Part shown: in pieces, positions 1 to 64,000 of the stretch
How the letters are laid out: each line of letters begins with the position of its first letter
How positions within the stretch are numbered: position 1 is the stretch's first letter
DNA from: a virus
Strand: one strand, 5' to 3'
Virus record (IMG/VR): IMGVR_UViG_3300045988_169928
Coordinates: 45,391-109,390 of that record
DNA length: 64,000 nt
Translations under genes and position numbers: made by a program
The notes under the pieces: generated by a model
The model's database searches: none
The model's input: only the letters and a program-made list of their open reading frames with translations
Told to the model about the DNA's origin: nothing

Positions 1-453
1 TCCTCGTACAATCATGGTAATAGAATAACGTACTAAAATTGGTTCTGAAACATCTTGGGTAAAAGAATAACCATTTGGACTAATTGCCACATCATACCAA
101 TAATCATCAGTATAGTTCCAAAATTCAAGATAGTGTAAACTAGACGTTGCGGGAGGTGCCATACGAGAATCTGTATATGCGGTAAGGAAAAGCCGTAACT
201 TTTTATAGTCCTCAAACCCTAAACCTTGACGCCAACCTGTTGTCCCAGAGATGGTAATTGTACGTTCCCCAGTACCTAGTTCCTGAACACTACCCCATTG
301 AGCAGTATTGATATAACTTGTTCGGGTTGCTACCTGTTCTTGGATATTTTGGGGATTGATAGCAAAATTAAAGGTATCAATTACATTCCCATTTACGTCA
401 ACTTGTTTAAACGCTACCCGACTTAATCTGTGGTAGCCATCTGCAATTGCCAT
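1..453 (-). CDS. phage tail/baseplate-region structural protein, 3' end truncated by window edge (start ATG at 453, strong RBS AAGGGGGG)
   Basis: Open minus-strand frame from 453 to the window edge: MAIADGYHRLSRVAFKQVDVNG... It is absent from the ORF track because no stop lies inside the window. It sits immediately downstream of the 1,493-aa tail protein in the same transcription unit. Confidence 0.55.
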   Translation of the reverse strand, partial: MAIADGYHRLSRVAFKQVDVNGNVIDTFNFAINPQNIQEQVATRTSYINTAQWGSVQELGTGERTITISGTTGWRQGLGFEDYKKLRLFLTAYTDSRMAPPATSSLHYLEFWNYTDDYWYDVAISPNGYSFTQDVSEPILVRYSITMIVRG

Positions 454-524
454 TTATTTTATCCCCCCTTATTCAAATTTAATATACGAAAAAGGGAACC
501 TATCAAGGCTCCCTTTATTAGTTA

Positions 525-3500
525 TTATGATACTTTCTTGCTTGGGTCGTATTGCAAGTAACAACTTAATTTACGCACTCTAGGCGTCCTGAAATTGTTA
601 GGACTTTGCAAGTATAACCTTACCTTGAATTGTGTTGCTAAGTGGTTTTGATCAGTTGCAGTCGGTACTACCGCCTCATATACATAACGGGTAAAGTAGT
701 TTGTCTGTGCCTTGGTACTGGTTGGTGTAGAACTGGTAGCATTAGTCTTAGTTGTAGTGCTTGAAGCTCCACCACCACTAGGAAAGTTATACCAAGTTGT
801 CCCACCATCAACTGAATACATTGGGTTGACTTGTGGTAAGGCAGTACCAACTTCTGGAATGTAGGCGTCATACTGGAGCTTTACATAATTGAAGGCGGCG
901 TCACCGCTTTCATCGACATTGATACTTTCATAACTAGCGGCCTTTCCAGTTAATACAGCCACTAATGATAAATCTTCTGTGGTTAAAACAGGTGCAATAT
1001 AGTCATCAGAATTAAAGTCGGCCTTTAGTTGCATTGCAAAGGTATTCTTAAAGGAGATTACCTCGCCATCTACCGTTTGAATGCTATCATCGCTAGTAAC
1101 CGCTGGAACCCCATCTGTACTTGTAGCCGAAGGCATAGCCTGATTATTGTTATTTACAGGCAACGCTAACCATGGACAGTTAGCTAAAGCAGTCGATACA
1201 CTAGCCCCTGTGTAAGTTGAAGAATCACCTTGCAATACCCGAATATACCAATTCATAGACGTGTTTTGGTAGGTTAAGTAAGAGGTTAGAGCGGCCAACC
1301 GATCTAAGGCAGTTAGCCGGTTCTTATTAGTAGAACTCTTACCATCAAGATTATCCCCTAAGTCCTTTATCCATGTTTCACTAGACTTAACCCAGTCAGC
1401 AATCACAATCGGGTCAAAGAGAATCTCGCCATTCTGTTGGTACTTACATACGTTAACCGCAAACTTAATTGAGCTTGTTCCATCAGCAGTCCAAGTTTGG
1501 GCGTTGTTAGAAATAAACATTACCCCATTTGAGTTTGGTGCCGAGGTTAAAGTATCACCAACAGATACGGTAACTGTATTGGAAATCTGGACATTCTTAC
1601 CAGTAGCATTCGGGTCTTTGTTACTGATTGCATTCGGGTTAGTGTTGTAAACCGTAGCACTGGTTCCGGCGCTAACAACCTTTTGACCCTTGGTTGCCGA
1701 GAACACTTCATAAGCATTACTATCAGAAATCAAGACGATCGCATAACCCCGATTACCAGTCAAAGTAACTGAATCGGTAAATGTTACTCGAGTACCTAAA
1801 CTCCCATCATCGGAAACTTGAATCTGATCTGGCGTTAATGTAACACTAGTCCGAACCACGTTGTTAGGATAACCATCATCTGACAATTCCCGAATTTGAA
1901 CAATTAAATCAGAAGTGTGAGCAGTGTCACTCTTATCAGCCTTCTTATAGAAGTAGAGGTCAACAGAGGATAATTGCCGAGTTTCACCAATGGTAAATGA
2001 TTGGGCCAACGGGTCAACAATATCAACTGAATATACCCGCTTTTCAATGATATTTTCAGTTGTCTTTAAAGTACCTTGGGCAATGTAGTTGGTGCTTGCC
2101 TGATCGTTGGCATTATCAATAATCTTAACCGTCCGAGTACCACAACGAATTACCCCACCCGGAATCGTAAAGGTACCACGGATTTCACCATTAGCATTAG
2201 TCTTAAAGGCTCCATTAGTACCTTTATAATCATCACTAGCAGGCGTTGGGTCAAGAACCGCTACCCCATCAATGGTGATCTTATATCCATCGGAAAAGGC
2301 CGGTAAGTTTTGAGCCACAAATGAAATGGTTCGTTGCCGAATATACTCAATGGCACTTTCAGTAGTGGTAGACCCACCATCGGTTAGCATATACCCGGTC
2401 TGTTGACCTTCGTTTATCCAATTAATACCTTGTAAGTTAGAGTATTGGTACTGTTGGCTAATAGCGTCAGCATAAGATTGTGTTTTACCCGTCCGTCCGA
2501 CAGCTAAATCCCCATTAGTATGGTACCACCACTTATTAAGGCTAACCTTACCAGCATCAGTTTCCCGAGTAACAGTAGTAGAATCTGTATCAATCCAATT
2601 ATCACTAGCTGGGTCAATTGTTAAAGTCCCATTAGCACTAAAGATATTAAATTCGTTAACATTGGTTGTCCCAGTTGAAATTGGCTGATTAATTGCCACT
2701 TCTTCATGATATGGTGGGGTAACTAATGACCCCTTAATTGCTACTTGTGAACTGTCAAAGTTAACATTAGGAGTTAAGTCAGCCATTGCTTGGCTAGGTA
2801 ATAGGATTTCACCATTTTCAAAGTCATAAGCAACCGTAGAATTTTCATCGTCCCGGTTATTAATCGTGTTAAAGCTATCAGAAAGAACATCTTTCATCAA
2901 GCTAGGATCTTCCGACCGAGCAACCGTTTGGTTCATGTTAGCAATTGCTAAATTGTATTCGGTGTTAGTTAGCCGGCGTCCCCATTGTTGTAGTGTTTCA
3001 AAGGTTTGTCGAGTTACAGTCTGCATAGTAAAGACTGCATTGTGGGAGTTAGGATAGATTAATACATAACCTAATTCCAAGGTATACGGGTCATTAACCA
3101 CAGGTGGAGTAACTGACGCAAGTGGGGCCGGTTGCCCTTCGATAACCTTGAATGGATTTGAGTTATCCATTGTAATCCTAATCATATCAATTCGTGCTTC
3201 AAAGTACACATAAGATACAATGATAGTCGAACCAGCTACCGGCTTAGCCCCATTTGAATCATCAATATCAATATACGTAGTTCCACCATCTGAAACCACA
3301 GTATAATCAGTACCTTGAACTGCATTAGTTGAATAGTCATAAACTACTGTATAGGACTGACCTTGATTAGGAACATTAGCACCAGCCAAAGGCTTACCAG
3401 AAAGATCTTGACCCCAGTGAATAACGTTGTTAACGTAGGTAAAATCTACACCTGCTGTATATTGGTTGGTGTTATCATAAACCTGACGAATATAGGTAAC

Positions 3501-5006
3501 ATTATCCGGGGTAAACGTATCTAGATTGCCACCACCAACAGGGCGAGTATAGGTTACTGTTTTACGTGAAGTAAAGCTAACCCCATTAACCACCTTAACA
3601 GGTTGGTTAATCAGCTCATACTTACTACCGTCACCCTTATAGTAGTGACCTTCATTGGTAGTAGTTCCTGTATCGTTAGCAATTCGTACCCTTAAATTAG
3701 TTGTCGAATCAGTGGCAATCGAATAACCTTGAACATATGCTTGACCCTTATCTACATCTAACAAAATCTTGTTAGCGTCCATTGGGTCTTGAGCACCCTT
3801 AGTTGAATCAGAGTTTAAGTGAGGGTGAACCTCAAAGCCTTCTGTTCGGAAAGACCCTGACTGGTCATAAGTCCGCTTAGCTAAAATCTTGGTGATATTA
3901 GTGTAGTCTGGACGAACCTCACTTTGGTTAATAACGTTATCTTGGAATACAACGAAGTCAACGGCTGAATTATCATTATAGGTTAATACCACTTGATAAT
4001 TCAAACGGTCAGCCCCAGCTAAACCATTAGTAACCGTACCCGGGGTATCATCTAATAAATCCTTATCATCGGCACTAGTAACAATCGTTTCATTTAATGC
4101 TAAACCAATTGTTTCCTTACCAGTCCCGGTAATGGAAAATGTTTGTTCATCAAATTCACGAACTAGCCCACCTAACCATACTCGACCAGCGGTAACTTTG
4201 TAATTCTTAACCTTCTCTGTGCTAGAAGCAGTGGTTGTGTCCTTACTAGAAATTACATAAGGCTTTTCGGTTGTTCCTTCCACAACCATTGGGTTATTAA
4301 TTACAACCCCTACAATGGAATTTGAGTTGTCATACCCCGCATTAATATATAATGCTAAGTCTGTATTACCAGAAATCAGGGTATCGAACACAACAACCAC
4401 TTTGTGTGCAGTAGTAGTATTAATGTTTACCTGATTATTATTTGAATCAATGTTGTAGTTCGCACTCGCCATATCTGTTAATGACGAATTAAGCATTGCT
4501 ACTCCATCAAGTGTCCACTTCTTTAAAGTAAGTTGAGAACTATCAAAGTCCAGATTTAACTTATCTAGAATACCCGTAGTCTTGGTAACGTTAAGGGCAA
4601 TAGTTAGACCTAAGCCCTTAGTAACATTAACACTGAAACCCATTGCTGATTGGTCTGTGCTAACGTTAGCCGCACTGGTAAAGTTAATGTTACCCTTAGC
4701 TACATAATCAGTCGTAGAAAGGGTTGCATTAGTAGCACTAAGAGTGGCGACACTAAATAGGTTTTGACTATTACTGGTAGAAGAAGCCGTAGTAGCTACC
4801 GGTACCACCTGCATACCAGAAACTACCGCACCCTCGGCAAACACGGTTGATCCTAGCATATTTAACTGGTCATTTTTAATTGATTGTTCTTCTAATAACT
4901 CTTGGGAAAGGGCGGGGCGTCCCGGACGAAATAGCACCTCGCTAAAACGCTTTGCCCGATTAAATTTATTATTGTAAGGCAAAACGCTTGTATCAATTGT
5001 TGCCAT
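525..5006 (-). CDS. large tail structural protein (1,493 aa), candidate tail fibre / host-specificity or baseplate protein
   Basis: Long uninterrupted ORF directly downstream of the tape measure gene. S/T/N/G-rich beta-rich composition typical of fibre or adhesin proteins. No catalytic motif recognised. Confidence 0.55.
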   Translation of the reverse strand: MATIDTSVLPYNNKFNRAKRFSEVLFRPGRPALSQELLEEQSIKNDQLNMLGSTVFAEGAVVSGMQVVPVATTASSTSNSQNLFSVATLSATNATLSTTDYVAKGNINFTSAANVSTDQSAMGFSVNVTKGLGLTIALNVTKTTGILDKLNLDFDSSQLTLKKWTLDGVAMLNSSLTDMASANYNIDSNNNQVNINTTTAHKVVVVFDTLISGNTDLALYINAGYDNSNSIVGVVINNPMVVEGTTEKPYVISSKDTTTASSTEKVKNYKVTAGRVWLGGLVREFDEQTFSITGTGKETIGLALNETIVTSADDKDLLDDTPGTVTNGLAGADRLNYQVVLTYNDNSAVDFVVFQDNVINQSEVRPDYTNITKILAKRTYDQSGSFRTEGFEVHPHLNSDSTKGAQDPMDANKILLDVDKGQAYVQGYSIATDSTTNLRVRIANDTGTTTNEGHYYKGDGSKYELINQPVKVVNGVSFTSRKTVTYTRPVGGGNLDTFTPDNVTYIRQVYDNTNQYTAGVDFTYVNNVIHWGQDLSGKPLAGANVPNQGQSYTVVYDYSTNAVQGTDYTVVSDGGTTYIDIDDSNGAKPVAGSTIIVSYVYFEARIDMIRITMDNSNPFKVIEGQPAPLASVTPPVVNDPYTLELGYVLIYPNSHNAVFTMQTVTRQTFETLQQWGRRLTNTEYNLAIANMNQTVARSEDPSLMKDVLSDSFNTINNRDDENSTVAYDFENGEILLPSQAMADLTPNVNFDSSQVAIKGSLVTPPYHEEVAINQPISTGTTNVNEFNIFSANGTLTIDPASDNWIDTDSTTVTRETDAGKVSLNKWWYHTNGDLAVGRTGKTQSYADAISQQYQYSNLQGINWINEGQQTGYMLTDGGSTTTESAIEYIRQRTISFVAQNLPAFSDGYKITIDGVAVLDPTPASDDYKGTNGAFKTNANGEIRGTFTIPGGVIRCGTRTVKIIDNANDQASTNYIAQGTLKTTENIIEKRVYSVDIVDPLAQSFTIGETRQLSSVDLYFYKKADKSDTAHTSDLIVQIRELSDDGYPNNVVRTSVTLTPDQIQVSDDGSLGTRVTFTDSVTLTGNRGYAIVLISDSNAYEVFSATKGQKVVSAGTSATVYNTNPNAISNKDPNATGKNVQISNTVTVSVGDTLTSAPNSNGVMFISNNAQTWTADGTSSIKFAVNVCKYQQNGEILFDPIVIADWVKSSETWIKDLGDNLDGKSSTNKNRLTALDRLAALTSYLTYQNTSMNWYIRVLQGDSSTYTGASVSTALANCPWLALPVNNNNQAMPSATSTDGVPAVTSDDSIQTVDGEVISFKNTFAMQLKADFNSDDYIAPVLTTEDLSLVAVLTGKAASYESINVDESGDAAFNYVKLQYDAYIPEVGTALPQVNPMYSVDGGTTWYNFPSGGGASSTTTKTNATSSTPTSTKAQTNYFTRYVYEAVVPTATDQNHLATQFKVRLYLQSPNNFRTPRVRKLSCYLQYDPSKKVS

Positions 5007-5050
5007 TAATTTTAGTCCTTTCTATAAGGTTTGTTCTACTTTAATATAGT

Positions 5051-5395
5051 CTAGTGTTCCTCATTGACTACTTGTAGTTCTTCTTGATCGGTCTTTTTTC
5101 CATACTCAAAAATCTTCTTGGGGTTAAAGCCGTCCCAATAATCAATAGGGTTGTTATCCTTGTCCACAACCTTAACTACCGGGAATGACATTGCATTATA
5201 ACGGGTCTTTAACTTATCTACCAAGTGTTCCCGATAAGCAACCTTGTCCGGGTCATCAGTCGTGAAATCAGCTAGATTAGGCTTTGATTCATCACCATAG
5301 TAGTTAGTAGCAACAGCGGACTTCATGCCCCGCAACAGGGCCATCGTACGCATACAATTAGAACAGTCTGTCTTTTCATAGATTACAAAGTGCAT
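5051..5395 (-). CDS. glutaredoxin/NrdH-like thioredoxin-fold protein
   Basis: N-terminal FVIYEKTDCSNCMRTMALLRG (CxxC in the canonical position after beta1). A later FPVVKVVD resembles the cis-Pro loop region. Confidence 0.5.
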   Translation of the reverse strand: MHFVIYEKTDCSNCMRTMALLRGMKSAVATNYYGDESKPNLADFTTDDPDKVAYREHLVDKLKTRYNAMSFPVVKVVDKDNNPIDYWDGFNPKKIFEYGKKTDQEELQVVNEEH

Positions 5396-5407
5396 TCTAG
5401 TTCCTCC

Positions 5408-8400
5408 TTAATGTGAGTAGTAGTCTAACATTATCTGTTGTTGGCTATTATTAACCCACGCATTAAATGTATCGTTAATGATACTATCTATAATATCATT
5501 TTTATTCCGGCTTTGAACGGCTTGTGACGTATCTATTTTAACTTTTATTTTCGGAGCATTTCTCTTTACCCTATGAACAACGCTATTAGCTTGGTTAAGG
5601 GTTGTGTAACGAGTCTGCAAAGCCCTCAAGTCAAGCACAGATACTGGGGCACTTTCTCGGCTAGTACACATACCTTGAATAGGGCCTGTCATACTCCCCC
5701 CGGTAGCATGAGTTACTAAGCCCCCATTAGCATAACCTCGGGTAGGGCCAGAAGGCGACCAACCAGCGTGACCATAGAGATAGCTGGCCCAGTTAGCAAT
5801 GTTAAAGAAAGCATAAAGTTGATCAACCCCGGAAAGGATATTATCGTGACCCTTAACTTTATACTTGTTAAAGGTTCCTTGAATCATCTGTAATAGCCCT
5901 TTAGCCGGGTCACCATTAGCTGAATTAACATCTTGAATTTGTTGAGTAATTGTTTGATCATAGTTTGATTCACCAGCAATTAACTTCATTAAGTTTTCTA
6001 GCTGTGAATCACTAATGTCAACCCCCATTGCCTTAGCAACTTCCTTGGCCTTCTTTAACCAGTATTCCTTTGACTTAGTTGCCCCATCATTGGAAACGTC
6101 ACCAGCAGTCTTAGAATCACTTGAACCATTCTTGGCCGCATTCTTAACTTTCTTATATATCTCGTTGAACCACATTCTCAAATGTTTAATTAATTGCTTT
6201 TGAGAAGCATTAACATCTTTGTGTTTAACACGATATACGCCTAGCTCGGACAGAAAATGTAAAATCCCGTCCTTAATACTAGTAAGAATACTTTTATGCT
6301 TAGCTGACTTTTTACGTGGTGTATATGCTTGACTATTTTGTGTACGTGATTGTGTACGTGATTGTGTACTGGTCATCTTGGCTTTGTTATCCTTGTCTTT
6401 GGTACTTGCCTTAGCATTGCCTGACATTAATAACAAACCAGTTCCAATCCCAACCCCTATACCAACAATGGTACCAACTTTACCTGTCTTAGGCATTTTA
6501 GACAGAACCGAAAGCCCAGATTTAGCAACACTCTTTATACCAGCCCCCATTGTCGCCATTGTACCACCTTCAATAGCGGCATTGATAATACCATCACCAG
6601 CTCCCATCAAGGCACTTCCACCAATAATTCCCATTGCACCTATCTTTGGGTGAGAATTGACAAAAGAACTTAGATTACGTCTTAAACCATCTAGTGATTG
6701 GGACGCTTTAATTTGTGATGATTGAATTGCTTGCTGTTGGGAGCGAATGGAGCTAGTACCAGTCTTATGATACTTCTTACTATTTACCCCTTTACCTTTA
6801 GTCTGTTTCTTAACGTTAGCACGGGTAAACTTGCCATCAGCATACAACTTGACTAATGAATTAGCCTGTTCATATGATAGTGAGTTTCCAGACAAAGTTA
6901 CCAAGTTTTGAGTAGTAACTGCAATTGCCCCGGACTTGCTACTGGTTTGCTGTCTAGCAGTCCGATATAAGTTACCAATAGGTGTCTTGTATAGATAAGG
7001 GTCTGACTTAGCCCGTTGTGCAGTCTTTAAGGCTACCATATTACCGGATTGATTATACCCAGTAAAGTTCTTGTTATCTAACCATAATGATAACTGTTGG
7101 TTTTGGTTATTAGCATTATTAGATACATTAGCTAAACCAGAATAGGCTTGGGCACCCGCACTACCTTGCCAAGAAGAACCAGTCTTACTCATCATTGACT
7201 GGAAACCAGCAATATTAATCTGATCATTAGTGGTCAACTTACCACTAGTTGCCGCTGTCTGATACATACTAGATAAGGCTTTTAATTGGGAATCAGCCTT
7301 CGCACTAGTATGAGAATTGGTTAAGCTATTCTGAATTGCGTCTGCTAAACGTTCACTATCACTTGCTGACAAGCCTTGCGTATTAGTAAGCCCAGCCACA
7401 CCTAATAAATTAACAACTGTATCGTTACTTGCCCCGTTTGTAAGAGCCAAAGCTCCCCAAGTGTTAGTAAGACGAGAAATAGACTTGTTTGATAAATTAC
7501 CTTTACCAGTATTGCGAGTATACGCCCCTAAATAAGCTGAACTTTCTGATAAGTCCATTCCTAACTTATTATTACCCAAGGTGTTGACAATGCTGTTATC
7601 ACCACCGCCCCGTGCATACATAGCACCGGCAATATTGTTAAAGTTAGTAAGACGGGCATTACTACCTTGTGATACATAATAAGGGCCAGCAATTAAAGCG
7701 GTTCTAACTGCTTGACGAATTAAGAAAGAATGGTGATTGTGGATATACCCAGCAATAGAATCATTGCTAGGTAATACCTTAATGGTATCTTTGGTATCAG
7801 TATTATTAGTAACATTATCAATACTGGTCTTAGCGTGAATTGCTTCACCAGTCCTAGTAACCGCTTCTTGAGCTTGAGTTAGCCGATTAGACAACTCATC
7901 TAGATACTTACCACTCTTTGATAAGTTATTTAATTGCTCCCTAATTCCTGCTAGGGTGTTTACATCATCGACACTTAAACTATCTTGGCCCTTAATTTGA
8001 TCTTGTCGAGAACTTAATTCGTCAATCTGGGATTGAATGTTATTCCGTTGATCAGTTACTTGGCTATCTAAATCAGTTATTTTTTCTCGGGTATACTGAT
8101 TATTTGATACATACTCCTGATACTTTTGGTAAGTAACAACCCCAGAATCGACACTCTGATTCCAACGATTAGATTGAGTTGTTGATCTTAAAACGATATT
8201 CTTAACTTCTTTACCTAATTCAGAATTAACAAAATCGTTGGCTTGTTGTTGATCAGCATACTCTGAACTCTGATATACCTTTGATGAAGATAGATTAAAT
8301 GACTGAATATCTTGATATTTATCACTGTTGGCTAAGGAATTAATTTGACCAATTCCTTGGGTAGCTTTATCTAAGGCGTCAACCAATTGTTGATAAGCCT

Positions 8401-8644
8401 GTCGGTTATAAAGGGTGGTACTATTTAATTCACCCTCAAGGTTATCTTGTTGTTCCTTGAGTTGGTTAAGTGCGTCTACTAGATCACGTTGTAAATTCGT
8501 AGACCGCTTATTAGAGATTGTATTATTGTTGTTAACCCCGGATTTATAAACCCGGTCAATTTCTTTCTCAAGCTGTTTAACTCGTTTTTGTAAAGGAACA
8601 GCAGTCCCACTTGCCAGCTTTAATGTTAAATCATATTCAGTCAT
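5408..8644 (-). CDS. tail tape measure protein with C-terminal lytic-transglycosylase-like segment
   Basis: 1,079 aa (the track ORF extends to 8662; ATG at 8644 has RBS AGGTGGTGA). Low-complexity Q/N/S/T-rich coiled regions. Glycine-rich TM stretch GIGVGIGTGLLLMSG. AGESNYDQ...GLLQMIQGTF resembles the SLT catalytic region. Preceded by a chaperone pair. Confidence 0.8.
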   Translation of the reverse strand: MTEYDLTLKLASGTAVPLQKRVKQLEKEIDRVYKSGVNNNNTISNKRSTNLQRDLVDALNQLKEQQDNLEGELNSTTLYNRQAYQQLVDALDKATQGIGQINSLANSDKYQDIQSFNLSSSKVYQSSEYADQQQANDFVNSELGKEVKNIVLRSTTQSNRWNQSVDSGVVTYQKYQEYVSNNQYTREKITDLDSQVTDQRNNIQSQIDELSSRQDQIKGQDSLSVDDVNTLAGIREQLNNLSKSGKYLDELSNRLTQAQEAVTRTGEAIHAKTSIDNVTNNTDTKDTIKVLPSNDSIAGYIHNHHSFLIRQAVRTALIAGPYYVSQGSNARLTNFNNIAGAMYARGGGDNSIVNTLGNNKLGMDLSESSAYLGAYTRNTGKGNLSNKSISRLTNTWGALALTNGASNDTVVNLLGVAGLTNTQGLSASDSERLADAIQNSLTNSHTSAKADSQLKALSSMYQTAATSGKLTTNDQINIAGFQSMMSKTGSSWQGSAGAQAYSGLANVSNNANNQNQQLSLWLDNKNFTGYNQSGNMVALKTAQRAKSDPYLYKTPIGNLYRTARQQTSSKSGAIAVTTQNLVTLSGNSLSYEQANSLVKLYADGKFTRANVKKQTKGKGVNSKKYHKTGTSSIRSQQQAIQSSQIKASQSLDGLRRNLSSFVNSHPKIGAMGIIGGSALMGAGDGIINAAIEGGTMATMGAGIKSVAKSGLSVLSKMPKTGKVGTIVGIGVGIGTGLLLMSGNAKASTKDKDNKAKMTSTQSRTQSRTQNSQAYTPRKKSAKHKSILTSIKDGILHFLSELGVYRVKHKDVNASQKQLIKHLRMWFNEIYKKVKNAAKNGSSDSKTAGDVSNDGATKSKEYWLKKAKEVAKAMGVDISDSQLENLMKLIAGESNYDQTITQQIQDVNSANGDPAKGLLQMIQGTFNKYKVKGHDNILSGVDQLYAFFNIANWASYLYGHAGWSPSGPTRGYANGGLVTHATGGSMTGPIQGMCTSRESAPVSVLDLRALQTRYTTLNQANSVVHRVKRNAPKIKVKIDTSQAVQSRNKNDIIDSIINDTFNAWVNNSQQQIMLDYYSH

Positions 8645-8700
8645 TATTTCACCACCTATCAATCGTAATATACAAGAAAAGACCTACTTTTCGGTAGGTC

Positions 8701-9315
8701 TTAATCATTATCTTGATACTGTTTAGAATCTTTAAGAATGTCGTCCCAATTCTGTTGAATCTGTTGGTGGGCACTTTCTTGTTTCTTTTGATGTTCATAC
8801 AGGGCAGTATTGATCTTTTCAGTAATTTCTTTATCATACTGTGATAAGTCCTTAGCTTGCATACCAGCATTAATATCTGTCTTTTGCTTTAATTGTAAGG
8901 ACTGTTGATAAAGTTTATCTAGATCTTCATCACCCTCAAGAAGATCTTCTTCCTTGTTAGAATAGAACTTCTTTTCAAAACTATCATCAGAGTACGAAGC
9001 CGTTTCTTCCATACCCTTAGCGGCCAATTCTTGTTCATGAACGTCCTCATTCATAGACTGAATGATAAATTCACGCTGTGCATAGGTTAATGACCTAAGT
9101 TTAGGGTCATTAGGAAGAACCCTAAAAAATTTCATGATTGCCCACAAGTTACGACCAGAAACTGACTTAACTAGTGGTTCAATCCCACCAACCTTATTGA
9201 TTGCGGGACTAACTAATGGGTTGTAATTCTCAACTTCATCATCTTTATTGTGCTTGGGTGTCCAGAAAGGAGTATAACCATTCTTGATAGTCCCCCCATA
9301 CTTGGAATAACACAT
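8701..9315 (-). CDS. tail assembly chaperone, downstream (T-like) frame
   Basis: 204-aa acidic ORF overlapping the upstream chaperone-like ORF by 71 nt in another frame, immediately before the tape measure gene. This is the classical G/GT arrangement. Confidence 0.45.
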   Translation of the reverse strand: MCYSKYGGTIKNGYTPFWTPKHNKDDEVENYNPLVSPAINKVGGIEPLVKSVSGRNLWAIMKFFRVLPNDPKLRSLTYAQREFIIQSMNEDVHEQELAAKGMEETASYSDDSFEKKFYSNKEEDLLEGDEDLDKLYQQSLQLKQKTDINAGMQAKDLSQYDKEITEKINTALYEHQKKQESAHQQIQQNWDDILKDSKQYQDND

Positions 9316-9889
9316 CTGTCCGATAAGTGTTATCTAAATTAGTAAACCATACAGGGACATTATCACCAACTACTTGGAAGTAGGCAATAGCTAGGAATAA
9401 ATCCTTTGCATTAGCTAGGAAGCCATCACCTAAACCATTAGTCAACTCAACGTAATTTCCTTGAATCTTGGCCTGTTCTGCTACGCTCGGTGCGTGCATT
9501 TTAACCACAATCTTCTTTTGCTTAGTTCCATTGGTAGGGGAACTAACATCATAAGTATATTCCTTGACAAAATGATAAGCGTCATTCGAGCTAGTAATAT
9601 CAGCTAATGCTTCTTGTTCCTTGGAATAACGCTTAGAACTATTCTTAGCGTCAAGCTGATCAGTTAAATCAGCATTTTCTTCCTTGGCCTTCTTTAACTG
9701 TTCCTCTAATTGCTTAACTCGTAAATCCGTGTCTACCGGAGTATCTTTCTTCTCAACCTTCTTTTCTTCCTCTTTAGGAGCCGTTCCACCTACTGGTGCC
9801 CGACCCGTCCGCTTAGCAATTTCAGCTTGCTGACGTTCCTTCTCCCGCATTTCCTTTAGAATCTGTTCTCGTTGTTGACTTGTTGCCAT
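9245..9889 (-). CDS. tail assembly chaperone (G-like), N-terminal coiled-coil
   Basis: Position immediately upstream of the tape measure gene. Its 3' end overlaps the next ORF. A G6 run lies in the overlap (plus-strand C6 at 9291-9296). Confidence 0.45.
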   Translation of the reverse strand: MATSQQREQILKEMREKERQQAEIAKRTGRAPVGGTAPKEEEKKVEKKDTPVDTDLRVKQLEEQLKKAKEENADLTDQLDAKNSSKRYSKEQEALADITSSNDAYHFVKEYTYDVSSPTNGTKQKKIVVKMHAPSVAEQAKIQGNYVELTNGLGDGFLANAKDLFLAIAYFQVVGDNVPVWFTNLDNTYRTDVLFQVWGDYQEWLYSFLDTQAQ

Positions 9890-10147
9890 CTAATCTTCAC
9901 CTCGTTGTTTCCTGATACTTGTATCAAGTTTTCTGATTTCCTTAATTATATCATCTAAAGGTAAACCAGAAACCTTAGCCAAAGCATAATAGAACCTTAC
10001 AGACTTATTATAAATATTTCCTTGATAAGCAAGGTCAGAATTTAAAACATTAAGAGGTACTTTAAGAATCTTTGCAAACTGTTCTTTGTCAATATCATGA
10101 TTCTTAACATACATACCAATTGCGTTTAATCGATCTGGACTAACCAT
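9890..10147 (-). CDS. small helix-turn-helix DNA-binding protein
   Basis: 85 aa. DIDKEQFAKILKVPLNVLNSDLAYQ resembles an XRE-type HTH. Start abuts the stop of the upstream XRE gene. Confidence 0.4.
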   Translation of the reverse strand: MVSPDRLNAIGMYVKNHDIDKEQFAKILKVPLNVLNSDLAYQGNIYNKSVRFYYALAKVSGLPLDDIIKEIRKLDTSIRKQRGED

Positions 10148-10154
10148 AGTATCA

Positions 10155-10379
10155 TTACTTCCCTTCTTCTAACTTTAAGCATTCTTTCATTACTTCGCCT
10201 GTCGTTTTGTTGACAAACTTAGCAAGGCTTTCCATATGGCAAAAACGGATATTACCAAACTTAGAATGAGCACGGTAATTAACTGACTGCTTGAACACAC
10301 CCTCAAATTCAGCTAGTTTCACCTGACTAATTCCGTGCTTCTTGAGATACTTTCCATAACCGTTTAACAATTTAATCAC
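10155..10379 (-). CDS. XRE-family HTH transcriptional regulator
   Basis: GISQVKLAEFEGVFKQSVNYRAHSKFGNI matches the Cro/C1-type HTH pattern. Divergent from the plus-strand cassette starting at 10485. Confidence 0.6.
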   Translation of the reverse strand: MIKLLNGYGKYLKKHGISQVKLAEFEGVFKQSVNYRAHSKFGNIRFCHMESLAKFVNKTTGEVMKECLKLEEGK

Positions 10380-10484
10380 TCCTTTGTTCCTTTATGACAT
10401 CTTTATTATGCAACAATCATAGCTAATTGTCAACACTTTTTTTAGATTAACAGGTTATATTAAGTAAGAAATGGTGGTGATTAA

Positions 10485-11459
10485 ATGGAAAATGAAACAG
10501 TCGAACGTCTGAACCCACTCTATGTTCAGTCACAAATGAAACCAATCGAGATTAAAGGAGTTGTCCAATTAATCGAACAACACTCGATTGAAAGTATCTA
10601 TGAACAGTCCTACAAGTGTCCCTGTGTCGATCCACAAACCTTACAACCAAGACCAGATTGCCCAATCTGTCATGGGCAGGGCTTTATCTTCATGCACCCT
10701 AAATCTTTGGATATTGCTTTTGTATCTGACCAAAAACAGTTCAGTCTAAATACCCAAGGAATAGATCAAAATGGGGCAACTTTGGCAACTCCTCAAATTA
10801 CTATTAACCAAGTTGAGCAAGGAATTAAACCCGGAGATCGTATTACAGTCCCCGGTTGGACTACTACTGAAAACTATATCTTCAACGTAGACCAGCAACG
10901 ATTGAATAATGGTATCTATTTACCATATAAAGTACAATCCATTAATGAAGCCTATGCCATTTCAGGTGGTAGTTTATCCCGGTTAAAAGAGGGTGATCTA
11001 ACCCTTGATGGTGACTTCTTAAAAGTAACCAACGATCAACTATTGAATAGCACTATCTCCCTAAGCCTAGAGGTAGTTAAACGTTTCTATGTAGTTAGCC
11101 TTGATAAGGAATTACGTTACCAGAAATACTTAAACCTAGCTCAAAAGTTGTGGGCGCTTGGTAATGGTACTGGCGAAATCAGCAGTGATGAAACTGATGA
11201 TTATACGACCCTTAATAGTTACCTTAGTAACCAACAGGCTATGCAAATGGATAAGGTTAAATTTCCACAAGTTCAAAAACGAGATGGGAAGCTAATTGAT
11301 ACTGGCAAGAAACAAATCTACCGTTTGCCACCCCAGTTAAGATTAAAGCGGGAAAACTTATATTTCTCAAATATTAATCTTACTAATAAGGAAAGCAATG
11401 GTAATACAGCTATTACTGACCCACGGGTTACTGAAATGAATGACTTCTTAGGTGATTAA
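10485..11459 (+). CDS. hypothetical protein with CPC...CPIC zinc-binding-like motif
   Basis: RBS GGTGGTGA upstream. KCPCVDPQTLQPRPDCPICHGQG. First gene of a tightly packed 4-gene plus-strand cassette embedded in the minus-strand morphogenesis module. Confidence 0.6.
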   Translation: MENETVERLNPLYVQSQMKPIEIKGVVQLIEQHSIESIYEQSYKCPCVDPQTLQPRPDCPICHGQGFIFMHPKSLDIAFVSDQKQFSLNTQGIDQNGATLATPQITINQVEQGIKPGDRITVPGWTTTENYIFNVDQQRLNNGIYLPYKVQSINEAYAISGGSLSRLKEGDLTLDGDFLKVTNDQLLNSTISLSLEVVKRFYVVSLDKELRYQKYLNLAQKLWALGNGTGEISSDETDDYTTLNSYLSNQQAMQMDKVKFPQVQKRDGKLIDTGKKQIYRLPPQLRLKRENLYFSNINLTNKESNGNTAITDPRVTEMNDFLGD

Positions 11460-11461
11460 TC

Positions 11462-12175
11462 ATGGCTAGTATTGGTAACTTAATCGGGCGTGAAGGTATT
11501 AACGCTTTAAAGAAATACCTTGAAGATGATATTAGTAAAGAAAAATATGTTAATTCATATGCTAAAGGGTTACAAAAGCAACTAGAACAAACTTTTGGTA
11601 AACAAGCAATTAAACTTAGCACTAATGGTTTGAAGGTTGCCTATAAAATAATTGAAGATACTAGTACCAATGAACAAATTAGGTTCATTGATCTAAAGCC
11701 ATACTTCATGCAGTCACCCAAAGCTAAGCCAACCAAAGATGGTGGCTGGTATCTAAAGATTCCAGTTGGTGGTTTCCAATCCACTACCAAAATGCGAATG
11801 GCCTATGGACGGTCACTGTGGGACGATATTAGCCACTTAAACTTTGGGGAAACTGGTGGCCAGAATGCTAATATTGAACGCTTTAAGAAAGTCCTTAATA
11901 GTTCTGGTGAAGGCGAGGGGGTACTAGCTTACCAATGGAAGTCCACCAACATTACCCGTATTCAATCAGGTGGTGGTAAGTATGGACACTACATTACTTT
12001 CAGAACCGTGTCCAATAAGTCCGACCCTATGAGTTGGGTTGTGGGGCGTAATGCTATGCAACAACAAGTCAACGCCCGGTCTTTTGACCCTCAAAAGGCT
12101 AAAATAATATCTAATATCATTCGTGAAGCCATTATTAGAAACATTGAACAGTACAACCAAAAGGAGGATATGTAA
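11462..12175 (+). CDS. hypothetical protein (cassette gene 2)
   Basis: Starts 3 nt after the previous stop. 237 aa. No recognisable motif. Confidence 0.55.
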   Translation: MASIGNLIGREGINALKKYLEDDISKEKYVNSYAKGLQKQLEQTFGKQAIKLSTNGLKVAYKIIEDTSTNEQIRFIDLKPYFMQSPKAKPTKDGGWYLKIPVGGFQSTTKMRMAYGRSLWDDISHLNFGETGGQNANIERFKKVLNSSGEGEGVLAYQWKSTNITRIQSGGGKYGHYITFRTVSNKSDPMSWVVGRNAMQQQVNARSFDPQKAKIISNIIREAIIRNIEQYNQKEDM

Positions 12176-13011
12176 TGGCCATTGTAAACGTAGATCAGTT
12201 ACTATTAGATGAAACCAATTCAATCTTAACTGGTGTCCTTGCTAATAGTAACTATCTAAAAAACAATATTCTTAATTCTCTCCCCAGTGATATGGTAGAT
12301 TCATTTATTAATGAGTATTGTACTGATAGCAATCACCTTGGAAAGAAGATTAACACCTACTTTGCCTTCCCAACTACTGCCCCAACGACCGCATTCCTCT
12401 TATTTCAATTTAAAGGGTCAGAAGAAGATGATGAATCTAGTGCCCTCGGGAGTGTTGAAGGACAAACCATCTCTAATAGTGTTGGCCAAGCTATTCATGA
12501 AAAGTTAGTTGTTAAAACCAAAAATGCAACAGCTTGGGTTGAACCTACTCAACAAATTCATAGTGTTATCTCAATCCCCCAAACCACTAATTATAACTTG
12601 CAAGATAATAAAGTTTATCTAACATATATTCCACCTTATGGTGATGGACAACACAAAATTGACCTGTATTACAATACAAAGGTTGAAAAAGATGGTTATA
12701 GCAGTCCAATTGGTATCAATACTAATGAAGGGGTAACAATTGACTTTGTATGTAGCAACATTAGTACCATTCGTTGTTTGTCTGCTATCTTTACTTATAT
12801 TCGTATATACTTAAAACAAACCTTGGAAGAAAACTATAATGTTTACCTTCCAACAATTGAGATGAATGGTATGGACGTAATTGAAGATACTAAAAGTAAT
12901 GGTTTAGATAGCCAACCACTATTCTACCGGCGCTTAACAGTTACCTACAAAGTTACCCAAACCATTGATCAGAATACTAGTCTCATTGAAAATATTAAAA
13001 CAGGGTGGTAA
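12175..13011 (+). CDS. hypothetical protein (cassette gene 3)
   Basis: ATG overlaps the previous stop (ATGGCC at 12175). 278 aa. Confidence 0.55.
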   Translation: MAIVNVDQLLLDETNSILTGVLANSNYLKNNILNSLPSDMVDSFINEYCTDSNHLGKKINTYFAFPTTAPTTAFLLFQFKGSEEDDESSALGSVEGQTISNSVGQAIHEKLVVKTKNATAWVEPTQQIHSVISIPQTTNYNLQDNKVYLTYIPPYGDGQHKIDLYYNTKVEKDGYSSPIGINTNEGVTIDFVCSNISTIRCLSAIFTYIRIYLKQTLEENYNVYLPTIEMNGMDVIEDTKSNGLDSQPLFYRRLTVTYKVTQTIDQNTSLIENIKTGW

Positions 13012-13014
13012 AAC

Positions 13015-13221
13015 ATGGTCGAAAAGAAAACAGAAAGCAAAGTTAAAGTATTTAGCCTAGACAAGTTTATTCAAACAGCTAAGTCACTTCCTAAGTACAA
13101 AGGAGTAACTGATATTCAATATGCGGGTTTTATCCGTTTAATGGAAACCCAAGATCGGCAGTTCAGCCTTGAAGGCGGAGCCGATTATGTAAAAGACCTA
13201 GACGCTTATCTAGGTTTGTAA
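13015..13221 (+). CDS. hypothetical small protein (cassette gene 4)
   Basis: 68 aa, 3 nt after the previous stop, followed by a bidirectional terminator. Confidence 0.45.
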   Translation: MVEKKTESKVKVFSLDKFIQTAKSLPKYKGVTDIQYAGFIRLMETQDRQFSLEGGADYVKDLDAYLGL

Positions 13222-13228
13222 ATAAATA

Positions 13229-13262
13229 AGCACCTACCAAACTTAATGGTGGGTGCTTTTAT
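13229..13262. terminator. bidirectional rho-independent terminator between convergent units
   Basis: AAGCACCTACC-AAACTTAAT-GGTGGGTGCTTTT hairpin with A-run before and T-run after. Sits between the plus cassette and the minus-strand head genes. Confidence 0.6.
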
Positions 13263-13327
13263 TATGCCTGTATTTGGCCTTGAGAAGCTCATACAGCCAT
13301 CTTAGATATATGTGTGGTTAATTATAC

Positions 13328-14254
13328 CTAGATCTCGTTATAACGGTTAATCAGCTCCTCTGGAGCTACTTCGTCATCATCAAAGCCTTCAACATCATGG
13401 TAAAGACTTTGCAAGTTCTTGAGAATCTTTTGGTCATGGAAGTTAGCCTTACCATAGTAGTTGTTAATAGACTTGGTGATAACGTCCTTTAATTCACTCG
13501 CCTTAACTACATCTTCATCTACGGACTTAGCAACTTCATCAGAAGCAGGGTCAACCGACTTACCTTCTGGGAAGCTCTTAGATACTTCTTCCTTTTCATC
13601 TTCTTCATAGATAGACTTAGCTACCTTGTCAATCGACTTAGCTACTTCGGCCTTCTTGCTTTCTCCGTCCGTAGACTTAGCTACTTCTTCTTCGGACTTT
13701 TCAACGCTGTCCTCTGGTTCTTCAACCGACTTTTCAACTTCCTTATCTGGATCTGGTTCCTTAACAGACTTTTCAACCATACCAAGCAAAGATTGGTTCT
13801 GAACAACGACAGACTTAACCAAACCAATTAATTCGTTAGTAGCACCAATCAAAGACTTAACCATTTCATCGTCCTTTGGTTCATCTACTGACTTTTCAAC
13901 GTCTGGGTCTACATCTTCGGACTTCTTAGCCTTGTGACAAGATTCTTCTACTTCGTCATCTTTACTCTTGATAGCGTCCTCATCATCTGCACCATCTTCA
14001 TCATCTGCACCATCTTCATCGCCCGAATCATCAGACTTATTGGACTTCTTAGCCATCTTTTCCTTTTCCGGCTTGTCGTCTTCGTCACCGTCACCATCAG
14101 GAATTTGGCCATCATGAATTTGAACAGATTCCTCTACTTCATCATCTTCGGCGTCATCTTTCTTGAGTTCCTTATGTTCAAGGGACTTGGCTTCGTTTTC
14201 TTCGAGGGACTTCTTAATTTCATCAATGTGTTCAAAAACGTCTTTTAATTCCAT
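13328..14254 (-). CDS. acidic scaffold-like protein
   Basis: Extremely D/E/K-rich with DDEDGADDEDGADDED repeats. Likely start ATG at 14254 with RBS AAGGAG (the track ORF 13328..14356 overlaps the protease gene). Located next to the prohead protease. Confidence 0.55.
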   Translation of the reverse strand: MELKDVFEHIDEIKKSLEENEAKSLEHKELKKDDAEDDEVEESVQIHDGQIPDGDGDEDDKPEKEKMAKKSNKSDDSGDEDGADDEDGADDEDAIKSKDDEVEESCHKAKKSEDVDPDVEKSVDEPKDDEMVKSLIGATNELIGLVKSVVVQNQSLLGMVEKSVKEPDPDKEVEKSVEEPEDSVEKSEEEVAKSTDGESKKAEVAKSIDKVAKSIYEEDEKEEVSKSFPEGKSVDPASDEVAKSVDEDVVKASELKDVITKSINNYYGKANFHDQKILKNLQSLYHDVEGFDDDEVAPEELINRYNEI

Positions 14255-14273
14255 ATCTTTATAAATCTCCTTA

Positions 14274-15128
14274 TTAATCATTACCTGGATTGATTGAATT
14301 TTCAAGTTGTCTAAGACGATTATCTGTATCTGCTTGTTGATCAACTGTTCGCACAATTAACCGGGCGTCTGCTTCGGATAACCCACTAAATAACTGAACA
14401 AAGATAACCCTTGCGTCCTCGTCAGCGTCATTCTTATCTAATTCTTCGGCTAAACTAGTTGCCACCGTTTCCAATCCAAGTTTCTTGGCCTGCTTTAAGT
14501 TAAATACTAGATTGTTAAAGGTGCCTAAAAAAGATTCCTTACGAAAGGCGGCCCCACCTTGAACTGTTGCACTATTTACGTCATACCCAGCAGTCATAGT
14601 TTCCATGTCTTTGATTACTTGGTCGCTACTCTTGTTTTTAGAGTTAAACAAAGACTTGTTTAGTACCTGCCAACTACAAGCGGGGTTAGCCGGGTGTGTA
14701 GTTACTGCTACCCCAGTAATCTGAACCTGACGAATAATTGAATCATCTTCATCGTCCCGTTCAATAACTTTACCTTCAACTGAAAAACCTAAATGACGAT
14801 CAATATCATTTTCCTCAATGTTTTTGTACAGCTTAATAATATTCTGTACCTGTTCCATATTAGAAAATAGCTTAGCCTCTAGAAATAAACCCTTGTTATC
14901 TAAATGTGTATTCTCCGTTGGTACCCCGATAATCTGATCAGTATCATGTTCATAGTCGATATAACCATGATCTAACAAATATTCATAGTGAATACCATTA
15001 GGGTCAATTGTTTCTCCCTGATAATCTCTGTCCCCTGTCGATGAGTAGCCACTAATCGTAATGACTTTATCATCATCAGACTTGGCAACTTTATCAAATG
15101 GGAGAAACACATCAAATTTTGCCACCAA
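14274..15128 (-). CDS. prohead maturation protease (HK97-like, peptidase S78/U35 family)
   Basis: ISGYSSTGDRDYQGETIDPNG...YIDYEHD matches the S78 N-terminal GYAS...D...G..I.PGAF pattern and the His-containing motif, from memory of family PF04586. Confidence 0.7.
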   Translation of the reverse strand: MVAKFDVFLPFDKVAKSDDDKVITISGYSSTGDRDYQGETIDPNGIHYEYLLDHGYIDYEHDTDQIIGVPTENTHLDNKGLFLEAKLFSNMEQVQNIIKLYKNIEENDIDRHLGFSVEGKVIERDDEDDSIIRQVQITGVAVTTHPANPACSWQVLNKSLFNSKNKSSDQVIKDMETMTAGYDVNSATVQGGAAFRKESFLGTFNNLVFNLKQAKKLGLETVATSLAEELDKNDADEDARVIFVQLFSGLSEADARLIVRTVDQQADTDNRLRQLENSINPGND

Positions 15129-15232
15129 ATCACCACCAATACATACTATATACTACTAATAATATAAACACGATTAAATTATTAGCCAATAAAAAAACCT
15201 AGGTAAGATACCTAGGCTCTTATTAGTTATAC

Positions 15233-16723
15233 CTACGACAATTCAAACAGGGATTCAGCGTCACTAGCATATAATACGTTGTGGAGCTTCACAATTCGCT
15301 TAGGGTAAATTACCTGTAATGCGCCGTACCAGAGCATTGCAAAGTTCGTAGCAGTGGTCGTTACAGCCAGTGGGAACTTCATAATTGGTGCAAACTCAAG
15401 GTAACGAATGTTTTCTGGACGCCGGTCAAGAATGAATACGTCAGCCGTACCCGGAATAGTTTCGTTAACATCGGTGTAAGTCAAAGTCCCGTTTTGGAAC
15501 TTGGACATCGGTACCCGGTCAATCAGACGGAAATCTTCATCGCCCGGTACATCAGACTTCCGGTAGATGGCTACATAGTGCGGAAGGTCAGTTACCAATG
15601 GAGAAAGAGTAATCGTAAGAGTTACCCCGTCAGTTGCGGCAGTCGGAGTAGCCGTAGCAATATCAGATGGAAGGCTGTCGTGAGCGCCAACAGCAACTAC
15701 CCGATATTGAAGTTCAGTCCCTACTTCCTTGCTAAGGATTGTCCGACCCTTTGCGTCCTTCTTATCGTCAGTTAAGAAGGCACCACCTTGACCAGCAACT
15801 TGCTTAGCTTGAACCGTAGGAGCGGCCCCAGCATTAACATCTGGAGTGGATTCAGTATCAAGTACCAAGTCAAGATCCATGATAGTAGAACCATGCAGGT
15901 TAATATCCCCATTAGCGGAGATGAACCGGGTAATATCAAACCCAACTTGCATTCCGTGGTCAGCCGGGTTCGGTTGAAGAATCCGTTGGGAACCAAGGTG
16001 TTGGTTAATGAAGTCAGCCTTGACACCAATCGGCATATAAGCGTCAGTTGCCTTCCCGTAACCACGCTTACCAATCATCGTAGCGGCTTCGTTCAGCTTA
16101 CCCGGATTTAAAGCGCCACCATGAAGGTCAATGACGTTATCTTGATCCATCAGCTTGGAGATACCGTCAAATTCGTAACCTTCACCATCTTGGGTAGCAA
16201 GGTCAGAATCTCCATAGAAGGTAGCATATTCAATTGCCTTAGCAATCGTATTTACCCCACTAATTTCCAGCAGGGTTTGGGTGTCAACCGTAGTGTTAGC
16301 CCATTGCATAGCAAAGGAAGCACCCTTAGTGTCAACTACGAACTTAACGTTAACGGTCTTTTGACGTGCGTTAGGCGTGTTAACACTTAACTTAGCAATT
16401 TCTGGTTGGAACAGTTGGTGTCCCGTCCGCCCATGGTTGTAGTATACGGTGTACTTTTGAACGGTTTGGTTAACCGGAACCCGTTCCAAGTCCTTGTAAA
16501 TGGTGAAGTCATTTTCACCAAAAGTAGTAATGTTCAGAGTTGGGTCAAGACTTTCCAACCGGTAAGCCGCCCCATCAACTTGTGTGTCGGGGGTAATACC
16601 ATAACCGGCCTCTAAAGCCTTACTAATTTCTGAAACCATACCATCGTTCTTGGCAATTTCTTCGGAACGATTCGTGGACTTAAATACAGTATCCGCGTGA
16701 CTCTTTGTTTCTAGCTTAGGCAT
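15233..16723 (-). CDS. putative major capsid protein (alternatively a large minor head protein)
   Basis: 496 aa between portal and protease with its own upstream promoter. Size and position fit a major head protein. No diagnostic motif. Confidence 0.4.
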   Translation of the reverse strand: MPKLETKSHADTVFKSTNRSEEIAKNDGMVSEISKALEAGYGITPDTQVDGAAYRLESLDPTLNITTFGENDFTIYKDLERVPVNQTVQKYTVYYNHGRTGHQLFQPEIAKLSVNTPNARQKTVNVKFVVDTKGASFAMQWANTTVDTQTLLEISGVNTIAKAIEYATFYGDSDLATQDGEGYEFDGISKLMDQDNVIDLHGGALNPGKLNEAATMIGKRGYGKATDAYMPIGVKADFINQHLGSQRILQPNPADHGMQVGFDITRFISANGDINLHGSTIMDLDLVLDTESTPDVNAGAAPTVQAKQVAGQGGAFLTDDKKDAKGRTILSKEVGTELQYRVVAVGAHDSLPSDIATATPTAATDGVTLTITLSPLVTDLPHYVAIYRKSDVPGDEDFRLIDRVPMSKFQNGTLTYTDVNETIPGTADVFILDRRPENIRYLEFAPIMKFPLAVTTTATNFAMLWYGALQVIYPKRIVKLHNVLYASDAESLFELS

Positions 16724-16974
16724 ATGTTCTAATAACTTCCTTTCATCTAGATGAATATCTATTTATTAATTCTAAGTACAATATAGATAAACCCTTGTTC
16801 TAAAATTAATATAAGAAATTATAACAAAAACAAAAAGACCATGAACGTTAATTCATGGCCTCTTTGCATTGTAGAAAGACAAATCAAAGAAAAGAAAGAA
16901 GTTTTATCACTCGGCTTGACTAAAGCCTTGACTATATATTAACACACTCTATCAAATTGTCAACACTTTATCGA

Positions 16975-18525
16975 TTATTTTTCTTTAGTTTCTTGCTTTT
17001 GCTTTTCTTCGGCCATTTCAGCACCAGATACTCCCTTGTCAGGGTTACTCTTATCCTTTTGCTGTAATTCCTTATTGGAATCTGGGTCATTTTTAGCAAT
17101 GGTATTAAGGTACTGAATATAAGCAGGACTACCCGGAACATCACCATTCTCTACTGGCTTCAATCCCATCATGGCCCGACCTTCATTAATAGTTAAGCCA
17201 ACTTCTTCCTTAGACTTAATTAAAGCAACTTCTTTTTCAGCCTTTTCTTCGTCACTCGGTGTGAAAATAAATTGATATTCATTATCAACATAAGCAAGAA
17301 TACTGTCAGTCATTAACCGTTCAATATTCTTGAGCAAGGGAATTAAACCTGATTCCTTAGAAGCGGTTAACTTAGCTTGAGCCGTCTTACCTTCATTTAA
17401 AACAGAAGATCCTTTACCACTACCATTTACCCCACCACGGTTATTAACATTAATTTCTTCGGGTTGAATATTAAAAACAGCACAAATCTCATTTGTTAAA
17501 TACCCTAAGAATTGGGTAAACTCCATGTCTTTAGAGTTCTGTTGCATATTAACATACTTGGCGTCATGACCAAACATGATCGGAATCTTCCAACTACCAT
17601 TAACCGACTGGGCCGGGGTTAAATTACGCCGTAAGGCGTCTAGACTGGCCCGACTTCCCGTTGTTCCATCACCGGGGTCAATCAACAGCATACCCCGAGT
17701 TAAACCACCTTGGGAGAAGAAACGGGCGTTAAACTGTTCAGCATTGGTTCGGTAATTCAATTGGGGAATGGTTGCTTCCACCGGACTTTTACCATAACCA
17801 CCAGAACGAACGTTTGGTTGAGACCAGAAAGTCTTAAAGACTAAATCCTTGCTAGTATACGTGCTTTGCTTTTTGTGGTCAACATACTGGACATACGTCT
17901 TTGGGCGGTCAACAGATTTAGGGAACCGCTCAATTAAAATGTTACCAGCACTAACATGGTTAAAGTGGTTCAGTTGATTGCTAGACTTAGATTCAAAGAT
18001 ACGCTCAATATTAACCTGATCAAAGACGTAGTAGTCATAGATAACCTTAGCAAGAAACTCACTAAAATTGTCACGCCAATCAAATTGATCTTTACCCGTA
18101 TAATAGATAAACCGTTCAAGTTCCTTAGAACGTTCCTGTTCCTTTTTGGTCATAGAAGAATAGGTTTTACCCTTCTTAACTACCCTAAACCCATCACCAG
18201 TTGGACTTAAATGTGCGGGAGTAGCATAACGAACAACTTGGTTAGTTCGAGTACGGATAATTGATTGAACCAGAATATCTTCTGCATACTGGGTCAATTG
18301 GGCCTTCTTACGCAAGAAATAGTCTTGGTCAATCTGTGTACGCTGACCACTCCTTTGGTTTTCCCGGTCATTACCAATCGTAATAGATAAATCATCTAGT
18401 CGTTGGTCAGCTTTCCCCGGAGTAAACTTCTTGGCTAAGTCATTCTGATAGGACTTAGTTAGTTCCTCTGGACTAAAGTAATTCTTTTGTTCTCTAAACA
18501 TATCAAATAATCCCATGATTATCAC
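16975..18525 (-). CDS. portal protein
   Basis: 516 aa directly downstream of, and overlapping by 4 nt, the large terminase gene. Acidic C-terminus. Size and position typical of a portal. Confidence 0.6.
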   Translation of the reverse strand: MIIMGLFDMFREQKNYFSPEELTKSYQNDLAKKFTPGKADQRLDDLSITIGNDRENQRSGQRTQIDQDYFLRKKAQLTQYAEDILVQSIIRTRTNQVVRYATPAHLSPTGDGFRVVKKGKTYSSMTKKEQERSKELERFIYYTGKDQFDWRDNFSEFLAKVIYDYYVFDQVNIERIFESKSSNQLNHFNHVSAGNILIERFPKSVDRPKTYVQYVDHKKQSTYTSKDLVFKTFWSQPNVRSGGYGKSPVEATIPQLNYRTNAEQFNARFFSQGGLTRGMLLIDPGDGTTGSRASLDALRRNLTPAQSVNGSWKIPIMFGHDAKYVNMQQNSKDMEFTQFLGYLTNEICAVFNIQPEEINVNNRGGVNGSGKGSSVLNEGKTAQAKLTASKESGLIPLLKNIERLMTDSILAYVDNEYQFIFTPSDEEKAEKEVALIKSKEEVGLTINEGRAMMGLKPVENGDVPGSPAYIQYLNTIAKNDPDSNKELQQKDKSNPDKGVSGAEMAEEKQKQETKEK

Positions 18526-20363
18526 TCACCAAATTCCTTTACATCTGTCACCCCATACTCACGTTGTAAGTCGGTCTGTTCTCCATTAAATAATTCCGGT
18601 GATAAAAACTGCATTTCAATAGCGTTCCGATGTGCTAACGCATACTCTTTCATCAACTTATCTAGACCCACAAAGGAGTAGACTAATGTTTGCATTGCAT
18701 GATCAGGCCCTTTACGTAAAATAACCTTGTCATATACAATCGTATGTGTAGCCGGATCTTCCTTTTCATCAGTTCTAAAGACAACATTTTGGACGTGCTT
18801 AATAAAAGTTTGAATAATTGGGTCTAACCGTGAACCCCGCCAAAACTTAATATCGCCACGCTTAATGTTAGCAATCATCATCATATTCTGTGTGTACTTA
18901 TCAATAGTAACTGTATTATCAGCGTCACTGAAATGTGAATTGTAGTCACCATTGGTTTTAGCTGATCTAACCTTAACAGAGTATACCCTTTCAGAGCCAT
19001 AGTAAGCTAACAACTTTTGATCATATGACCCAGAAAAACCTAAGTCTGGACAAATAATATCAGGGTTGTACTGATTAATCTTTCTAACCACTTGGTTTAA
19101 ATCTTGTTCAATATGTTCAGCACCAGTTGACCGAGGAATAAAAGTAATATCCATAAGTCTAATTTGACCGGTGGTAGTCATTCCAATAGTCACAACAGTA
19201 TGGTTATGTTCTCCCCAATCAATCCCGGTTGCTACGAACCGATATTCGTCTGTTCTCTGTTCGGGCTTTTCATAATCAATTTCATTAGAGTATACATCAT
19301 AATCGTGAAAGGCCACGGACTTATCTTCATAAGGCATACCTAAAGAATAGTTATAGAAAAACTGTTTTGATGGTGCCCGTAACTCATCTTGCTTGAGCTG
19401 ATCGGCACTCACCCACACGGCGTCCATTTGAGAAATAGAATACCCATGTGTCCGTCCGGCTAGTGGTCGTTCAGTTACCCAATGACCACTATACCAACGA
19501 TCTAAAGGACGCCCACACTTAGCACAGACAAACTGGAAGGTACCGGGTTGTACTGTTAAACCAATATCATCAACCCCATCTGGGTTAATTTGTTGAATAT
19601 TCTTTTCATAGTCCAATACTTGTTCATACCCACAATGTGAACATTTGTGGTACCAGCGCCGTTGATCAGATTGTTCAAATAGTTTGTGGATCCCGTATGA
19701 TGGGACGGTCGGGGTACTCCATCGGCGCAACATTTTATACTTTGAAGAAGTCATACCTTGCAAAGCTGATTGTTCCGCTAATGGGTTTAGCCTGTCATAC
19801 TCATCAAGAGAAACGAAATCCAAGTCCATACCTTCCATAGTAGCCCCGCTAGAACTGGAGCGGAAAACTAAATTTGAATCTCTAATCTTCATCTTCTTTA
19901 AAGTCATCGATTTAGGATCATAAATCAATGAACGATAATAACCATGATTAAATTCAGGTTGTAAACGTTGGGCTACAAAGTCCTCCAACTGTCGATTAGT
20001 TGGGAAAGTATACAAAGCATTGACCCGATCAAATGAATGTGTATCTAACCACCAGATTAATTGTTCAATCCCTAATTCAGATAACCCTAACTGCCGGGAC
20101 TTAATAATAATCACATCTTGATAGGTGTCATTTAAAATACCAACTTGAAATGTACGGTGAGCCAAAGCCCGATTAATATTATGGTCAGGAATATTAAAGG
20201 TAATCGGATTTCCCCGAATTGTATGGTTAGCAACAATATAGTTACTAGGCTTACTCATCATCAATACATAATTTAATTGATCCATCGTTACCCGATCATC
20301 TGGGGAAAGTTTAAACATCTTTCTGGTAGCTTTAACCAGTTGAGTACCATTCAATAATAACAC
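18522..20363 (-). CDS. terL: terminase large subunit
   Basis: 613 aa. Deviant Walker A IIIKSRQLGLSE (compare T4 gp17 SRQLGKT). Acidic Walker-B-like LDFVSLDEYD. C-terminal nuclease-sized domain. Confidence 0.8.
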   Translation of the reverse strand: MLLLNGTQLVKATRKMFKLSPDDRVTMDQLNYVLMMSKPSNYIVANHTIRGNPITFNIPDHNINRALAHRTFQVGILNDTYQDVIIIKSRQLGLSELGIEQLIWWLDTHSFDRVNALYTFPTNRQLEDFVAQRLQPEFNHGYYRSLIYDPKSMTLKKMKIRDSNLVFRSSSSGATMEGMDLDFVSLDEYDRLNPLAEQSALQGMTSSKYKMLRRWSTPTVPSYGIHKLFEQSDQRRWYHKCSHCGYEQVLDYEKNIQQINPDGVDDIGLTVQPGTFQFVCAKCGRPLDRWYSGHWVTERPLAGRTHGYSISQMDAVWVSADQLKQDELRAPSKQFFYNYSLGMPYEDKSVAFHDYDVYSNEIDYEKPEQRTDEYRFVATGIDWGEHNHTVVTIGMTTTGQIRLMDITFIPRSTGAEHIEQDLNQVVRKINQYNPDIICPDLGFSGSYDQKLLAYYGSERVYSVKVRSAKTNGDYNSHFSDADNTVTIDKYTQNMMMIANIKRGDIKFWRGSRLDPIIQTFIKHVQNVVFRTDEKEDPATHTIVYDKVILRKGPDHAMQTLVYSFVGLDKLMKEYALAHRNAIEMQFLSPELFNGEQTDLQREYGVTDVKEFGE

Positions 20364-20777
20364 CTACCCTTCGTTTGCTTTTAAATTATCATCATTCTGT
20401 GCCTTAAACTGTTGATCTAACATCTTATCAACTTCTTCGCTAGATAAGTTCAATAAATCCTCTTGGTCAACAACCTTAGAACCATCACTAGGATCTTCTT
20501 TAACATCTAAATCTTTACTTAGAATATTAACGACTTCGGGACTAGCTTGTGGTGTTCCTAGGGTACTATCTTGTTCCCCAGACTGTGTTAGTAACATATA
20601 AACACTAGCCAGATCTTTAATATCCTTAACATCTAAGTCTAGTTCGTTATTCTTAATCTTACCTAGTAATTTTTCAGACGCCAAGTCTAAGGACTGCTTA
20701 ACATTATCAAGGGATTGGTCTTTATCCCCGGTTCCATTATCTGCTAAAGAATTACGTAATGAATCGATTAGTCCCAT
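20364..20777 (-). CDS. hypothetical acidic protein (possible small terminase, unproven)
   Basis: 137 aa immediately upstream of terL with abutting stop and start. No HTH seen. Confidence 0.3.
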   Translation of the reverse strand: MGLIDSLRNSLADNGTGDKDQSLDNVKQSLDLASEKLLGKIKNNELDLDVKDIKDLASVYMLLTQSGEQDSTLGTPQASPEVVNILSKDLDVKEDPSDGSKVVDQEDLLNLSSEEVDKMLDQQFKAQNDDNLKANEG

Positions 20778-21073
20778 TAGCTATTGCCAACCCCCTTCCT
20801 TTTATTATAAAACAAATAACAAGTCTTAGAATCAAAGCATAAATTGGTTTCAAAGCCGGGTACTATCTGTAAATGCTTATGTTTAACCGTCACAATATAC
20901 TTCTGGTTAGTCAACATATATTCTGTTAAATGACGACCACACAATGCACAAACCCTTAGAGTGTGAATAGAACGATTACATTTTTTAACTATTTTAGTAT
21001 TAATGGCTTCATTAGTGATTAGCTTTCGTTTCTTCTTATAATCTTCATACAGAATAATAAAACCCCCAATCAT
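20777..21073 (-). CDS. hypothetical Cys-containing small protein
   Basis: 98 aa. RVCALCGRH motif. Confidence 0.4.
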   Translation of the reverse strand: MIGGFIILYEDYKKKRKLITNEAINTKIVKKCNRSIHTLRVCALCGRHLTEYMLTNQKYIVTVKHKHLQIVPGFETNLCFDSKTCYLFYNKRKGVGNS

Positions 21074-21108
21074 ATATAATATATAAGATCGAGGGTATTT
21101 ATATTAGA

Positions 21109-21720
21109 TTATTTATCTGCTGAACTAGCTGGTTCGCTGGCACTCGTGGAAGCGGAAGCTGATTCTGGTTCACTTGCAACTGTTGAAGCCGAAGCGGGTT
21201 CACTTTGGCTATCGCTAGTTGAGGCTGATTCTGGTTCGCTTGCAACCGTTGAAGCTGATTCAGGTTCACTAGCACTTGTAGAAGCGGGGGCTGATTCACT
21301 TTGAGTAGCTCTTGCACTAGCCGATTCGCTTTGGCTATCAGCCGTTGGAGCGGAAGCCGGTGCAGAATCACTGGCACTTGTTGAAGTAGAAGATGGTGCG
21401 GGATCACTTTGACTTGCGCTTTGCGGTTGGCTTGCACTCGCACTTTGCGGATAGGTTACACCGTCAACTGTTTCTCCAACAAAATCTTTGCCCGTAATCT
21501 TACTATAATCATCTACTGATACATAACCGGGCGACCAGGTACTCCTAACAAAGTTATCAATGTTACCAGTCATGCTATACAACAACTGCTTGGAATCATA
21601 GTCAAGTTTGTGTCGTGCCTCTGAAAACATGGAATCTTGCAGTTCTTGGAGTTGTTGCTTAGACTTTGATAACAGTCCCATTAACTCATTAATCTTTTCT
21701 GAACGTTCCTCTGGCGTCAA
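21109..21720 (-). CDS. protein with C-terminal S/A/E/P-rich tandem repeats (SEPESAS units)
   Basis: The N-terminal ~95 aa look globular. The rest is ASEPESAST-type repeats, encoded by ~48-nt tandem DNA repeats at about 21130-21450. Confidence 0.5.
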   Translation of the reverse strand: MTPEERSEKINELMGLLSKSKQQLQELQDSMFSEARHKLDYDSKQLLYSMTGNIDNFVRSTWSPGYVSVDDYSKITGKDFVGETVDGVTYPQSASASQPQSASQSDPAPSSTSTSASDSAPASAPTADSQSESASARATQSESAPASTSASEPESASTVASEPESASTSDSQSEPASASTVASEPESASASTSASEPASSADK

Positions 21721-21722
21721 AA

Positions 21723-22085
21723 TTATTCACCTTCCTGTGGGTCTGTACTACCACCTAGCAATAACCTTGTCAATAATGAAACACTGTTTTGTAAATCAAC
21801 AAAGTTATTCTTTAAGGCAATAACATCATCAGCAATACTTGCGGATTGATTTTGTAATAGATTACTACTGTTAGCCGCCACTAATTCTTGGTTTGATCCT
21901 GTCCAACTATTTGTATCAGGGTGCCAAACAGCGTCATCAAGAATAATCTCCTTGCCATTAACCATAGCAATCGGCGGAATTAACGTCCCATTACTCGGAA
22001 CATCTGTCATATCAACCACAGTTAAATATTGGTAAGTAGTTGGGTCAAAGATAAATACTTGCTGTTTTTCCTGCTTTTCTGCCAA
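21723..22085 (-). CDS. hypothetical protein
   Basis: 120 aa, 3 nt downstream of the previous gene's start region. No motif. Confidence 0.45.
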   Translation of the reverse strand: MAEKQEKQQVFIFDPTTYQYLTVVDMTDVPSNGTLIPPIAMVNGKEIILDDAVWHPDTNSWTGSNQELVAANSSNLLQNQSASIADDVIALKNNFVDLQNSVSLLTRLLLGGSTDPQEGE

Positions 22086-22105
22086 AGTTTTACCCCCTTA
22101 CTTAT

Positions 22106-22705
22106 TTAGTGAGCGGAACTTGCGGGTTCAGATGAACTGCTTGCTGGTTGACTGGCGCTTGTAGGGCTTGAGGCACTCGTAGCCGGTTGACTGGACGTAC
22201 TTGCGCTTGCAGGTGCTTGACTAGCGGAACTGTTAGCCTTAACGTCAGCATTAAGTTCAGGAACACTCGTAAGGTATGCGTCATAAGTATGAATGTTGTA
22301 AGTCCCTAAAATGTGAGCCTTGAGGGCTTGAAGAAGCGCTTGCCCATCGTCGCCAAAATAACTTACTTGACGAAGCGTGTTAAACCGTTCGTACGGTTGA
22401 TCTTCCTTGTGTTCAACCTTGTAAGAAACTTGCTTCTTATCACTATCTAAAGTAATAACTAACTTACCCTTTGTAGGGTCAGAGAATTGTTGTTCAGTTA
22501 CATGATATACATTACTCCCAACAATTGCAAAGAACTGCGGATAATCGCCCCCATCAACGTAAACGTTACCACTATCAGTAATGTTCTTAATTACCACAAA
22601 CTTGTTGTTAAGATCAGCTAACTTAACGCCACCTACTGCCTTAATTAAATTAGTAAGGTTAATCTTCATTTCTTGTTCTGCCTGTTCGGCGGTCTTTAAA
22701 GCCAT
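22106..22705 (-). CDS. protein with S/A/P-rich low-complexity C-terminus
   Basis: 199 aa. The C-terminal ~50 aa are SASQAPASASTSSQPATSASSPTSASQPASSSSEPASSAH. Confidence 0.5.
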   Translation of the reverse strand: MALKTAEQAEQEMKINLTNLIKAVGGVKLADLNNKFVVIKNITDSGNVYVDGGDYPQFFAIVGSNVYHVTEQQFSDPTKGKLVITLDSDKKQVSYKVEHKEDQPYERFNTLRQVSYFGDDGQALLQALKAHILGTYNIHTYDAYLTSVPELNADVKANSSASQAPASASTSSQPATSASSPTSASQPASSSSEPASSAH

Positions 22706-22856
22706 TTATAAACCCCTTTTCTGTACTTGTTCTAATAATAATATATCAAAAACAAAAGCCTAGGCTGTTACACCTAGACTTTAACATGGAAAACTATTTG
22801 AAGGAGGATAGTATTAACTGTCTTTAGTATAACATACTATTACCATCTGTCAACCA

Positions 22857-24326
22857 TTAATAAGATAAAACTTGGCCCGGGTAAATCAAGTTAGCATTGG
22901 AAAGACCATTCTTAGCCTTTAATGAATACCAAGATACCCCTAACCGACTAGCAATACCAGATAGTGTGTCACCAGACCGGACTGTATAAGTACGTGAACT
23001 AGATTGACTACCACTAATCTTTAAAACTTGACCCGGATAGATCCAGTTTGGGTTAGAAATACCATTTAGGTTAGCAATGGCACTAGCGGTTGTCCCATAA
23101 CGACTAGCAATACTAGAAAGGTTGTCACCACTCTTAACCGTATAAGTAGTAGCCGATGAACCATTAGAACTACCACTAACCTTAATTACTTGACCCGGAT
23201 AAATCAAGTTAGCATTACTAATTCCGTTTAAACTAGCCAAGGCACTGGTTGACATTCCATAACGACTAGCAATCCCCGATAAGGTGTCACCACTCTTAAC
23301 AACGTAAGAATTAGTGGAAACATTATTAGCAATTGGGGCCGTGGCCTTATTTGAAACACTACCACCCTTATCACTATCAGCAACTCGGAGTGTTTGTCCC
23401 GGGTAGATCAAGTTCGGGTTAGAAATACCATTCAAGGTAGCTAAGGCGTTTACAGTCATGTTGTACTTGCTTGCAATGGCTGATAAGGTATCACCACTCT
23501 TAACAGTATAACTGTGTGTATCTTGGTGCAGTTGTTGACCAGTTACAGTTGCCGGTGTCTTAGTTGCTGGGTGTTGAGCATTCCCGTTCTTATAACCATT
23601 CTCGGTAATACCAGTAAAGTCTACATTTCCATCAAGACCACCAGCAATATAGGTTGATGTAAATTGTAACATCTGGACATTATCAAAGGACGGGAAATAG
23701 TTATAATTTGGTTCGGTGGTCACTTGATAATTTGGATATTCGGCCAACCATAACGGGTACTGATTAGCAATCTCTTGCAAGCCATCTGTCCCCAAGTGGT
23801 TAATCAAGAATCCCTTATAACCGTAAAGAACAGCCGTGTAACCAGCGTCTTGCACCCGCTTTAACGCATACTCAACACTTGCCGTGTCTGGATTACCAGA
23901 TTCCACGTCAAGGGCCACAATCGATCCTTTAGGTGTTTGAATCCTAGGAAGGTAGTAGTTAAGCATTTGGTCGGCTTGCCATGTACCACTAAACTGGGCA
24001 AAAATGTACGTATGGGCACGCTTGTTTTGGGCGATGGTATTAGCAACTTGAGAAGAATAAGTGCTTTGAGGTATAAAGGTACCATTGTAATACCCACCAA
24101 TTTGGGAGATTGAAAAGTCGTCTCGTGAATATCCCCAGATACCAGAATTACCTTGATACTTTGACCAGTCCACACCATAGTGCTTAATTGTTGCGGCATG
24201 GGCAACTAACGTAGTAGATACCTTATTTTCAGCTAAAGGTACAGCACCAGTAGCAACCGGAGTTGATAGAGCAAGAGTAGCCATCGCTAATACAATTGGC
24301 ACTGTGTATCGTTTTTTAAATGTCAT
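22857..24326 (-). CDS. endolysin: signal peptide + GH25 muramidase + four LysM domains
   Basis: N-terminal hydrophobic signal-like segment. GVDWSKYQG (GH25 GIDVS..QG motif). Four repeats of [17 protein letters not shown]...LNGISNxNLIYPGQ (LysM). Confidence 0.85.
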
Positions 24327-24414
24327 GAAAATTAAGTCCCCTTTCTTCTTTTAATTTAGCTAAAAAGCCCAAGTGATTAAACTTAGGCTTTAATGTTAGC
24401 TTATAAATTAATAT

Positions 24415-24939
24415 TTACTTGGCTGGGGAATCTACCTTTGGTTCTGCTTCCGCTTCCGGCTTTGGTTGTGCTTCTACCTCCGGTTGTGCTTCAACTTCTT
24501 GCTTTGGTTCAGCTGGCTTGTTATCTACTACCAAATCCCCTGCACTCATGTATTGTGCGTGAGCCTGTTCAAGCGTATCTACCTTTGGTTCAACCGGCTT
24601 CTTGTATACTGCCAAAGTCCCGGCACTCTTGAGTTGTGAATAAGCCTGTTCAAGTGCATTCCCTAACACTTGTTCATCAACCTTATCATAACCTAACTTA
24701 GCTAATTCTTCCTTAGCGATTGCAAGGGCCTTAGCAAACTGTTCATTACCAGTTAAGCTATCCAAAACCCCGGTCTTTTCAGCTACTACCACAGCGTCCT
24801 TAGCGACCATTGGTAACACACCAATCAAACCTGATAAAGCAGAACTCTTACCCATCGCCTTAGCAATATAACCAGTAATAACTGGCAAAGCCAACACAGC
24901 TAAAGCTACAATTACATCGGCGAAATTACGTACTACCAT
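24415..24939 (-). CDS. holin-like membrane protein with Pro/Glu-rich tail
   Basis: N-terminal TM segments (VIVALAVLALPVITGYI, LIGVLPMV). Immediately upstream of the endolysin. Confidence 0.45.
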   Translation of the reverse strand: MVVRNFADVIVALAVLALPVITGYIAKAMGKSSALSGLIGVLPMVAKDAVVVAEKTGVLDSLTGNEQFAKALAIAKEELAKLGYDKVDEQVLGNALEQAYSQLKSAGTLAVYKKPVEPKVDTLEQAHAQYMSAGDLVVDNKPAEPKQEVEAQPEVEAQPKPEAEAEPKVDSPAK

Positions 24940-25315
24940 TTTGATTAATCTCCTTTGCCTGATCCAAGTTAGTATTTAGACGGCTCACCTTTTTGGTTAA
25001 ATCATCTATCTGCTTATTTAATATATCAATTTTATCTTTAAGTTGTTGGTTTTCAAACTCTTTTTCTTCTCTTAATCGGCGTTCATTAATCAGATTGTTA
25101 TTTGCGTCTGTCAACTTACTATTAAGTTCATCAACAGTCTTGTTTAATTTATCCACCCGGTTAAATAGTTCCCGTAAGGTTGAATTAAACTGTTCAATTA
25201 ACTGATTATTGCTGTTAACTGTCACTTCCTTACGTTTAGCCACATAGGATAGAATGGCGGACAAACTAGAACCACCTAGAAACGAAACTAATAAGGTTAC
25301 AATAGCATTATTCAT
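24926..25315 (-). CDS. membrane-anchored coiled-coil protein (lysis cassette)
   Basis: Likely start ATG at 25315 (RBS GGAGGT). The track ORF 24926..25363 overlaps the upstream gene. One TM segment then heptad-like coiled coil. Confidence 0.45.
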   Translation of the reverse strand: MNNAIVTLLVSFLGGSSLSAILSYVAKRKEVTVNSNNQLIEQFNSTLRELFNRVDKLNKTVDELNSKLTDANNNLINERRLREEKEFENQQLKDKIDILNKQIDDLTKKVSRLNTNLDQAKEINQNGST

Positions 25316-25766
25316 TATTACCTCCATTATCATCAGAACTAATGGAAGATAAACTAGATTCAATTAACAGGCGAACCACTACAAAGCCAATTAGAACCGT
25401 GCCGGCTGAAAACGGCGGGAGAAATGGTTTAACCATATCCTGAACAAGATAGGCCATGAATAACGCTAACCATACCCCCGTTCCTAAGGCCAAGACAATC
25501 TGATCTAGATGATAACGATGGGTTCGGAGTAAACCAACCACCAATAACAAAAAACCAGTTAAAATTAATATCATGGATCCCCAAGGGCCACCAAAGAATG
25601 AAAAAGCGTGCAAAACCGGCTTAGTAGCGTCATCTTTAAAATATGGGTGGACTAAGAAAGACAAACCTACTAAGATTGATTCGACACCTGTGACAATCAG
25701 AAAGGTGTATCGTCTAAAAAACATTTTTAATTTTACACCACCTACATTATAATTGAACTGAACCAC
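25308..25766 (-). CDS. four-TM membrane protein (holin-like candidate)
   Basis: Four hydrophobic segments. Position at the head of the lysis cassette. Confidence 0.45.
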   Translation of the reverse strand: MVQFNYNVGGVKLKMFFRRYTFLIVTGVESILVGLSFLVHPYFKDDATKPVLHAFSFFGGPWGSMILILTGFLLLVVGLLRTHRYHLDQIVLALGTGVWLALFMAYLVQDMVKPFLPPFSAGTVLIGFVVVRLLIESSLSSISSDDNGGNNE

Positions 25767-25797
25767 TATATAATATAGCTAGACAGGAGGTGCGAAC

Positions 25798-26007
25798 ATG
25801 AAGTGTGTAACCGGTAAAATCTGTTATAAAGATCGGCTTGACGCTATTATTGCGCTTAGTCGGATTCAAGAGAAAACTAAAAAACTATATAAAAAAGAGT
25901 GGCACTACCCAATCAGGGCATACCACTGTAATTTGTGTCAATATTGGCATTTAACTTCCAAACCATATTTTAGAAAGGAAGATGATCAATCTCGCCATCA
26001 CCCATAA
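25798..26007 (+). CDS. small Cys/His-rich protein (zinc-ribbon-like)
   Basis: RBS AGGAGG 7 nt upstream. CYKD...CNLCQYWH. A lone plus-strand gene among minus-strand genes. Confidence 0.45.
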   Translation: MKCVTGKICYKDRLDAIIALSRIQEKTKKLYKKEWHYPIRAYHCNLCQYWHLTSKPYFRKEDDQSRHHP

Positions 26008-26419
26008 GAGGCATATTATCTTCCTTGGGAACCCGGTGCTTAACTGGTTGATCTTGATCAGCGTTCTTCAATGATCTAATAATCTGACTAGCTTTTTGCT
26101 TAGTCAGATTACTCAATTCATCTTCATCTTGAACGTGTAAGCCCGCTCGTTTCTGTAAGCTACGAATATAGCTGACTTGCTTCATTGTTACCAGGTTATT
26201 ATGTGGTTGTGCTTCCTCTTGTTGTTCATAGGAAGATCCACTAGACGTCTTAGGGCTAATCTTTAGAGTAACCACTAGCTGTTTAGCTTGACCTAGTTGT
26301 TTCATACTTAGGATTGTAATATCATTATCCTGATTATCTTCCCACAAGTAGTTTAACTGTTTCTCTAAGTCAGGGGCAGTTTTCCAAGTAATCACTTTGC
26401 TAAGTAACATACGTATCAT
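25970..26419 (-). CDS. hypothetical protein
   Basis: 149 aa ORF. No motif. Confidence 0.4.
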   Translation of the reverse strand: MIRMLLSKVITWKTAPDLEKQLNYLWEDNQDNDITILSMKQLGQAKQLVVTLKISPKTSSGSSYEQQEEAQPHNNLVTMKQVSYIRSLQKRAGLHVQDEDELSNLTKQKASQIIRSLKNADQDQPVKHRVPKEDNMPLMGDGEIDHLPF

Positions 26420-26630
26420 TCCTTTCTTGATTCTAAACTAATGATAGCTTTTGCAGGGTTTTTAATAATTTAGGGTTTCCCAATAATTCATTCATAGCTG
26501 ATTTAAAGTCAATCTCAACAGTCTTGTTTACAACACTGCTTATCTCTTTACTGGGGACTTTAACGAATTGTCCTCTTAACTTTTGATTCATTATTTCAAC
26601 TCCTTTCTTTACCATCTATTATATCAGTAA

Positions 26631-27443
26631 CTAACTATTTAATGAAAAACCAATTAACTTATTATATTTATCACGTTGTTTAACAGCTTCTTCCAATGTT
26701 TTGAACTCACCTAAATACTTATCTTTGCGTCCACCATATGAAACCCATTTACTACGGCGCTTATCATAATAAATATAAGAGTGTCCACTCAAACCAGGGC
26801 GTACATCACGATTACGCTGTTGTGTCTTATGTGAAGCCCATCTAATATTACCAGGAACATACCCCTTATGATTATCAATTCGATCAACAGTATAATCTGG
26901 ACTAGGCTTTGGCCCTAACTCCTTAAAAAATCCAACTGGAGAATTAATCCAATCAGGATATACTTTAGGGCCGTCAACAATCAATTCATCATAATGCTTA
27001 AATGCCTTATGCCGAGGATTAGTAGTTCGTGCAATCATAGCAATCCAACTCTGGTATCTAGGATCATTAGACAGTCCATTTTGAGACCGGGAAATATGAC
27101 CACAGCTACTAGTATGTCCACTTTTAACATCACCAATTGTAGATATAAACAATTTACCACAGGTACACTGAATTTGATAATACCAATTAAAATACTTGTC
27201 ATGATACATTGGTTTAATAACCTGAAGGCCATTAATAATTTGTCCAGAATAATCAACTTTAGGACACCAATGGCACTTAACTGTATCACCATTACGTAAA
27301 TGATCAGCTCGTACATCAATGTGATGTCCACAATCACACTTACAGTGATAATAACGAGGACGATCCTTCAAACTTTCTATGACAACTAATTTACCGAACC
27401 GTTTACCAACTGAAATTGGCGGATATTTATGGATATTAGCCAT
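26631..27443 (-). CDS. HNH homing endonuclease with C-terminal AP2 domain
   Basis: N-terminal Cys/His clusters. DRIDNHKGYVPGNIRWASHKTQQRN (HNH_3-type motif). C-terminal SKWVSYGGRKDKYLGEFKTLEEAVKQRDKY (AP2-like). Confidence 0.8.
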   Translation of the reverse strand: MANIHKYPPISVGKRFGKLVVIESLKDRPRYYHCKCDCGHHIDVRADHLRNGDTVKCHWCPKVDYSGQIINGLQVIKPMYHDKYFNWYYQIQCTCGKLFISTIGDVKSGHTSSCGHISRSQNGLSNDPRYQSWIAMIARTTNPRHKAFKHYDELIVDGPKVYPDWINSPVGFFKELGPKPSPDYTVDRIDNHKGYVPGNIRWASHKTQQRNRDVRPGLSGHSYIYYDKRRSKWVSYGGRKDKYLGEFKTLEEAVKQRDKYNKLIGFSLNS

Positions 27444-27566
27444 ATTAAATCAACCCCCTATAAAATAAAAATAGATATGCAAACTACTTATCGTCTGCAT
27501 ATCTATTATAAAACATACCTATTTAAATATCAATCAAAATAGTATTAATCATTGGGGTAGTAGAGA

Positions 27567-28184
27567 TTACCACCAGCCATTGGCTACCCAATGATCCTTA
27601 GCATTTTGCCAGCTACCGTATCGTTCTAAGCAGTAATTATCAGCTACTTGTTCTTGGTTTGCTGGCGAATAGTCACCATTTAGGTAAGAGCTGGAAAGTT
27701 GGTAGCGACCAGTATATTGACCGTTCTGGGCGGTGTAGGAGCCACCGGATTCACGCTGGGCAATCCATTCCTTAGCTTCCTGTTCACTGCTAGATTGGTT
27801 ATTGCTAGTGGTGTTATCAACTGGTTGCTGGTTAGTTTGTGGTTGACTAACACTGGCAGTTTGGTTAGCCGGTTGATGACTAACCGGTTGTTGGTTTACT
27901 GACCCAGTTAAATTTAATTGTTGACCAACCTGAATAAAATCCTTATTAGCAAGGTTGTTATCCTTAACTAATTGATCAACACTGGTATTGTAGGTAGTGG
28001 CAATTTCACTTAAAGTATCACCAGATTGAACCGTGATAATGTTTCCATTGCGAGTGCTGGCGTCAGCTTCGTCACTGTTTGATGTTACGCCAATAGCAGT
28101 CACACCTAACATTAATCCAACACCTAATACTAACTTTAACTTATTATGATTAGACTTATTAGTTTCTTTTAAAATAAAAACCAC
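27567..28184 (-). CDS. secreted LysM-domain protein with C-terminal APF/transglycosylase-like domain
   Basis: Signal-peptide-like N-terminus. LysM (ITVQSGDTLSEIATTYNTSVDQLVKDNNL). The C-terminal GRYQLSSSYLNGDYSPANQEQVADNYCLERYGSW...ANGWW resembles the conserved C-terminal domain of Lactobacillus aggregation-promoting-factor / LysM-transglycosylase proteins (from memory). Confidence 0.55.
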   Translation of the reverse strand: MVFILKETNKSNHNKLKLVLGVGLMLGVTAIGVTSNSDEADASTRNGNIITVQSGDTLSEIATTYNTSVDQLVKDNNLANKDFIQVGQQLNLTGSVNQQPVSHQPANQTASVSQPQTNQQPVDNTTSNNQSSSEQEAKEWIAQRESGGSYTAQNGQYTGRYQLSSSYLNGDYSPANQEQVADNYCLERYGSWQNAKDHWVANGWW

Positions 28185-28269
28185 CCTTTCTATTATGTTA
28201 ATAATATAACCTTATAGGTTTAATTGCAATAACACAGTTATATCATTTACTTTACAAGTATTACATTTA

Positions 28270-28716
28270 TTACTTGTTCTGTAACACAAACTGAACGAGG
28301 AACTCATCATTAAATTCTTGGAACTTTGGCGTACCATCGTCATTACTACCAACACATACCGCTTCCCGCTTAATAACCTTTAATGATGGTGAGGTTACTG
28401 GGGTTAGAATCTTACTTAGTTTTAGATACAGCCAGTTAAACTCCTTTGGCAAGTAACCAATGTGTAATGGCTGATTAATGGCCTTAAACACCACCTTAAC
28501 GGCGTTGTGGTCGTACTGGTTATCTGGTTCGGTAATCAGATCAATGGAATAGTTGTAAACCCTTTCTTGTTGACCGTTTTCATCATAACTAAAATCTGGC
28601 ATTGCCTTCATTAACAGTTCATCGACTTCATTCTGGTGAAAGGTAGTACCAACCACCTTAAAAGTGACTAAGATCTGATTATCGTCTAAATCATAGATTA
28701 CAAAGTGACCCTTCAT
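28270..28716 (-). CDS. hypothetical protein
   Basis: 148 aa. No motif. Confidence 0.45.
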   Translation of the reverse strand: MKGHFVIYDLDDNQILVTFKVVGTTFHQNEVDELLMKAMPDFSYDENGQQERVYNYSIDLITEPDNQYDHNAVKVVFKAINQPLHIGYLPKEFNWLYLKLSKILTPVTSPSLKVIKREAVCVGSNDDGTPKFQEFNDEFLVQFVLQNK

Positions 28717-28731
28717 GTTGAAACAACCTCC

Positions 28732-28962
28732 TTAATTCTCATGGTGATAGACAATGGTTAATACAGTTGCATACTGTGCAATATCAACTAATTCAGTGTC
28801 AATCTTAAAAGCGTCAACCTTGACGTCTTGCTGGTCATACTTAGCTAACCATTTATTTAACTTATTAACACATTTTTTTACATCTTCATCACTATAGTAT
28901 GGTTCAATATATGCTGATTTATTAACCTTATTACCATAGAAACTATTAGTTAGATACTCCAT
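28732..28962 (-). CDS. hypothetical protein
   Basis: 76 aa. First ORF-track gene of the minus-strand unit leaving the control region. Small upstream minus-strand ORFs of 35 aa (29137-29241, one TM) and 54 aa (about 28953-29117) are also open. Confidence 0.4.
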   Translation of the reverse strand: MEYLTNSFYGNKVNKSAYIEPYYSDEDVKKCVNKLNKWLAKYDQQDVKVDAFKIDTELVDIAQYATVLTIVYHHEN

Positions 28963-30737
28963 AGTTCTTCTACCCCCACTTCATGTACCTTACGTCCGTC
29001 TGGGAATACCACTGTGAACTCCTCTTTTAATAAGTTCACGCCAAGTAACCTAACTGGCTTACCTTGGTACATTACTGCTTGTCCAGTCTGAAAACAATGT
29101 TCTGCTTGATTCATTTCCATCTTAACTACTGACCTTCTTATCCGAGAAACAGTGCTACTAACAGTAAACTAACCAGACTACCTACGATCACACTGGTGGT
29201 TAGGTTAATTAAATCATAGTTAAACTGATCTTCTTCTTTCATCTAGTCCATCTTACTTTCTATTTGATTGTCTTTATTATCTACCACTACGTCCTAATTG
29301 TCAATACTTTTTTCTAATCAATGGTAAAAATAAAGTTCTGACTATTTCTATCTTAATAATATTAACCTAGTTAGTTGTTCTAATCTTTATCCCTAATTAA
29401 TGAATGTTTATTCCAGTTTTTCAGTTATATTCATTTCTATTAATTCTTACAGTAAATACTGGTGTTATATCCTTGTTGTAAGAATATTCATTTCTAACTG
29501 TTATATGTATACTAGCTAACTCCGTCCTAGCTATTCTAACCTAACCTAAGAGTTAAACCAAGAATGTTAACCAAGAAGATAAAACTTTAAGGGTTAAACC
29601 TTTAAGAGTTATCTCTTTCTGGATAACAGTTTACAAGGAAGTAACCTGTTATCCAAAGTTTAACCTTGACAATATGTGAACACCCGAGTTTGGGTTGAGG
29701 GAGTGAAGGGGAAGGTTAAACTTTTACCTCCTACTCCGGACAGAAAATACAGATTAATACATAGGAATTAACTGATGGAATAGGGGGTAAGAGTTGTAAG
29801 TGATTAATATTGGGAAACACCGAGTTTGGTATATCGGTCGTTCGGGTATAGTACATCACAGGGGAACCTTTACTATGAAACGTATTTCAACTGGATCAAT
29901 CTAACAGCTTTTTAAAACCTCCGGAAGTCCCGGTTTCTGATCATTGGTATTATCACTAATACCTTTAACCATAATTAGTTAAGCAGTGTTCACCATTCCT
30001 GATTACTTTTTAGCTTACCTAGTTCCAACAAGTGTCGGTCTGTTAGCTCCTCCCCTTGGTTACTTGTAACTTAATGTTTAGCATATCAAGACCAAACATC
30101 ACCAGTTACAAGACCGTTAGGGAACTTCCCTACCAGCCGTGCCTTATAGTAGCACTCACTAATACTAAAGCTACGGCCCTAGGTTTTAATTGGTTCCCCC
30201 ATGAATCAGGCTAATTTGTAGCTTCGCATGAATTTTATAGTTAGGCTCATGACACCATCTCAATCGGTTTTAAGACCCTTATTCCTCTCTGGCAACCTAG
30301 TAGCAAGTCATATGCTATTCAGTTGTGATAGTCCAGTCTTGGATATAGAACCCGGAACTTGCTTGATTTATAGTTCCCAAACCTGTAATTGTAACGCGCC
30401 TCATGAGACCTTGCCTTGTGGGGGGCGTTCACCTCGTTATCCCATTGCCTAATCAAGTAGGCTTAACTCAAACGGTGAAGTTGATATTTAACTGTAAGAT
30501 ACTAGGACACACGGTTTTGCCCTTATCCTAGTAGGGTACTCGTAGCTATTTCAACGGGTATTGAACGTTCTACTCATACTCACCAATCTCTTGGTTTTAA
30601 TTTAACCCTAGTATATCACAACCAACAATAGAGGCAAGGGATTTGCCTAAATTTATCAAAAAAAATTTGAAATTCTCTTGACGTTGATAAAAAGTGGGTA
30701 TAAACTAGAACCATGAAATAGAAAAGGAGACACAATT
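28963..30737. promoter_or_regulatory. 1.8-kb ORF-poor divergent control region: AT-rich block with direct repeats, GTTAAAC-type iterons, GC-richer structured segment, and outward promoters
   Basis: No ORF >60 aa on either strand except a weak 74-aa frame. ATATTCATTTCTA x2 (29426, 29484). TGTTAA(A)CCAAGAA x2 plus three more GTTAAAC/GTTTAAC copies (29551-29725). Minus-strand promoter with AAAGTATTGACAATT motif at about 29296. Plus-strand promoter TTGACG-N-TATAAA at about 30679-30707. Confidence 0.5.
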
Positions 30738-31061
30738 ATGCACTGGTACCGAATGAATTTAGGAACTAATTTCCCAGTTTTAAGCGAGAGAACCACCAGT
30801 GCCTTTGTCAACGTATTACGGGATAATAACTCCCCAGAACATAAGGCTGTTGAAAACTACGACCACTTTGGCTTAGTTCACATTGGATTAGATGTTCACG
30901 GGGTATATTTACAGACACAATCAAATAGCATTGAATGTGCCCACGAACGATTCACAGAGATTATCTTGCAAGTAATTAAATCTCTTAATATCAGCGAAGT
31001 TAACGATGAAACTATTGAACACGCCGTAGTAGAACAAGGAATCATTAGACAAGGGCTATAA
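30738..31061 (+). CDS. hypothetical early protein
   Basis: RBS AAAAGGAGA. 107 aa. First plus-strand gene after the control region. Confidence 0.5.
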   Translation: MHWYRMNLGTNFPVLSERTTSAFVNVLRDNNSPEHKAVENYDHFGLVHIGLDVHGVYLQTQSNSIECAHERFTEIILQVIKSLNISEVNDETIEHAVVEQGIIRQGL

Positions 31062-31077
31062 AGCAGGTGAGGAACAT

Positions 31078-31599
31078 ATGAGTAAGAACAAACGATTAGA
31101 ACAAATGCAACAAAATCTAACTGAACCTGTTTATGGTATTGATCTTGATTTTGGGGTAGCAATTAACGGGTTGGTAGTTATCTACCAATACCGGACAGAT
31201 AGCCATGCTTTAGAAATTCTAAAGGAAAACAACCTGTTGTATGGAATTGAAGATACCAGCGGGTTCCCTTTTGGCAGGACTATGACTGGTTTTCGTATGC
31301 AATGTCAAACTACTGACTATAATGCCATTGCTGATTTAGTAGCTAAGATGGTTGTCAAGGGAGTTGAATCCACAAGCAAGCTCAAGGGTGCGGTTGAATA
31401 TCAAAAGAGTATCGATCGTTCTCTGTTGATTGTTTCTCCAGACTTCGTGATTCCTAGTGAAGTGTTGAAGATGTATCAAAACGTTAATTCAGTATCACGA
31501 ATTAGTTTTGATCATGCAAAGAGCGGTGTGGGTCGTTTAGCTGATATTGTGGAAGCTCACTGGACTAATCTTCAATTCCCTCAAAATTATCTTAGATAA
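31078..31599 (+). CDS. hypothetical early protein
   Basis: RBS GGTGAGGAAC. 173 aa. Confidence 0.5.
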   Translation: MSKNKRLEQMQQNLTEPVYGIDLDFGVAINGLVVIYQYRTDSHALEILKENNLLYGIEDTSGFPFGRTMTGFRMQCQTTDYNAIADLVAKMVVKGVESTSKLKGAVEYQKSIDRSLLIVSPDFVIPSEVLKMYQNVNSVSRISFDHAKSGVGRLADIVEAHWTNLQFPQNYLR

Positions 31600-31604
31600 A
31601 GTGT

Positions 31605-31640
31605 TGACATTGTAATTAATCTTTGATAATATATAAACCA
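31605..31640 (+). promoter_or_regulatory. sigma-70-like promoter upstream of tRNA genes
   Basis: TTGACA-ttgtaattaatctttga-TAATAT. Confidence 0.45.
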
Positions 31641-31789
31641 TCAGGCGGGAGAACCATCGGGTACAGGTGTTAAAATCTCCCTAAACTATCCAACTACCAT
31701 CAGCTAAGGCGTACCCCCTGACAAGAGTATTGCTGGTGGTTAAGTGACAATGCTAACAAGTTCCAGAAGCCTTATAGTTAGCATAATAA

Positions 31790-31862
31790 GCTAATTTAGC
31801 TCAATTGGCAGAGCGCCTGCCTTGTAAGCAGGAGGCTACAAGTTCGATTCTTGTAATTAGCA
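31790..31862 (+). tRNA. tRNA-Thr (anticodon UGU)
   Basis: Cloverleaf: acceptor GCTAATT/AATTAGC+A. Anticodon stem CCTGC/GCAGG with loop CTTGTAA. T-arm GTTCGATTC. Confidence 0.8.
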
Positions 31863-31926
31863 TTGTTGGCCATTTCTAACTTTCTCTTTTTTATCAATTC
31901 CCACTAGATCTTGTGGCCAACATTTT

Positions 31927-32015
31927 GGAGAATTACCCAAGTTGGTTGAAGGGGCACCCCTGCTAAGGGTGTAGGCCGGGAAACTGGTGCGAGAGTTCGA
32001 ATCTCTCATTCTCCG
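31927..32015 (+). tRNA. tRNA-Ser (anticodon GCU), long variable arm
   Basis: Acceptor GGAGAAT/ATTCTCC+G. Anticodon stem CACCC/GGGTG with loop CTGCTAA. Long extra arm. T-loop GTTCGAATC. Confidence 0.75.
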
Positions 32016-32120
32016 TTGCAACATCAACATATTGTTGAACCGTTGCAAACCTGACCGATATTTGATAATTTTTAGCCCGTAAAAATTTTGCAGTCGCTAT
32101 TAGTTCAGGTTGTTTAAGTG

Positions 32121-32155
32121 GGATAGTTATTAACTATCCTGCTTTTATTTATTAT
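32121..32155 (+). terminator. rho-independent terminator after tRNA cluster
   Basis: GGATAGTTATTAACTATCC hairpin plus TGCTTTTATTTATT. Followed by promoter TTGACA-N16-TACTAT at 32173-32204. Confidence 0.55.
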
Positions 32156-32223
32156 AATTTAAAAAAATGTATTGACAAAATGCTTGACCATGTTACTATT
32201 AAGTTTAAGGGGGTGGTCAAAAC

Positions 32224-32361
32224 ATGATAGCTGTAAGAGTTCTTTTCATAATTATGTTGATGTGGTTAGTAATGGACGCAATCATTAGTTCCCGTTGGTT
32301 CTTAAACTTTTGTATGAAACTAAGGCACCAATTCTATAAGAAAAGCAAGAAAAGAAAGTAG
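32224..32361 (+). CDS. small hydrophobic protein (46 aa)
   Basis: Strong RBS AAGGGGGTGG. MIAVRVLFIIMLMWLVMDAIISSRWF... Not in the ORF track (<60 aa). Confidence 0.4.
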   Translation: MIAVRVLFIIMLMWLVMDAIISSRWFLNFCMKLRHQFYKKSKKRK

Positions 32362-32373
32362 GAAGATAACAAG

Positions 32374-35349
32374 ATGAAGATCAAGATTATTATTGATTCA
32401 TATCAGGAAGATATGTTCAAAGTGGTAAATAATCAAGTTACCCAACAGGTTGCTAGTTCTAAGCTAGGTCGTATCTTGATGAACGAAGTGATTAATCACC
32501 CCCAAAAGGGGTTAGATACGAAAGATCATGATTTAAGCGTTGGCTTCTTTATTCAGGAAGTTCCTCGCATGATTAACGAAGATACCTATGCTAAGCCTAA
32601 AGCTGATACCATTAACAAGTATTTAACTAAACTTATCTTTAACATCAAACAGGATAAGCCCGATATTGTAGTTGTGTTTGGGTCTTGGTGTGCTAACGCT
32701 TTATGTAAGCGTACAGAAGTGAAGAAGAAACTATATGAGCTGACTAAGATTGACTTAGATGGGTTCACCACTTACTTTGCCTTTAGCCCTTCTCTCCGGC
32801 GGTTAAACCAATTGTCACCAATGGAGCATGACCAATACCTAATTCAGAATCGGACTATTAATCGTTTCTTAAAGGGTGGGTTTGTCAACACCCTCCCCCA
32901 GTTTGGTAAGTATGAATTACTAGATGATTTTGATAAGGTAAAACAAACTTTCGATTATGTTTCATCGTTACCAGATAAGCACGTTATTGCGATGGACTTT
33001 GAAACTAATACCCTAGAAACCTATCGTTCAGGGGCCAAGGCAATCATGCTAAGTATGTCGTGGGAAGAACACCAAGGGGTTTCAATCCCCCTCGAACACA
33101 AGTTGTATTCTAACCTTTGGACAAAAGAACAGTTCGACTATATCATTAATTGGATTTTATCCTTCTTTGATTCCCCACATTGGAAAGTCATGCACAACGC
33201 TAACTATGACCTTCAAATGTTAATGGATATTTATGGACTAAAACACGCCCAAAGAGTTTTAGATACCATGCTAATGTATTATGAAATGTACACCGAAGAA
33301 AAGGGTGCGCAACGTGGTCTAAAGCACCTTGCCTATCTTTTTACGGACATGGGAGGCTATGAAGATGAACGTGATCTGGCTATGGAAGATTACCTACAAA
33401 AGCACCATGATCGTTGGGAAAAGGAACAAAAAGAAAAGTTAGCTCGGGGTGAGATTAAACGGATTGTTAAATCACAGTATGAACCCCCTAAAAATGAAGT
33501 TGACGGCGGTAAATTTAACTTTGAATGGTTACCTTTAGATTTACTATATAAGTATGCTAGTGCTGATACAGACGTTACCTTACAGCTGTATCACAAGTTC
33601 TTGCCAAAGATTAGAGAACACCAAAAATGGTTTGATATGGTCTTTAACTACTACCCTAAGTTAGTAGAAACTCTATCCTTTATGCAAAGCACTGGGTTCA
33701 AGGTTGATCGGGATAAGTTAAATAATTATCACGACCACTTCCTAAAAGAACAAGAAGATATTACTAAGAAGATTTATGATACAGTCCCCGAAGTCAAGGA
33801 ACTAGAACATATACGTCAGGGTTATGTTCAGGAGAGGGAAAAGATTAAGCAGATTAAGCCTGCTGATCGAACCCCAGAACAGAAACAGAAATTTAAGGAC
33901 TACTTCAAATACTCTAAAAAAACTAATGGCCTATATGGTTATCAATTTAACCCGGGTAGTCGTGATGATGTAAATTATGTATTATATAAGATGATGGGGT
34001 ATGAACTACCACCAGAAAAAGAATATCTGTCGGACAAGTATTCCCGATATGCTGGGAAGGAAGATCAGATTACTTGGAAGATGTATAAGTCTGATCGTAA
34101 GGTTGCTTTACCATATATAAAGAATAAGTATCATGAACCATTGGCTGACTTATTACTTACTTACTCTAAGGATAAGAAGATGGTGAGTGGGGTTACTGAT
34201 TCTTATGGTAGTTTGTTAGATGACAATAGTATTATCCACACTAAATTCCAGATTACAGGAACCTCGACTGGCCGTCTTGCTAGTCAAAACCCGAACATTC
34301 AGAATATCCTCAAGCCAACTTCTAACGTTTATGACCCTAATTATAATTATCCCGTTAAAGCATTATTCGTGTCTAGGTTTGATAATGGATATATTTTCAA
34401 CATTGACTACAAGTCCCTAGAATACTTTGTGGCTGGATTGATTACCAAGGATTTAGGGCTTATGCAGACGTTAATGGACGGAGCCGATATTCATAAGTCT
34501 AATGCTAGTAAGGCGTTCCATGTTCCTTTTGATGAGGTTACTGCTGACCAACGTTTTAAGGCTAAATCAGTAGGTTTCGGGCTTATGTATGGCGAGACAG
34601 AGCAAGGGTTAGCTGAAACATTGCATTCCAGCCTAGAAGAAGCTAAGGACACAATGCAAAAGGTGTTAGGGGCCATGCCGACCCTATCTAAGGTCATTGA
34701 CGCCGTACACAATTTTGTTGAACAACGCGGATATGTTGAAACTATTCGGGGGCACGTTCGCCGTCTCCCTGACGCAAAGTATGGTAGCTATGGTAGTAAG
34801 GCAAGGGCGCTTCGACAGTCCTTCAATGCGCTTGTCCAAGGTAGTGGGGCTAACGTTACTAACACAGCCTTGATTAAGGTTAGAGAAGTGCTACGGGGCT
34901 ATAAGTCAGAACTGGTTGCAACGGTTCACGATAGTATTGTGCTAGATGTCCACCCTGACGAAGTAATGATAGTTCCTAGATTAGTTAAGGAAATCATGGA
35001 ACAGGTAGAAATTCCTGCCTTCATTCTTAACATTGCTGATTTTCCTGATTTACGAATTGATGATAAGTACAAGATCAATGATAAACAGTTCCGTTTCCCA
35101 CTCTTTGCGGAAATTGAATTTGGCCACGTATATGGAGAAGAACTCGACTATGATGTTGATCTAATAGGCCAAGTTGGTATGGACAGGTATTATGATTATG
35201 CGAAGAAGGTTAAGTATTCTAAGGATAAACTTAATACTGACTTAGGCAAAGAAGATGATGAAGATAAGAAGGAACAATTAGTTAAGGAACATGATGAATA
35301 TCTTAACCAACTAAAAACTGGTTTGGTAGGTGATAATAATGACTGTTAA
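32374..35349 (+). CDS. DNA polymerase, family A (Pol I-like) with N-terminal 3'-5' exonuclease
   Basis: Exo I IAMDFETNTL. Pol motif A FNIDYKSLEYFVAG (DYSQIELR-like). Motif B RFKAKSVGFGLMYG. Motif C VHDSIVLDV. Confidence 0.9.
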   Translation: MKIKIIIDSYQEDMFKVVNNQVTQQVASSKLGRILMNEVINHPQKGLDTKDHDLSVGFFIQEVPRMINEDTYAKPKADTINKYLTKLIFNIKQDKPDIVVVFGSWCANALCKRTEVKKKLYELTKIDLDGFTTYFAFSPSLRRLNQLSPMEHDQYLIQNRTINRFLKGGFVNTLPQFGKYELLDDFDKVKQTFDYVSSLPDKHVIAMDFETNTLETYRSGAKAIMLSMSWEEHQGVSIPLEHKLYSNLWTKEQFDYIINWILSFFDSPHWKVMHNANYDLQMLMDIYGLKHAQRVLDTMLMYYEMYTEEKGAQRGLKHLAYLFTDMGGYEDERDLAMEDYLQKHHDRWEKEQKEKLARGEIKRIVKSQYEPPKNEVDGGKFNFEWLPLDLLYKYASADTDVTLQLYHKFLPKIREHQKWFDMVFNYYPKLVETLSFMQSTGFKVDRDKLNNYHDHFLKEQEDITKKIYDTVPEVKELEHIRQGYVQEREKIKQIKPADRTPEQKQKFKDYFKYSKKTNGLYGYQFNPGSRDDVNYVLYKMMGYELPPEKEYLSDKYSRYAGKEDQITWKMYKSDRKVALPYIKNKYHEPLADLLLTYSKDKKMVSGVTDSYGSLLDDNSIIHTKFQITGTSTGRLASQNPNIQNILKPTSNVYDPNYNYPVKALFVSRFDNGYIFNIDYKSLEYFVAGLITKDLGLMQTLMDGADIHKSNASKAFHVPFDEVTADQRFKAKSVGFGLMYGETEQGLAETLHSSLEEAKDTMQKVLGAMPTLSKVIDAVHNFVEQRGYVETIRGHVRRLPDAKYGSYGSKARALRQSFNALVQGSGANVTNTALIKVREVLRGYKSELVATVHDSIVLDVHPDEVMIVPRLVKEIMEQVEIPAFILNIADFPDLRIDDKYKINDKQFRFPLFAEIEFGHVYGEELDYDVDLIGQVGMDRYYDYAKKVKYSKDKLNTDLGKEDDEDKKEQLVKEHDEYLNQLKTGLVGDNNDC

Positions 35350-35563
35350 GATCAAGCTGTTCAAGCCCGAAGATCACTATACCGATACGGACGTGGATAA
35401 CTTCATTAAATCCCACTTCGTTTACCGGATTGAAACTTTCCCTCATGCTAATAAAGCTGGTGCTGGTCACTACGTAGCATTAACCTATAAAGAGAACGAG
35501 TATACCCCTAATAGCTCACAGGGGGACAATACAGACACTTTAGCCAAGCATATGTACAATTAA
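35330..35563 (+). CDS. hypothetical protein
   Basis: 77 aa. Overlaps the pol stop. Followed by terminator 35582-35618 (AAGCCCTTAGAAACGATTCTAGGGGCTTTCTTTTTT). Confidence 0.4.
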   Translation: MIIMTVKIKLFKPEDHYTDTDVDNFIKSHFVYRIETFPHANKAGAGHYVALTYKENEYTPNSSQGDNTDTLAKHMYN

Positions 35564-35709
35564 TCGAATAATCACTAAAAGCCCTTAGAAACGATTCTAG
35601 GGGCTTTCTTTTTTATAAAATAAAATGTATCTTTTTTTGTATTTGGTGTTTCAAAAAAATATAAATGTGATATAATAAAGTCATCAACAAATGAAAGAAG
35701 GGATTAAAA

Positions 35710-35904
35710 TTGAAGCAAGAAGATATGACAGAGTTAGATAAGGCTAAGGCTGTTATCGTTGACAAGAATAATAGCTTTGCCAAATTAAGAGAAGTGGCCG
35801 GTGGTTCTATTTCACGTCTTAATGTCTACCGTCATAACCCTGAAAAGTTAAGAACAGCAAGGTGGATTGTTGTTCACAATCTAGCTAGTCTGTATCATGA
35901 ATAG
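35710..35904 (+). CDS. small protein, possible HTH
   Basis: Track start is TTG; an ATG lies 5 codons downstream (MTELDKAK). SFAKLREVAGGSISRLNVY is weakly HTH-like. Confidence 0.35.
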   Translation: MKQEDMTELDKAKAVIVDKNNSFAKLREVAGGSISRLNVYRHNPEKLRTARWIVVHNLASLYHE

Positions 35905-35915
35905 AAGGAATAAAC

Positions 35916-36728
35916 ATGGAAAACAAATTACAACTATTTGATTTCAAAGGGCAACAAGTCCGCACAGTGATCATTGACAATGAGCCTTACTTCGTTGGTA
36001 AGGACGTTGCAATGATTCTTGGATATAAAGATTTAAGCCGTGCTCTTAATCAGCACGTAGAAAAAGAAAGCCGCAAGTCCTTGTCCCTCAAGGCTTCGGG
36101 CGATTCGTACCCTAGCCTATGGGAAGGCAAAAACGATTTTTCAAATAAGATAGTAATTAATGAGTCGGGAGTTTATGATTTGATTTTTAATTCCCAATTA
36201 CCGAAAGCTCATGAGTTCAAACACTGGGTCACTAGCGAAGTCCTCCCATCAATTCGCAAGCACGGTGCCTATTTAACGCCAGACAAGATTGAGGAAGTCT
36301 TGTTGAACCCAGATACTTTGATTAAACTTGCAACAGAACTCAAGAAAGAACGTGAAGGGCGTGTGTTGGCTGAACAAAAAATCCAACAGGATCGTCCAAA
36401 AGTCTTATTCGCTGACGCAGTATCAGCAAGTGACACGCCTATTCTAATTGGTGAGTTAACAAAGATCTTAAAGCAAAATGGGATTGAGATTGGACAGAAC
36501 CGATTGTTTGTTTGGTTAAGGAGTAAAGGCTACCTAATCTCACGGAATGGTACAGACTACAATACACCAACACAGAAAAGCATGGAATTAGGTCTATTTA
36601 AGATTAAAGAACGCACCCGTGTTTCTAGTGACGGTAGTGTTAAGATCACTAAGACGTCAATGGTAACGGGTAAAGGTCAGCAATACTTTGTTAATAAGTT
36701 TTTAGGCGAGAAATATAGTATCAAGTAA
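35916..36728 (+). CDS. antirepressor (Bro-N domain + KilA-C/ANT C-terminal domain)
   Basis: FDFKGQQVRTVIIDNEPYFVGKDVAMILGY (Bro-N). C-terminal RPKVLFADAVSASDTPILIGELTKIL...FVWLRSKGYLISRNG (KilAC). Confidence 0.8.
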   Translation: MENKLQLFDFKGQQVRTVIIDNEPYFVGKDVAMILGYKDLSRALNQHVEKESRKSLSLKASGDSYPSLWEGKNDFSNKIVINESGVYDLIFNSQLPKAHEFKHWVTSEVLPSIRKHGAYLTPDKIEEVLLNPDTLIKLATELKKEREGRVLAEQKIQQDRPKVLFADAVSASDTPILIGELTKILKQNGIEIGQNRLFVWLRSKGYLISRNGTDYNTPTQKSMELGLFKIKERTRVSSDGSVKITKTSMVTGKGQQYFVNKFLGEKYSIK

Positions 36729-36740
36729 AGGAGTTTTACA

Positions 36741-37490
36741 ATGAAATATAAAGAATTTATTCAAGCAGTTGATTCATTAACTAATGAGGCTTTAGTAGCA
36801 AACAAGGAGGCTATTCCTTGGAAGGTCGATATTGATGATCAAGATGTTAAAGTAGTTAATCAAAAGACGGGTCAGCCATTGCTTAAAATCAGTAAACATA
36901 CTTATGGTACTATGCTAGTATATCAACTAACTGATTCAACAGCAGTTAGTATCTTTGAGGAGGCGGTTTTGCTTAATGAAACTCCTCTAGATGAACGTGA
37001 TGAAGTTGTTAATTACAATCCCTTACATGATTCCATTAACTTTTTGAAGGAAGTATCTAGCCAACTTACTCGAGGGTTGACCCAACAAAACTGGAACTCA
37101 AATGGGGAAGAATATCGGACGTTTTACTTTGTATGTTTCAAGTTGTGGGCAACCAAAGAATTTGTAACAGTTAATGGCCCACACTTACAAGGGTCTTTAT
37201 CATTAAAATGTAAGTCTACGGACACTTTTGAGGATAAGATTAAGAGTTTGATTCATATGGCTAACATATTCAAAGACGCCTTATCTTTGCGTGAAGAAAC
37301 CATTAATTCGGCTTTGGAAGTTCTAGATGACCATAAAGATGATCCATCACTCCAGTTTAGCATGGGTAGGATTATCATTAATAACAAGCATATTATTATC
37401 TCTACTGATTCTGGTGCCTACTTCATGTGGACAAATAAGCCAACCTATTTTGGATCACAAAAAAAGTTCCACGAAATCCTTGACGACTAA
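36741..37490 (+). CDS. hypothetical protein
   Basis: RBS AAGGAG. 249 aa. Confidence 0.5.
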   Translation: MKYKEFIQAVDSLTNEALVANKEAIPWKVDIDDQDVKVVNQKTGQPLLKISKHTYGTMLVYQLTDSTAVSIFEEAVLLNETPLDERDEVVNYNPLHDSINFLKEVSSQLTRGLTQQNWNSNGEEYRTFYFVCFKLWATKEFVTVNGPHLQGSLSLKCKSTDTFEDKIKSLIHMANIFKDALSLREETINSALEVLDDHKDDPSLQFSMGRIIINNKHIIISTDSGAYFMWTNKPTYFGSQKKFHEILDD

Positions 37491-38105
37491 ACTTTAGTAT
37501 GCTATTATAATAAATGTAAACTTGAAGTGGGTGAATAAGGGTCTTGCAAACCCGCCCCTCATGATTACCTGTAAAGCACCTAAGACGTGGTTAAATGGTA
37601 GCTTAACTATTTCAATTGGTAACAGGTAATAGTGTTACCAACTAGAGAAAAAAATCTAGGGTGGTGGTAATCATGGAAATTAGCTTGAGGATTTAGGGTA
37701 GCCACGGACTGGCTAACCACAATACTATACCCGTAGTTAAATCGCCTTGAACAAGCGAATGACCCAAAGCGGGAGGTCTCATTAAGGTAGTTACCGATGA
37801 AGCGTGGTAACACGTGTATAACAGTCCAGTGGTGTATGAGTAGCTAACGGTACATAAACAGCAAATTTATGTATATTACAATCTATGCTTACGCTTAGTG
37901 AAAGTTGGTGGGTACCGATCCCAGCCCAGCCTTGGCCATTTGCTATCAGAGCTGTTTGTTGACGAATAAATAGTAAGCCTGATAGGTGCTGTCACCTAAT
38001 AAAGTCTGTTTGCTGATATTCCACGTAAACCAATACGCAAGTTTATAAAAGAAGCTCACTACCCAATATGGGTGGTGGGCTTTTATTGTATATTACAATT
38101 GATAG
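37491..38105 (+). other. 615-bp GC-richer intergenic segment with multiple stable hairpins ending in a terminator-like hairpin (38056-38090); candidate structured ncRNA
   Basis: No credible ORF. 8-bp hairpin TGGTAACA-ggtaatag-TGTTACCA. TTACC-gatgaagcgt-GGTAA. Terminal GCTCACTACCCAATATGGGTGGTGGGCTTTTATT. Confidence 0.3.
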
Positions 38106-38117
38106 GTGGTGAAAAGA

Positions 38118-39038
38118 ATGTCTTTAAAAGATATACAAGATTATTTTACAATTGTAGATGACGCAGGTAGCTTACAGAATTATACAGGCAACCCAGATTA
38201 TGCGTTAGATGATAAATGGAAGAATATCAGCCTAGATGATTTAGGGTTAAATAAAGATATTATTCAACAGGAATTACTTGGTTTAGGGAGGGATTTAGTA
38301 GACCCAGTAACTGGTGAATCCTATTCAGATGAGTTCTATCAGAATATGTTAATTCGGGCAGTCTCACAAACAGAGAAGAAGTTTGACTTGGCAATTCTTC
38401 CTCGGTTACAAGTTGATCGGCTAGACTATCACCGGAATGATTTTAATGCGTTTGCTTATATGAATACAACTTTACGGCCAATTTTGACGGTAAAAGATTT
38501 AACATTGTACTATAACAATCAAACGATTATGCGAGTTCCTATGGAATGGGTCAAGGTTAATAATCGTTCGGGTCAGATTCAGGTTTCTCCTAGTATCTTA
38601 ATGCAAGGGTTAAATACAACCATTAACCCGACTATCTACCCAATCCTTTCTAACCCGTATGGTATGGCTCCAACACCATTCCAACAGATTGAAGTAAGTC
38701 CTCAAATGCTAGGGGTAACATCTGTTGTGGGTATGATGCCGGCTAGTGATCGAATTGGTGAGTTCCATGACTATCAGATTCAGCCAGACGTCCAATCCTA
38801 TGTGGCTAAACTAGCCGCAATTGAAATTCTAGAAAAGTGGGGTCGTAACATTATCGGGGCTGGGATTGCTTCCTATAATGTTTCGATGGACGGAATTTCA
38901 ACGGGAATGAACACCACAGCAAGTGCCGAAAATACGGCTACCACGGCTGATATTAAGTTACTACAATCAGATATGAAATCTTTAGCAGACGGTATCAAAG
39001 CATACTATGGTAACCCAGAAATTGGTTTTTACAATTAA
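38118..39038 (+). CDS. hypothetical (possibly virion-associated) protein whose C-terminal 16 aa are duplicated at the end of the next gene
   Basis: ATG at 38118 with RBS AGGTGGTGA (the track starts at GTG 38106). C-terminus ...LADGIKAYYGNPEIGFYN. Confidence 0.6.
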   Translation: MSLKDIQDYFTIVDDAGSLQNYTGNPDYALDDKWKNISLDDLGLNKDIIQQELLGLGRDLVDPVTGESYSDEFYQNMLIRAVSQTEKKFDLAILPRLQVDRLDYHRNDFNAFAYMNTTLRPILTVKDLTLYYNNQTIMRVPMEWVKVNNRSGQIQVSPSILMQGLNTTINPTIYPILSNPYGMAPTPFQQIEVSPQMLGVTSVVGMMPASDRIGEFHDYQIQPDVQSYVAKLAAIEILEKWGRNIIGAGIASYNVSMDGISTGMNTTASAENTATTADIKLLQSDMKSLADGIKAYYGNPEIGFYN

Positions 39039-39099
39039 AGCTATTGATAAATAAAACAAACTTCTGTATTATTGATGATGTAGATACGGGGGGTTTATT

Positions 39100-40038
39100 A
39101 TGGTAAAACGTAAAACAGATAAACAATTTAAACAAGAGGTCTTTGACCTAGTAGGTAATGAATATACATTCTTAGATACTTATGTTAATACTATGACTAA
39201 GATAAGAGTTAAACATAATAAATGTGGGAATACCTACGAGGTAACACCTGATAATTTTCTACATGGCAATCGTTGTTCATATTGTGCAGGTAATGCTAGG
39301 AAAACAGATAAACAATTTAAACAAGAAGTATTTGACCTAGTAGGTAGTGAATACACATTTTTAGATAAATATGTTAATAGTCAAACCAAGTTAAGGGTTA
39401 AGCATAATAATTGTGGAAATGTTTACAGGGTTATCCCCAATAATTTTCTTAGGGGTAAGCGTTGTTCATATTGTTATGGTAATACTAAGAAAACAGATAA
39501 ACAATTTAAACAAGAAGTCTTTGACCTAGTAGGTAATGAGTATACATTCTTAGATCCTTATGTTAGTAACGAGACTAAGATAAGAGTTAAACATAATAAA
39601 TGTGGAAATGTATATAAGGTAATACCCACTAATTTTCTTAGGGGTAAGCGTTGTCCTTTTTGCACCGACACCCCTAAAGGTGAACTTATTATCATTAAAA
39701 TTTTAGATAAGCTAGGTATTAATTATGATTACCAGAAAACGTTTGATGATCTGAAAGATGATAGGCTTTTATCCTATGATTTCTATCTTCCAGATCAGAA
39801 TATCCTAATTGAGTACCAAGGACTACAACATTACCAACCAATTGATTACTTTGGTGGAGAAACTAAGTTTAAAATCCAACAGAAACATGACCAGATGAAG
39901 TTGAATTATGCTAAAAAACATGGATACAATTTAATCTTAGTTCCATACACAGTAGATACTTTACCTAAGATTATGAAGGATCTGGCCAATGGTATTAAGG
40001 CTTACTATGGAAATCCAGAGGTTGGTTTCTACAACTAA
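39100..40038 (+). CDS. freestanding endonuclease (putative homing endonuclease): 3 tandem zinc-ribbon repeats + C-terminal Vsr/DUF559-like PD-(D/E)xK nuclease domain
   Basis: Three ~63-aa repeats KTDKQFKQEVFDLVG.EYTFLD.YVN..TK.RVKHNKCGN.Y.V.P.NFL.G.RC.YC. C-terminal YDFYLPDQNILIEYQGLQHYQP (Vsr-like D...E.QG.QH pattern). Ends with NGIKAYYGNPEVGFYN copied from the upstream gene. Confidence 0.65.
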   Translation: MVKRKTDKQFKQEVFDLVGNEYTFLDTYVNTMTKIRVKHNKCGNTYEVTPDNFLHGNRCSYCAGNARKTDKQFKQEVFDLVGSEYTFLDKYVNSQTKLRVKHNNCGNVYRVIPNNFLRGKRCSYCYGNTKKTDKQFKQEVFDLVGNEYTFLDPYVSNETKIRVKHNKCGNVYKVIPTNFLRGKRCPFCTDTPKGELIIIKILDKLGINYDYQKTFDDLKDDRLLSYDFYLPDQNILIEYQGLQHYQPIDYFGGETKFKIQQKHDQMKLNYAKKHGYNLILVPYTVDTLPKIMKDLANGIKAYYGNPEVGFYN

Positions 40039-40118
40039 ACGTCTATTTAAGATAAAGTTTGCTAATATAGCTATATTGAAAGTAGTAAATTAAATCACTT
40101 AACAGAAAAGGGGATTAT

Positions 40119-41984
40119 ATGGCAACACTAACTAAATCATCTGAAACGATGAAGTTAATTTATCCTAAGGAAACTAATACACGTCCACACGTTGCAACAC
40201 AATACAATGATAACGCATTAAATAATGTTGCAGGTTCTTCGTCCAAGAATATCTTCCTATTAGGATCAGCAACAGAAGGCAACCCAGATAATATCTATGA
40301 AGTTAAATCATCTTCCCAAGCTCGGGCCATTTTTGGGTCTGGTGATCTGGTTGAAGCAATGGAATTAATCTGGAACCCAACAGGTAGCTACTACCAAAAT
40401 GGTGGGACAATCTATGCACAACGGGTTGAAAATGCAACCCAAGCTCAATTGGTCAAGGGGCCTTTAACTTTTACTTCTACTGTTTATGGGGCAAGTGCTA
40501 ATAAGGTATCTGTTTCATTTAACAAGAACCCTGTATCTGGGGCTTATGATTTCCATGTTGATTATGAACCCAAGATGTATTCCCAAACGTACATGAGTAT
40601 TGGTAATCTCTTTACGATTGGTTATGACCCGACTTCTTCCAATGTAACGGGGGCTGGGTATAAGATTACAGGTGATCTTTCTGGTGCCCAAACCTTTGAG
40701 ATTGTACTGAATACGTCTGGTGCGTCACAACCAGTCCTAACGATGGATTTAACCAGTACCGCTTACAATAACATTGGTAAGGTTATTACAGCAATTAGTG
40801 CATTACCTGGTTTTACCGTTACCACATTAAAGAGCTGTGCTAACATTGATTCAACCACTTTGGACTTGACCAGTGGTAGTGGTTATCTTACTTTGGGGAC
40901 TGGTTCCGCACCAACCACGATTACCGACTTCTATGGTGACTTACTTTACACCACTCGCTATGATGATTATGTAGGTATTAGTGTTAATCGTTTAGGGGCA
41001 CCAACAGGTGTAAGTGCCGAGGCTAGTGGTAGTGACACGGTAGTTACTGCTAATGCACAAGAGATCACTTTTGTACCATTTGACGCTACTAATCTTTCTG
41101 GCGGTAGCGATGGTAATGTACCAGTTTCATGGGCTGATAAGTTCCAGAACGTTCATGAGGTCAATGCTTACTACATTGTTCCATTGACGAGTGAAGAAAA
41201 CATTCACGCCGAACTGAAAGAGTTCTTAAATGAAGAAGAAATTCTTGGCTACAACTACTTTGGTTGGGTTGGTGGTGGATTTAATGAAAGTATGAGCGCC
41301 GCCATCAACCGGCAAACGGCTTTAAAGTCTGATCGTATTGCCTTAGTAGCTAACTCTGGGTATTACAATAGTCTCAGTGGGAAAGTCGTTCACGCACCTG
41401 CTTATCTAATGGCCGCCTATGTAGCGGGGGTTGCTAGTTCCTTGGGTGTTGGCGATTCTGTTACCCACAAATATCTGGAATTAACTAGTCTTGACCAAAA
41501 TTTCAATGGTGATGAATTGAACGCCCTTGATGATAATGGGGTTATCGCAATTGAGAAGGTAGTTAACCGCAACCAATCTGGTGGCTACCGGATTGTCGAA
41601 GATGTTACTACTTACAACTCCACGAATGAACCAGTTAAGAACCTAGTTTCACTTCGGGAAATCACCGACTACTTATTTGATGATCTTCGTATCTATCTTG
41701 AAGATACCTTTATCGGTTCCAGCGTAGTAAATACGACAGGGAGTTTAATCGCTAGTTTTATTGAAGCATTCTTGAAGCAAAAGGTTAGTGAAGGTCTGTT
41801 AGCAAGTTATGATCAGCAAAGCATTACTTGTACCATTGATGGTAATAGCGCCTACGTTGCCTTTAGTGCCGCACCTGCACGTGAAGTACGGACAATTCTC
41901 GTAAGTGGTACTTACACTAACTTCACTAGCACAACTTCTCAAGACAATTCTAATTATACTACCAATAATGGTGTAACTGGTTAA
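40119..41984 (+). CDS. tail sheath-like protein
   Basis: 621 aa. N-terminal NIFLLGSATEGNPDNIYEVKSSSQARAIFGSGDLVEAMELIW fits the sheath N-terminal pattern (VG.A..G....P..V.S...F..FG). C-terminal region conserved-looking. From memory of the P2 FI / XkdK-type sheath family. Confidence 0.55.
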   Translation: MATLTKSSETMKLIYPKETNTRPHVATQYNDNALNNVAGSSSKNIFLLGSATEGNPDNIYEVKSSSQARAIFGSGDLVEAMELIWNPTGSYYQNGGTIYAQRVENATQAQLVKGPLTFTSTVYGASANKVSVSFNKNPVSGAYDFHVDYEPKMYSQTYMSIGNLFTIGYDPTSSNVTGAGYKITGDLSGAQTFEIVLNTSGASQPVLTMDLTSTAYNNIGKVITAISALPGFTVTTLKSCANIDSTTLDLTSGSGYLTLGTGSAPTTITDFYGDLLYTTRYDDYVGISVNRLGAPTGVSAEASGSDTVVTANAQEITFVPFDATNLSGGSDGNVPVSWADKFQNVHEVNAYYIVPLTSEENIHAELKEFLNEEEILGYNYFGWVGGGFNESMSAAINRQTALKSDRIALVANSGYYNSLSGKVVHAPAYLMAAYVAGVASSLGVGDSVTHKYLELTSLDQNFNGDELNALDDNGVIAIEKVVNRNQSGGYRIVEDVTTYNSTNEPVKNLVSLREITDYLFDDLRIYLEDTFIGSSVVNTTGSLIASFIEAFLKQKVSEGLLASYDQQSITCTIDGNSAYVAFSAAPAREVRTILVSGTYTNFTSTTSQDNSNYTTNNGVTG

Positions 41985-41992
41985 TTTTAGGG

Positions 41993-42020
41993 TTGACATA
42001 TTGTAATAGTATGTTATGAT
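41993..42020 (+). promoter_or_regulatory. sigma-70-like promoter (TTGACA-N16-TATGAT)
   Basis: GGTTGACATATTGTAATAGTATGTTATGAT. Confidence 0.5.
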
Positions 42021-42078
42021 TAAGTTAATACTCCATATATAGTTTTGATGTCAGTCAAAGGACATTCCTAGTGGAAAG

Positions 42079-42117
42079 GCTGTCTTGTATTAGTTTACAA
42101 GGTGGTCTTTTTATTTT
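42079..42117 (+). terminator. rho-independent terminator (copy 1 of GGCTGTCTTGTATT...TTTTTATTTT module)
   Basis: CTTGTA-ttagtt-TACAAG hairpin then GTGGTCTTTTTATTTT. Confidence 0.45.
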
Positions 42118-42128
42118 AGAACAATCTA

Positions 42129-42157
42129 TTGACATTACCATATCAAAATGATACTAT
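42129..42157 (+). promoter_or_regulatory. sigma-70-like promoter (TTGACA-N17-TACTAT)
   Basis: TTGACATTACCATATCAAAATGATACTAT. Confidence 0.5.
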
Positions 42158-42274
42158 ATAGTTACATTAATTTAGTCGTTAAGTTAATGTTGGTTAAGTT
42201 TACTAACCCCTTGGTAGCAAAGTATTGTGACGAGACTTGTGCGGTAGGTAGCTTGACATTATTCAGTGCAAAGG

Positions 42275-42310
42275 CTGTCTTGTATTGGTTTACAGGACAG
42301 TTTTTATTTT
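42275..42310 (+). terminator. rho-independent terminator (copy 2, 10-bp stem)
   Basis: CTGTCTTGTA-ttggtt-TACAGGACAG plus TTTTTATTTT. Confidence 0.65.
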
Positions 42311-42330
42311 AGATTTTTTAACAAAAAGTA

Positions 42331-42360
42331 TTGACACTATCTCTACTTGTGGTATTATAT
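42331..42360 (+). promoter_or_regulatory. early promoter, family A copy 1 (TTGACA-N16-TATTATAT) with conserved leader GTTGTCGAAAGGATAAG
   Basis: About 90% identical to copies at 61136 and 61496. The ORF-track ORF 42331.. begins inside this promoter (TTG of TTGACA) and is spurious at its 5' end. Confidence 0.6.
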
Positions 42361-42405
42361 AGTTGTCGAAAGGATAAGGACAAAAAGAAAAGGAGAATCA
42401 TAATT

Positions 42406-42561
42406 ATGGATAAGAAGTACGAAGATTACAGTTTTGAAAACGACTTAGGTTATGACGAATACCTTTGGTATCGTGATCACCCAGAAGAAGCTAAGAAGGA
42501 AAAGGGATACGAGTTTGACCAATGGCAAAAGCAAGCCATCATGGACGACAAGGCAGAGTAG
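42406..42561 (+). CDS. small acidic early protein (51 aa)
   Basis: ATG at 42406 with RBS AAAAGGAGA. MDKKYEDYSFENDLGYDEY... Confidence 0.5.
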   Translation: MDKKYEDYSFENDLGYDEYLWYRDHPEEAKKEKGYEFDQWQKQAIMDDKAE

Positions 42562-42573
42562 GAGGTTTACCCA

Positions 42574-42798
42574 ATGGCAAAAGGATCAAGACGGTATTGG
42601 CATAAGTACATCGTTATGAGAGAGATGGCTCATAAAAATTTGTATCGAGGCATTGACACAGATTTGTCACTTCATGTCAACTTCGTTCGCGAGTTGAATC
42701 ACCTACCCAAGTATCACGGTACCAAGTACCGCGGACTAAAAAGGTGGTTGGCAAAAGAAAATTCAACAGCAAAATTAACTAAGGAGGACAAAAGATGA
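42574..42798 (+). CDS. small basic protein, paralogue of 43220..43441
   Basis: RRYWHKYIVMREMAHKN...LPKYHGTKYRGLKRWLAK versus RRSWHKYIVMNEKANKS...LPKYQGTKYRGQRRWLAK. Confidence 0.55.
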   Translation: MAKGSRRYWHKYIVMREMAHKNLYRGIDTDLSLHVNFVRELNHLPKYHGTKYRGLKRWLAKENSTAKLTKEDKR

Positions 42799-42992
42799 AA
42801 ATTTATGAGGTGTTCACAGAAGTTTTACAAGGGCCAAGCCATGTAGTAGTCGCTAACAATAAAAGCGAAGCTATTGAGATGACGATTAATTATCTCAACC
42901 AATCCCCAACACACCATGTATATAAGCCTTCTGATTTCTATGCTGGTGTTATTAATGTTGACAAGTTGTCAGAGCCAACAATTATTTGTTAG
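42795..42992 (+). CDS. hypothetical small protein
   Basis: 65 aa. Start overlaps the previous stop. Confidence 0.45.
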   Translation: MKIYEVFTEVLQGPSHVVVANNKSEAIEMTINYLNQSPTHHVYKPSDFYAGVINVDKLSEPTIIC

Positions 42993-43004
42993 GAGTGATG
43001 ATAG

Positions 43005-43223
43005 ATGGAGATAGATAAGCATTTCATAGAACAAGAGAAATTAGATGAAGAAACAATTAACCAAGTTATTAAAGGATTTCAAAATGCAGGGGAACAATAT
43101 AATGGCCTTCAATGTGCAATTGCAATGGAAATCCTATTAAGAACTCTATGCCCAGAAGAAGAACAAAGAACCTTGGTTAAGGAACTTGTAGATAACTTCT
43201 ATAATGTTGAGGTGGATAAATGA
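43005..43223 (+). CDS. hypothetical small protein
   Basis: 72 aa. No motif. Confidence 0.45.
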   Translation: MEIDKHFIEQEKLDEETINQVIKGFQNAGEQYNGLQCAIAMEILLRTLCPEEEQRTLVKELVDNFYNVEVDK

Positions 43224-43441
43224 CAAAAATAAATCCTAGATCTAGACGTTCTTGGCACAAATACATTGTCATGAACGAGAAGGCTAACAAAAGCGTAGAT
43301 CGATGTGTTGACACGGATTGGCCAATGTTTATCAATTGGCAAGCGAAGCATATGCACCTACCAAAGTACCAAGGCACCAAGTACCGTGGACAAAGAAGAT
43401 GGTTGGCAAAAGGAAAGGTAACTAAAGGAGATAAAAAATGA
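43220..43441 (+). CDS. small basic protein, paralogue of 42574..42798
   Basis: See the paralogue at 42574..42798. Start overlaps the previous stop. Confidence 0.55.
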   Translation: MTKINPRSRRSWHKYIVMNEKANKSVDRCVDTDWPMFINWQAKHMHLPKYQGTKYRGQRRWLAKGKVTKGDKK

Positions 43442-43845
43442 CTGGTCAAAGGTTTATTAGTTTTGCAAAGTATAAAGTTCTACAATGGCTATGGCACAAT
43501 GTTGAAGATATGGACGGTATCAGTTACAATGACATTTTCGTTGTTTGGTACTCTAAGACCTTACAGAACCGTAAGGTACTCCTAGGAACTTGCTTTACCA
43601 ATCATTATTTTGAATGCACGTTCAATGGAGATAAGGGTGAAATGTATGTTGACGTATACGACAAGGTTCAAAATGAATGTTTCAAGGTTACACAATTAAA
43701 TAATGCAGAGACGTCTAACGGTAATAAAGAAGAAATGGACGTGTACAAGAAAGTACAAAACGTATGCGTTAAGGTTGGCAAAAAGAAATTTAGTATCAGA
43801 GATTTAATCTCAAAGTTAACTAAAGGTGGTAAAAATGGGAAATAA
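43438..43845 (+). CDS. hypothetical protein with internal duplication
   Basis: GDKGEMYVDVYDKVQNECFKVT / GNKEEMDVYKKVQNVCVKVG internal repeat. Confidence 0.5.
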   Translation: MTGQRFISFAKYKVLQWLWHNVEDMDGISYNDIFVVWYSKTLQNRKVLLGTCFTNHYFECTFNGDKGEMYVDVYDKVQNECFKVTQLNNAETSNGNKEEMDVYKKVQNVCVKVGKKKFSIRDLISKLTKGGKNGK

Positions 43846-44134
43846 TAAAACCTGTCCGTACTGTCACGAACAAAAGGACATAATTAACACACTGGATCAT
43901 AGTCGGATTTATGTTGCCGGTATGGAACAACCCGGTCAAGTTGTTCATATCTATGATAATCGACTGATCTGTGAGGAGCAGACAATCGAATCACGAAAAA
44001 TTAATTTTTGTCCAATGTGTGGACGAAAACTTGACAATGGTAAAGAGAAACATAAAACAAAACCTAAGGCCGATAGTAAGAAACCAAAAACAAATTATAT
44101 TGATGAAGTATTAACGCAGTTTGAAAGAAAATAA
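43826..44134 (+). CDS. zinc-ribbon protein (CPYC...CPMC)
   Basis: CPYCHEQ ... CPMCGRKL four-Cys ribbon. Lys-rich tail. Confidence 0.5.
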   Translation: MVKMGNNKTCPYCHEQKDIINTLDHSRIYVAGMEQPGQVVHIYDNRLICEEQTIESRKINFCPMCGRKLDNGKEKHKTKPKADSKKPKTNYIDEVLTQFERK

Positions 44135-44546
44135 ATCTAGGAGTGAAAGACTAATGACAATGGATAATCAAGCAGAATTAGTAAACAAGTTGAGTGACCA
44201 AGTTCCCCAGATGTTAGAGGATATTAATAAGCTAACTAAGAAGTTAGATGATTTAGAACGAAAGGCTAAGGAAACTCAAGCGTTGTGCAATGAGTTGAAG
44301 CAAGGTCAACCTAAGCGACAAAAGGGTGGAGTTAAGATTAGTTTTGCCCCGCTAGATTCCGGTCTTAAATTCCAAGAATTGGTCTTTAGCAATGTTAGTG
44401 AAGCTGAATCAGCCTTGGGTTCTTCTCGTGGTTCCATTGGTAAGCGGTTGGCAGGTAAGATTAAGTCACTTTCTTTCAATGCGACTTATAAGGGTAAGGA
44501 AGGAATTGCAGTTGTTAAGGTAACACCACACATTGAATTACCATAG
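44121..44546 (+). CDS. hypothetical protein
   Basis: 141 aa. N-terminal coiled coil. Confidence 0.45.
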   Translation: MKENKSRSERLMTMDNQAELVNKLSDQVPQMLEDINKLTKKLDDLERKAKETQALCNELKQGQPKRQKGGVKISFAPLDSGLKFQELVFSNVSEAESALGSSRGSIGKRLAGKIKSLSFNATYKGKEGIAVVKVTPHIELP

Positions 44547-44548
44547 TT

Positions 44549-45676
44549 TTGGAGGCGAAACCAATGAAGTTACTGGTTGCTAGTGATATTCACTTAACTA
44601 ATTACAACGCTTTTAACGAAGAAATTTCAGGCCAACCCCAAACTGGTTCCCGGCTTAACTATCTGTTAAGTGCTTTATCTTATTTTTTCTGTTATGGTCG
44701 AGATCGTGGTATTATGCACTATGTAATTAATGGTGACTTATTTGATAAGCGCCAACGGGATAACCCAGCTACCCTAGCTTATATCCGGGCTTGGCTTGCT
44801 GGCTGTGCGATTAATTTACCTAAGGAAGCGAAGGTATATTTTAATGTTGGTAATCATGACGAGTTAGGACGTGACGTATACCCAAATTCGTTAGTTGATT
44901 TTCCTTACTTAGATAGCCGATTTGTTGTTGTTAATAAAGTTCAGTTGTTTAGTCTGAATGATGATTCTAAATTATTCTTTGTTCCCTACACCGAGAATGT
45001 AGAGCAGAGTAAGAAGGATATTAAAGAATCAATTAAGTACATGAAAGGGCCAACTACTGTCTTTGCACACACTGGTGTTGAAGGCGGTGTCCAAGGACGT
45101 TGGCAACATAGACTAGAGGGTGCTTATAGTTTATCTGATCTAGGATATGACCAACCTAATGTTAAAGCCGTTATCTTGGGACATTATCACAACCGTTACT
45201 TTATTAAGAAACAACCCAAGCCAGCTTGGTATGTTGGAGATTTACTGGGTTTATCTTTTAATGATTTAAATAAAGATGGTAGTGGGGCTGACCGGGGCTT
45301 TGATGAGATTGATACATTAACTGGTAAGCATACCTTTGTTAATCTGTCTAAGCTATACCCTACCTTTAATCAATTTGATTATGATGAAAGCAAGGTATCA
45401 GCATATCAGGAATTAGCTAAGGATAATTACCTCAAGTTAGTGTTTAGTGACAATAATACCCTGTCAGAGTTCATGAGTGGCCCATACAAGGACTTTAACC
45501 AAGCTCATGTACAATTATCTATTAGCCCTGCTAAAACGTCTGAAAAAGCCTTAGACGAGGAATTAGAACACAATGCAAGTGACTATGAATTAGTTAAGTC
45601 CTATTGTGAGGATAAATATCCCGAGGTTACAAAGTCCGCACTCAACTACCTAATGAAAGCAAGGGAAAGTGATTGA
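44549..45676 (+). CDS. SbcD/Mre11-like metallophosphoesterase nuclease
   Basis: LVASDIHL, INGDLFD, NVGNHD, GHYH: calcineurin-like phosphoesterase motifs I-V in order. Confidence 0.75.
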   Translation: MEAKPMKLLVASDIHLTNYNAFNEEISGQPQTGSRLNYLLSALSYFFCYGRDRGIMHYVINGDLFDKRQRDNPATLAYIRAWLAGCAINLPKEAKVYFNVGNHDELGRDVYPNSLVDFPYLDSRFVVVNKVQLFSLNDDSKLFFVPYTENVEQSKKDIKESIKYMKGPTTVFAHTGVEGGVQGRWQHRLEGAYSLSDLGYDQPNVKAVILGHYHNRYFIKKQPKPAWYVGDLLGLSFNDLNKDGSGADRGFDEIDTLTGKHTFVNLSKLYPTFNQFDYDESKVSAYQELAKDNYLKLVFSDNNTLSEFMSGPYKDFNQAHVQLSISPAKTSEKALDEELEHNASDYELVKSYCEDKYPEVTKSALNYLMKARESD

Positions 45677-47502
45677 TTAAGTTATTAATTGGCAACATTA
45701 ACATTAAATTAGTGTTTGAAGATCTACCTGATAAAGAGGTTAAGTGGGTTAAGAAACAAATTCATAATACTTTAGACCCGCTTGACCCACAGCGGTACCA
45801 TAAGAAAGCCTACAACCAACGAGATAAGTTCGGGAGTCGTTTCTGGGACGGCCGCATAAAGGTCTGTGACTTAGATAATAATTTAGTTCCCACTGGTTTA
45901 TATGATGAGTTAATTAAACTATTGGACACTGCCATTGTTCCCCAAGGCTTTCAGTATTCCTATGAAGATCAACGTAAGCCCCAACTATTAGTTAAAGTTC
46001 CTGATCAAATTGATTTAAAGGACTTAATGGGTGATGGCAAGGATATAACCTTGCGTGACTACCAATATTCGTCTGTAAGAAGTGCTTTTGATAATCAAGT
46101 AGGGATTGTCTTGTTAGCCACTAACGCAGGTAAGACGAGTGTAGCTGTTAGTATATTCAAGTTTTTATTAGAGCAACGCCTCAAGGATAACGAAAAGCTG
46201 TTGTTCATTGCACCTAACACCAGTGTAATGAACCAGCTTTTTCATGATTATCAACGATATATTGGTGCAGATAAGGTTGGTATTTGGGGTGATAGTAAGA
46301 AGGATTTAACTAAGCCAATTATTGTTGCTACTTACCAAACCCTTAACTCAACCCTCAAAAAACCAGAGGTTAAGTTAACCAAGAAGAAAGATAAGCATTT
46401 AGAGCGGTTTGCAGTTACTTATCACAATATGATTTTCGATCATGGAGATCCTTATACCAACTTGAAATTGTTAGCACTAAACTTGAAGCCCAAGTACAAG
46501 TATCAAGCTGACGATCCCCAAGATCTAAAAGACATTTATTCAGTAGTTTCTAATTCAAAACAAACCAAAGAATACTTTGATGGTTTATATAAAAAGTATA
46601 AAAAGTTAGTATATAAGAACCATAAAGATGAGTTTGAACGATATGACGAGTGTAGGGACTTATTAAATAGTGTGGTTGCTACAATTGTTGATGAGTGTCA
46701 AGGGGCTGGGGCACCATCATATTGGAACATTTTCCAAGAACTGAATAATTCCCGTATGCGGATTGGTTTAACTGGTACCATGCCTAAACAGGATAAGTTA
46801 AAGATGGTTCGTATTAAAGCCTTGCTAGGGATGCCCATTGCTAATATTTCTAATGACGAGATGATTAAACGGGGTTTCTCGGCTAAGCCTCATATTAAGA
46901 TGGTTAAAGTTGATCAGCCGGTTGACCTTGAGCAAAGAGTAGGGGCGGAACTACAACGCCGGGCTAATCGAGGAATGATTACTGGTGACCTAGTTAATTA
47001 CCAACTAGCCTATCGTTTAGGGGTTATTGATAATGAATACTACAATCAAGTAGTTTCTAACATTGCTTTTAAGGCCAGTGAACGGGTTAAGAAGCATGGT
47101 AAAGCAGTTATGGTGATGGTTAATTCTCTGGAACACGGGGAGAACATTGCCAAGAAACTGGATAAACTCGGTGCTAAGTATGACTATGTAAAAGGTGAAG
47201 ATGATACCGAAACTAGAGAGAAAGTCTTAGATCGGGTACGGAGTGGTGAATTACCAATTGTAATTGCCACTAAGATTTTTGAAGTAGGTATTAACTGTCC
47301 TAACATTCAGGTATTTGTTCAATGTAGTGGTGGTAAGTCTTATGTATCATTAATGCAACGGATTGGTCGGATTCTTCGTATTCAAGAAGATAAACATGAC
47401 GTTTATGTATTTGATCTAGTTAATACCAATTCCGATATATTGTACCGTCAGGCTCAAGAACGGTATCGTCAGTACCAACAGGAAGGATTTGACATTTCAT
47501 GA
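45673..47502 (+). CDS. SF2 DNA helicase (DEAD/DEAH-like)
   Basis: TTG start overlapping the previous stop (TTGA). Motif I ATNAGKTSVA, motif II VDECQ, motif III TGTMP, motif VI QRIGRILR. Confidence 0.75.
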   Translation: MIKLLIGNINIKLVFEDLPDKEVKWVKKQIHNTLDPLDPQRYHKKAYNQRDKFGSRFWDGRIKVCDLDNNLVPTGLYDELIKLLDTAIVPQGFQYSYEDQRKPQLLVKVPDQIDLKDLMGDGKDITLRDYQYSSVRSAFDNQVGIVLLATNAGKTSVAVSIFKFLLEQRLKDNEKLLFIAPNTSVMNQLFHDYQRYIGADKVGIWGDSKKDLTKPIIVATYQTLNSTLKKPEVKLTKKKDKHLERFAVTYHNMIFDHGDPYTNLKLLALNLKPKYKYQADDPQDLKDIYSVVSNSKQTKEYFDGLYKKYKKLVYKNHKDEFERYDECRDLLNSVVATIVDECQGAGAPSYWNIFQELNNSRMRIGLTGTMPKQDKLKMVRIKALLGMPIANISNDEMIKRGFSAKPHIKMVKVDQPVDLEQRVGAELQRRANRGMITGDLVNYQLAYRLGVIDNEYYNQVVSNIAFKASERVKKHGKAVMVMVNSLEHGENIAKKLDKLGAKYDYVKGEDDTETREKVLDRVRSGELPIVIATKIFEVGINCPNIQVFVQCSGGKSYVSLMQRIGRILRIQEDKHDVYVFDLVNTNSDILYRQAQERYRQYQQEGFDIS

Positions 47503-47747
47503 AAAAGAGAGCTACTATTTTATATAATATTCATACCAACAAGGGGTATCGATACGGTTCCCGTGCGGACGCCGCTATTGCGTGTAATGTAACTGGGGCC
47601 AAAGTGGGTAACGTATGTAATTTAAAGGACAAGCATTTACTCGTTGACGATACCTACACTGCCTTTTATGCCGATGATTATACAGTTGATAATGTTCAAG
47701 AACGCATGGCCAAGATCAAAGAATCATACCCCGACTTGCTAGATTAA
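47499..47747 (+). CDS. hypothetical protein
   Basis: 82 aa. Overlaps the helicase stop. Confidence 0.45.
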   Translation: MKKRATILYNIHTNKGYRYGSRADAAIACNVTGAKVGNVCNLKDKHLLVDDTYTAFYADDYTVDNVQERMAKIKESYPDLLD

Positions 47748-47766
47748 GTAAGAAGGTGGTGATTAA

Positions 47767-48768
47767 ATGGCTGATAGTAATAAGAGCAGTTCTAACTCAA
47801 ATAATAGTAGTAATGCTCAAGCAGAATCAAGTAAGTTAATGCTTGTACCGGAGGAGATTACCCCGGTTGCACACGCAACAGACAAAGAAACTTTAAGGTA
47901 TGCTCACAGTGTATCTTATGTGCCATCAGTAGTTATCTCGACCATTGAAGGGACATATCCTTTGGTTCCACGCAACTACTCACATTACTTGCCTAATGGC
48001 GCCAGAGAAGATTTTATCGATGACATTATCAGTCTACAAACACAGAACTTGATGAGTAATGATATTCCAACTTGTACTATCACTCTTGGAGATCAATACG
48101 ATTGGAGTTCTGTTTTGTCAGTTAATGATTTAATTCGTATCGATTTAGTTTTACCGGTTGGTAGTAGTGGTAATAATGATTCTCTTAAACCAAATGTTTC
48201 CCTTGCTAACAAGCGGTGGCAGTTAAAGACTAGCGGTAGTGGAGATAATACTACTTATTCGACTGAATTTGAAGATACAATTTCTTACTTTCAAGGGGAC
48301 GCTAATACCCAAGTTGACGCCATTAAGTACAACATTTACTATGGTCTGGTTTCGTCTTTGTCTAGAAACACTTCTTATAGTTCTAGCCAAACCACCTACA
48401 CCATTGTTGGTCAAGGTATGGCAAAGATTCTTTCTAGTATTCAGTTAGCAAGTTTTAGTGAATTATCAGCTAACCTAAGTGGTTATCAAATGTTACCCGA
48501 TGATGAAAAGACCGGGATTGCTTTTGGTAATCATACCAGTGCCAATATCATAAAACAGATTATCAATCGGTTTATTCTTCAAAACCAAAGTGGAAGTAAC
48601 ACTTATGATTTTGAAAGTGTTAATGATAATTCATATGGGATTGGTATTACAACTCGTTCTACCGCAGTTCAGGTTGATTGGTGGGGCGATCTAATGGGAA
48701 ATGCGATTAGCGAGGACACCTATTCAGCATATATGGATAGCATTGCCAATAATGGTGGCAATAGTTAG
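47767..48768 (+). CDS. hypothetical (possibly virion) protein with S/N-rich N-terminus
   Basis: MADSNKSSSNSNNSSNAQ, a leader similar to that of the next gene. Confidence 0.5.
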   Translation: MADSNKSSSNSNNSSNAQAESSKLMLVPEEITPVAHATDKETLRYAHSVSYVPSVVISTIEGTYPLVPRNYSHYLPNGAREDFIDDIISLQTQNLMSNDIPTCTITLGDQYDWSSVLSVNDLIRIDLVLPVGSSGNNDSLKPNVSLANKRWQLKTSGSGDNTTYSTEFEDTISYFQGDANTQVDAIKYNIYYGLVSSLSRNTSYSSSQTTYTIVGQGMAKILSSIQLASFSELSANLSGYQMLPDDEKTGIAFGNHTSANIIKQIINRFILQNQSGSNTYDFESVNDNSYGIGITTRSTAVQVDWWGDLMGNAISEDTYSAYMDSIANNGGNS

Positions 48769-48779
48769 GGGGTATAGTT

Positions 48780-50813
48780 ATGGCAGATAAAGATAAAGAT
48801 AGTAAATCAAGTTCTAGTTCTAATAACGCTAGTCTTTACGCTAACATGATGAATATCCCACTTGCGGTTGCCGATGGTGATGATATTCCAATGCAAAATC
48901 TGGTTGAGTTTGATATATGGGAAAACTTAGATGAAAGTTACCCTCCTGATACTGGGACTTCTAATCCATATACAAACTACAATGGTTCCATCTTACAAAT
49001 GATTAAAGATGTATCATCGCAACCATTTAACGAAATGTTCTGGACAAATGTACGTGGGATTCCAACTTTTGTATATCGACCAACCCCTTTTGACCCCGAG
49101 AATTGGAAGGGTCTAACTACTAACACCATTCCAACTGAATTAATTACAGATATTAGCATTGAAAATAGTGATAGTGAGCAATCAGCAGTCTTTAAGATTA
49201 CCCCTACCCAAAACCTTGGGGACACCACTTATTCAGGAGGAATCAATGCTAATCTTTATCCTTTGACTAACTTAGATCTAGTTCGCCGTTATGGCTATAA
49301 GCTCATGGAAGCTAATACAGATTATTTTAATGGTCAAACACTAGAATTAGATAGTCAGTCACATACGCCCGGAACCACCTATGCAGATAGTGAAGCGATG
49401 AAGGGTTACACGGATAAGACGGCTCAACTACACTATCCCCCATATACTAGCATTGTGGACGCTTTCTATCTTACTAGTGGGCGTAAAGGTTCTAATGCTA
49501 ACTTGTCAATTCCAAAAGAGTATGGTGGTAGTACCGCTTATAATGCGGTAATGAATGCGTTAAAGGCAACCAATTCTAATGTGGCGTTCTTTAATTCAAT
49601 TAGTAGTTATGGTATTACTAAGGAGCAGGCTAATTCATTGTGGCTAAGTAAAAACTCAATGAGTACCACTAAGTATCTTAGTATCATTGCCCCGAATTAT
49701 GTACCAACGACTACTAATTTAGCTAAAGACACTACTTACTTGAAGTCATATAAAGCCATGAAACAAAACCCTAAAAAGGCGGCCAGTGAATTAATTGGCT
49801 TATTGGGGTATTCGATTGGTAGTAAACAGGCTTATGAAATGGTTGAGTATGCAATTAATAATGGGGGAACCATTTCAGAAAGTGCCTACAACCAGATTAG
49901 AAGCCAATATAAGATCACTGATACCGAAGATGGGGTTAGTGGATCTCCAATGAATGGTAATGATTCCGTTAATTTCTTCTTTGCTAGGTATAGTGAGAAG
50001 CTGTTTAATTGGTATGCGGATAACGCTAAGTTTTATTCAGGAACCATAACCTTTGCTGGGCTTGAAAGTGAGCAAACCACTTTTAAAGAGAATAACTTTA
50101 TTGGTACTCGGATCTACTTTTATGATCGAGCAAATGGAACTTACTGGGAATTTTATTGTGAGGGTGAACAGTACAGCTTTGACTTTTCTAATGGTTTAAT
50201 GGTTACTCTTACCATTACTCGAGGGGTTCCTTTAGGTGATGATATTACCAATACTAATAAGCGTTTCTCGAATGAATGGTCTTTTTGGGGCACCTTTACC
50301 AACTTTGTTGGTGGGTACTTTGGGGAGCAGACCTTAGCGGCGGCGATTGAGAATGCCACACCAGATTCAGGTAGTTCTAGTTCATCTTCTGGTAGTGATG
50401 GTGATATTGTTTCCTTTGCTAAGAAGGTGGAGGGTAAGAATTGGTCTTACTCCCAAGCTAATCGAACTAATTTTGGGGATATTGGTAAACCAAAGGATAG
50501 TGGGTCAGCAGACTGTTCAAGTTTTGTATGGTATGTTTTAAAATCGTGTGGTTATCAAACAAGTGATAGTCCGTGGACAACTTTTTCAATGGAACCATAT
50601 CTCGACCAAATTAATAATGACAATTCTAAAGCTGGTGATGTGGTCATCAATAATGCTAATCCACACACTGGGATTCTTTTAGAAAAATGGAAAGGGCCTG
50701 ATACCAAAGTAATTAATTGTATCGATAGACACCCATCTGTGTGCGAGGGCGGATACCAAAGTATGTTTGGCAATAGCTCCCCATCAACAGGAATCTTCCG
50801 TGCTAAGAAGTAA
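48780..50813 (+). CDS. large protein with C-terminal NlpC/P60-type cysteine peptidase domain (candidate virion-associated peptidoglycan hydrolase)
   Basis: MADKDKDSKSSSSSNNAS leader. C-terminal GSADCSSFVWYVLKSCGY (NlpC/P60 catalytic Cys context) and later H (PHTGIL). Confidence 0.6.
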   Translation: MADKDKDSKSSSSSNNASLYANMMNIPLAVADGDDIPMQNLVEFDIWENLDESYPPDTGTSNPYTNYNGSILQMIKDVSSQPFNEMFWTNVRGIPTFVYRPTPFDPENWKGLTTNTIPTELITDISIENSDSEQSAVFKITPTQNLGDTTYSGGINANLYPLTNLDLVRRYGYKLMEANTDYFNGQTLELDSQSHTPGTTYADSEAMKGYTDKTAQLHYPPYTSIVDAFYLTSGRKGSNANLSIPKEYGGSTAYNAVMNALKATNSNVAFFNSISSYGITKEQANSLWLSKNSMSTTKYLSIIAPNYVPTTTNLAKDTTYLKSYKAMKQNPKKAASELIGLLGYSIGSKQAYEMVEYAINNGGTISESAYNQIRSQYKITDTEDGVSGSPMNGNDSVNFFFARYSEKLFNWYADNAKFYSGTITFAGLESEQTTFKENNFIGTRIYFYDRANGTYWEFYCEGEQYSFDFSNGLMVTLTITRGVPLGDDITNTNKRFSNEWSFWGTFTNFVGGYFGEQTLAAAIENATPDSGSSSSSSGSDGDIVSFAKKVEGKNWSYSQANRTNFGDIGKPKDSGSADCSSFVWYVLKSCGYQTSDSPWTTFSMEPYLDQINNDNSKAGDVVINNANPHTGILLEKWKGPDTKVINCIDRHPSVCEGGYQSMFGNSSPSTGIFRAKK

Positions 50814-50815
50814 TT

Positions 50816-50848
50816 AAAAAAGACTGGTATTAACCAGTCTTTTTTGTT
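50816..50848 (+). terminator. terminator, family C copy 1 (GACTGGT-ATTA-ACCAGTC + T-run)
   Basis: AAAAAGACTGGTATTAACCAGTCTTTTTTGTT. Followed by promoter TTGGAT-N16-TATAAT at 50857-50884. Confidence 0.6.
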
Positions 50849-50870
50849 ATATGGTATTGGATTTTAGACT

Positions 50871-51107
50871 ATGTATGATATAATTAAACCATCAATTAGG
50901 AAAGTTAGAGGTGAAATCATAATGGATTCTAAAGACAAAATCATAATGAACTCTAAAGGAGAAATTATAATGGATTCTAAATGGAGTGCCTTAGGAAAAG
51001 GCTTAGCGATCTGTGGGATTTGTGGTCTTATTGTAGCAGAACTATATTTTAAGGCTCCGGGCTGGGTATTTGGTTGGTCACTCTTTGCACTAATTATTTC
51101 GTTATAA
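50871..51107 (+). CDS. small membrane protein preceded by triplicated RBS-ATG repeat
   Basis: 24-nt unit GAAATCATAATGGATTCTAAAGAC x3 (50913-50984). The hydrophobic C-terminal 45 aa (MDSKWSALGKGLAICGICGLIVAELYF...) is the likely product. Confidence 0.45.
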   Translation: MYDIIKPSIRKVRGEIIMDSKDKIIMNSKGEIIMDSKWSALGKGLAICGICGLIVAELYFKAPGWVFGWSLFALIISL

Positions 51108-51165
51108 TAAAAGAAGTAATTAAAAAGGACTGGTTAATACCAGCCCTTTTATCTTATAAAAGCTA

Positions 51166-51193
51166 TTGACTTTTAGGTTATGTATGCTATACT
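51166..51193 (+). promoter_or_regulatory. promoter, family C copy 2 (TTGACT-TTTAGGTTATGTATGC-TATACT), after terminator 51122-51155
   Basis: Conserved with copy 3 at 52239-52267. The ORF-track ORF starting at 51166 begins in this promoter. Confidence 0.55.
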
Positions 51194-51225
51194 TGAACCA
51201 TCAATTATGGAAAGAGGTAGCTAAT

Positions 51226-51555
51226 ATGAAATACATTAATCAATTAACTGATGATGAATTGAAAAAGATTTTTGTATGTTTAGTCAAAGACTTTTACAAG
51301 GTGGATAAAATTGATGATGATTGCCAAATTATCCGAGATCAACCTTTGATTACCATTAGGGGGAACTTTGATAGGGGTATTATCAAAGATGTAGAATGTC
51401 CTGCTCCCCTTACTCTGGAACTTGATGATTTTAATGTATATTCTGATTATAACCCAAATTGGGTGATGGCACAGCATTATCGTAGTCACATGGTTTGGAA
51501 GTTTGGGAAACAATATGCTATCGATTGTTTTTGGGACGGTTTAGGGGGTTATTAA
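51226..51555 (+). CDS. hypothetical protein, paralogue of 51558..51893
   Basis: ATG 51226 with RBS AAAGAGG. MKYINQLTDDELKKIF... ends ...DCFWDGLGGY versus paralogue MKLKYVNQLNSYELGELY... ends ...DCFWNDCRG. Confidence 0.55.
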   Translation: MKYINQLTDDELKKIFVCLVKDFYKVDKIDDDCQIIRDQPLITIRGNFDRGIIKDVECPAPLTLELDDFNVYSDYNPNWVMAQHYRSHMVWKFGKQYAIDCFWDGLGGY

Positions 51556-51557
51556 AT

Positions 51558-51893
51558 ATGAAACTTAAATATGTTAATCAGTTAAATAGTTATGAGTTGG
51601 GTGAGTTATATTCAGTGTTCATTGCACAGTATTGTGGCTTTAAAGTTGAACATCTTGATGTTATTAAGAGTATATATACAATCACTTTCAAGGGTAGCTA
51701 CTACGCTTTAGACGATGATGATAATGAAATACGACTTGAGGATAGCTTTGAAGTTAACGACTATGGTGTGCTTAGCAATGCTGTTGGGTTTGGTTACGTT
51801 TTTGACTTAACTAAGTTTATGCGTAAGTTTATGTTCAACAAGTTTGGCAAACCCTATATGGAAGATTGTTTTTGGAATGATTGTAGGGGGTAA
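51558..51893 (+). CDS. hypothetical protein, paralogue of 51226..51555
   Basis: ATG 51558 with RBS GGGGG. Confidence 0.55.
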   Translation: MKLKYVNQLNSYELGELYSVFIAQYCGFKVEHLDVIKSIYTITFKGSYYALDDDDNEIRLEDSFEVNDYGVLSNAVGFGYVFDLTKFMRKFMFNKFGKPYMEDCFWNDCRG

Positions 51894-51898
51894 AGATA

Positions 51899-52183
51899 AT
51901 GACTAAGACAGATGAATTTATTAAAAAAGTAGAACAGCTTAACCCACACCTAACCGTAGACAAGTATCATAACTTGTATGGTCGTGACCATAGCAAAGTA
52001 GATATGATTATTTGGTATCGAAAAGACATTAACACCGTAATGTCTTTTGCCTCCATCACTTATCTTCATGGTACGCCCGTAGTTGAGACAAGTCACAACT
52101 CTTTAGATAAAGATTATTTAGCTTTGTATAGTGATGTTATTAATCTATGTGTAGAATACTTTCCCTACTTTTTTAGGGAATAA
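51899..52183 (+). CDS. hypothetical protein
   Basis: 94 aa. Followed by terminator 52191-52220 (family C copy 3) and tandem promoters TTGACA 52225 and TTGACT-N17-TATGAT 52239-52267. Confidence 0.45.
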   Translation: MTKTDEFIKKVEQLNPHLTVDKYHNLYGRDHSKVDMIIWYRKDINTVMSFASITYLHGTPVVETSHNSLDKDYLALYSDVINLCVEYFPYFFRE

Positions 52184-52300
52184 GTATAAGAGGCTGGTTA
52201 ACACCAGTCTTTTTTGTTTAGGCTTTGACATAAATATATTGACTTTTAGGGTTTGATATGCTATGATTGGGCTATCAAGTAAAGAAAGAGGCAATCAATT

Positions 52301-53065
52301 ATGAAGTTTGAACTTAAAGGATATGTTTTTGAATTTAAGCCCGTTAAACGTAGTGAGATTATTGATTTAATGATTAATTACCATTATCTACACCGGAAGG
52401 TTGCTACTAAGTATGCTTATGGTTTGTTTGCAGATAATGAGTTAAAGGGAATGATTACCTACACAGCTCCACGATTAAGTCTTGCTCGTTCTATTAGTGA
52501 AGAGGCAAATCAAGATAACACCTTAGAACTTTCCCGATTGTATATCAAGGACGAGATTTCTCAAAATGTTCCTAACATTACTTCCCGCTTTGTGTCTTGG
52601 ACTTTACGTGAACTCAAGAAGCAAGGTAATTGGTTTATTATTTCGTTTGCTGATTCTAGTATGGGCCATGTTGGGAGTATCTACCAAGCAACCAACTTTC
52701 TTTATTGTGGGACTACTAAAAGTGGTATGTTATGCTATAATGGGCCTTTCAAACAAGGTGGCACATGGGTTAAGGGGGTTCATTATCGGTTTTTACTTAT
52801 TCGGAGTATCAAGCATAGGTATATCAAATTTGTTGGTGATCGTCGCTTTCAAAAGGGGGCTAAAAAAGACCTCAAGCTGGATATTGTCCCTCACCCTCAT
52901 GGACTTGGCGCCCATTATGAAGTTGGAGATGTTGAAACTCGCTTCATTAAGGATCGAAAAACAGGCCGTATCTATACCGAAGCACAGTTACTTAGATCTT
53001 TCCCGGATTACGACTGGGATAATCAAGACTGGGGAATAGAGGATATTAATACACCTAATAAGTAG
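52301..53065 (+). CDS. hypothetical protein (weak GNAT/Mom-like resemblance, speculative)
   Basis: 254 aa. ...FADSSMGHVGSIYQATNFLYCG is faintly reminiscent of acyl-CoA-binding motif A of GNAT-fold proteins. Confidence 0.5.
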   Translation: MKFELKGYVFEFKPVKRSEIIDLMINYHYLHRKVATKYAYGLFADNELKGMITYTAPRLSLARSISEEANQDNTLELSRLYIKDEISQNVPNITSRFVSWTLRELKKQGNWFIISFADSSMGHVGSIYQATNFLYCGTTKSGMLCYNGPFKQGGTWVKGVHYRFLLIRSIKHRYIKFVGDRRFQKGAKKDLKLDIVPHPHGLGAHYEVGDVETRFIKDRKTGRIYTEAQLLRSFPDYDWDNQDWGIEDINTPNK

Positions 53066-53076
53066 GGGGTGATATA

Positions 53077-54363
53077 ATGACAAAACGTAAAACAGATGAG
53101 GAGTTCCAGCAAGAAATTTACAGTCTAGTAGGCGATGAATACACATTTCTAGATAAATATGTTAATGCAAGGACAAAACTAAGGGTAAAACATAACGAGT
53201 GTAATTTTGTATATTCCGTTTCTCCCCACAACTTTTTAACAGGCAAACGTTGTCCCAATTGTTTTAAGACACCCAAGAAAAGTGATATTCAGTTTCAGCA
53301 TGAAGTTCATACTTTAGTGGGTGATGAATACACATTTTTAGATCCTTATGTTAACAATAAAACAAAGCTAAGGGTAAAGCATAATGTATGTGGAAATGTC
53401 TATAAAGTTAGGGCTTCATCTTTTTTAGATGGTAGTCGTTGTCCATATTGCGCAGGACTGGTTAAGAAAACAGATAAACAGTTCAAACAAGAAATTTACA
53501 ATTTAGTAAATGATGAGTACACATTCCTAGATTCTTATGTTAATACTAATACCAAGTTAAGGGTTAAACACAATAAATGTGGGAATGCCTATGAGGTTAC
53601 ACCCTCTAAGTTTTTATCTGGTGAGCGCTGTCCTTACTGTGCAGGACTTGTTAAGAAAACAGATACCCAGTTCAAACATGAAGTTAACATTTTGGTGGGC
53701 GATGAGTACACATTCCTAGATAGATATGTTAATGCTTATACAAAAATTAGGGTTAAACACAACAAATGTAATTTTATATATTCTGTTGCTCCTACTAATT
53801 TCCTTAGGGGTAGTCGCTGTCCTCATTGCTATCTAGTTAATAAATCAAAGTCGGATAATCTCTTTAAACAGGAGGTTTCTAGCCTTGTTGGCGATGAATA
53901 CACAATATTAGATACTTATACTAATGCGGAATCCAAGATTAGGTTAAGACATAATAAATGTGGAAATGTTTATAAAACTCGACCTCGTACTTTTCTTGAA
54001 GGGTATCGTTGCCCATATTGTAATAGTCCTAAGGGGGAAACTGTTATTACTAAGCTGTTAGATACTTTTAGTATTGATTATGAGTATCAAAAAACCTTTG
54101 AGGATCTAAAAGATAAGTCATATTTGTCTTATGATTTCTATATTCCAGACCAGAACATCTTAATTGAATATCAAGGGATTCAACATTATCAACCTGTAGA
54201 CCTTTTTGGTGGAGATGATAGATTTATTAATCAACAAAAGCATGACCAGATGAAGTTAGACTATGCTAAAGATCATGGTTATAATTTAATTGCTGTTCCC
54301 TACACAGAAGATACTTTCTCTAAGATTAAAAAGTATCTGACTAAGCATGGACTAAAGAAGTAG
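53077..54363 (+). CDS. freestanding endonuclease paralogue: 5 zinc-ribbon repeats + Vsr/DUF559-like nuclease domain
   Basis: Five repeats of K.D.QF..E...LVGDEYTFLD.YVN..TK.RVKHN.C...Y.V....FL.G.RCP.C. C-terminal YDFYIPDQNILIEYQGIQHYQP. Confidence 0.65.
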   Translation: MTKRKTDEEFQQEIYSLVGDEYTFLDKYVNARTKLRVKHNECNFVYSVSPHNFLTGKRCPNCFKTPKKSDIQFQHEVHTLVGDEYTFLDPYVNNKTKLRVKHNVCGNVYKVRASSFLDGSRCPYCAGLVKKTDKQFKQEIYNLVNDEYTFLDSYVNTNTKLRVKHNKCGNAYEVTPSKFLSGERCPYCAGLVKKTDTQFKHEVNILVGDEYTFLDRYVNAYTKIRVKHNKCNFIYSVAPTNFLRGSRCPHCYLVNKSKSDNLFKQEVSSLVGDEYTILDTYTNAESKIRLRHNKCGNVYKTRPRTFLEGYRCPYCNSPKGETVITKLLDTFSIDYEYQKTFEDLKDKSYLSYDFYIPDQNILIEYQGIQHYQPVDLFGGDDRFINQQKHDQMKLDYAKDHGYNLIAVPYTEDTFSKIKKYLTKHGLKK

Positions 54364-54430
54364 CTTATCAACCTCCTATATTAAGTCTAGAAAAACATAG
54401 TTTATCTAAACTTTATAGGGGGTTTTAATA

Positions 54431-54868
54431 TTGGCGACAGTAAGCAATCAATCTGTGAACAGTGCAAACAGAATTTACATTATGGCACAGAACCATCTTG
54501 TGGCAAGGGCACAATCATTAAGTGCACAACGTTCTTTTGGTACAGAGGGTGTGTATGAAATCGGTTCCATCATGCCACAAGAACACGTTTATCTCAAGTA
54601 CACGGGTAGTGTTACGCTTGAACGGTTCCGCATGGTTTCAAGTAACTTGGCAAGTGCCCAAATGGGGGCGATCGCCGCATTAGGTGAAGATATTTTAAAC
54701 AAGGATATTATCACCATTAACGTTATGGATAGTGTAACTAAGAACCTAGTTGAGAGCTTCTATGGTTGTTCGGCTTCCAGTTACTCCACTGCGTACCGTA
54801 GCAATCAAATCGTGACTGAATCAATAGAATTTTTGTACCTTAGCTCCGGGACAACTGCTGTAAGCTAG
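54431..54868 (+). CDS. tail tube-like (major tail) protein
   Basis: 145 aa. The pattern ...SLSAQRSFGTEGVYEIGS...YLKYTGSVTLERFRMVSS resembles XkdM-type tube proteins (from memory). Followed by terminator AGAGATAGTGTAATAGCTATCTCTTTTTTT. Confidence 0.4.
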   Translation: MATVSNQSVNSANRIYIMAQNHLVARAQSLSAQRSFGTEGVYEIGSIMPQEHVYLKYTGSVTLERFRMVSSNLASAQMGAIAALGEDILNKDIITINVMDSVTKNLVESFYGCSASSYSTAYRSNQIVTESIEFLYLSSGTTAVS

Positions 54869-54958
54869 GTTAACAGTTACTTTATATAAAGAGATAGTGT
54901 AATAGCTATCTCTTTTTTTGTTATACAAAAAGGCCACCCGGTTTAGGGGTGGTCATTT

Positions 54959-57900
54959 TTAATGAGCAAAGTAATTTAACTGGCTTTGCCTAGTTTGTTG
55001 TTGTTCAAACTGATTAAGCATTTCCTTAACCTTGTTTGCTACGGTTTGGGCTAAGTTGTCTGGGTCGTCTGTCCCTCCTTGAATAGTAAGATTAATGTTG
55101 TAGGTAGGGTTAATGGTTGTGTTTTGGTTGCCCCCAACTTCGCTTGGGCTAACCAACTTACGTCCAAAGACCCCCGCTAAATCGTTTAGTGCTGTTAGAC
55201 CCGCACCAGCGTGACTTGTGTTTAGTGGGATAAATGCTTCTGTACCAGCTTCACCAAAGAGATCAGAGTTATTAACTAAGGTCGGTTGGCTACTAATGAA
55301 CCCATTACCACTGGCAAAGGAACGAATCCCACCATTAGCGTATTGACCTTTGAACGAGTTCATACCGGCCTCGTACGCACTTAGCCCAGCAGTAAAGTAG
55401 CTATGATTTTTAAGGGCGGTTGCATATTGGTCAACTGACTTAATGCTTGAATCAATGCCATCATTCTTTAGAATACTAGCAAAATTCTTAGCATAGTCAT
55501 CTAAACTGTTAAACTTAGCATAGTAATCGCCCTCGGGAGAAGCAGAACCCCTAGTAGCTCCAGATTGTCCTACATATTTGATACCAGACAGGTTATTAGA
55601 CCCATCATTGGCTAATTTAGAGGTCATGCCACCCGTTTCATGCATAATTTGGGCAAAGACAAGGCTAGGATCGACCCCTAATTCTTTACCAACCTTCTTA
55701 GCAACGGATTTAGCGGCTTCAACCCCTTTACCACTAGCTTTTTCTGAATCATCTGAGGTATTACCCTTAGTATCACCATTAAGGGAAATACTTTTAGCGG
55801 TTTCAACAAGGGTTTTGGCCTTGTCTAACATCTTGTTGTAGGAGCGAAGGATCTTCCAGTCGTCTTTATCATGAAGTTTTGACTTTTTACTGGTGGATTT
55901 CTTGTGATTTCCACTGAATTCGTCTTTGATCCAGTGAGCACCATCACCAATAAGACCACCAATTTTACCACCGGCCCAGCCACCAATAATGCTTCCACCA
56001 ATTGTCCCTGCTGGACCTATGAATGGGTCTAGTAAACTACCGAGAACGGCGCCCCCAGCACTCCCAGCAGTGGTACCCGCCGCTTTTCCAAGTCCTTCAA
56101 ATTGGGCTTTAGACCCTTTTTTGGTGTGCGTAAGAGTATTAATAGTGTCATAAGCCCCGAAGGCAAGGTTAGCAATCCCAGCTTTCCTTACTAGGCCACC
56201 TGCGCTCCTTAGTAAACCAGTACGTTCACCAGATCTTAGAAGGGTAGACCCAGTGGATTTAGCTAGACTAGTCCCTTTGCGGAGTAGACCAGTAAACTTA
56301 CCACCCTTACGAATGTTTCGAGCGGCGTTAACAATGGATCGTCCACCATTTTTAAGAGATCGACCACCATTAGCCCATGTTTCCTTGGTGAACAGGTCCT
56401 TAGTCGCCCCACGGAACCCTCCGTGTCTAAGGACAAAGCCTGAAACTAGACCAGAACCAACCCCTTGAACAAGGCTTCCTCCCACGGCAGAGGCGACACT
56501 CATACCAACCCCACCAAAACCGCCAAAACTACCCCCAACGGTCTTATAAATTTTGGCTAAAGCGCTTCGGAAGGAATCTAGGCTTTCACTAGCCTTAGTA
56601 GCCGAGTTAGCAAGGGCCGCATTTGACTTTTGAATCGATGAAGTACCTGATTCTGAATAGGATTTATCGTTCTTTTTGGCTTGTGAGCCGTCATTTAGGT
56701 ACTTTTTAAGGGTAGATTTATCTAATTTACCCTTAGAATTGGCGTCTAATAGCTTCTCCGCGGCGTCCATCGAGATATTAGGGTTTTGACTGCTTATCCG
56801 CCAAGCGGCTACTTTGGTATTCCCTTGGGCCATGTCCATATAATTGTTTAAAACCCGGCGCATGGACGCAGGATTCTTGTTCATGTCCTGCATATCTTGC
56901 ATTAATTGGGCTTGACCCTGTAAACCAGAGTATTTAGTCCCAGTTCCTCGGGCAAACATGGTTCGGGCTTGCAAACTATTATAGTCAGAAAGGGTGTGAG
57001 TAATCTGGAGAATGTTATTAGCCCCAGTAGTACCTTGGAATTGGCTTCCTAAAGAGGAAAGTGAACCTTGTAAGCCGGCAATCTGTTGTAAATCTTTATA
57101 ACTAGCTCCATATTGGGTAGCATTGTTATATAGTTCTGTTAAACCTTGCTGTTGTTGACTAGACTTGGCCGTCATACCGCTAGAGGTAATCTCATTAGTG
57201 ATCTGATTACCTAACCTAGACATTTGGCTACCAGAAAGCCCACTGGCGTTCCCAGCCGATTGTTCAAGGGATTGGGTGGTTTCGCTGTCAGAACCGGTTA
57301 TACGGGCTTGACGTGCCCATGAGGTAGCCGCCTTATTGTAGTTACCTGTATTTCCCGTGCTACCTGAATAAGCGCTAACGAATCCAGACATCTCTGCACC
57401 AGAATAACCATATTTATACCCTGAATTAGAGATCGTGTCCATAACGTGGTTATCAGCATGATAACCACCAATACCATAGGCGACACCTTTAATGTTATCA
57501 AAGGCCGTTAGACGGGCGTTACTCCCTTGGCTAACTAAGGAACCAGACGAACTCATCGCCGCAGTAAGACCAGAACGAGCAAGGTAACGAGATTGGTCGG
57601 CTAGGCTACCCTTTTTAGGCCCAACGGTGTAGCTATTATCTGGTTTATTAACCTCTGTGCTAGTCTGTTTAATTGCTTGTTCATTTCGTCCAAGGGTAGA
57701 ACTAAGTTGATTTAACTTTTGGCTAACCTTTTCGAGTTGCTTAACGTATTCGTCAGCTTCTCTAGCGGCATTGACGGCTTCTCGGCTAGCTCCCGGAACA
57801 CTAGCTACCTTTTTGGCGTTAGCATAATCTTCCCTAGCACTTGTTAATTTACCTGCTAAGTCAGTTCGTTGCTTTTTTAAAATATCAGAGTAATTAGAAA

Positions 57901-58474
57901 AACGTTCTTGGTTGTAGCTGGCGCTTTGTTTATATTCCTGATAACGGTTGTGTGAAATATATCCTGAACGTTTACCAACCTCAAAGTTATTATAAGTTTT
58001 CCGGTTGCTACTAATTAAGTTATTAATATCAGATCGGAGTTTATTGTAACTTGCGTTAGCTTTATTAACATCATCTGTTTGACTGTCGTTAAAACGGCGG
58101 AAAGCCGAACTACTGGTAGTATTAGTAGTCTGGTTACTAATAATGTTTTTATAACCATCACTATCACTAATTCTATTGATAGCATTGGTTAATTCGGTTA
58201 GCTTACTACTTAAATCACTTTCGGTTTCGGTGTCCCCAGTTTTTTGGACACTCGCTAACATTTGTTGAAGTTTGGTTTTGTCTGAATAAAGGTCACTAAG
58301 TCCACCTTGGGCAGTGGCAACCTGTTTATTACTTAGTGTGTTGTTATTGTTTACTCGGGCGTTAGAGATACGTTCAATGCGTTTTTCTAGATCATCAATA
58401 TCTTTAGTGACGTCTTGAATAGCGTTCTTTGCCGCCTGATTATCAACCTTGAGGTTAATGTTTTCCTCAACCAT
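54959..58474 (-). CDS. second, orphan tape-measure-like protein with internal lytic transglycosylase (SLT-like) domain
   Basis: ATG at 58474 with RBS AAGGTGGTG (the track ORF extends spuriously to 58687). Shares with the first tape measure protein the segments VNNNNT.SNK and VSQGSNARLT.F.NI.G. Gly-rich TM region. VFAQIMHETGGMTS (SLT catalytic Glu context). Own terminator AAAAATGACCACCCCTAAACCGGGTGGCCTTTTTG on the minus strand at 54925-54958. Confidence 0.7.
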   Translation of the reverse strand: MVEENINLKVDNQAAKNAIQDVTKDIDDLEKRIERISNARVNNNNTLSNKQVATAQGGLSDLYSDKTKLQQMLASVQKTGDTETESDLSSKLTELTNAINRISDSDGYKNIISNQTTNTTSSSAFRRFNDSQTDDVNKANASYNKLRSDINNLISSNRKTYNNFEVGKRSGYISHNRYQEYKQSASYNQERFSNYSDILKKQRTDLAGKLTSAREDYANAKKVASVPGASREAVNAAREADEYVKQLEKVSQKLNQLSSTLGRNEQAIKQTSTEVNKPDNSYTVGPKKGSLADQSRYLARSGLTAAMSSSGSLVSQGSNARLTAFDNIKGVAYGIGGYHADNHVMDTISNSGYKYGYSGAEMSGFVSAYSGSTGNTGNYNKAATSWARQARITGSDSETTQSLEQSAGNASGLSGSQMSRLGNQITNEITSSGMTAKSSQQQQGLTELYNNATQYGASYKDLQQIAGLQGSLSSLGSQFQGTTGANNILQITHTLSDYNSLQARTMFARGTGTKYSGLQGQAQLMQDMQDMNKNPASMRRVLNNYMDMAQGNTKVAAWRISSQNPNISMDAAEKLLDANSKGKLDKSTLKKYLNDGSQAKKNDKSYSESGTSSIQKSNAALANSATKASESLDSFRSALAKIYKTVGGSFGGFGGVGMSVASAVGGSLVQGVGSGLVSGFVLRHGGFRGATKDLFTKETWANGGRSLKNGGRSIVNAARNIRKGGKFTGLLRKGTSLAKSTGSTLLRSGERTGLLRSAGGLVRKAGIANLAFGAYDTINTLTHTKKGSKAQFEGLGKAAGTTAGSAGGAVLGSLLDPFIGPAGTIGGSIIGGWAGGKIGGLIGDGAHWIKDEFSGNHKKSTSKKSKLHDKDDWKILRSYNKMLDKAKTLVETAKSISLNGDTKGNTSDDSEKASGKGVEAAKSVAKKVGKELGVDPSLVFAQIMHETGGMTSKLANDGSNNLSGIKYVGQSGATRGSASPEGDYYAKFNSLDDYAKNFASILKNDGIDSSIKSVDQYATALKNHSYFTAGLSAYEAGMNSFKGQYANGGIRSFASGNGFISSQPTLVNNSDLFGEAGTEAFIPLNTSHAGAGLTALNDLAGVFGRKLVSPSEVGGNQNTTINPTYNINLTIQGGTDDPDNLAQTVANKVKEMLNQFEQQQTRQSQLNYFAH

Positions 58475-58595
58475 AGTTCCACCACCTTGATTATAATTAT
58501 CTTCTTGCTTAATATAATAGTGATTAGGGGTTGCAATAACATATTTGAGATGGTAGTATAATAAACATAGAAAAGGAAAGGGGGGGGGCAAAAAC

Positions 58596-58745
58596 ATGAG
58601 TAGTGCTGGAATCAAGGCAGATGTTAAGGCTTTTCTTAAATCTAAGCAAGTCAAGACCATCGTGCTTCCTAGTGGTAAGGAAGTCAAGTTGCAAAACGCA
58701 AAGACAAGTGATCTAATTTCATACGCAAGTAAGTTGGGATATTAA
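58596..58745 (+). CDS. small basic protein (50 aa) behind a G9 tract / RBS
   Basis: AAAGGGGGGGGGCAAAAACATG. MSSAGIKADVKAFLKSKQVKTIVLPSGKEVKLQNAKTSDLISYASKLGY. Not in the ORF track. Confidence 0.35.
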   Translation: MSSAGIKADVKAFLKSKQVKTIVLPSGKEVKLQNAKTSDLISYASKLGY

Positions 58746-58785
58746 GGAGTTGTAAAATTGAATAATAAAAAGGTGGTATTTTATT

Positions 58786-59526
58786 TTGGATAAAGCTACA
58801 AAGCAAAACTATTTCATTTGGTTGTTCAATCAATTGAAAGGTTGGCCTATGCAGAATTATATGTTGTTTTTCTTTGCTTTTGGATTTCAGTTAGCATTAT
58901 TGATTGGTAGTCCAATTAATTCAGTAACATTGATTACGTTTATTGGTACCTTGTTGGGTACCCTATGTGTATTGGCAATTAATGCTACTAAAGCAATTAA
59001 TGGTTGGTTAGGGTTAATTTCAGCCACCTGTTTTGTTTATGCTGGGTGGTCAGCGAAGAACTATCTGTCAATTTTTGAACAAATTGCCTATGTCGTGACA
59101 TTGGACTTGCCTGTTATCTTTGCAATTCGTAGTTGGAATGACGATACCAAGAATCACTTGCGCCGTTTCGGCTCAAAACAATGGTTAGTCGCTGTTATTG
59201 GTACATTGATTGTATATGTAGTAAGTGGTTATCTGATTGGTCAGTTTACTAATGACCCACGTCCATGGATTGACGCTATTAGTTTTGCAATTAGTTTGAC
59301 TGCCGGAATTATGTGCTTTATGCGTTACAATAACCAATACTACTGGTGGTTAGCTTCTGGTATCTTCCAGTTAATTCTATGGGCTGTTACATTTGCACAA
59401 GGTGACGCAACCTTGGCGATGGCAGTTAATAGCTTAATCTATGTTATTAATGACATTCTGGCTTTCGCAGTTTCTCCATGGTTTAACCACGGTCGGCGTC
59501 AAGCCGGTTTATCTGAAATGAAGTAA
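58786..59526 (+). CDS. PnuC-like nicotinamide riboside transporter (multi-TM membrane protein)
   Basis: TTG start with RBS AAAAGGTGG. 246 aa with ~7 hydrophobic segments. Trp/Asn-rich loops. Size and topology fit PnuC. From memory; no signature verified. Confidence 0.45.
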   Translation: MDKATKQNYFIWLFNQLKGWPMQNYMLFFFAFGFQLALLIGSPINSVTLITFIGTLLGTLCVLAINATKAINGWLGLISATCFVYAGWSAKNYLSIFEQIAYVVTLDLPVIFAIRSWNDDTKNHLRRFGSKQWLVAVIGTLIVYVVSGYLIGQFTNDPRPWIDAISFAISLTAGIMCFMRYNNQYYWWLASGIFQLILWAVTFAQGDATLAMAVNSLIYVINDILAFAVSPWFNHGRRQAGLSEMK

Positions 59527-59636
59527 ATAGTGTTGAAGCTTGTCTATATGACGGGCTTTTTATTTTGTAGAAACTTATTGATTTATTGTTGTCATAGGTT
59601 TATAATAAAAAATATAAATTAGTAAGGTGAAATATC

Positions 59637-60809
59637 TTGAGAAGAAAAACAAATGATCAGTTTCAACAGGAAGTTTACGATCTTGTGAGAGATGAATATA
59701 TATTCTTAGATACTTATGTTAATAAACGTACAAAAATTAAAGTTAAACATAACAAATGCGGTCATATCTATAAGGTAACTCCTGGTGACTTTCTTTGTGG
59801 TAGGCGCTGTCCTTATTGTTTTGGTAATTTAAAAAAGACAGACGCTCAATTCAAACATGAAGTTTACACTTTGGTAGGTGATGAATATGCTTTCTTAGAA
59901 CCATATGTTAATAATAAGACTAAAATTAAGGTTAGGCATAATAAATGTGGCAATATCTATGAAGTAAAGCCTGATGGTTTCTTGCGTGGTAATCGTTGCC
60001 CATACTGTGCAAGTACAGCTATAAAAACAAATGAGCAGTTTCAACAGGAGGTTTATGATCTCGTTGGAGATGAGTATTTATTTTTAGAATCCTATCAAAA
60101 AGCACTTACAAAAATTAAGGTAAAGCATAATAAATGCGGTAGTATCTATAAAGTCAAGCCTAGTGATTTTCTACATGGCGAACGTTGCCCATATTGTAAT
60201 GGTAATGCTAAGAAAACAGACGTCCAGTTTAAAAAGGAAGTTTATAATCTAGTTGGTGATGATTATAAATTCCTAGATGTCTATGTTAATAATGTTGCTA
60301 AACTTAGGGTAAAACACAATAAATGTGGAAACATTTACGAAGTTAGACCTAGTGATTTTCTCCGTGGCACCCGTTGTCCTTACTGTAATACCCCTAAAGG
60401 TGAGGTTATCATTAATAAAATTCTAAAGTCATTAGGGACCAAGTATGAGTATCAGAAAACGTTTGATGATCTTGTAGATAAGTCCTATCTTTCTTATGAT
60501 TTCTATATCCCCAGTCAATCCATCTTAATTGAATATCAAGGGATTCAACATTACCAGCCTACTGATTATTTTGGTGGAGAAGCTACCTTTAAGAGACAGC
60601 AAAAACATGATAAGATGAAGCTAGACTATGCTAAGTCTCATGGTTATAAATTAATTACTGTACCATATACGGAAGATACTTTCTCTAAGATTAAGGGGTA
60701 TTTGATTAAGCATGGGTTAGCTGATGAAAATACTTCGGTAGATACAGATACACTCCATCGACTGTTTGACGAGAATAAAGAAGTGATGGATTGGCTAAAG
60801 GACAAGTGA
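59637..60809 (+). CDS. freestanding endonuclease paralogue: 4 zinc-ribbon repeats + Vsr/DUF559-like nuclease domain
   Basis: TTG start with RBS AAGGTGA. Four repeats. C-terminal YDFYIPSQSILIEYQGIQHYQP. Extra acidic tail. Confidence 0.65.
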   Translation: MRRKTNDQFQQEVYDLVRDEYIFLDTYVNKRTKIKVKHNKCGHIYKVTPGDFLCGRRCPYCFGNLKKTDAQFKHEVYTLVGDEYAFLEPYVNNKTKIKVRHNKCGNIYEVKPDGFLRGNRCPYCASTAIKTNEQFQQEVYDLVGDEYLFLESYQKALTKIKVKHNKCGSIYKVKPSDFLHGERCPYCNGNAKKTDVQFKKEVYNLVGDDYKFLDVYVNNVAKLRVKHNKCGNIYEVRPSDFLRGTRCPYCNTPKGEVIINKILKSLGTKYEYQKTFDDLVDKSYLSYDFYIPSQSILIEYQGIQHYQPTDYFGGEATFKRQQKHDKMKLDYAKSHGYKLITVPYTEDTFSKIKGYLIKHGLADENTSVDTDTLHRLFDENKEVMDWLKDK

Positions 60810-60825
60810 AGGAGGTGCATAGCCA

Positions 60826-61074
60826 ATGGCAAAACCATTTATTTTTGACTATGAACGATATCCTGATTGGTTATCTGAACTAATTGAGAAGGGTTCTGTG
60901 ATTGAAGGGGAAGAAGCTCCTGATCAATGGGAGGACGCTTACATGGATCCGGTCTTATATTGTTGGCAACCCGATGGTGAGATCGTAACTGTTTACTCTG
61001 GTCATGAGATTCAGTTAGCCCAACATAGGAATCCAGACGGTTCAGTGTTCAAGTATGCAGAACTAATTGATTAA
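60826..61074 (+). CDS. hypothetical acidic protein
   Basis: RBS GGAGGTG. 82 aa. Confidence 0.45.
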   Translation: MAKPFIFDYERYPDWLSELIEKGSVIEGEEAPDQWEDAYMDPVLYCWQPDGEIVTVYSGHEIQLAQHRNPDGSVFKYAELID

Positions 61075-61084
61075 TAGATAGAAG

Positions 61085-61114
61085 GGCCTAGTAATTACTA
61101 GGTCTTTTTATTTT
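61085..61114 (+). terminator. terminator family B copy 1 (GGCCTAGTAATTACTAGGTC + TTTTTATTTT)
   Basis: Near-identical copy at 61446-61475. Each is followed by a family A promoter (61136-61165 and 61496-61525). Confidence 0.65.
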
Positions 61115-61135
61115 AGGTTTTTTCTATAAAAACTG

Positions 61136-61165
61136 TTGACATCATCTCTACTTGTGTTATTATAT
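61136..61165 (+). promoter_or_regulatory. early promoter family A copy 2 (TTGACA-N16-TATTATAT + GTTGTCGAAAGGATAAG leader)
   Basis: Near-identical to 42331-42395. Confidence 0.6.
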
Positions 61166-61209
61166 AGTTGTCGAAAGGATAAGAACAAAAGAAAAGGAGG
61201 AATATAATT

Positions 61210-61428
61210 ATGTGGTTATTCTTTTTTCTGTTTGGATTCGGTGTAGTAGAAATCTGTTACATTAATAAAGATGTAAAAACGATTCGTGATGACTTATCAT
61301 ACCTAGTTGATCTACTTGAACAGAACCCTGACTTGGTTAAGAAAGCGACAGATCAGGCACAATCTAATCAGGAACAATCTAGGAGTAATGAAGATTTAAT
61401 GGGTTCACGTAGGGAACTATATAAGTAA
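61210..61428 (+). CDS. small membrane protein
   Basis: RBS AAAAGGAGG. MWLFFFLFGFGVVEICY TM segment then polar tail. Confidence 0.5.
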   Translation: MWLFFFLFGFGVVEICYINKDVKTIRDDLSYLVDLLEQNPDLVKKATDQAQSNQEQSRSNEDLMGSRRELYK

Positions 61429-61495
61429 TGGAATCATAATGAGAAGGTCTAGTAATTACTAGGTCTTTTTATTTTAGTTATTTTTATAAAAACTA

Positions 61496-61525
61496 TTGAC
61501 ATTATCTCTGCCTGTGTTATTATAT
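61496..61525 (+). promoter_or_regulatory. early promoter family A copy 3
   Basis: TTGACATTATCTCTGCCTGTGTTATTATAT. Confidence 0.55.
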
Positions 61526-61559
61526 AGATGTTAAAGGAATAGAATAAAAGGAGATTATT

Positions 61560-62084
61560 ATGACTAAGAAATACAAGCTAACTCATCACACTAAGGAAGT
61601 AGATGGTCATACCCTTCACCGAATTAAGGCTCTAAAGTCCTTTGGTGATGTAACGAAAGGAGATCTAGGCGGTTGGGTTGAAAGTTACCGTAATCTATCT
61701 CAATCAGATTATGCTTGGGTCTATGACAAAGCTAAAGTTTATGGTGACGCCCGAGTTTTTGATAATGCAAAAGTTAATGATCATGCCCGAGTTTACGGTG
61801 ACGCTTGGGTTTACAAAAACGCTTGGGTCTATGGTCACGCTCGAGTTAGTGGTGCCGCAGGTGTGTCAGGAAATGCTTGGGTTCATGGTCATGCTAAAGT
61901 TTATGATAATGCTAAAGTTTGGGGTAATGTCCTAGTTTATGACCATGCTCATGTTTGCGGGAACGCTATGATTTACGATAATGATATGGTTTATGGTCGT
62001 ACTAAGGTTTATAATCATACTCAAGTATATGGTAAAGATTGGGTTTGTTCTCATATCCAACCTTGGGATATTGATAATAAATAA
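61560..62084 (+). CDS. hexapeptide-repeat (beta-helix-like) protein, short paralogue
   Basis: Conserved ~55-aa N-domain MTKKYKLTHHTKEVDGHTLHRIKALKSFGDVTKGDLGGW, then ~18 hexapeptides [NHD]A.V.[GDN]. Confidence 0.6.
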   Translation: MTKKYKLTHHTKEVDGHTLHRIKALKSFGDVTKGDLGGWVESYRNLSQSDYAWVYDKAKVYGDARVFDNAKVNDHARVYGDAWVYKNAWVYGHARVSGAAGVSGNAWVHGHAKVYDNAKVWGNVLVYDHAHVCGNAMIYDNDMVYGRTKVYNHTQVYGKDWVCSHIQPWDIDNK

Positions 62085-62096
62085 AGGAGGTTTCTT

Positions 62097-63095
62097 ATGA
62101 CTAAGAAGTATGAATTAACAGATAATACTAAGGAAATATTGGGTCACACCCTCCATCAAATTAAGGCTTTAAAAGCGTTTGGTGATGTAAAGAAGGGTGA
62201 TCTAGGGGGTTGGATTGAAGATTACTCTAACCTCTCCCAATCCGGTAATGCTTGGGTCTATGACAATGCTAAAGTTTATAAGAATGCTGTAGTTTATGGT
62301 CAGGCCCAGATCCGTGGTAATGCATGGGTCTATAATCACACTAAGGTTTTAGATAATGCTAAAGTTTGTGGTGAGGCTTGTATCTATGATCATGCTAGAG
62401 TATTAGATAATGCCCAAGTTGGTGGTAATGCTTGGGTTTATAATAATGCTTATGTTGTAGGCAACGCCAAAGTTGCAGGTAAGGCCCAGATTTATGGTAA
62501 TGCTTGTGTCTATGATAATGCGATAGTACGTGGCCATGCCGAGATTTATGACCATGCTTCGGTTTATGGCAACGCTTGGGTTTTTGATGATACCAAAGTT
62601 TGGGGTTGTGCGTCTATTACAGGTAAGACTAAAGTATATGGGGACGCTCGAATCTATGGCAGTGCTAAGGTTCATGGTAACGCCATCGTATGTGGCTATG
62701 CTCACGTTTGTGGTAATACCCATGTCTATGATAATGCTAAAGTCTATGGTGATAGTATCTTGCAAGGACGAATTAACATTCGGGAAGATGATGATATTAA
62801 GGACAAGTATTCTTATCTAATCTTTAATAACACTTGGTCATCAGGGCGGCAGTTTGTTTACGTCCTATCTAATCAGCGATGGCACGTTGGTTGCTTTAAT
62901 GGAACAGGGGAAGAACTAATTAAGAAAGCATACAAGGATTCGGAATTATCGGGAAAGATGTACGAGATGTATGTTCATTTTGCTGAACAAGCGGTTAAGA
63001 CCCAAGCTAAGATCCAACAGCAACAACAATCACACAAGAAATTCCCTCTTTGGTTAGATTCATATCCAAGTTGGCGAGACTGGTTAGGACTATAG
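62097..63095 (+). CDS. hexapeptide-repeat (beta-helix-like) protein, long paralogue with C-terminal globular domain
   Basis: Same N-domain, ~29 hexapeptides (NAWVYD NAKVYK NAVVYG ...), then a ~100-aa C-terminal domain. Confidence 0.6.
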   Translation: MTKKYELTDNTKEILGHTLHQIKALKAFGDVKKGDLGGWIEDYSNLSQSGNAWVYDNAKVYKNAVVYGQAQIRGNAWVYNHTKVLDNAKVCGEACIYDHARVLDNAQVGGNAWVYNNAYVVGNAKVAGKAQIYGNACVYDNAIVRGHAEIYDHASVYGNAWVFDDTKVWGCASITGKTKVYGDARIYGSAKVHGNAIVCGYAHVCGNTHVYDNAKVYGDSILQGRINIREDDDIKDKYSYLIFNNTWSSGRQFVYVLSNQRWHVGCFNGTGEELIKKAYKDSELSGKMYEMYVHFAEQAVKTQAKIQQQQQSHKKFPLWLDSYPSWRDWLGL

Positions 63096-63348
63096 CTATG
63101 TTAAACGCCATCTTTCGGCTTAAAAATTTTGGGGAAATATTTTTGGAATATTGCTTTCTTATCCCTGTCAGATAATAGTCTTATAAAAATGACTGGGGGG
63201 TGGGTGTATACAGAGTGGTCTTTAATGGGCCACTTTTATTATAAGAACGAGACAAATTAAACAGCTCCAGAAAATTCCTAGATTTTTGGGAAAATATTTT
63301 AAAGTGACCTAGGGTAGAGCAGGTAGGGGGTCAGGTACCGGATTGGTA

Positions 63349-63383
63349 CTTGACAAGCGGGGGGGAGGGGTGTATATAACACA
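63349..63383 (+). promoter_or_regulatory. promoter-like element with G-rich spacer (TTGACA-AGCGGGGGGGAGGGGTG-TATATA)
   Basis: A similar GGGGGTGGGTGTATACA element lies at about 63204-63220. Direct repeats TTTTGGGGAAATATTTT at 63126 and 63283. Confidence 0.35.
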
Positions 63384-63430
63384 TTCCCTATAAAAAGTCA
63401 AGTGATAGGCGATAAAAAAAAAAGACTGGG

Positions 63431-63448
63431 TTTAACCAGTCCATTAAT
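63431..63448. terminator. bidirectional hairpin terminator (GACTGGGTTTAACCAGTC) with flanking A-run and T-rich sequence
   Basis: AAAAAAAAAGACTGGGTTTAACCAGTCCATTAATTT. Same hairpin family as the family C terminators. Confidence 0.45.
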
Positions 63449-63790
63449 TTAGTTGATCGTGACCCCCCGCCGTTCACAGTTTTGTTTCACCTCCATTTGA
63501 CGTTGGCCGTTGTAACCACAGTAATAGAACAGTAGACCATAGTTGTTTTCGTCTGTTGCTTGATCATGAATCTCAATTGACCAGTCAAGGACGACCAAGT
63601 AAATCTGCTTAGCGCTATCACACCATAGCGTTGGGTAAGCAACTACGCCATCATTGTATGTTACCTTAGCGGTGTAGCCTTGCTTATCCTTAAATACGTC
63701 CACGGTGTCAATGGTCATAGTTGGGAACATATCAGCAAGTTTATCGGTTGGCATAGCTTCAATCATTTCATCAAATTCTTCTTCGTTCAT
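63449..63790 (-). CDS. hypothetical acidic protein
   Basis: 113 aa. Lone minus-strand gene at the window end. Confidence 0.45.
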   Translation of the reverse strand: MNEEEFDEMIEAMPTDKLADMFPTMTIDTVDVFKDKQGYTAKVTYNDGVVAYPTLWCDSAKQIYLVVLDWSIEIHDQATDENNYGLLFYYCGYNGQRQMEVKQNCERRGVTIN

Positions 63791-64000
63791 AATAAATACC
63801 TCGTTTCTTTTTTTCTTATCTTTCTATGGTTATATAATACCATGTAAGGATAGAAAAGTAAATACTTTTATTGGATTTAATTCAACTATTTTTTAGCTGA
63901 TCAAGCATAGCAAGCGGAAACATAGCAGGATCAATATAAATGACCTATGATAGTCCTACGTGATCACCACAAGCCCGTACACGCCGTTTAACACGATCAA

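Follow-up and report, generated by a model that had tools for sequence, protein, structure and literature searches.

Two candidate non-coding RNA cassettes downstream of the tail sheath gene in a Limosilactobacillus fermentum myovirus

Several described systems invite comparison with the locus analyzed here. The OOP RNA of phage lambda is a short transcript with a dedicated promoter and an intrinsic terminator; it is antisense to cII and acts in cis. The two units of the present locus would likewise give short promoter-to-terminator RNAs; however, they lie in a gap for which neither an opposite-strand gene nor a complementary phage target was found. MicL and DapZ, which are 3′UTR-type small RNAs with their own promoter, offer another parallel in that the terminator of the first unit would also end the sheath mRNA, yielding both a 3′UTR and a separate transcript. 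Unlike in MicL and DapZ, the promoter of this unit is located after the stop codon and not within the coding sequence, and no Hfq-type features or targets are known for it. The Racr solitary repeat units and rAcrIIA1 (Streptococcus phage Javan584) resemble the units in being phage-encoded, in having their own promoter within a non-coding gap, and in their size of approximately 100 nt. They are, however, defined by clear homology to a host repeat or tracrRNA, whereas the units have no Rfam match and are too variable between close relatives. To our knowledge, the small RNAs of virulent Gram-positive phages have barely been studied, and we know of none characterized for Lactobacillus phages. In Staphylococcus phage K (Herelleviridae, Kayvirus), RNA-seq revealed non-coding RNAs, both small and long, among them lnc001, made from an early promoter of its own, and these RNAs coexist with a large ROOL- or GOLLD-like RNA near tRNA genes (PMC9241854). 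The present phage is a member of the same virus family, and its ROOL RNA and two tRNAs are arranged in the same way; there is, however, no sequence similarity, LfeInf being the only match in the phage database, and the units described below are predictions, in contrast to the RNA-seq observation of the phage K RNAs.

The sequence analyzed, hereafter the window, is a 64-kb stretch of a virulent myovirus infecting Limosilactobacillus fermentum and shares 93–94% DNA identity with Lactobacillus phage LfeInf (NC_029058; Herelleviridae, Hopescreekvirus). The locus of interest is a 421-bp gap between the end of the tail sheath gene (41984) and the start of a small early-type gene (42406). On the + strand at 40119–41984, the sheath gene encodes 621 amino acids, has homologs carrying PF04984, and corresponds to LfeInf gp031, which is annotated as tail sheath. 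The downstream gene (42406–42561, + strand; 51 aa), whose counterpart is LfeInf gp030, heads a run of small genes that extends to a helicase. The LfeInf annotation holds no feature within the corresponding gap, and the list of open reading frames (ORFs) shows nothing encoded on its opposite strand. Elsewhere in the window, an Rfam scan of the whole stretch at the gathering threshold identified the ROOL RNA and the tRNA-Thr/tRNA-Ser pair.

The original prediction placed three promoters in the gap, at 41993, 42129, and 42331, and all three were recovered there as near-consensus sites on the + strand, each with a TTGACA −35 element and a −10 element preceded by TG. P1 (41993–42020) combines a 16-nt spacer with TG-n-TATGAT and matches the consensus at 11 of 12 positions; P2 (42129–42157) has a 17-nt spacer and TG-a-TACTAT (10/12); and P3 (42331–42358) has a 16-nt spacer and TATTAT (11/12). 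Under a stricter scan, only about a dozen sites of this quality occur in the 64 kb. Of the others, one lies directly upstream of the tRNA-Thr/tRNA-Ser pair and one directly upstream of the ROOL RNA, and a terminator comes after both; therefore, promoter, non-coding RNA, and terminator form a layout that the phage demonstrably uses. P1 and P2 provide each unit with its own promoter of the host-polymerase type, one of the features by which a stand-alone small RNA gene is recognized. P3, on the other hand, is not part of the two units. Together with its GGA-rich leader (42331–42405), it belongs to a family of promoter-plus-leader elements, present in multiple copies, that drives small early-type genes, with copies at 61106–61203 and 61466–61563 and many more in LfeInf, and it is present in every relative, including those that lack the units. 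The phage’s own single-gene accessory cassettes, composed of a terminator, a P3-type promoter, a leader, and a small ORF, have the same architecture as the units and share the TTTTTATTTTAG terminator–promoter junction, although the units lack such an ORF, a ribosome binding site, and the GGA-rich leader. Small protein genes display this layout at 61076–61563. Duplicated units of promoter, short body, and terminator had been called the hallmark of phage small RNAs; the layout is compatible with such RNAs but not diagnostic of them.

Both proposed terminators were also found, one by the terminator scan and the other by folding, and the pairing of their stems is kept with compensatory changes. 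T1 (42075–42117, + strand) consists of a 5′ arm at 42075–42089, a loop at 42090–42095, a 3′ arm at 42096–42110, and a U-run to 42117; it was missed under the rules of the scan, but folding gives a stem of 15–20 bp followed by UUUUUAUUUU. Its paralog T2 (42270–42310, + strand; stem 42270–42305 plus U-run), which was picked up by the scan, possesses a 15-bp stem, a 6-nt loop, and the same UUUUUAUUUU tail. Owing to four G-U pairs in its stem, T1 forms only in + strand RNA (−18.7 kcal/mol, vs. −5.1 kcal/mol on the − strand); more generally, the hairpins of T1 and T2 exist only in + strand RNA, as many of their pairs are G-U. When 11 T1 and T2 sequences were pooled, 98.8% of the cells in the 15-bp stem were paired, although 9 of the 15 pairs vary and two show changes on both sides. 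The resulting covariation score was matched by only 3 of 500 shuffles, and sliding the 3′ partner by 1–3 columns reduced pairing to approximately 50%. Each unit ends in such an intrinsic terminator, a further feature expected of a stand-alone small RNA gene.

T1 and T2 belong to the 3′ module that the original prediction described as shared by the two units, and this sharing is genuine: a 46-nt repeat, 80% identical, occurs at 42070–42115 and 42265–42310, and its 25-mer core is found twice in the window, where zero occurrences are expected. The origin of the module is suggested by L031, a relative without units, in which the terminator of the sheath gene contains the exact 14-mer CTTGCATTAGTTTG and flanks in common with T1 of contig L027. 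The sheath terminator of L031 is homologous to T1 and T2, and thus the shared module is two copies of the terminator that belongs to the sheath gene itself. Since no other terminator follows the sheath gene ahead of P1 in the window, the sheath mRNA should end at T1, with unit 1 as its 3′ end.

Transcription was taken to start 7 nt after the −10 element, so that the 5′ ends derive from promoter positions. On this basis, the predicted RNAs measure approximately 91 nt (unit 1, 42027–42117, + strand) and 147 nt (unit 2, 42164–42310, + strand), in agreement with the roughly 95 and 150 nt proposed earlier. Unit 1 folds at −24.1 kcal/mol (z = −3.4) into an unpaired 16-nt 5′ stretch with ACUCC, a small hairpin at 42043–42060, an unpaired linker with UUCCU, and T1. 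A similar fold is obtained in 5/5 haplotypes, all of which retain the 5′ stretch (ACUCC, CCUCC, or CUUCC), a weak hairpin of 6–7 bp, the linker (CUCCU or UUCCU), and the terminator. The exposed YUCC and CUCCU motifs of unit 1, spotted post hoc, resemble the anti-Shine-Dalgarno sequence; pyrimidine motifs of this kind are rare in the genome (CCTCC, 0.28 per kb; CTCCT, 0.42 per kb), and unit 2 retains a CCCCUU or CUCCUU motif. Unit 2 folds at −42.6 kcal/mol (z = −3.8) into a 5′-terminal hairpin (42164–42190), a long central hairpin (approximately 42193–42257), a 12-nt linker, and T2; this structure is derived from the single-sequence fold, the consensus fold, per-haplotype folds, and counts of pairs in the 5′ hairpin. 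On the − strand, folding reaches −11.3 kcal/mol for unit 1 and −22.1 kcal/mol for unit 2, and the + strand is therefore about twice as strong. The central hairpin of unit 2 is retained in five close haplotypes but absent from the fold of L027, the most divergent. The 5′ hairpin, of 11 bp, opens exactly at the predicted +1, and its pairing is kept through one U-A to A-U swap and two G-U/A-U changes; with three haplotypes only, this pattern may be regarded as consistent with selection, not as significant.

The original prediction further regarded a 5′ motif, TAAGTTAAT, as an element common to both units, but its copies at 42021–42029 and 42180–42188 are not equivalent. In unit 1, the motif spans −6 to +3 and constitutes the promoter discriminator, the counterpart of ATAGTT in P2 and P3, whereas in unit 2 it spans +17 to +25 and forms the 3′ arm of the 5′ hairpin. 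Moreover, the two copies are identical in the window only; in the relatives, unit 1 reads TAGGTTAAT at this place, and unit 2 reads TAAATTAAT or TAAATTATT. The sharing of TAAGTTAAT is a coincidence, and the terminator module is the only true duplication. The units can thus no longer be described as duplicates of each other, since what they have in common is the terminator module of approximately 46 nt.

Coding capacity was assessed across the same haplotypes, and neither unit contains a conserved ORF with a start codon and a ribosome binding site. The only ORF in the gap (42148–42312, + strand; 54 aa) has its start codon within the extended −10 of P2, lacks a ribosome binding site and a Shine-Dalgarno sequence, and runs through the terminator and, in L027, also through P3. 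A 4-nt insertion cuts it to 35 aa in LfeInf and a 2-nt indel shifts its frame in L027, the indels in this region across the relatives being of 4, 3, and 2 nt. Its internal ATG at 42187 is ATA in L027, and about half of its first ~40 residues are identical between the window and L027, as counted by eye, vs. 90% for the sheath protein. In unit 1, a 7-codon ORF loses its ATG in LfeInf. By these measures, unit 1 and unit 2 are both predicted to be non-coding.

Relatives were gathered via contigs that encode close kin of the sheath and 51-aa proteins, giving a series of 11 variants. Five carry both units (the window, LfeInf, L026, L035, and L027, to which L028 and L029 are identical over the aligned gap), one carries unit 2 only (L034), and five carry no unit but a terminator followed by P3 (L030, L036/L037, L031, L040, and L039, the last with a different gene upstream). 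In L034, unit 1 is missing owing to a clean deletion between ATGGT repeats that are located in the P1 spacer and immediately after T1; the units therefore behave as separable modules. Within the units, the conservation is concentrated in the control elements. The −35 hexamers of P1, P2, and P3 show zero changes across the relatives while the spacers and flanks vary. For P1, the −35 is identical in 4/4 full-length relatives and the −10 differs at one tolerated position; for P2, both hexamers are identical in 5/5 relatives, with 2–4 changes in the spacer; and the −10 hexamer of P3 is unchanged. In the comparison with L027, changes affect 5 of the 43 positions of T1 and 9 of the 43 of T2.

Four-fold degenerate sites in the neighboring sheath gene served as the neutral reference. 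At these sites, the window differs by 12–15% from LfeInf (0.12), L026, L034, and L035, and by 30% from L027. The body of unit 1 differs from that of the window at 8/54 positions in LfeInf, 6/54 in L026, 16/54 in L027, and 5/54 in L035; for unit 2, the corresponding counts are 8/116, 13/113, 36/117, and 10/113, with 11/112 in L034. The unit bodies thus appear to diverge at about the neutral rate or slightly below, a comparison that is to be read with the recombination of modules in mind, since the gap and the sheath gene need not have one history. The promoters and terminators, by contrast, are under selection, and it is at the level of these elements that the cassettes are maintained.

Beyond LfeInf-like sequences, no copies were found in searches of phage, IMG/VR, metagenome, genome, and plasmid databases. 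A search among other phage genomes had been suggested with the original prediction; in the phage database search and the IMG/VR pattern scan, LfeInf was the sole match, and the 11 loci returned by metagenome and genome pattern scans all proved by BLAST to be chance pattern matches. More distant sheath relatives (59% identity) were also considered as carriers and rejected: in these genomes, a plain terminator and tail genes come after the sheath gene, with no syntenic unit. The unit bodies have no paralog in the window or in LfeInf. With Rfam 15 at E-values up to 10, the gap region matched no relevant family, including tracrRNA, CRISPR-DR, ROOL, riboswitches, and leaders; the best matches in 41900–42500 (E of 3 to 10) were to unrelated eukaryotic or staphylococcal families and far under gathering scores. 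Literature searches for the unit sequence yielded nothing relevant. Target prediction, also proposed earlier, fared no better: in a seed-only duplex scan of 125 candidate translation-start regions of the window, none beat the shuffled seeds used as controls. Duplex scans of the whole window were swamped by long non-specific duplexes, and one perfect match of 10 nt, on the − strand near 58660, is roughly as expected by chance. A replication origin primed by short transcripts was rejected as well, because the turning point of the cumulative GC skew coincides with the flip in gene orientation near 30 kb rather than falling at 42 kb; no other support for an origin at the gap was found. Of the proposal that the gap holds small RNA genes, the non-coding appearance, the invariant −35 elements, the paired terminators, and the + strand folding stand, whereas the nearly neutral bodies and the negative searches for a family, a paralog, or a phage target speak against it and, more precisely, against a sequence-specific function. 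The central hairpin of unit 2 missing from the L027 fold, the close relatives that lack one or both units, and the want of copies beyond LfeInf-like sequences count against it too.

The main rival to the small-RNA reading is that the units are empty promoter–terminator cassettes produced by module shuffling, a possibility that we consider tentative though serious. According to this explanation, the genome consists of interchangeable terminator–promoter–leader modules that as a rule flank small genes; the sheath terminator was duplicated by recombination between such modules and two promoters were stranded without genes, so that any RNA made would have no specific function. Selection would then keep transcription control only: the terminators would shield the next gene block from late sheath transcripts, and the promoters would add read-through to P3. 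The contrast between nearly neutral bodies and preserved hexamers and terminator stems is what such a history would leave, as are relatives with zero, one, or two units and the homology of T1 and T2 to the plain sheath terminator of L031. In addition, the body of unit 1 resembles the −10 and leader of P3 (TATATAGTT..GTC..AAAGGA), with 8 of 1000 shuffles scoring as well; the T2–P3 stretch of L026, L034, and L035 is closer to the window’s copy at 61106 than to the window’s own, which suggests module exchange; and small ORFs occupy the same promoter/gene/terminator layout at 61076–61563. However, strong promoters without purpose should decay, yet these are kept in five haplotypes up to 30% apart at neutral sites. 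The pairing of the +1 hairpin has been retained through compensatory change, and a single terminator would suffice to insulate the sheath gene. A different objection to the small-RNA reading, that unit 2 is a gene for a small hydrophobic protein (42148–42312), has the slightest chance of all: the ORF exists, one gene caller predicted a 74-aa gene in L029, and two of the indels that separate the window from L027 have lengths divisible by three, but an ATG inside the −10 of P2, the missing Shine-Dalgarno sequence, the frame-breaking indels in LfeInf and L027, and the poor amino acid conservation weigh heavily against it.

Two other explanations grant the units a role, and both are improbable. 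In one, the RNAs are early accessory decoys against host defence, e.g., mimics of CRISPR repeats or tracrRNA that load onto Cas proteins in place of guides. Optional units at the head of a small-gene block, in which each gene stands behind its own strong promoter, are the usual setting of anti-defence functions, and an own promoter in a non-coding phage gap is a feature sought in RNA anti-CRISPRs. In the window, the GUUUUGAUGUCAG..UCAAAG of unit 1 loosely recalls what we take to be the start of a type II-A repeat. Type I CRISPR systems occur in 54% and type II-A systems in 41% of L. fermentum strains (PMC7191730), and a Streptococcus phage is reported to encode a small RNA mimic of an entire Cas9 guide (bioRxiv 10.64898/2026.06.03.729762). 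If the decoy explanation were true, an arms race, and not neutrality, would account for the patchy presence of the units and for how fast their bodies diverge. Nevertheless, Rfam gave no tracrRNA or CRISPR-DR match at E-values up to 10, and the GUUUU start is present in the window only, its relatives having ACUUU or GCUUU; since approximately 9 of 36 positions differ in L027, the candidate repeat-like stretch varies more than mimicry of a fixed repeat would allow. The “nexus-like” AAGGCU stretch is moreover the base of the terminator stem and reads AAAACU in two haplotypes. A comparably slim prospect is that the P1 and P2 transcripts are 5′ leaders, with conditional read-through of the terminators by means of either an antiterminator protein or an RNA polymerase-modifying, put-like RNA, such that the three promoters act jointly on the gene block at 42406. 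Three tandem promoters in the same direction would fit this arrangement, and the two hairpins of unit 2 right after its promoter recall a put-type layout, as inferred from the layout only. Yet no conserved pairing competes with the terminators, the sole 7-bp candidate (ACGAGAC/GUCUUGU) being lost in L026, L034, and L035; the terminators are long and conserved, with good U-runs; P3 by itself drives the same genes in relatives without units; and no Rfam riboswitch, EAR, or leader matched.

Taken together, the gap is best explained as two optional non-coding RNA cassettes that would be transcribed early by host RNA polymerase, with short-seed base pairing as the likeliest activity, a reading to which we assign a probability of roughly 0.55. 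The cassettes would be independent, each running from a promoter of the host type through a short non-coding body to an intrinsic terminator, and they sit between the stop codon of the sheath gene and the promoter of the small-gene block. Host sigma-A RNA polymerase would initiate at P1 and P2 as soon as infection begins, and transcription would halt at T1 and T2, releasing RNAs of approximately 91 and 147 nt. As the terminator of unit 1 would be common to the sheath gene, the same sequence should also form the 3′ end of the late sheath mRNA. In the mRNA decay of Firmicutes such as Bacillus, a stem-loop at the very 5′ end and a terminator hairpin stabilize an RNA. Unit 2 should accumulate for this reason, because its hairpin at +1 and its terminator hairpin would protect it from 5′-end-dependent decay. 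For the activity of the RNAs, short-seed base pairing is adopted as a working mechanism: the YUCC and CUCCU motifs of unit 1 and the CCCCUU or CUCCUU motif of unit 2 could mask ribosome binding sites on mRNAs of the host or the phage. The analysis demonstrates the promoters, the terminators, the missing coding capacity, the strand-specific folding, and the presence or absence of units in relatives, whereas we infer early synthesis, stability, and any target or seed. Most likely, the units make small RNAs of approximately 90 and 147 nt, a feature of a known kind that was found in LfeInf-like phages only.

The units are a candidate that is well documented but not surprising. Phage K has already provided documented examples of non-coding RNAs in the Herelleviridae, including at least one with its own early promoter; therefore, the units would represent a clade-restricted addition. 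The gap region also shows how the phage genome is assembled from exchangeable terminator–promoter modules. Besides being a probiotic species, L. fermentum contaminates fuel-ethanol fermentation. If the RNAs are made, the natural relatives with two, one, or no units would offer a ready comparison for their effects on L. fermentum infection.

The window contains a ROOL RNA at 37503-38048, which scores 124.6 bits with Rfam model RF03087 (gathering score, 99.1). This RNA has its own promoter (37480-37508; TTGACG/TG-TATTAT) and is followed by a strong terminator at 38050-38084. In Lactobacillus phage LfeInf, the place of this locus (window 37480-38084) is the gap between gp033 and gp032, which carries no annotation. 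A tRNA cassette at 31604-32199 runs from a promoter (31604) through tRNA-Thr (31790-31862) and tRNA-Ser (31926-32016) to a terminator (32116-32144) and the next promoter (32172); the two promoter-to-terminator units that follow the tail sheath gene are built alike.

Among the contigs encoding close relatives of the sheath protein, L027, L028 and L029, whose sheath is 90% identical, each have a gene of the TnpB type (OrfB_IS605, Cas12f1-like_TNB; 390 aa), at 1889-3061, 2044-3216 and 1336-2508, respectively. This gene is an insertion a few kilobases upstream of the sheath gene and is absent from the window and from LfeInf. The public contig L031 ends in Nextera adapter sequence (CTGTCTCTTATACACATCTCCGAGCCCACGAGAC; 1982-2028); this end is an assembly artefact, by which the region past the sheath terminator is cut off.

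Three separate genes of the window each contain a set of tandem repeats with a 189-nt (63-codon) unit and 63-81% identity (39112-39789, 53089-53766 and 59646-60323). The first of these genes encodes 312 aa and lies immediately upstream of the sheath gene; all three look like paralogs encoding repeat-containing, fibre-like proteins. A long stretch of GGTAATGCTTGGGTCTAT-like repeats with an 18-nt (6-codon) period, within a plus-strand ORF at 61689-62750, suggests a hexapeptide-repeat (beta-helix type) protein. Downstream of P3, the third promoter after the sheath gene, two small genes share a 62-nt direct repeat (42700-42761 and 43355-43416; 85% identical), which points to paralogous small proteins within this early-type block.

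P3 itself belongs to a multi-copy module, found in the window at 42301-42398, 61106-61203 and 61466-61563 and at many more sites in LfeInf. The module joins the tail of a terminator (TTTTTATTTTAG) to a TTGACA promoter and a start region with leader (TATATAGTTGTCGAAAGGATAAGRACAAAA..AAGGAG). A second kind of terminator-promoter module is present in two copies (50804-50903 and 51110-51212), flanking three 24-nt tandem repeats (50895-50981) located where a small hydrophobic ORF begins, each with a ATAATGGATTCTAAAG-like sequence and an in-frame ATG. The start region and leader of the P3-type module, with three GGA motifs, are very conserved. Copies appear to have been swapped among relatives, and sequence conservation from the -10 element to approximately +30 suggests an operator or translational control element common to many early-type small genes.

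Follow-up and report, generated by a model that had tools for sequence, protein, structure and literature searches.

The window analysed here is a stretch of 64,000 nucleotides of viral DNA that is 92-97% identical at the nucleotide level to Lactobacillus phage LfeInf, with a matching layout; judged by its sequence it appears to come from a Limosilactobacillus fermentum phage near LfeInf (Herelleviridae). A minus-strand open reading frame spans positions 54959-58687, and its credible start is the ATG at 58474, which a ribosome-binding site precedes. The resulting protein, TMP-b (TMP2), has a diverged paralogue, TMP-a (TMP1), encoded about 46 kb away. The features on which the argument rests are as follows.

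54959-58474, minus strand: TMP-b, 1,171-aa tape-measure or tail-associated-lysin paralogue (reading frame and translation, phrog_1047, orthology)
56537-58474, minus strand: TMP-b N-terminal region, residues 1-646, nearly all predicted alpha-helical, the part that aligns with TMP-a
55868-56536, minus strand: TMP-b Gly-rich (23% Gly), partly hydrophobic region, residues 647-869 (composition and hydropathy)
55394-55705, minus strand: GH73 N-acetylglucosaminidase domain, residues 924-1027 (Pfam PF01832 Glucosaminidase)
54962-55354, minus strand: TMP-b C-terminal module, residues 1041-1171, with YANGG, GEAGTEAFIPLN, LAGVFGRK, NPTYNINLTIQGGTDD and terminal NYFAH (alignment)
58479-58488, minus strand: ribosome-binding site AAGGTGGTGG, with 4 nt between it and the TMP-b ATG (sequence)
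58510-58517, minus strand: TTATATTA, candidate late-promoter (-10-like) element, its function suggested by motif position
54932-54954, either strand: bidirectional intrinsic-terminator-like hairpin common to the convergent TMP-b and tail-tube genes (terminator scan, sequence)
54431-54868, plus strand: gene for the 145-aa tail-tube protein, running towards TMP-b
40119-41984, plus strand: sheath gene
47767-50813, plus strand: tail-lysin genes
8701-9889, minus strand: tail assembly chaperone pair, 9245-9889 and the overlapping frame 8701-9315 (phrog_15939, phrog_4988, phrog_1316)
8666-8673, minus strand: motif GTATATTA, before TMP-a and after a hairpin at about 8681-8700
5408-8644, minus strand: TMP-a, 1,078-aa paralogue that follows the chaperone pair and bears an SLT-like lytic-transglycosylase domain

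TMP-b is the sole minus-strand gene between plus-strand neighbours and, in both the window and LfeInf, sits between the tail-tube gene and a PnuC-like gene, 46 kb from the chaperones, whose two frames the LfeInf annotation joins into one CDS through a frameshift. The earlier note on this DNA had placed TMP-b on the opposite strand, which is right with respect to its plus-strand neighbours but not with respect to TMP-a, as both tape-measure genes are on the minus strand. No repeats able to explain an inversion were found at the TMP-b borders. The repeat search around TMP-b also showed that the segment with the tube, TMP2 and PnuC genes is flanked on either side by HNH genes that are paralogues of each other.

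For the terminator that had been ascribed to TMP-b there is a candidate, the terminator-like hairpin lying directly past its stop codon, which is G+C-rich, has T-runs on both strands and is reported on both strands by the terminator scan. As to the promoter ascribed to it, a promoter scan found no sigma-70-type promoter upstream of TMP-b, and the heptamer TATATTA lies 43 nt before the ATG instead. Both the heptamer and the ribosome-binding site are kept in LfeInf and in the related sequence L006. TATATTA occurs 20 times in the window, 18 of these in non-coding DNA against 1.8 expected (a ten-fold enrichment), and is found 12-91 nt upstream of 11 structural or late-block genes, including both tape-measure genes; these positions suggest that it may be a late promoter element. 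Before TMP-a the motif forms part of a 38-nt cassette that is repeated at 38077-38114 (inverted repeat I1), and this promoter cassette is common to TMP1 and gene 38106.

Early and replication genes had been described around TMP-b, but the tail-tube gene adjoins it and the sheath and tail-lysin genes belong to the same plus-strand block. The identity of the tail-tube gene follows from its PHROG match (phrog_985, E 2.8e-59), from orthologues that carry PF26461 Phi812_tail_tube, one in L006 at 92% identity and one in L008 at 70%, and from synteny, the window protein being 53% identical to the product of the gene after the sheath gene in Semele; the window protein itself gave no match in the Pfam copy searched. 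In relatives whose tail-tube genes are split, no intron was found at the Rfam gathering threshold. Nor does the description of TMP-b as decoupled from any tail operon stand: its direct neighbour is a tail-tube gene, and the tail genes of this genome are dispersed in general.

The tail family phrog_1047 matches TMP-b at E 2.7e-185 (residues 3-866) and TMP-a at E 4.5e-159. BLASTP aligns the two proteins at 28% identity over 724 aa (E 3e-47), covering TMP-b residues 1-681; this provides the measure of divergence that the earlier note had called for. The central claim of that note holds: the genome has a second, diverged, full-length tape-measure paralogue, which stands as a single gene some 46 kb away from the other. 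The shared blocks that it quoted near the N-terminus and in mid-protein, VNNNNT(L/I)SNK and VSQGSNARLT.F.NI.G, are present in both proteins. In an AlphaFold2 model of TMP-b (mean pLDDT 51.9, a low overall confidence) predicted helices run across residues 13-646, with pLDDT of 70-90 at about residues 130-280 and 420-600, in line with the long helical N-terminal part typical of this tape-measure family. The Gly-rich region is disordered in this model and contains putative membrane-inserting segments near residues 664-682 and 809-827 (best 19-residue hydropathy windows at 664, 1.42, and 809, 1.09). A direct sequence search of the PDB with TMP-a and TMP-b gave no matches, and the family profile matched the solved tape measure protein 9ki1_g weakly (E 0.012).

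The two proteins carry different lytic domains, contrary to the SLT-like motif that both had been said to share. In TMP-b, PF01832 scores 45.5 bits (cut-off 30.2; E 1.5e-11), the domain is modelled with pLDDT of 75-86, and Glu946 (IMHETGG), a candidate for the catalytic residue, does not vary among 14 orthologues; a FlgJ glucosaminidase was a marginal profile-search match (E 0.19). Pfam SLT (PF01464) scores 14.9 bits on the window TMP-a, below the cut-off of 21.3, and 24.3 bits (above the cut-off) and 21.0 bits on its orthologues in L004 and L013, respectively. TMP-a residues E892, S893, G916, L917 and Q919, at the catalytic Glu-Ser and GLxQ motifs of the SLT family, are invariant in seven orthologues.

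Further differences lie in the C-terminal module (GEAGxEAxxPL...NPxYNIN...terminal Y(Y/F)), which is present in TMP2 and all other b copies, as well as in 4/4 of the single-copy tape measures examined (Semele, 3-521, LP65 and L016), where it is more or less degenerate, 3-521 and LP65 differing at several positions. TMP1 and all other a copies lack the GEAGTEAxIPLN / NPxYNINL module in the alignment, save for the terminal Y(Y/F), and the C-terminal third of TMP-a has been replaced or has diverged. Since TMP-a is without a module that TMP-b has in common with single-copy tape measures, the two proteins may not dock alike in the baseplate. By the same module TMP-b is the copy nearer to the single Herelleviridae tape measures; it also retains the GH73 domain found in those of Semele, 3-521 and L016, and the 'orphan' is not the odd copy. 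In the window lineage both copies stop one residue past a conserved Y(Y/F)(S/A) motif, and most copies in other lineages have a NETSxQF-type tail, the exception being TMP-a of L013 and L017, which ends NEVG; the ending common to both window-lineage copies hints that they bind one and the same partner.

All a and b copies have about 584-616 residues separating the NNN motif from the KAS anchor. Total lengths do not co-vary, b minus a ranging from -18 to +140 across phages. TMP-a ranges widely, from 1,078 to 1,254 aa, and TMP-b measures 1,236-1,250 aa outside the LfeInf lineage. Across the N-terminal 640 residues a and b are 27.5% identical, slightly closer to each other than either is to the single-copy proteins (about 25%).

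These comparisons raise the possibility of a division of labour, in which one copy, most likely TMP-b, is the length ruler and the other an ejected lysin or membrane-channel cargo carried in the tube or hub. TMP-b has kept the ancestral C-terminal docking module and a nearly constant length outside the LfeInf lineage, and TMP-a has lost that module, changed its lytic domain and varied in length, all of which fits such a division. However, the helical N-terminal regions are of equal length in both copies (about 600 residues between anchors), the NN.T.SNK block and the extreme C-terminal Y(Y/F) motif are kept in both, and the classical place right after the chaperones belongs to TMP-a rather than TMP-b. 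We regard this division as rather unlikely.

Relatives of the window phage place the isolation of TMP-b in context. LfeInf gp008 is its orthologue (92% aa identity); GenBank record KP054477 of LfeInf names this gene product 'lysin'. Besides the isolate LfeInf, four independent metagenome assemblies show the orphan layout, and it persists down to 70-78% aa identity, in agreement with the earlier view that this is no assembly duplication. An assembly chimera is ruled out, as the same junctions occur in LfeInf and the independent assemblies at 70-95% identity. In about 12 independent contigs from more distant relatives (uncultured; L002, L004, L007, L008, L013-L015, L017-L020, L036 and L037) the chaperones, TMP-a, TMP-b and tail lysin stand in tandem, with 15-25 nt and a ribosome-binding site between a and b, which are apparently co-transcribed. 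TMP2 is 37-49% identical to the second tandem gene product, with like domains and length class, and TMP1 is 30-35% identical to the first. Because the a and b orthologues are adjacent in these contigs, the isolation of TMP-b would be a secondary rearrangement in the LfeInf lineage.

Queries of IMG/VR with a or b returned the same contigs, that is, the two co-occur strictly. A neighbour-joining tree built on Poisson distances resolved clades a and b, each with 100% bootstrap, and the window lineage was basal in both (96% and 99%), which places the origin of the pair before the split of the lineages, with co-divergence since then. Overall identity gave no sign of concerted evolution, within-genome a/b identity being no higher than that between genomes. 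The monophyly of a and b against the single-copy proteins received only 65% bootstrap, which would leave room for the second tape measure having been acquired from another phage instead of duplicated in place.

TMP-b is under purifying selection. Its dN/dS is 0.24 and 0.15, and over the C-terminal 130 residues dN is 0 with a dS of 0.23 against LfeInf. These ratios are 2-3 times those of other structural genes and the highest among the genes compared. Intact, full-length orthologues make up over 20 clusters in the range of 75-97% identity and a further 50 or so in the range of 34-47%, and tblastn matches of TMP-b include annotated tape-measure and tail-lysin genes of Lactobacillus and Bacillus Herelleviridae. 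Holin and endolysin, the latter with LysM repeats, are encoded separately, at 22857-24326 and nearby; TMP-b is therefore not needed for lysis, and an endolysin role for it is unlikely.

These data bear on whether TMP-b is a working virion gene at all, as opposed to a remnant of module exchange in decay, the product of a misassembly or an enzyme of lysis that acts in soluble form. Its isolation from the chaperone/TMP-a operon, its top-ranking dN/dS and the 'lysin' label would fit such readings. Against them stand the intact orthologues, a dN/dS well below one, a catalytic Glu that never varies and a C-terminus that has stayed the same, the repetition of the layout in an isolate genome and independent assemblies, the canonical lysis genes elsewhere in the genome, and the preservation of the entire tape-measure architecture. 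We consider this group of readings very improbable; within it, a pseudogene or relic, the module-exchange remnant suggested previously, is ruled out by dN/dS and the intact orthologues.

The reading that we favour, and think probable without being certain of it, is that TMP-b is a late virion tape measure and lysin, one member of an old conserved pair, which was split from its partner by rearrangement and shares the tail with TMP-a. Rearrangements in the Hopescreekvirus (LfeInf) lineage would have split the tail module and left TMP-b as a lone gene that faces the tail-tube gene, shares a terminator with it and has a late-type promoter element to itself. TMP-b would then be produced late and loaded into the tail-tube lumen with the help of the chaperones encoded 46 kb away. 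Inside the tube it would be a long, mainly helical protein, expelled upon sheath contraction, whose GH73 glucosaminidase would cleave the GlcNAc-MurNAc bond of peptidoglycan and whose Gly-rich hydrophobic segments may aid passage of DNA through the membrane. TMP-a would act likewise, with its lytic-transglycosylase-type domain directed at the other glycosidic bond. In phage 812 (Herelleviridae) the tube holds a trimer of the tape measure, and genome release is proposed to follow from the expulsion of this trimer (PMC12886913). In lactobacilli, O-acetylation of MurNAc inhibits muramidase-type enzymes and that of GlcNAc glucosaminidase-type enzymes (PMC4155827). The virion could thereby deliver two glycan-strand cleaving activities, each blocked by a different wall modification. 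The earlier suggestion of an ejected wall-degrading protein is still compatible with these data, yet would apply to both copies.

Both proteins would most likely reside in one tail, where they could form a mixed trimer or else separate trimers, mixed together, of equal length class. Against such co-assembly count the different total lengths here (1,078 and 1,171 aa) and their failure to co-vary across phages, the C-terminal module that TMP-a lacks, and, for the reading as a whole, the absence of concerted evolution, the raised dN/dS of TMP-b and the 65% bootstrap for a plus b. A more specific version is that the ruler is a TMP-a/TMP-b hetero-oligomer within one lumen trimer, each subunit bearing a different glycosidase, and that, as the LfeInf lineage would show, separation from chaperones and partner leaves a tape measure functional, with expression from its own late promoter. 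We put this forward tentatively, as a possible but doubtful arrangement; no tape measure of two components would have been documented before it.

The two proteins could instead be alternative rulers, each tail containing a homotrimer of either TMP-a or TMP-b, such that one burst yields two kinds of virion with different wall-cutting enzymes (bet-hedging) and possibly slightly different tail lengths. That the two lytic domains target different bonds is in keeping with this, as is the presence in the window lineage of a promoter element and terminator for each gene, by which their ratio could be tuned. However, the 93-residue difference between the window proteins would correspond to about 14 nm if wholly helical, the LfeInf tail length is reported as one class, 202 +/- 4 nm (PMC4558781), and most relatives appear to co-transcribe both genes with a minimal spacer. 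The single reported length also weakly disfavours the earlier proposal of a second tail-length variant, and we judge the alternative-ruler reading improbable.

The co-resident pair that we favour differs from known systems in several respects. Single-copy Herelleviridae tape measures (LP65 orf98, Semele gp022, 3-521 gp112 and the TMP of Staphylococcus phage 812) resemble TMP-b in belonging to the tape-measure / 'tail-associated lysin' family phrog_1047, in an N-terminal region made of helices, a middle rich in Gly and a glycosidase within the chain (of type GH73 in Semele, 3-521 and L016, of type SLT in LP65), and in their C-terminal GEAGxEAxxPL and terminal Y(Y/F) motifs. In these phages one tape-measure gene stands between the sheath, tube and two chaperone genes on one side and the tail-lysin gene on the other, whereas the window clade has two with different lytic domains, and the b copy of the window is not downstream of the chaperones but stands as a unit of its own, facing the tube gene. 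In the tandem relatives a and b are adjacent within the chaperone transcription unit, TMP-a alone separating TMP-b from the chaperones in one gene string; in the window they lie 46 kb apart, each with a TATATTA.

A wall-degrading domain embedded in the ruler is also found in siphophages such as the mycobacteriophage TM4, whose tape measure has a peptidoglycan-hydrolase motif that is reported to promote efficient infection of stationary-phase cells (PMC1796659). TM4 has one protein with one motif, a non-contractile tail and no known paralogue pair, and the likeness drawn here is one of architecture. Within the searchable literature we found no report of paired or second tape measure genes, the matches being papers on the pair of chaperone products or papers that used these words in another sense, and the paper on LfeInf and EcoInf (PMC4558781) discusses neither tape measures nor lysins. 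Database names ('lysin', 'tail associated lysin', 'tape measure protein') are inconsistent and hide the paralogy.

In the textbook view, tail length is set by one tape-measure protein, acting as one homotrimer and encoded just after the chaperones. The clade described here appears to have retained two diverged tape measures with different wall-cutting domains over long evolution, and one lineage has separated them on the genome. If one copy alone rules length, the pair would show the conversion of a tape measure into ejected cargo. If both are in the tail, trimer building, the choice of clients by the chaperones and C-terminal docking in the baseplate would need rethinking, and the phage would offer a natural case of two glycan-cleaving enzymes directed against thick, chemically modified Gram-positive walls. 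Such a two-enzyme pair may be relevant where lactobacilli contaminate fermentations and phages or lysins derived from tails are to be engineered against them.

The TMP2 gene occupies an open reading frame spanning 54959-58687 on the minus strand, whose credible start is the ATG at 58474, preceded by the ribosome-binding site AAGGTGGTGG, giving a protein of 1,171 aa. TMP2 is homologous to, but diverged from, TMP1, the 1,078-aa tape measure encoded at 5408-8644 after the chaperone pair (28% identity over 724 residues, E 3e-47), and both proteins contain the two sequence blocks quoted in the earlier note and fall in phrog_1047, the Herelleviridae 'tail associated lysin' / tape-measure family. The SLT-like lytic motif that they had been said to share is, however, found in only one of them. 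TMP2 carries a Glucosaminidase (GH73) domain (Pfam, 45.5 bits, above cut-off) whose candidate catalytic residue, Glu946, does not change across 14 orthologues, whereas the SLT-like domain of TMP1 scores under the cut-off in the window copy but passes it in one orthologue, its Glu-Ser and GLxQ motifs being invariant. The AlphaFold2 model of TMP2, usable in outline alone at a mean pLDDT of 51.9, contains the tape-measure-like helical regions on which the identification had been made to depend (residues 13-646), followed by a disordered Gly-rich stretch (647-869) and a region folded at pLDDT 75-86 (917-1042).

At the nucleotide level the TMP2 locus is 92.6% and the TMP1 locus 96.8% identical to Lactobacillus phage LfeInf (NC_029058; Herelleviridae, genus Hopescreekvirus, 106 kb, host L. 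fermentum). The window corresponds, in reverse complement, to about the first 62 kb of the LfeInf genome. The LfeInf counterpart of TMP2 is gp008, named 'lysin' in GenBank and 'tail associated lysin' in RefSeq. The gene is hence already in public records under vague names; in the searchable literature we found the pair described neither as a clade-wide feature nor as split in the Hopescreekvirus lineage.

TMP2 is, as had been claimed, the sole minus-strand gene amid plus-strand neighbours, but it is not on the opposite strand to the canonical tape measure, since TMP1 is also on the minus strand. Nor are its surroundings purely early or replicative, as tail-tube, sheath and tail-lysin genes share the block. 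The structural genes of the window are arranged as follows.

Below 10.4 kb, minus strand: chaperones, TMP1, a 1,493-aa protein, then baseplate genes
10.5-13.2 kb, plus strand: tail terminator group
13.3-28.7 kb, minus strand: head, packaging and lysis genes
38106-39038, plus strand: phrog_772 tail gene, in the same block as sheath, tube and tail lysin
40119-41984, plus strand: sheath gene, in the same block as the tail tube
47767-48768 and 48780-50813, plus strand: split tail lysin, same block
54431-54868, plus strand: tail-tube gene, convergent with TMP2, phrog_985 match

The tail-tube protein is 53% identical to the product of the gene after the sheath gene in phage Semele, and its orthologues in two uncultured relatives, L006 (92% identical) and L008 (70% identical), carry PF26461 Phi812_tail_tube. 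The plus-strand tail genes are interspersed with DNA polymerase, helicase, metallophosphatase and homing endonuclease genes. The tail genes are thus spread over separate blocks on both strands, in contrast to the order of sheath, tube, two chaperones, one tape measure and tail lysin in the lactobacillus phages Semele, 3-521 and LP65.

Several other features of these blocks were seen. The 'tail protein with lysin activity' is two adjoining ORFs in the window and in LfeInf, with a weak NlpC/P60 match, and one protein of 1,020-1,244 aa in relatives. A PnuC-like nicotinamide-riboside transporter gene (58786-59526, plus strand) is divergent from TMP2, and a thioredoxin-like 114-aa gene (5051-5395, minus strand) sits between TMP1 and the gene for the 1,493-aa protein. 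A full-length ROOL RNA (37503-38048, plus strand; Rfam RF03087, 124.6 bits against a gathering score of 99.1) fills the space immediately ahead of the phrog_772 tail gene. Two plus-strand genes, 61560-62084 and 62097-63095, contain 18-nt (six-residue) periodic repeats (61689-62750, 16 copies detected), which suggests hexapeptide-repeat or beta-helix proteins near the genome end.

We examined protein-search clusters together with loci from IMG/VR and metagenomes. About 50 clusters matched TMP2 at 34-47% identity and the same length, most with the same domain and many on contigs of 90-150 kb. About 12 independent contigs show a tandem order of chaperone A, chaperone B, TMP1 orthologue (copy a; 30-35% identity), TMP2 orthologue (copy b; 37-49%) and tail lysin, with a spacer between a and b of 15-25 nt containing only a ribosome-binding site. 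Querying IMG/VR with either family returned the same contigs. Just one tape measure is encoded in four lineages, namely Semele, 3-521, LP65 and the contig L016. The orphan layout, with a PnuC-like gene, a small gene, copy b and then the convergent tube gene, occurs only in the LfeInf-like group, within which it is retained down to 70-78% protein identity. TMP2 is therefore a relocated half of a conserved tape-measure pair and not an isolated oddity; the earlier finding is real but was partly misread.

Some tandem-type loci have apparently interrupted genes. The tail-tube gene is apparently split in L004 (652-798 and 1023-1316), L007, L014 and L020, as 48-aa and 97-aa pieces or with the 97-aa piece alone found, and with an HNH or Mom-like gene adjacent; none of the Rfam intron families scored at or above the gathering threshold in these split genes. 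In L015, L018, L019 and L020 (IMG/VR, metagenomes 3300043781 and 3300043812) copy a or copy b is in two or three ORFs, which may reflect sequencing indels rather than pseudogenes, and the L020 tail lysin is likewise broken.

In a neighbour-joining tree, clades a and b each have 100% bootstrap support and the window lineage branches off first within each (96% and 99%), hence the pair predates the split of the lineages and its members diverged in parallel. Copies a and b share 27.5% identity across their N-terminal 640 residues, slightly more than the roughly 25% that either shares with the single-copy proteins. Over the C-terminal 300 residues, however, b is 36.8% identical to the single-copy proteins and a only 21.0%. 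Copy b is closer here because, in the alignment, its GH73 domain recurs in Semele, 3-521 and L016 and its motifs GEAGTEAxIPLN, LAGxFGK and NPxYNINL recur, more or less degenerate, in all four single copies; copy a lacks these motifs and has an SLT-type domain like that of LP65. Judged by the sequence of its C-terminal module, then, the 'orphan' TMP2 is the more canonical tape measure and the chaperone-operon copy, TMP1, the remodelled one. Monophyly of a and b has 65% bootstrap support, which leaves room for the second tape measure having been captured from another phage.

As to how TMP2 became separated, we found no repeats flanking the gene itself. The window has three paralogous plus-strand HNH homing-endonuclease genes (39100-40038, 53077-54363 and 59637-60809), 66-81% identical in DNA over repeated blocks; each also has 189-nt repeats within it, and a Mom-like gene (52301-53065) lies ahead of one of them. 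Two of the three bracket the tube-TMP2-PnuC segment. In addition, a 38-nt inverted repeat (8647-8684 and 38077-38114, 92% complementary) represents the same TATATTA promoter-plus-ribosome-binding-site cassette before TMP1 and before the phrog_772 tail gene, and may have been a substrate for, or be a remnant of, the rearrangements by which the tail module was dispersed. The bracketing HNH genes and this cassette hint at recombination between repeated cassettes.

Of the promoter and terminator claimed for TMP2, a terminator-like hairpin at 54932-54954, with T-runs on either strand, follows the stop codon; no sigma-70-type promoter was found upstream. Instead the gene is preceded by TATATTA, which occurs 20 times in the window, 18 of them in the non-coding 9% of the sequence (1.8 expected, a ten-fold enrichment).

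58510-58517: candidate late-promoter element TTATATTA, upstream of TMP2
10455, 38088, 54376, 58517, 28209, 16814, 15167, 8673, 5049 and 487: examples of non-coding TATATTA sites

Eleven of the sites precede structural or late-block genes by 12-91 nt, among them the genes of the tube, the major head protein, the protease, the terminator group, TMP1, the 1,493-aa protein and TMP2. The site before TMP2 is kept in LfeInf and L006; in tandem-type phages TATATTA follows the terminator downstream of copy b, ahead of the tail-lysin gene. Presumed early genes have TTGACA-17-TATAAT-type promoters in its place. From its position, TATATTA is a candidate late-promoter element of this phage group, and on that reading TMP2 would be under the same control as the virion genes. 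A cassette of about 98 nt, with a terminator hairpin, then a strong TTGACA...TATTATA promoter and a ribosome-binding site, stands before small plus-strand genes in three copies (42301-42398, 61106-61203 and 61466-61563) and is probably an early promoter module.

The dN/dS of TMP2 is 0.24 against LfeInf and 0.15 against the 78%-identical L006 copy, compared with 0.12 for TMP1 and 0.06-0.10 for eight other genes. Its last 130 residues show zero amino-acid changes at a dS of 0.23.

Both proteins may enter one tail. Such co-assembly is favoured by the strict co-occurrence of a and b, their parallel divergence, an equal N-terminal span between anchors (about 600 residues in all copies), motifs common to a and b at the N-terminus and the extreme C-terminus, and the fact that neither copy in the window lineage retains the NETSxQF-type tail. 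However, the C-terminal module is missing from TMP1 and the total lengths of a and b do not co-vary. The alternative of two tail-length classes is weakly disfavoured by the one tail length reported for LfeInf, 202 +/- 4 nm (PMC4558781).

In phage 812, also of the Herelleviridae, the tube lumen holds the tape measure as a trimer that contacts the DNA end, and expulsion of this trimer has been proposed to set the genome free (PMC12886913). By homology, TMP2 would be packed inside the tube and expelled as the tail contracts, whereupon its GH73 domain would cut peptidoglycan and its Gly-rich segments engage the membrane; TMP1 would act on the other glycosidic bond in the manner of a lytic transglycosylase. 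In lactobacilli, O-acetylated MurNAc confers resistance to lysozyme, a muramidase, and GlcNAc O-acetylation or N-deacetylation inhibits glucosaminidases (PMC4155827). Such modification-specific inhibition would be a plausible reason to retain both tape-measure enzymes.
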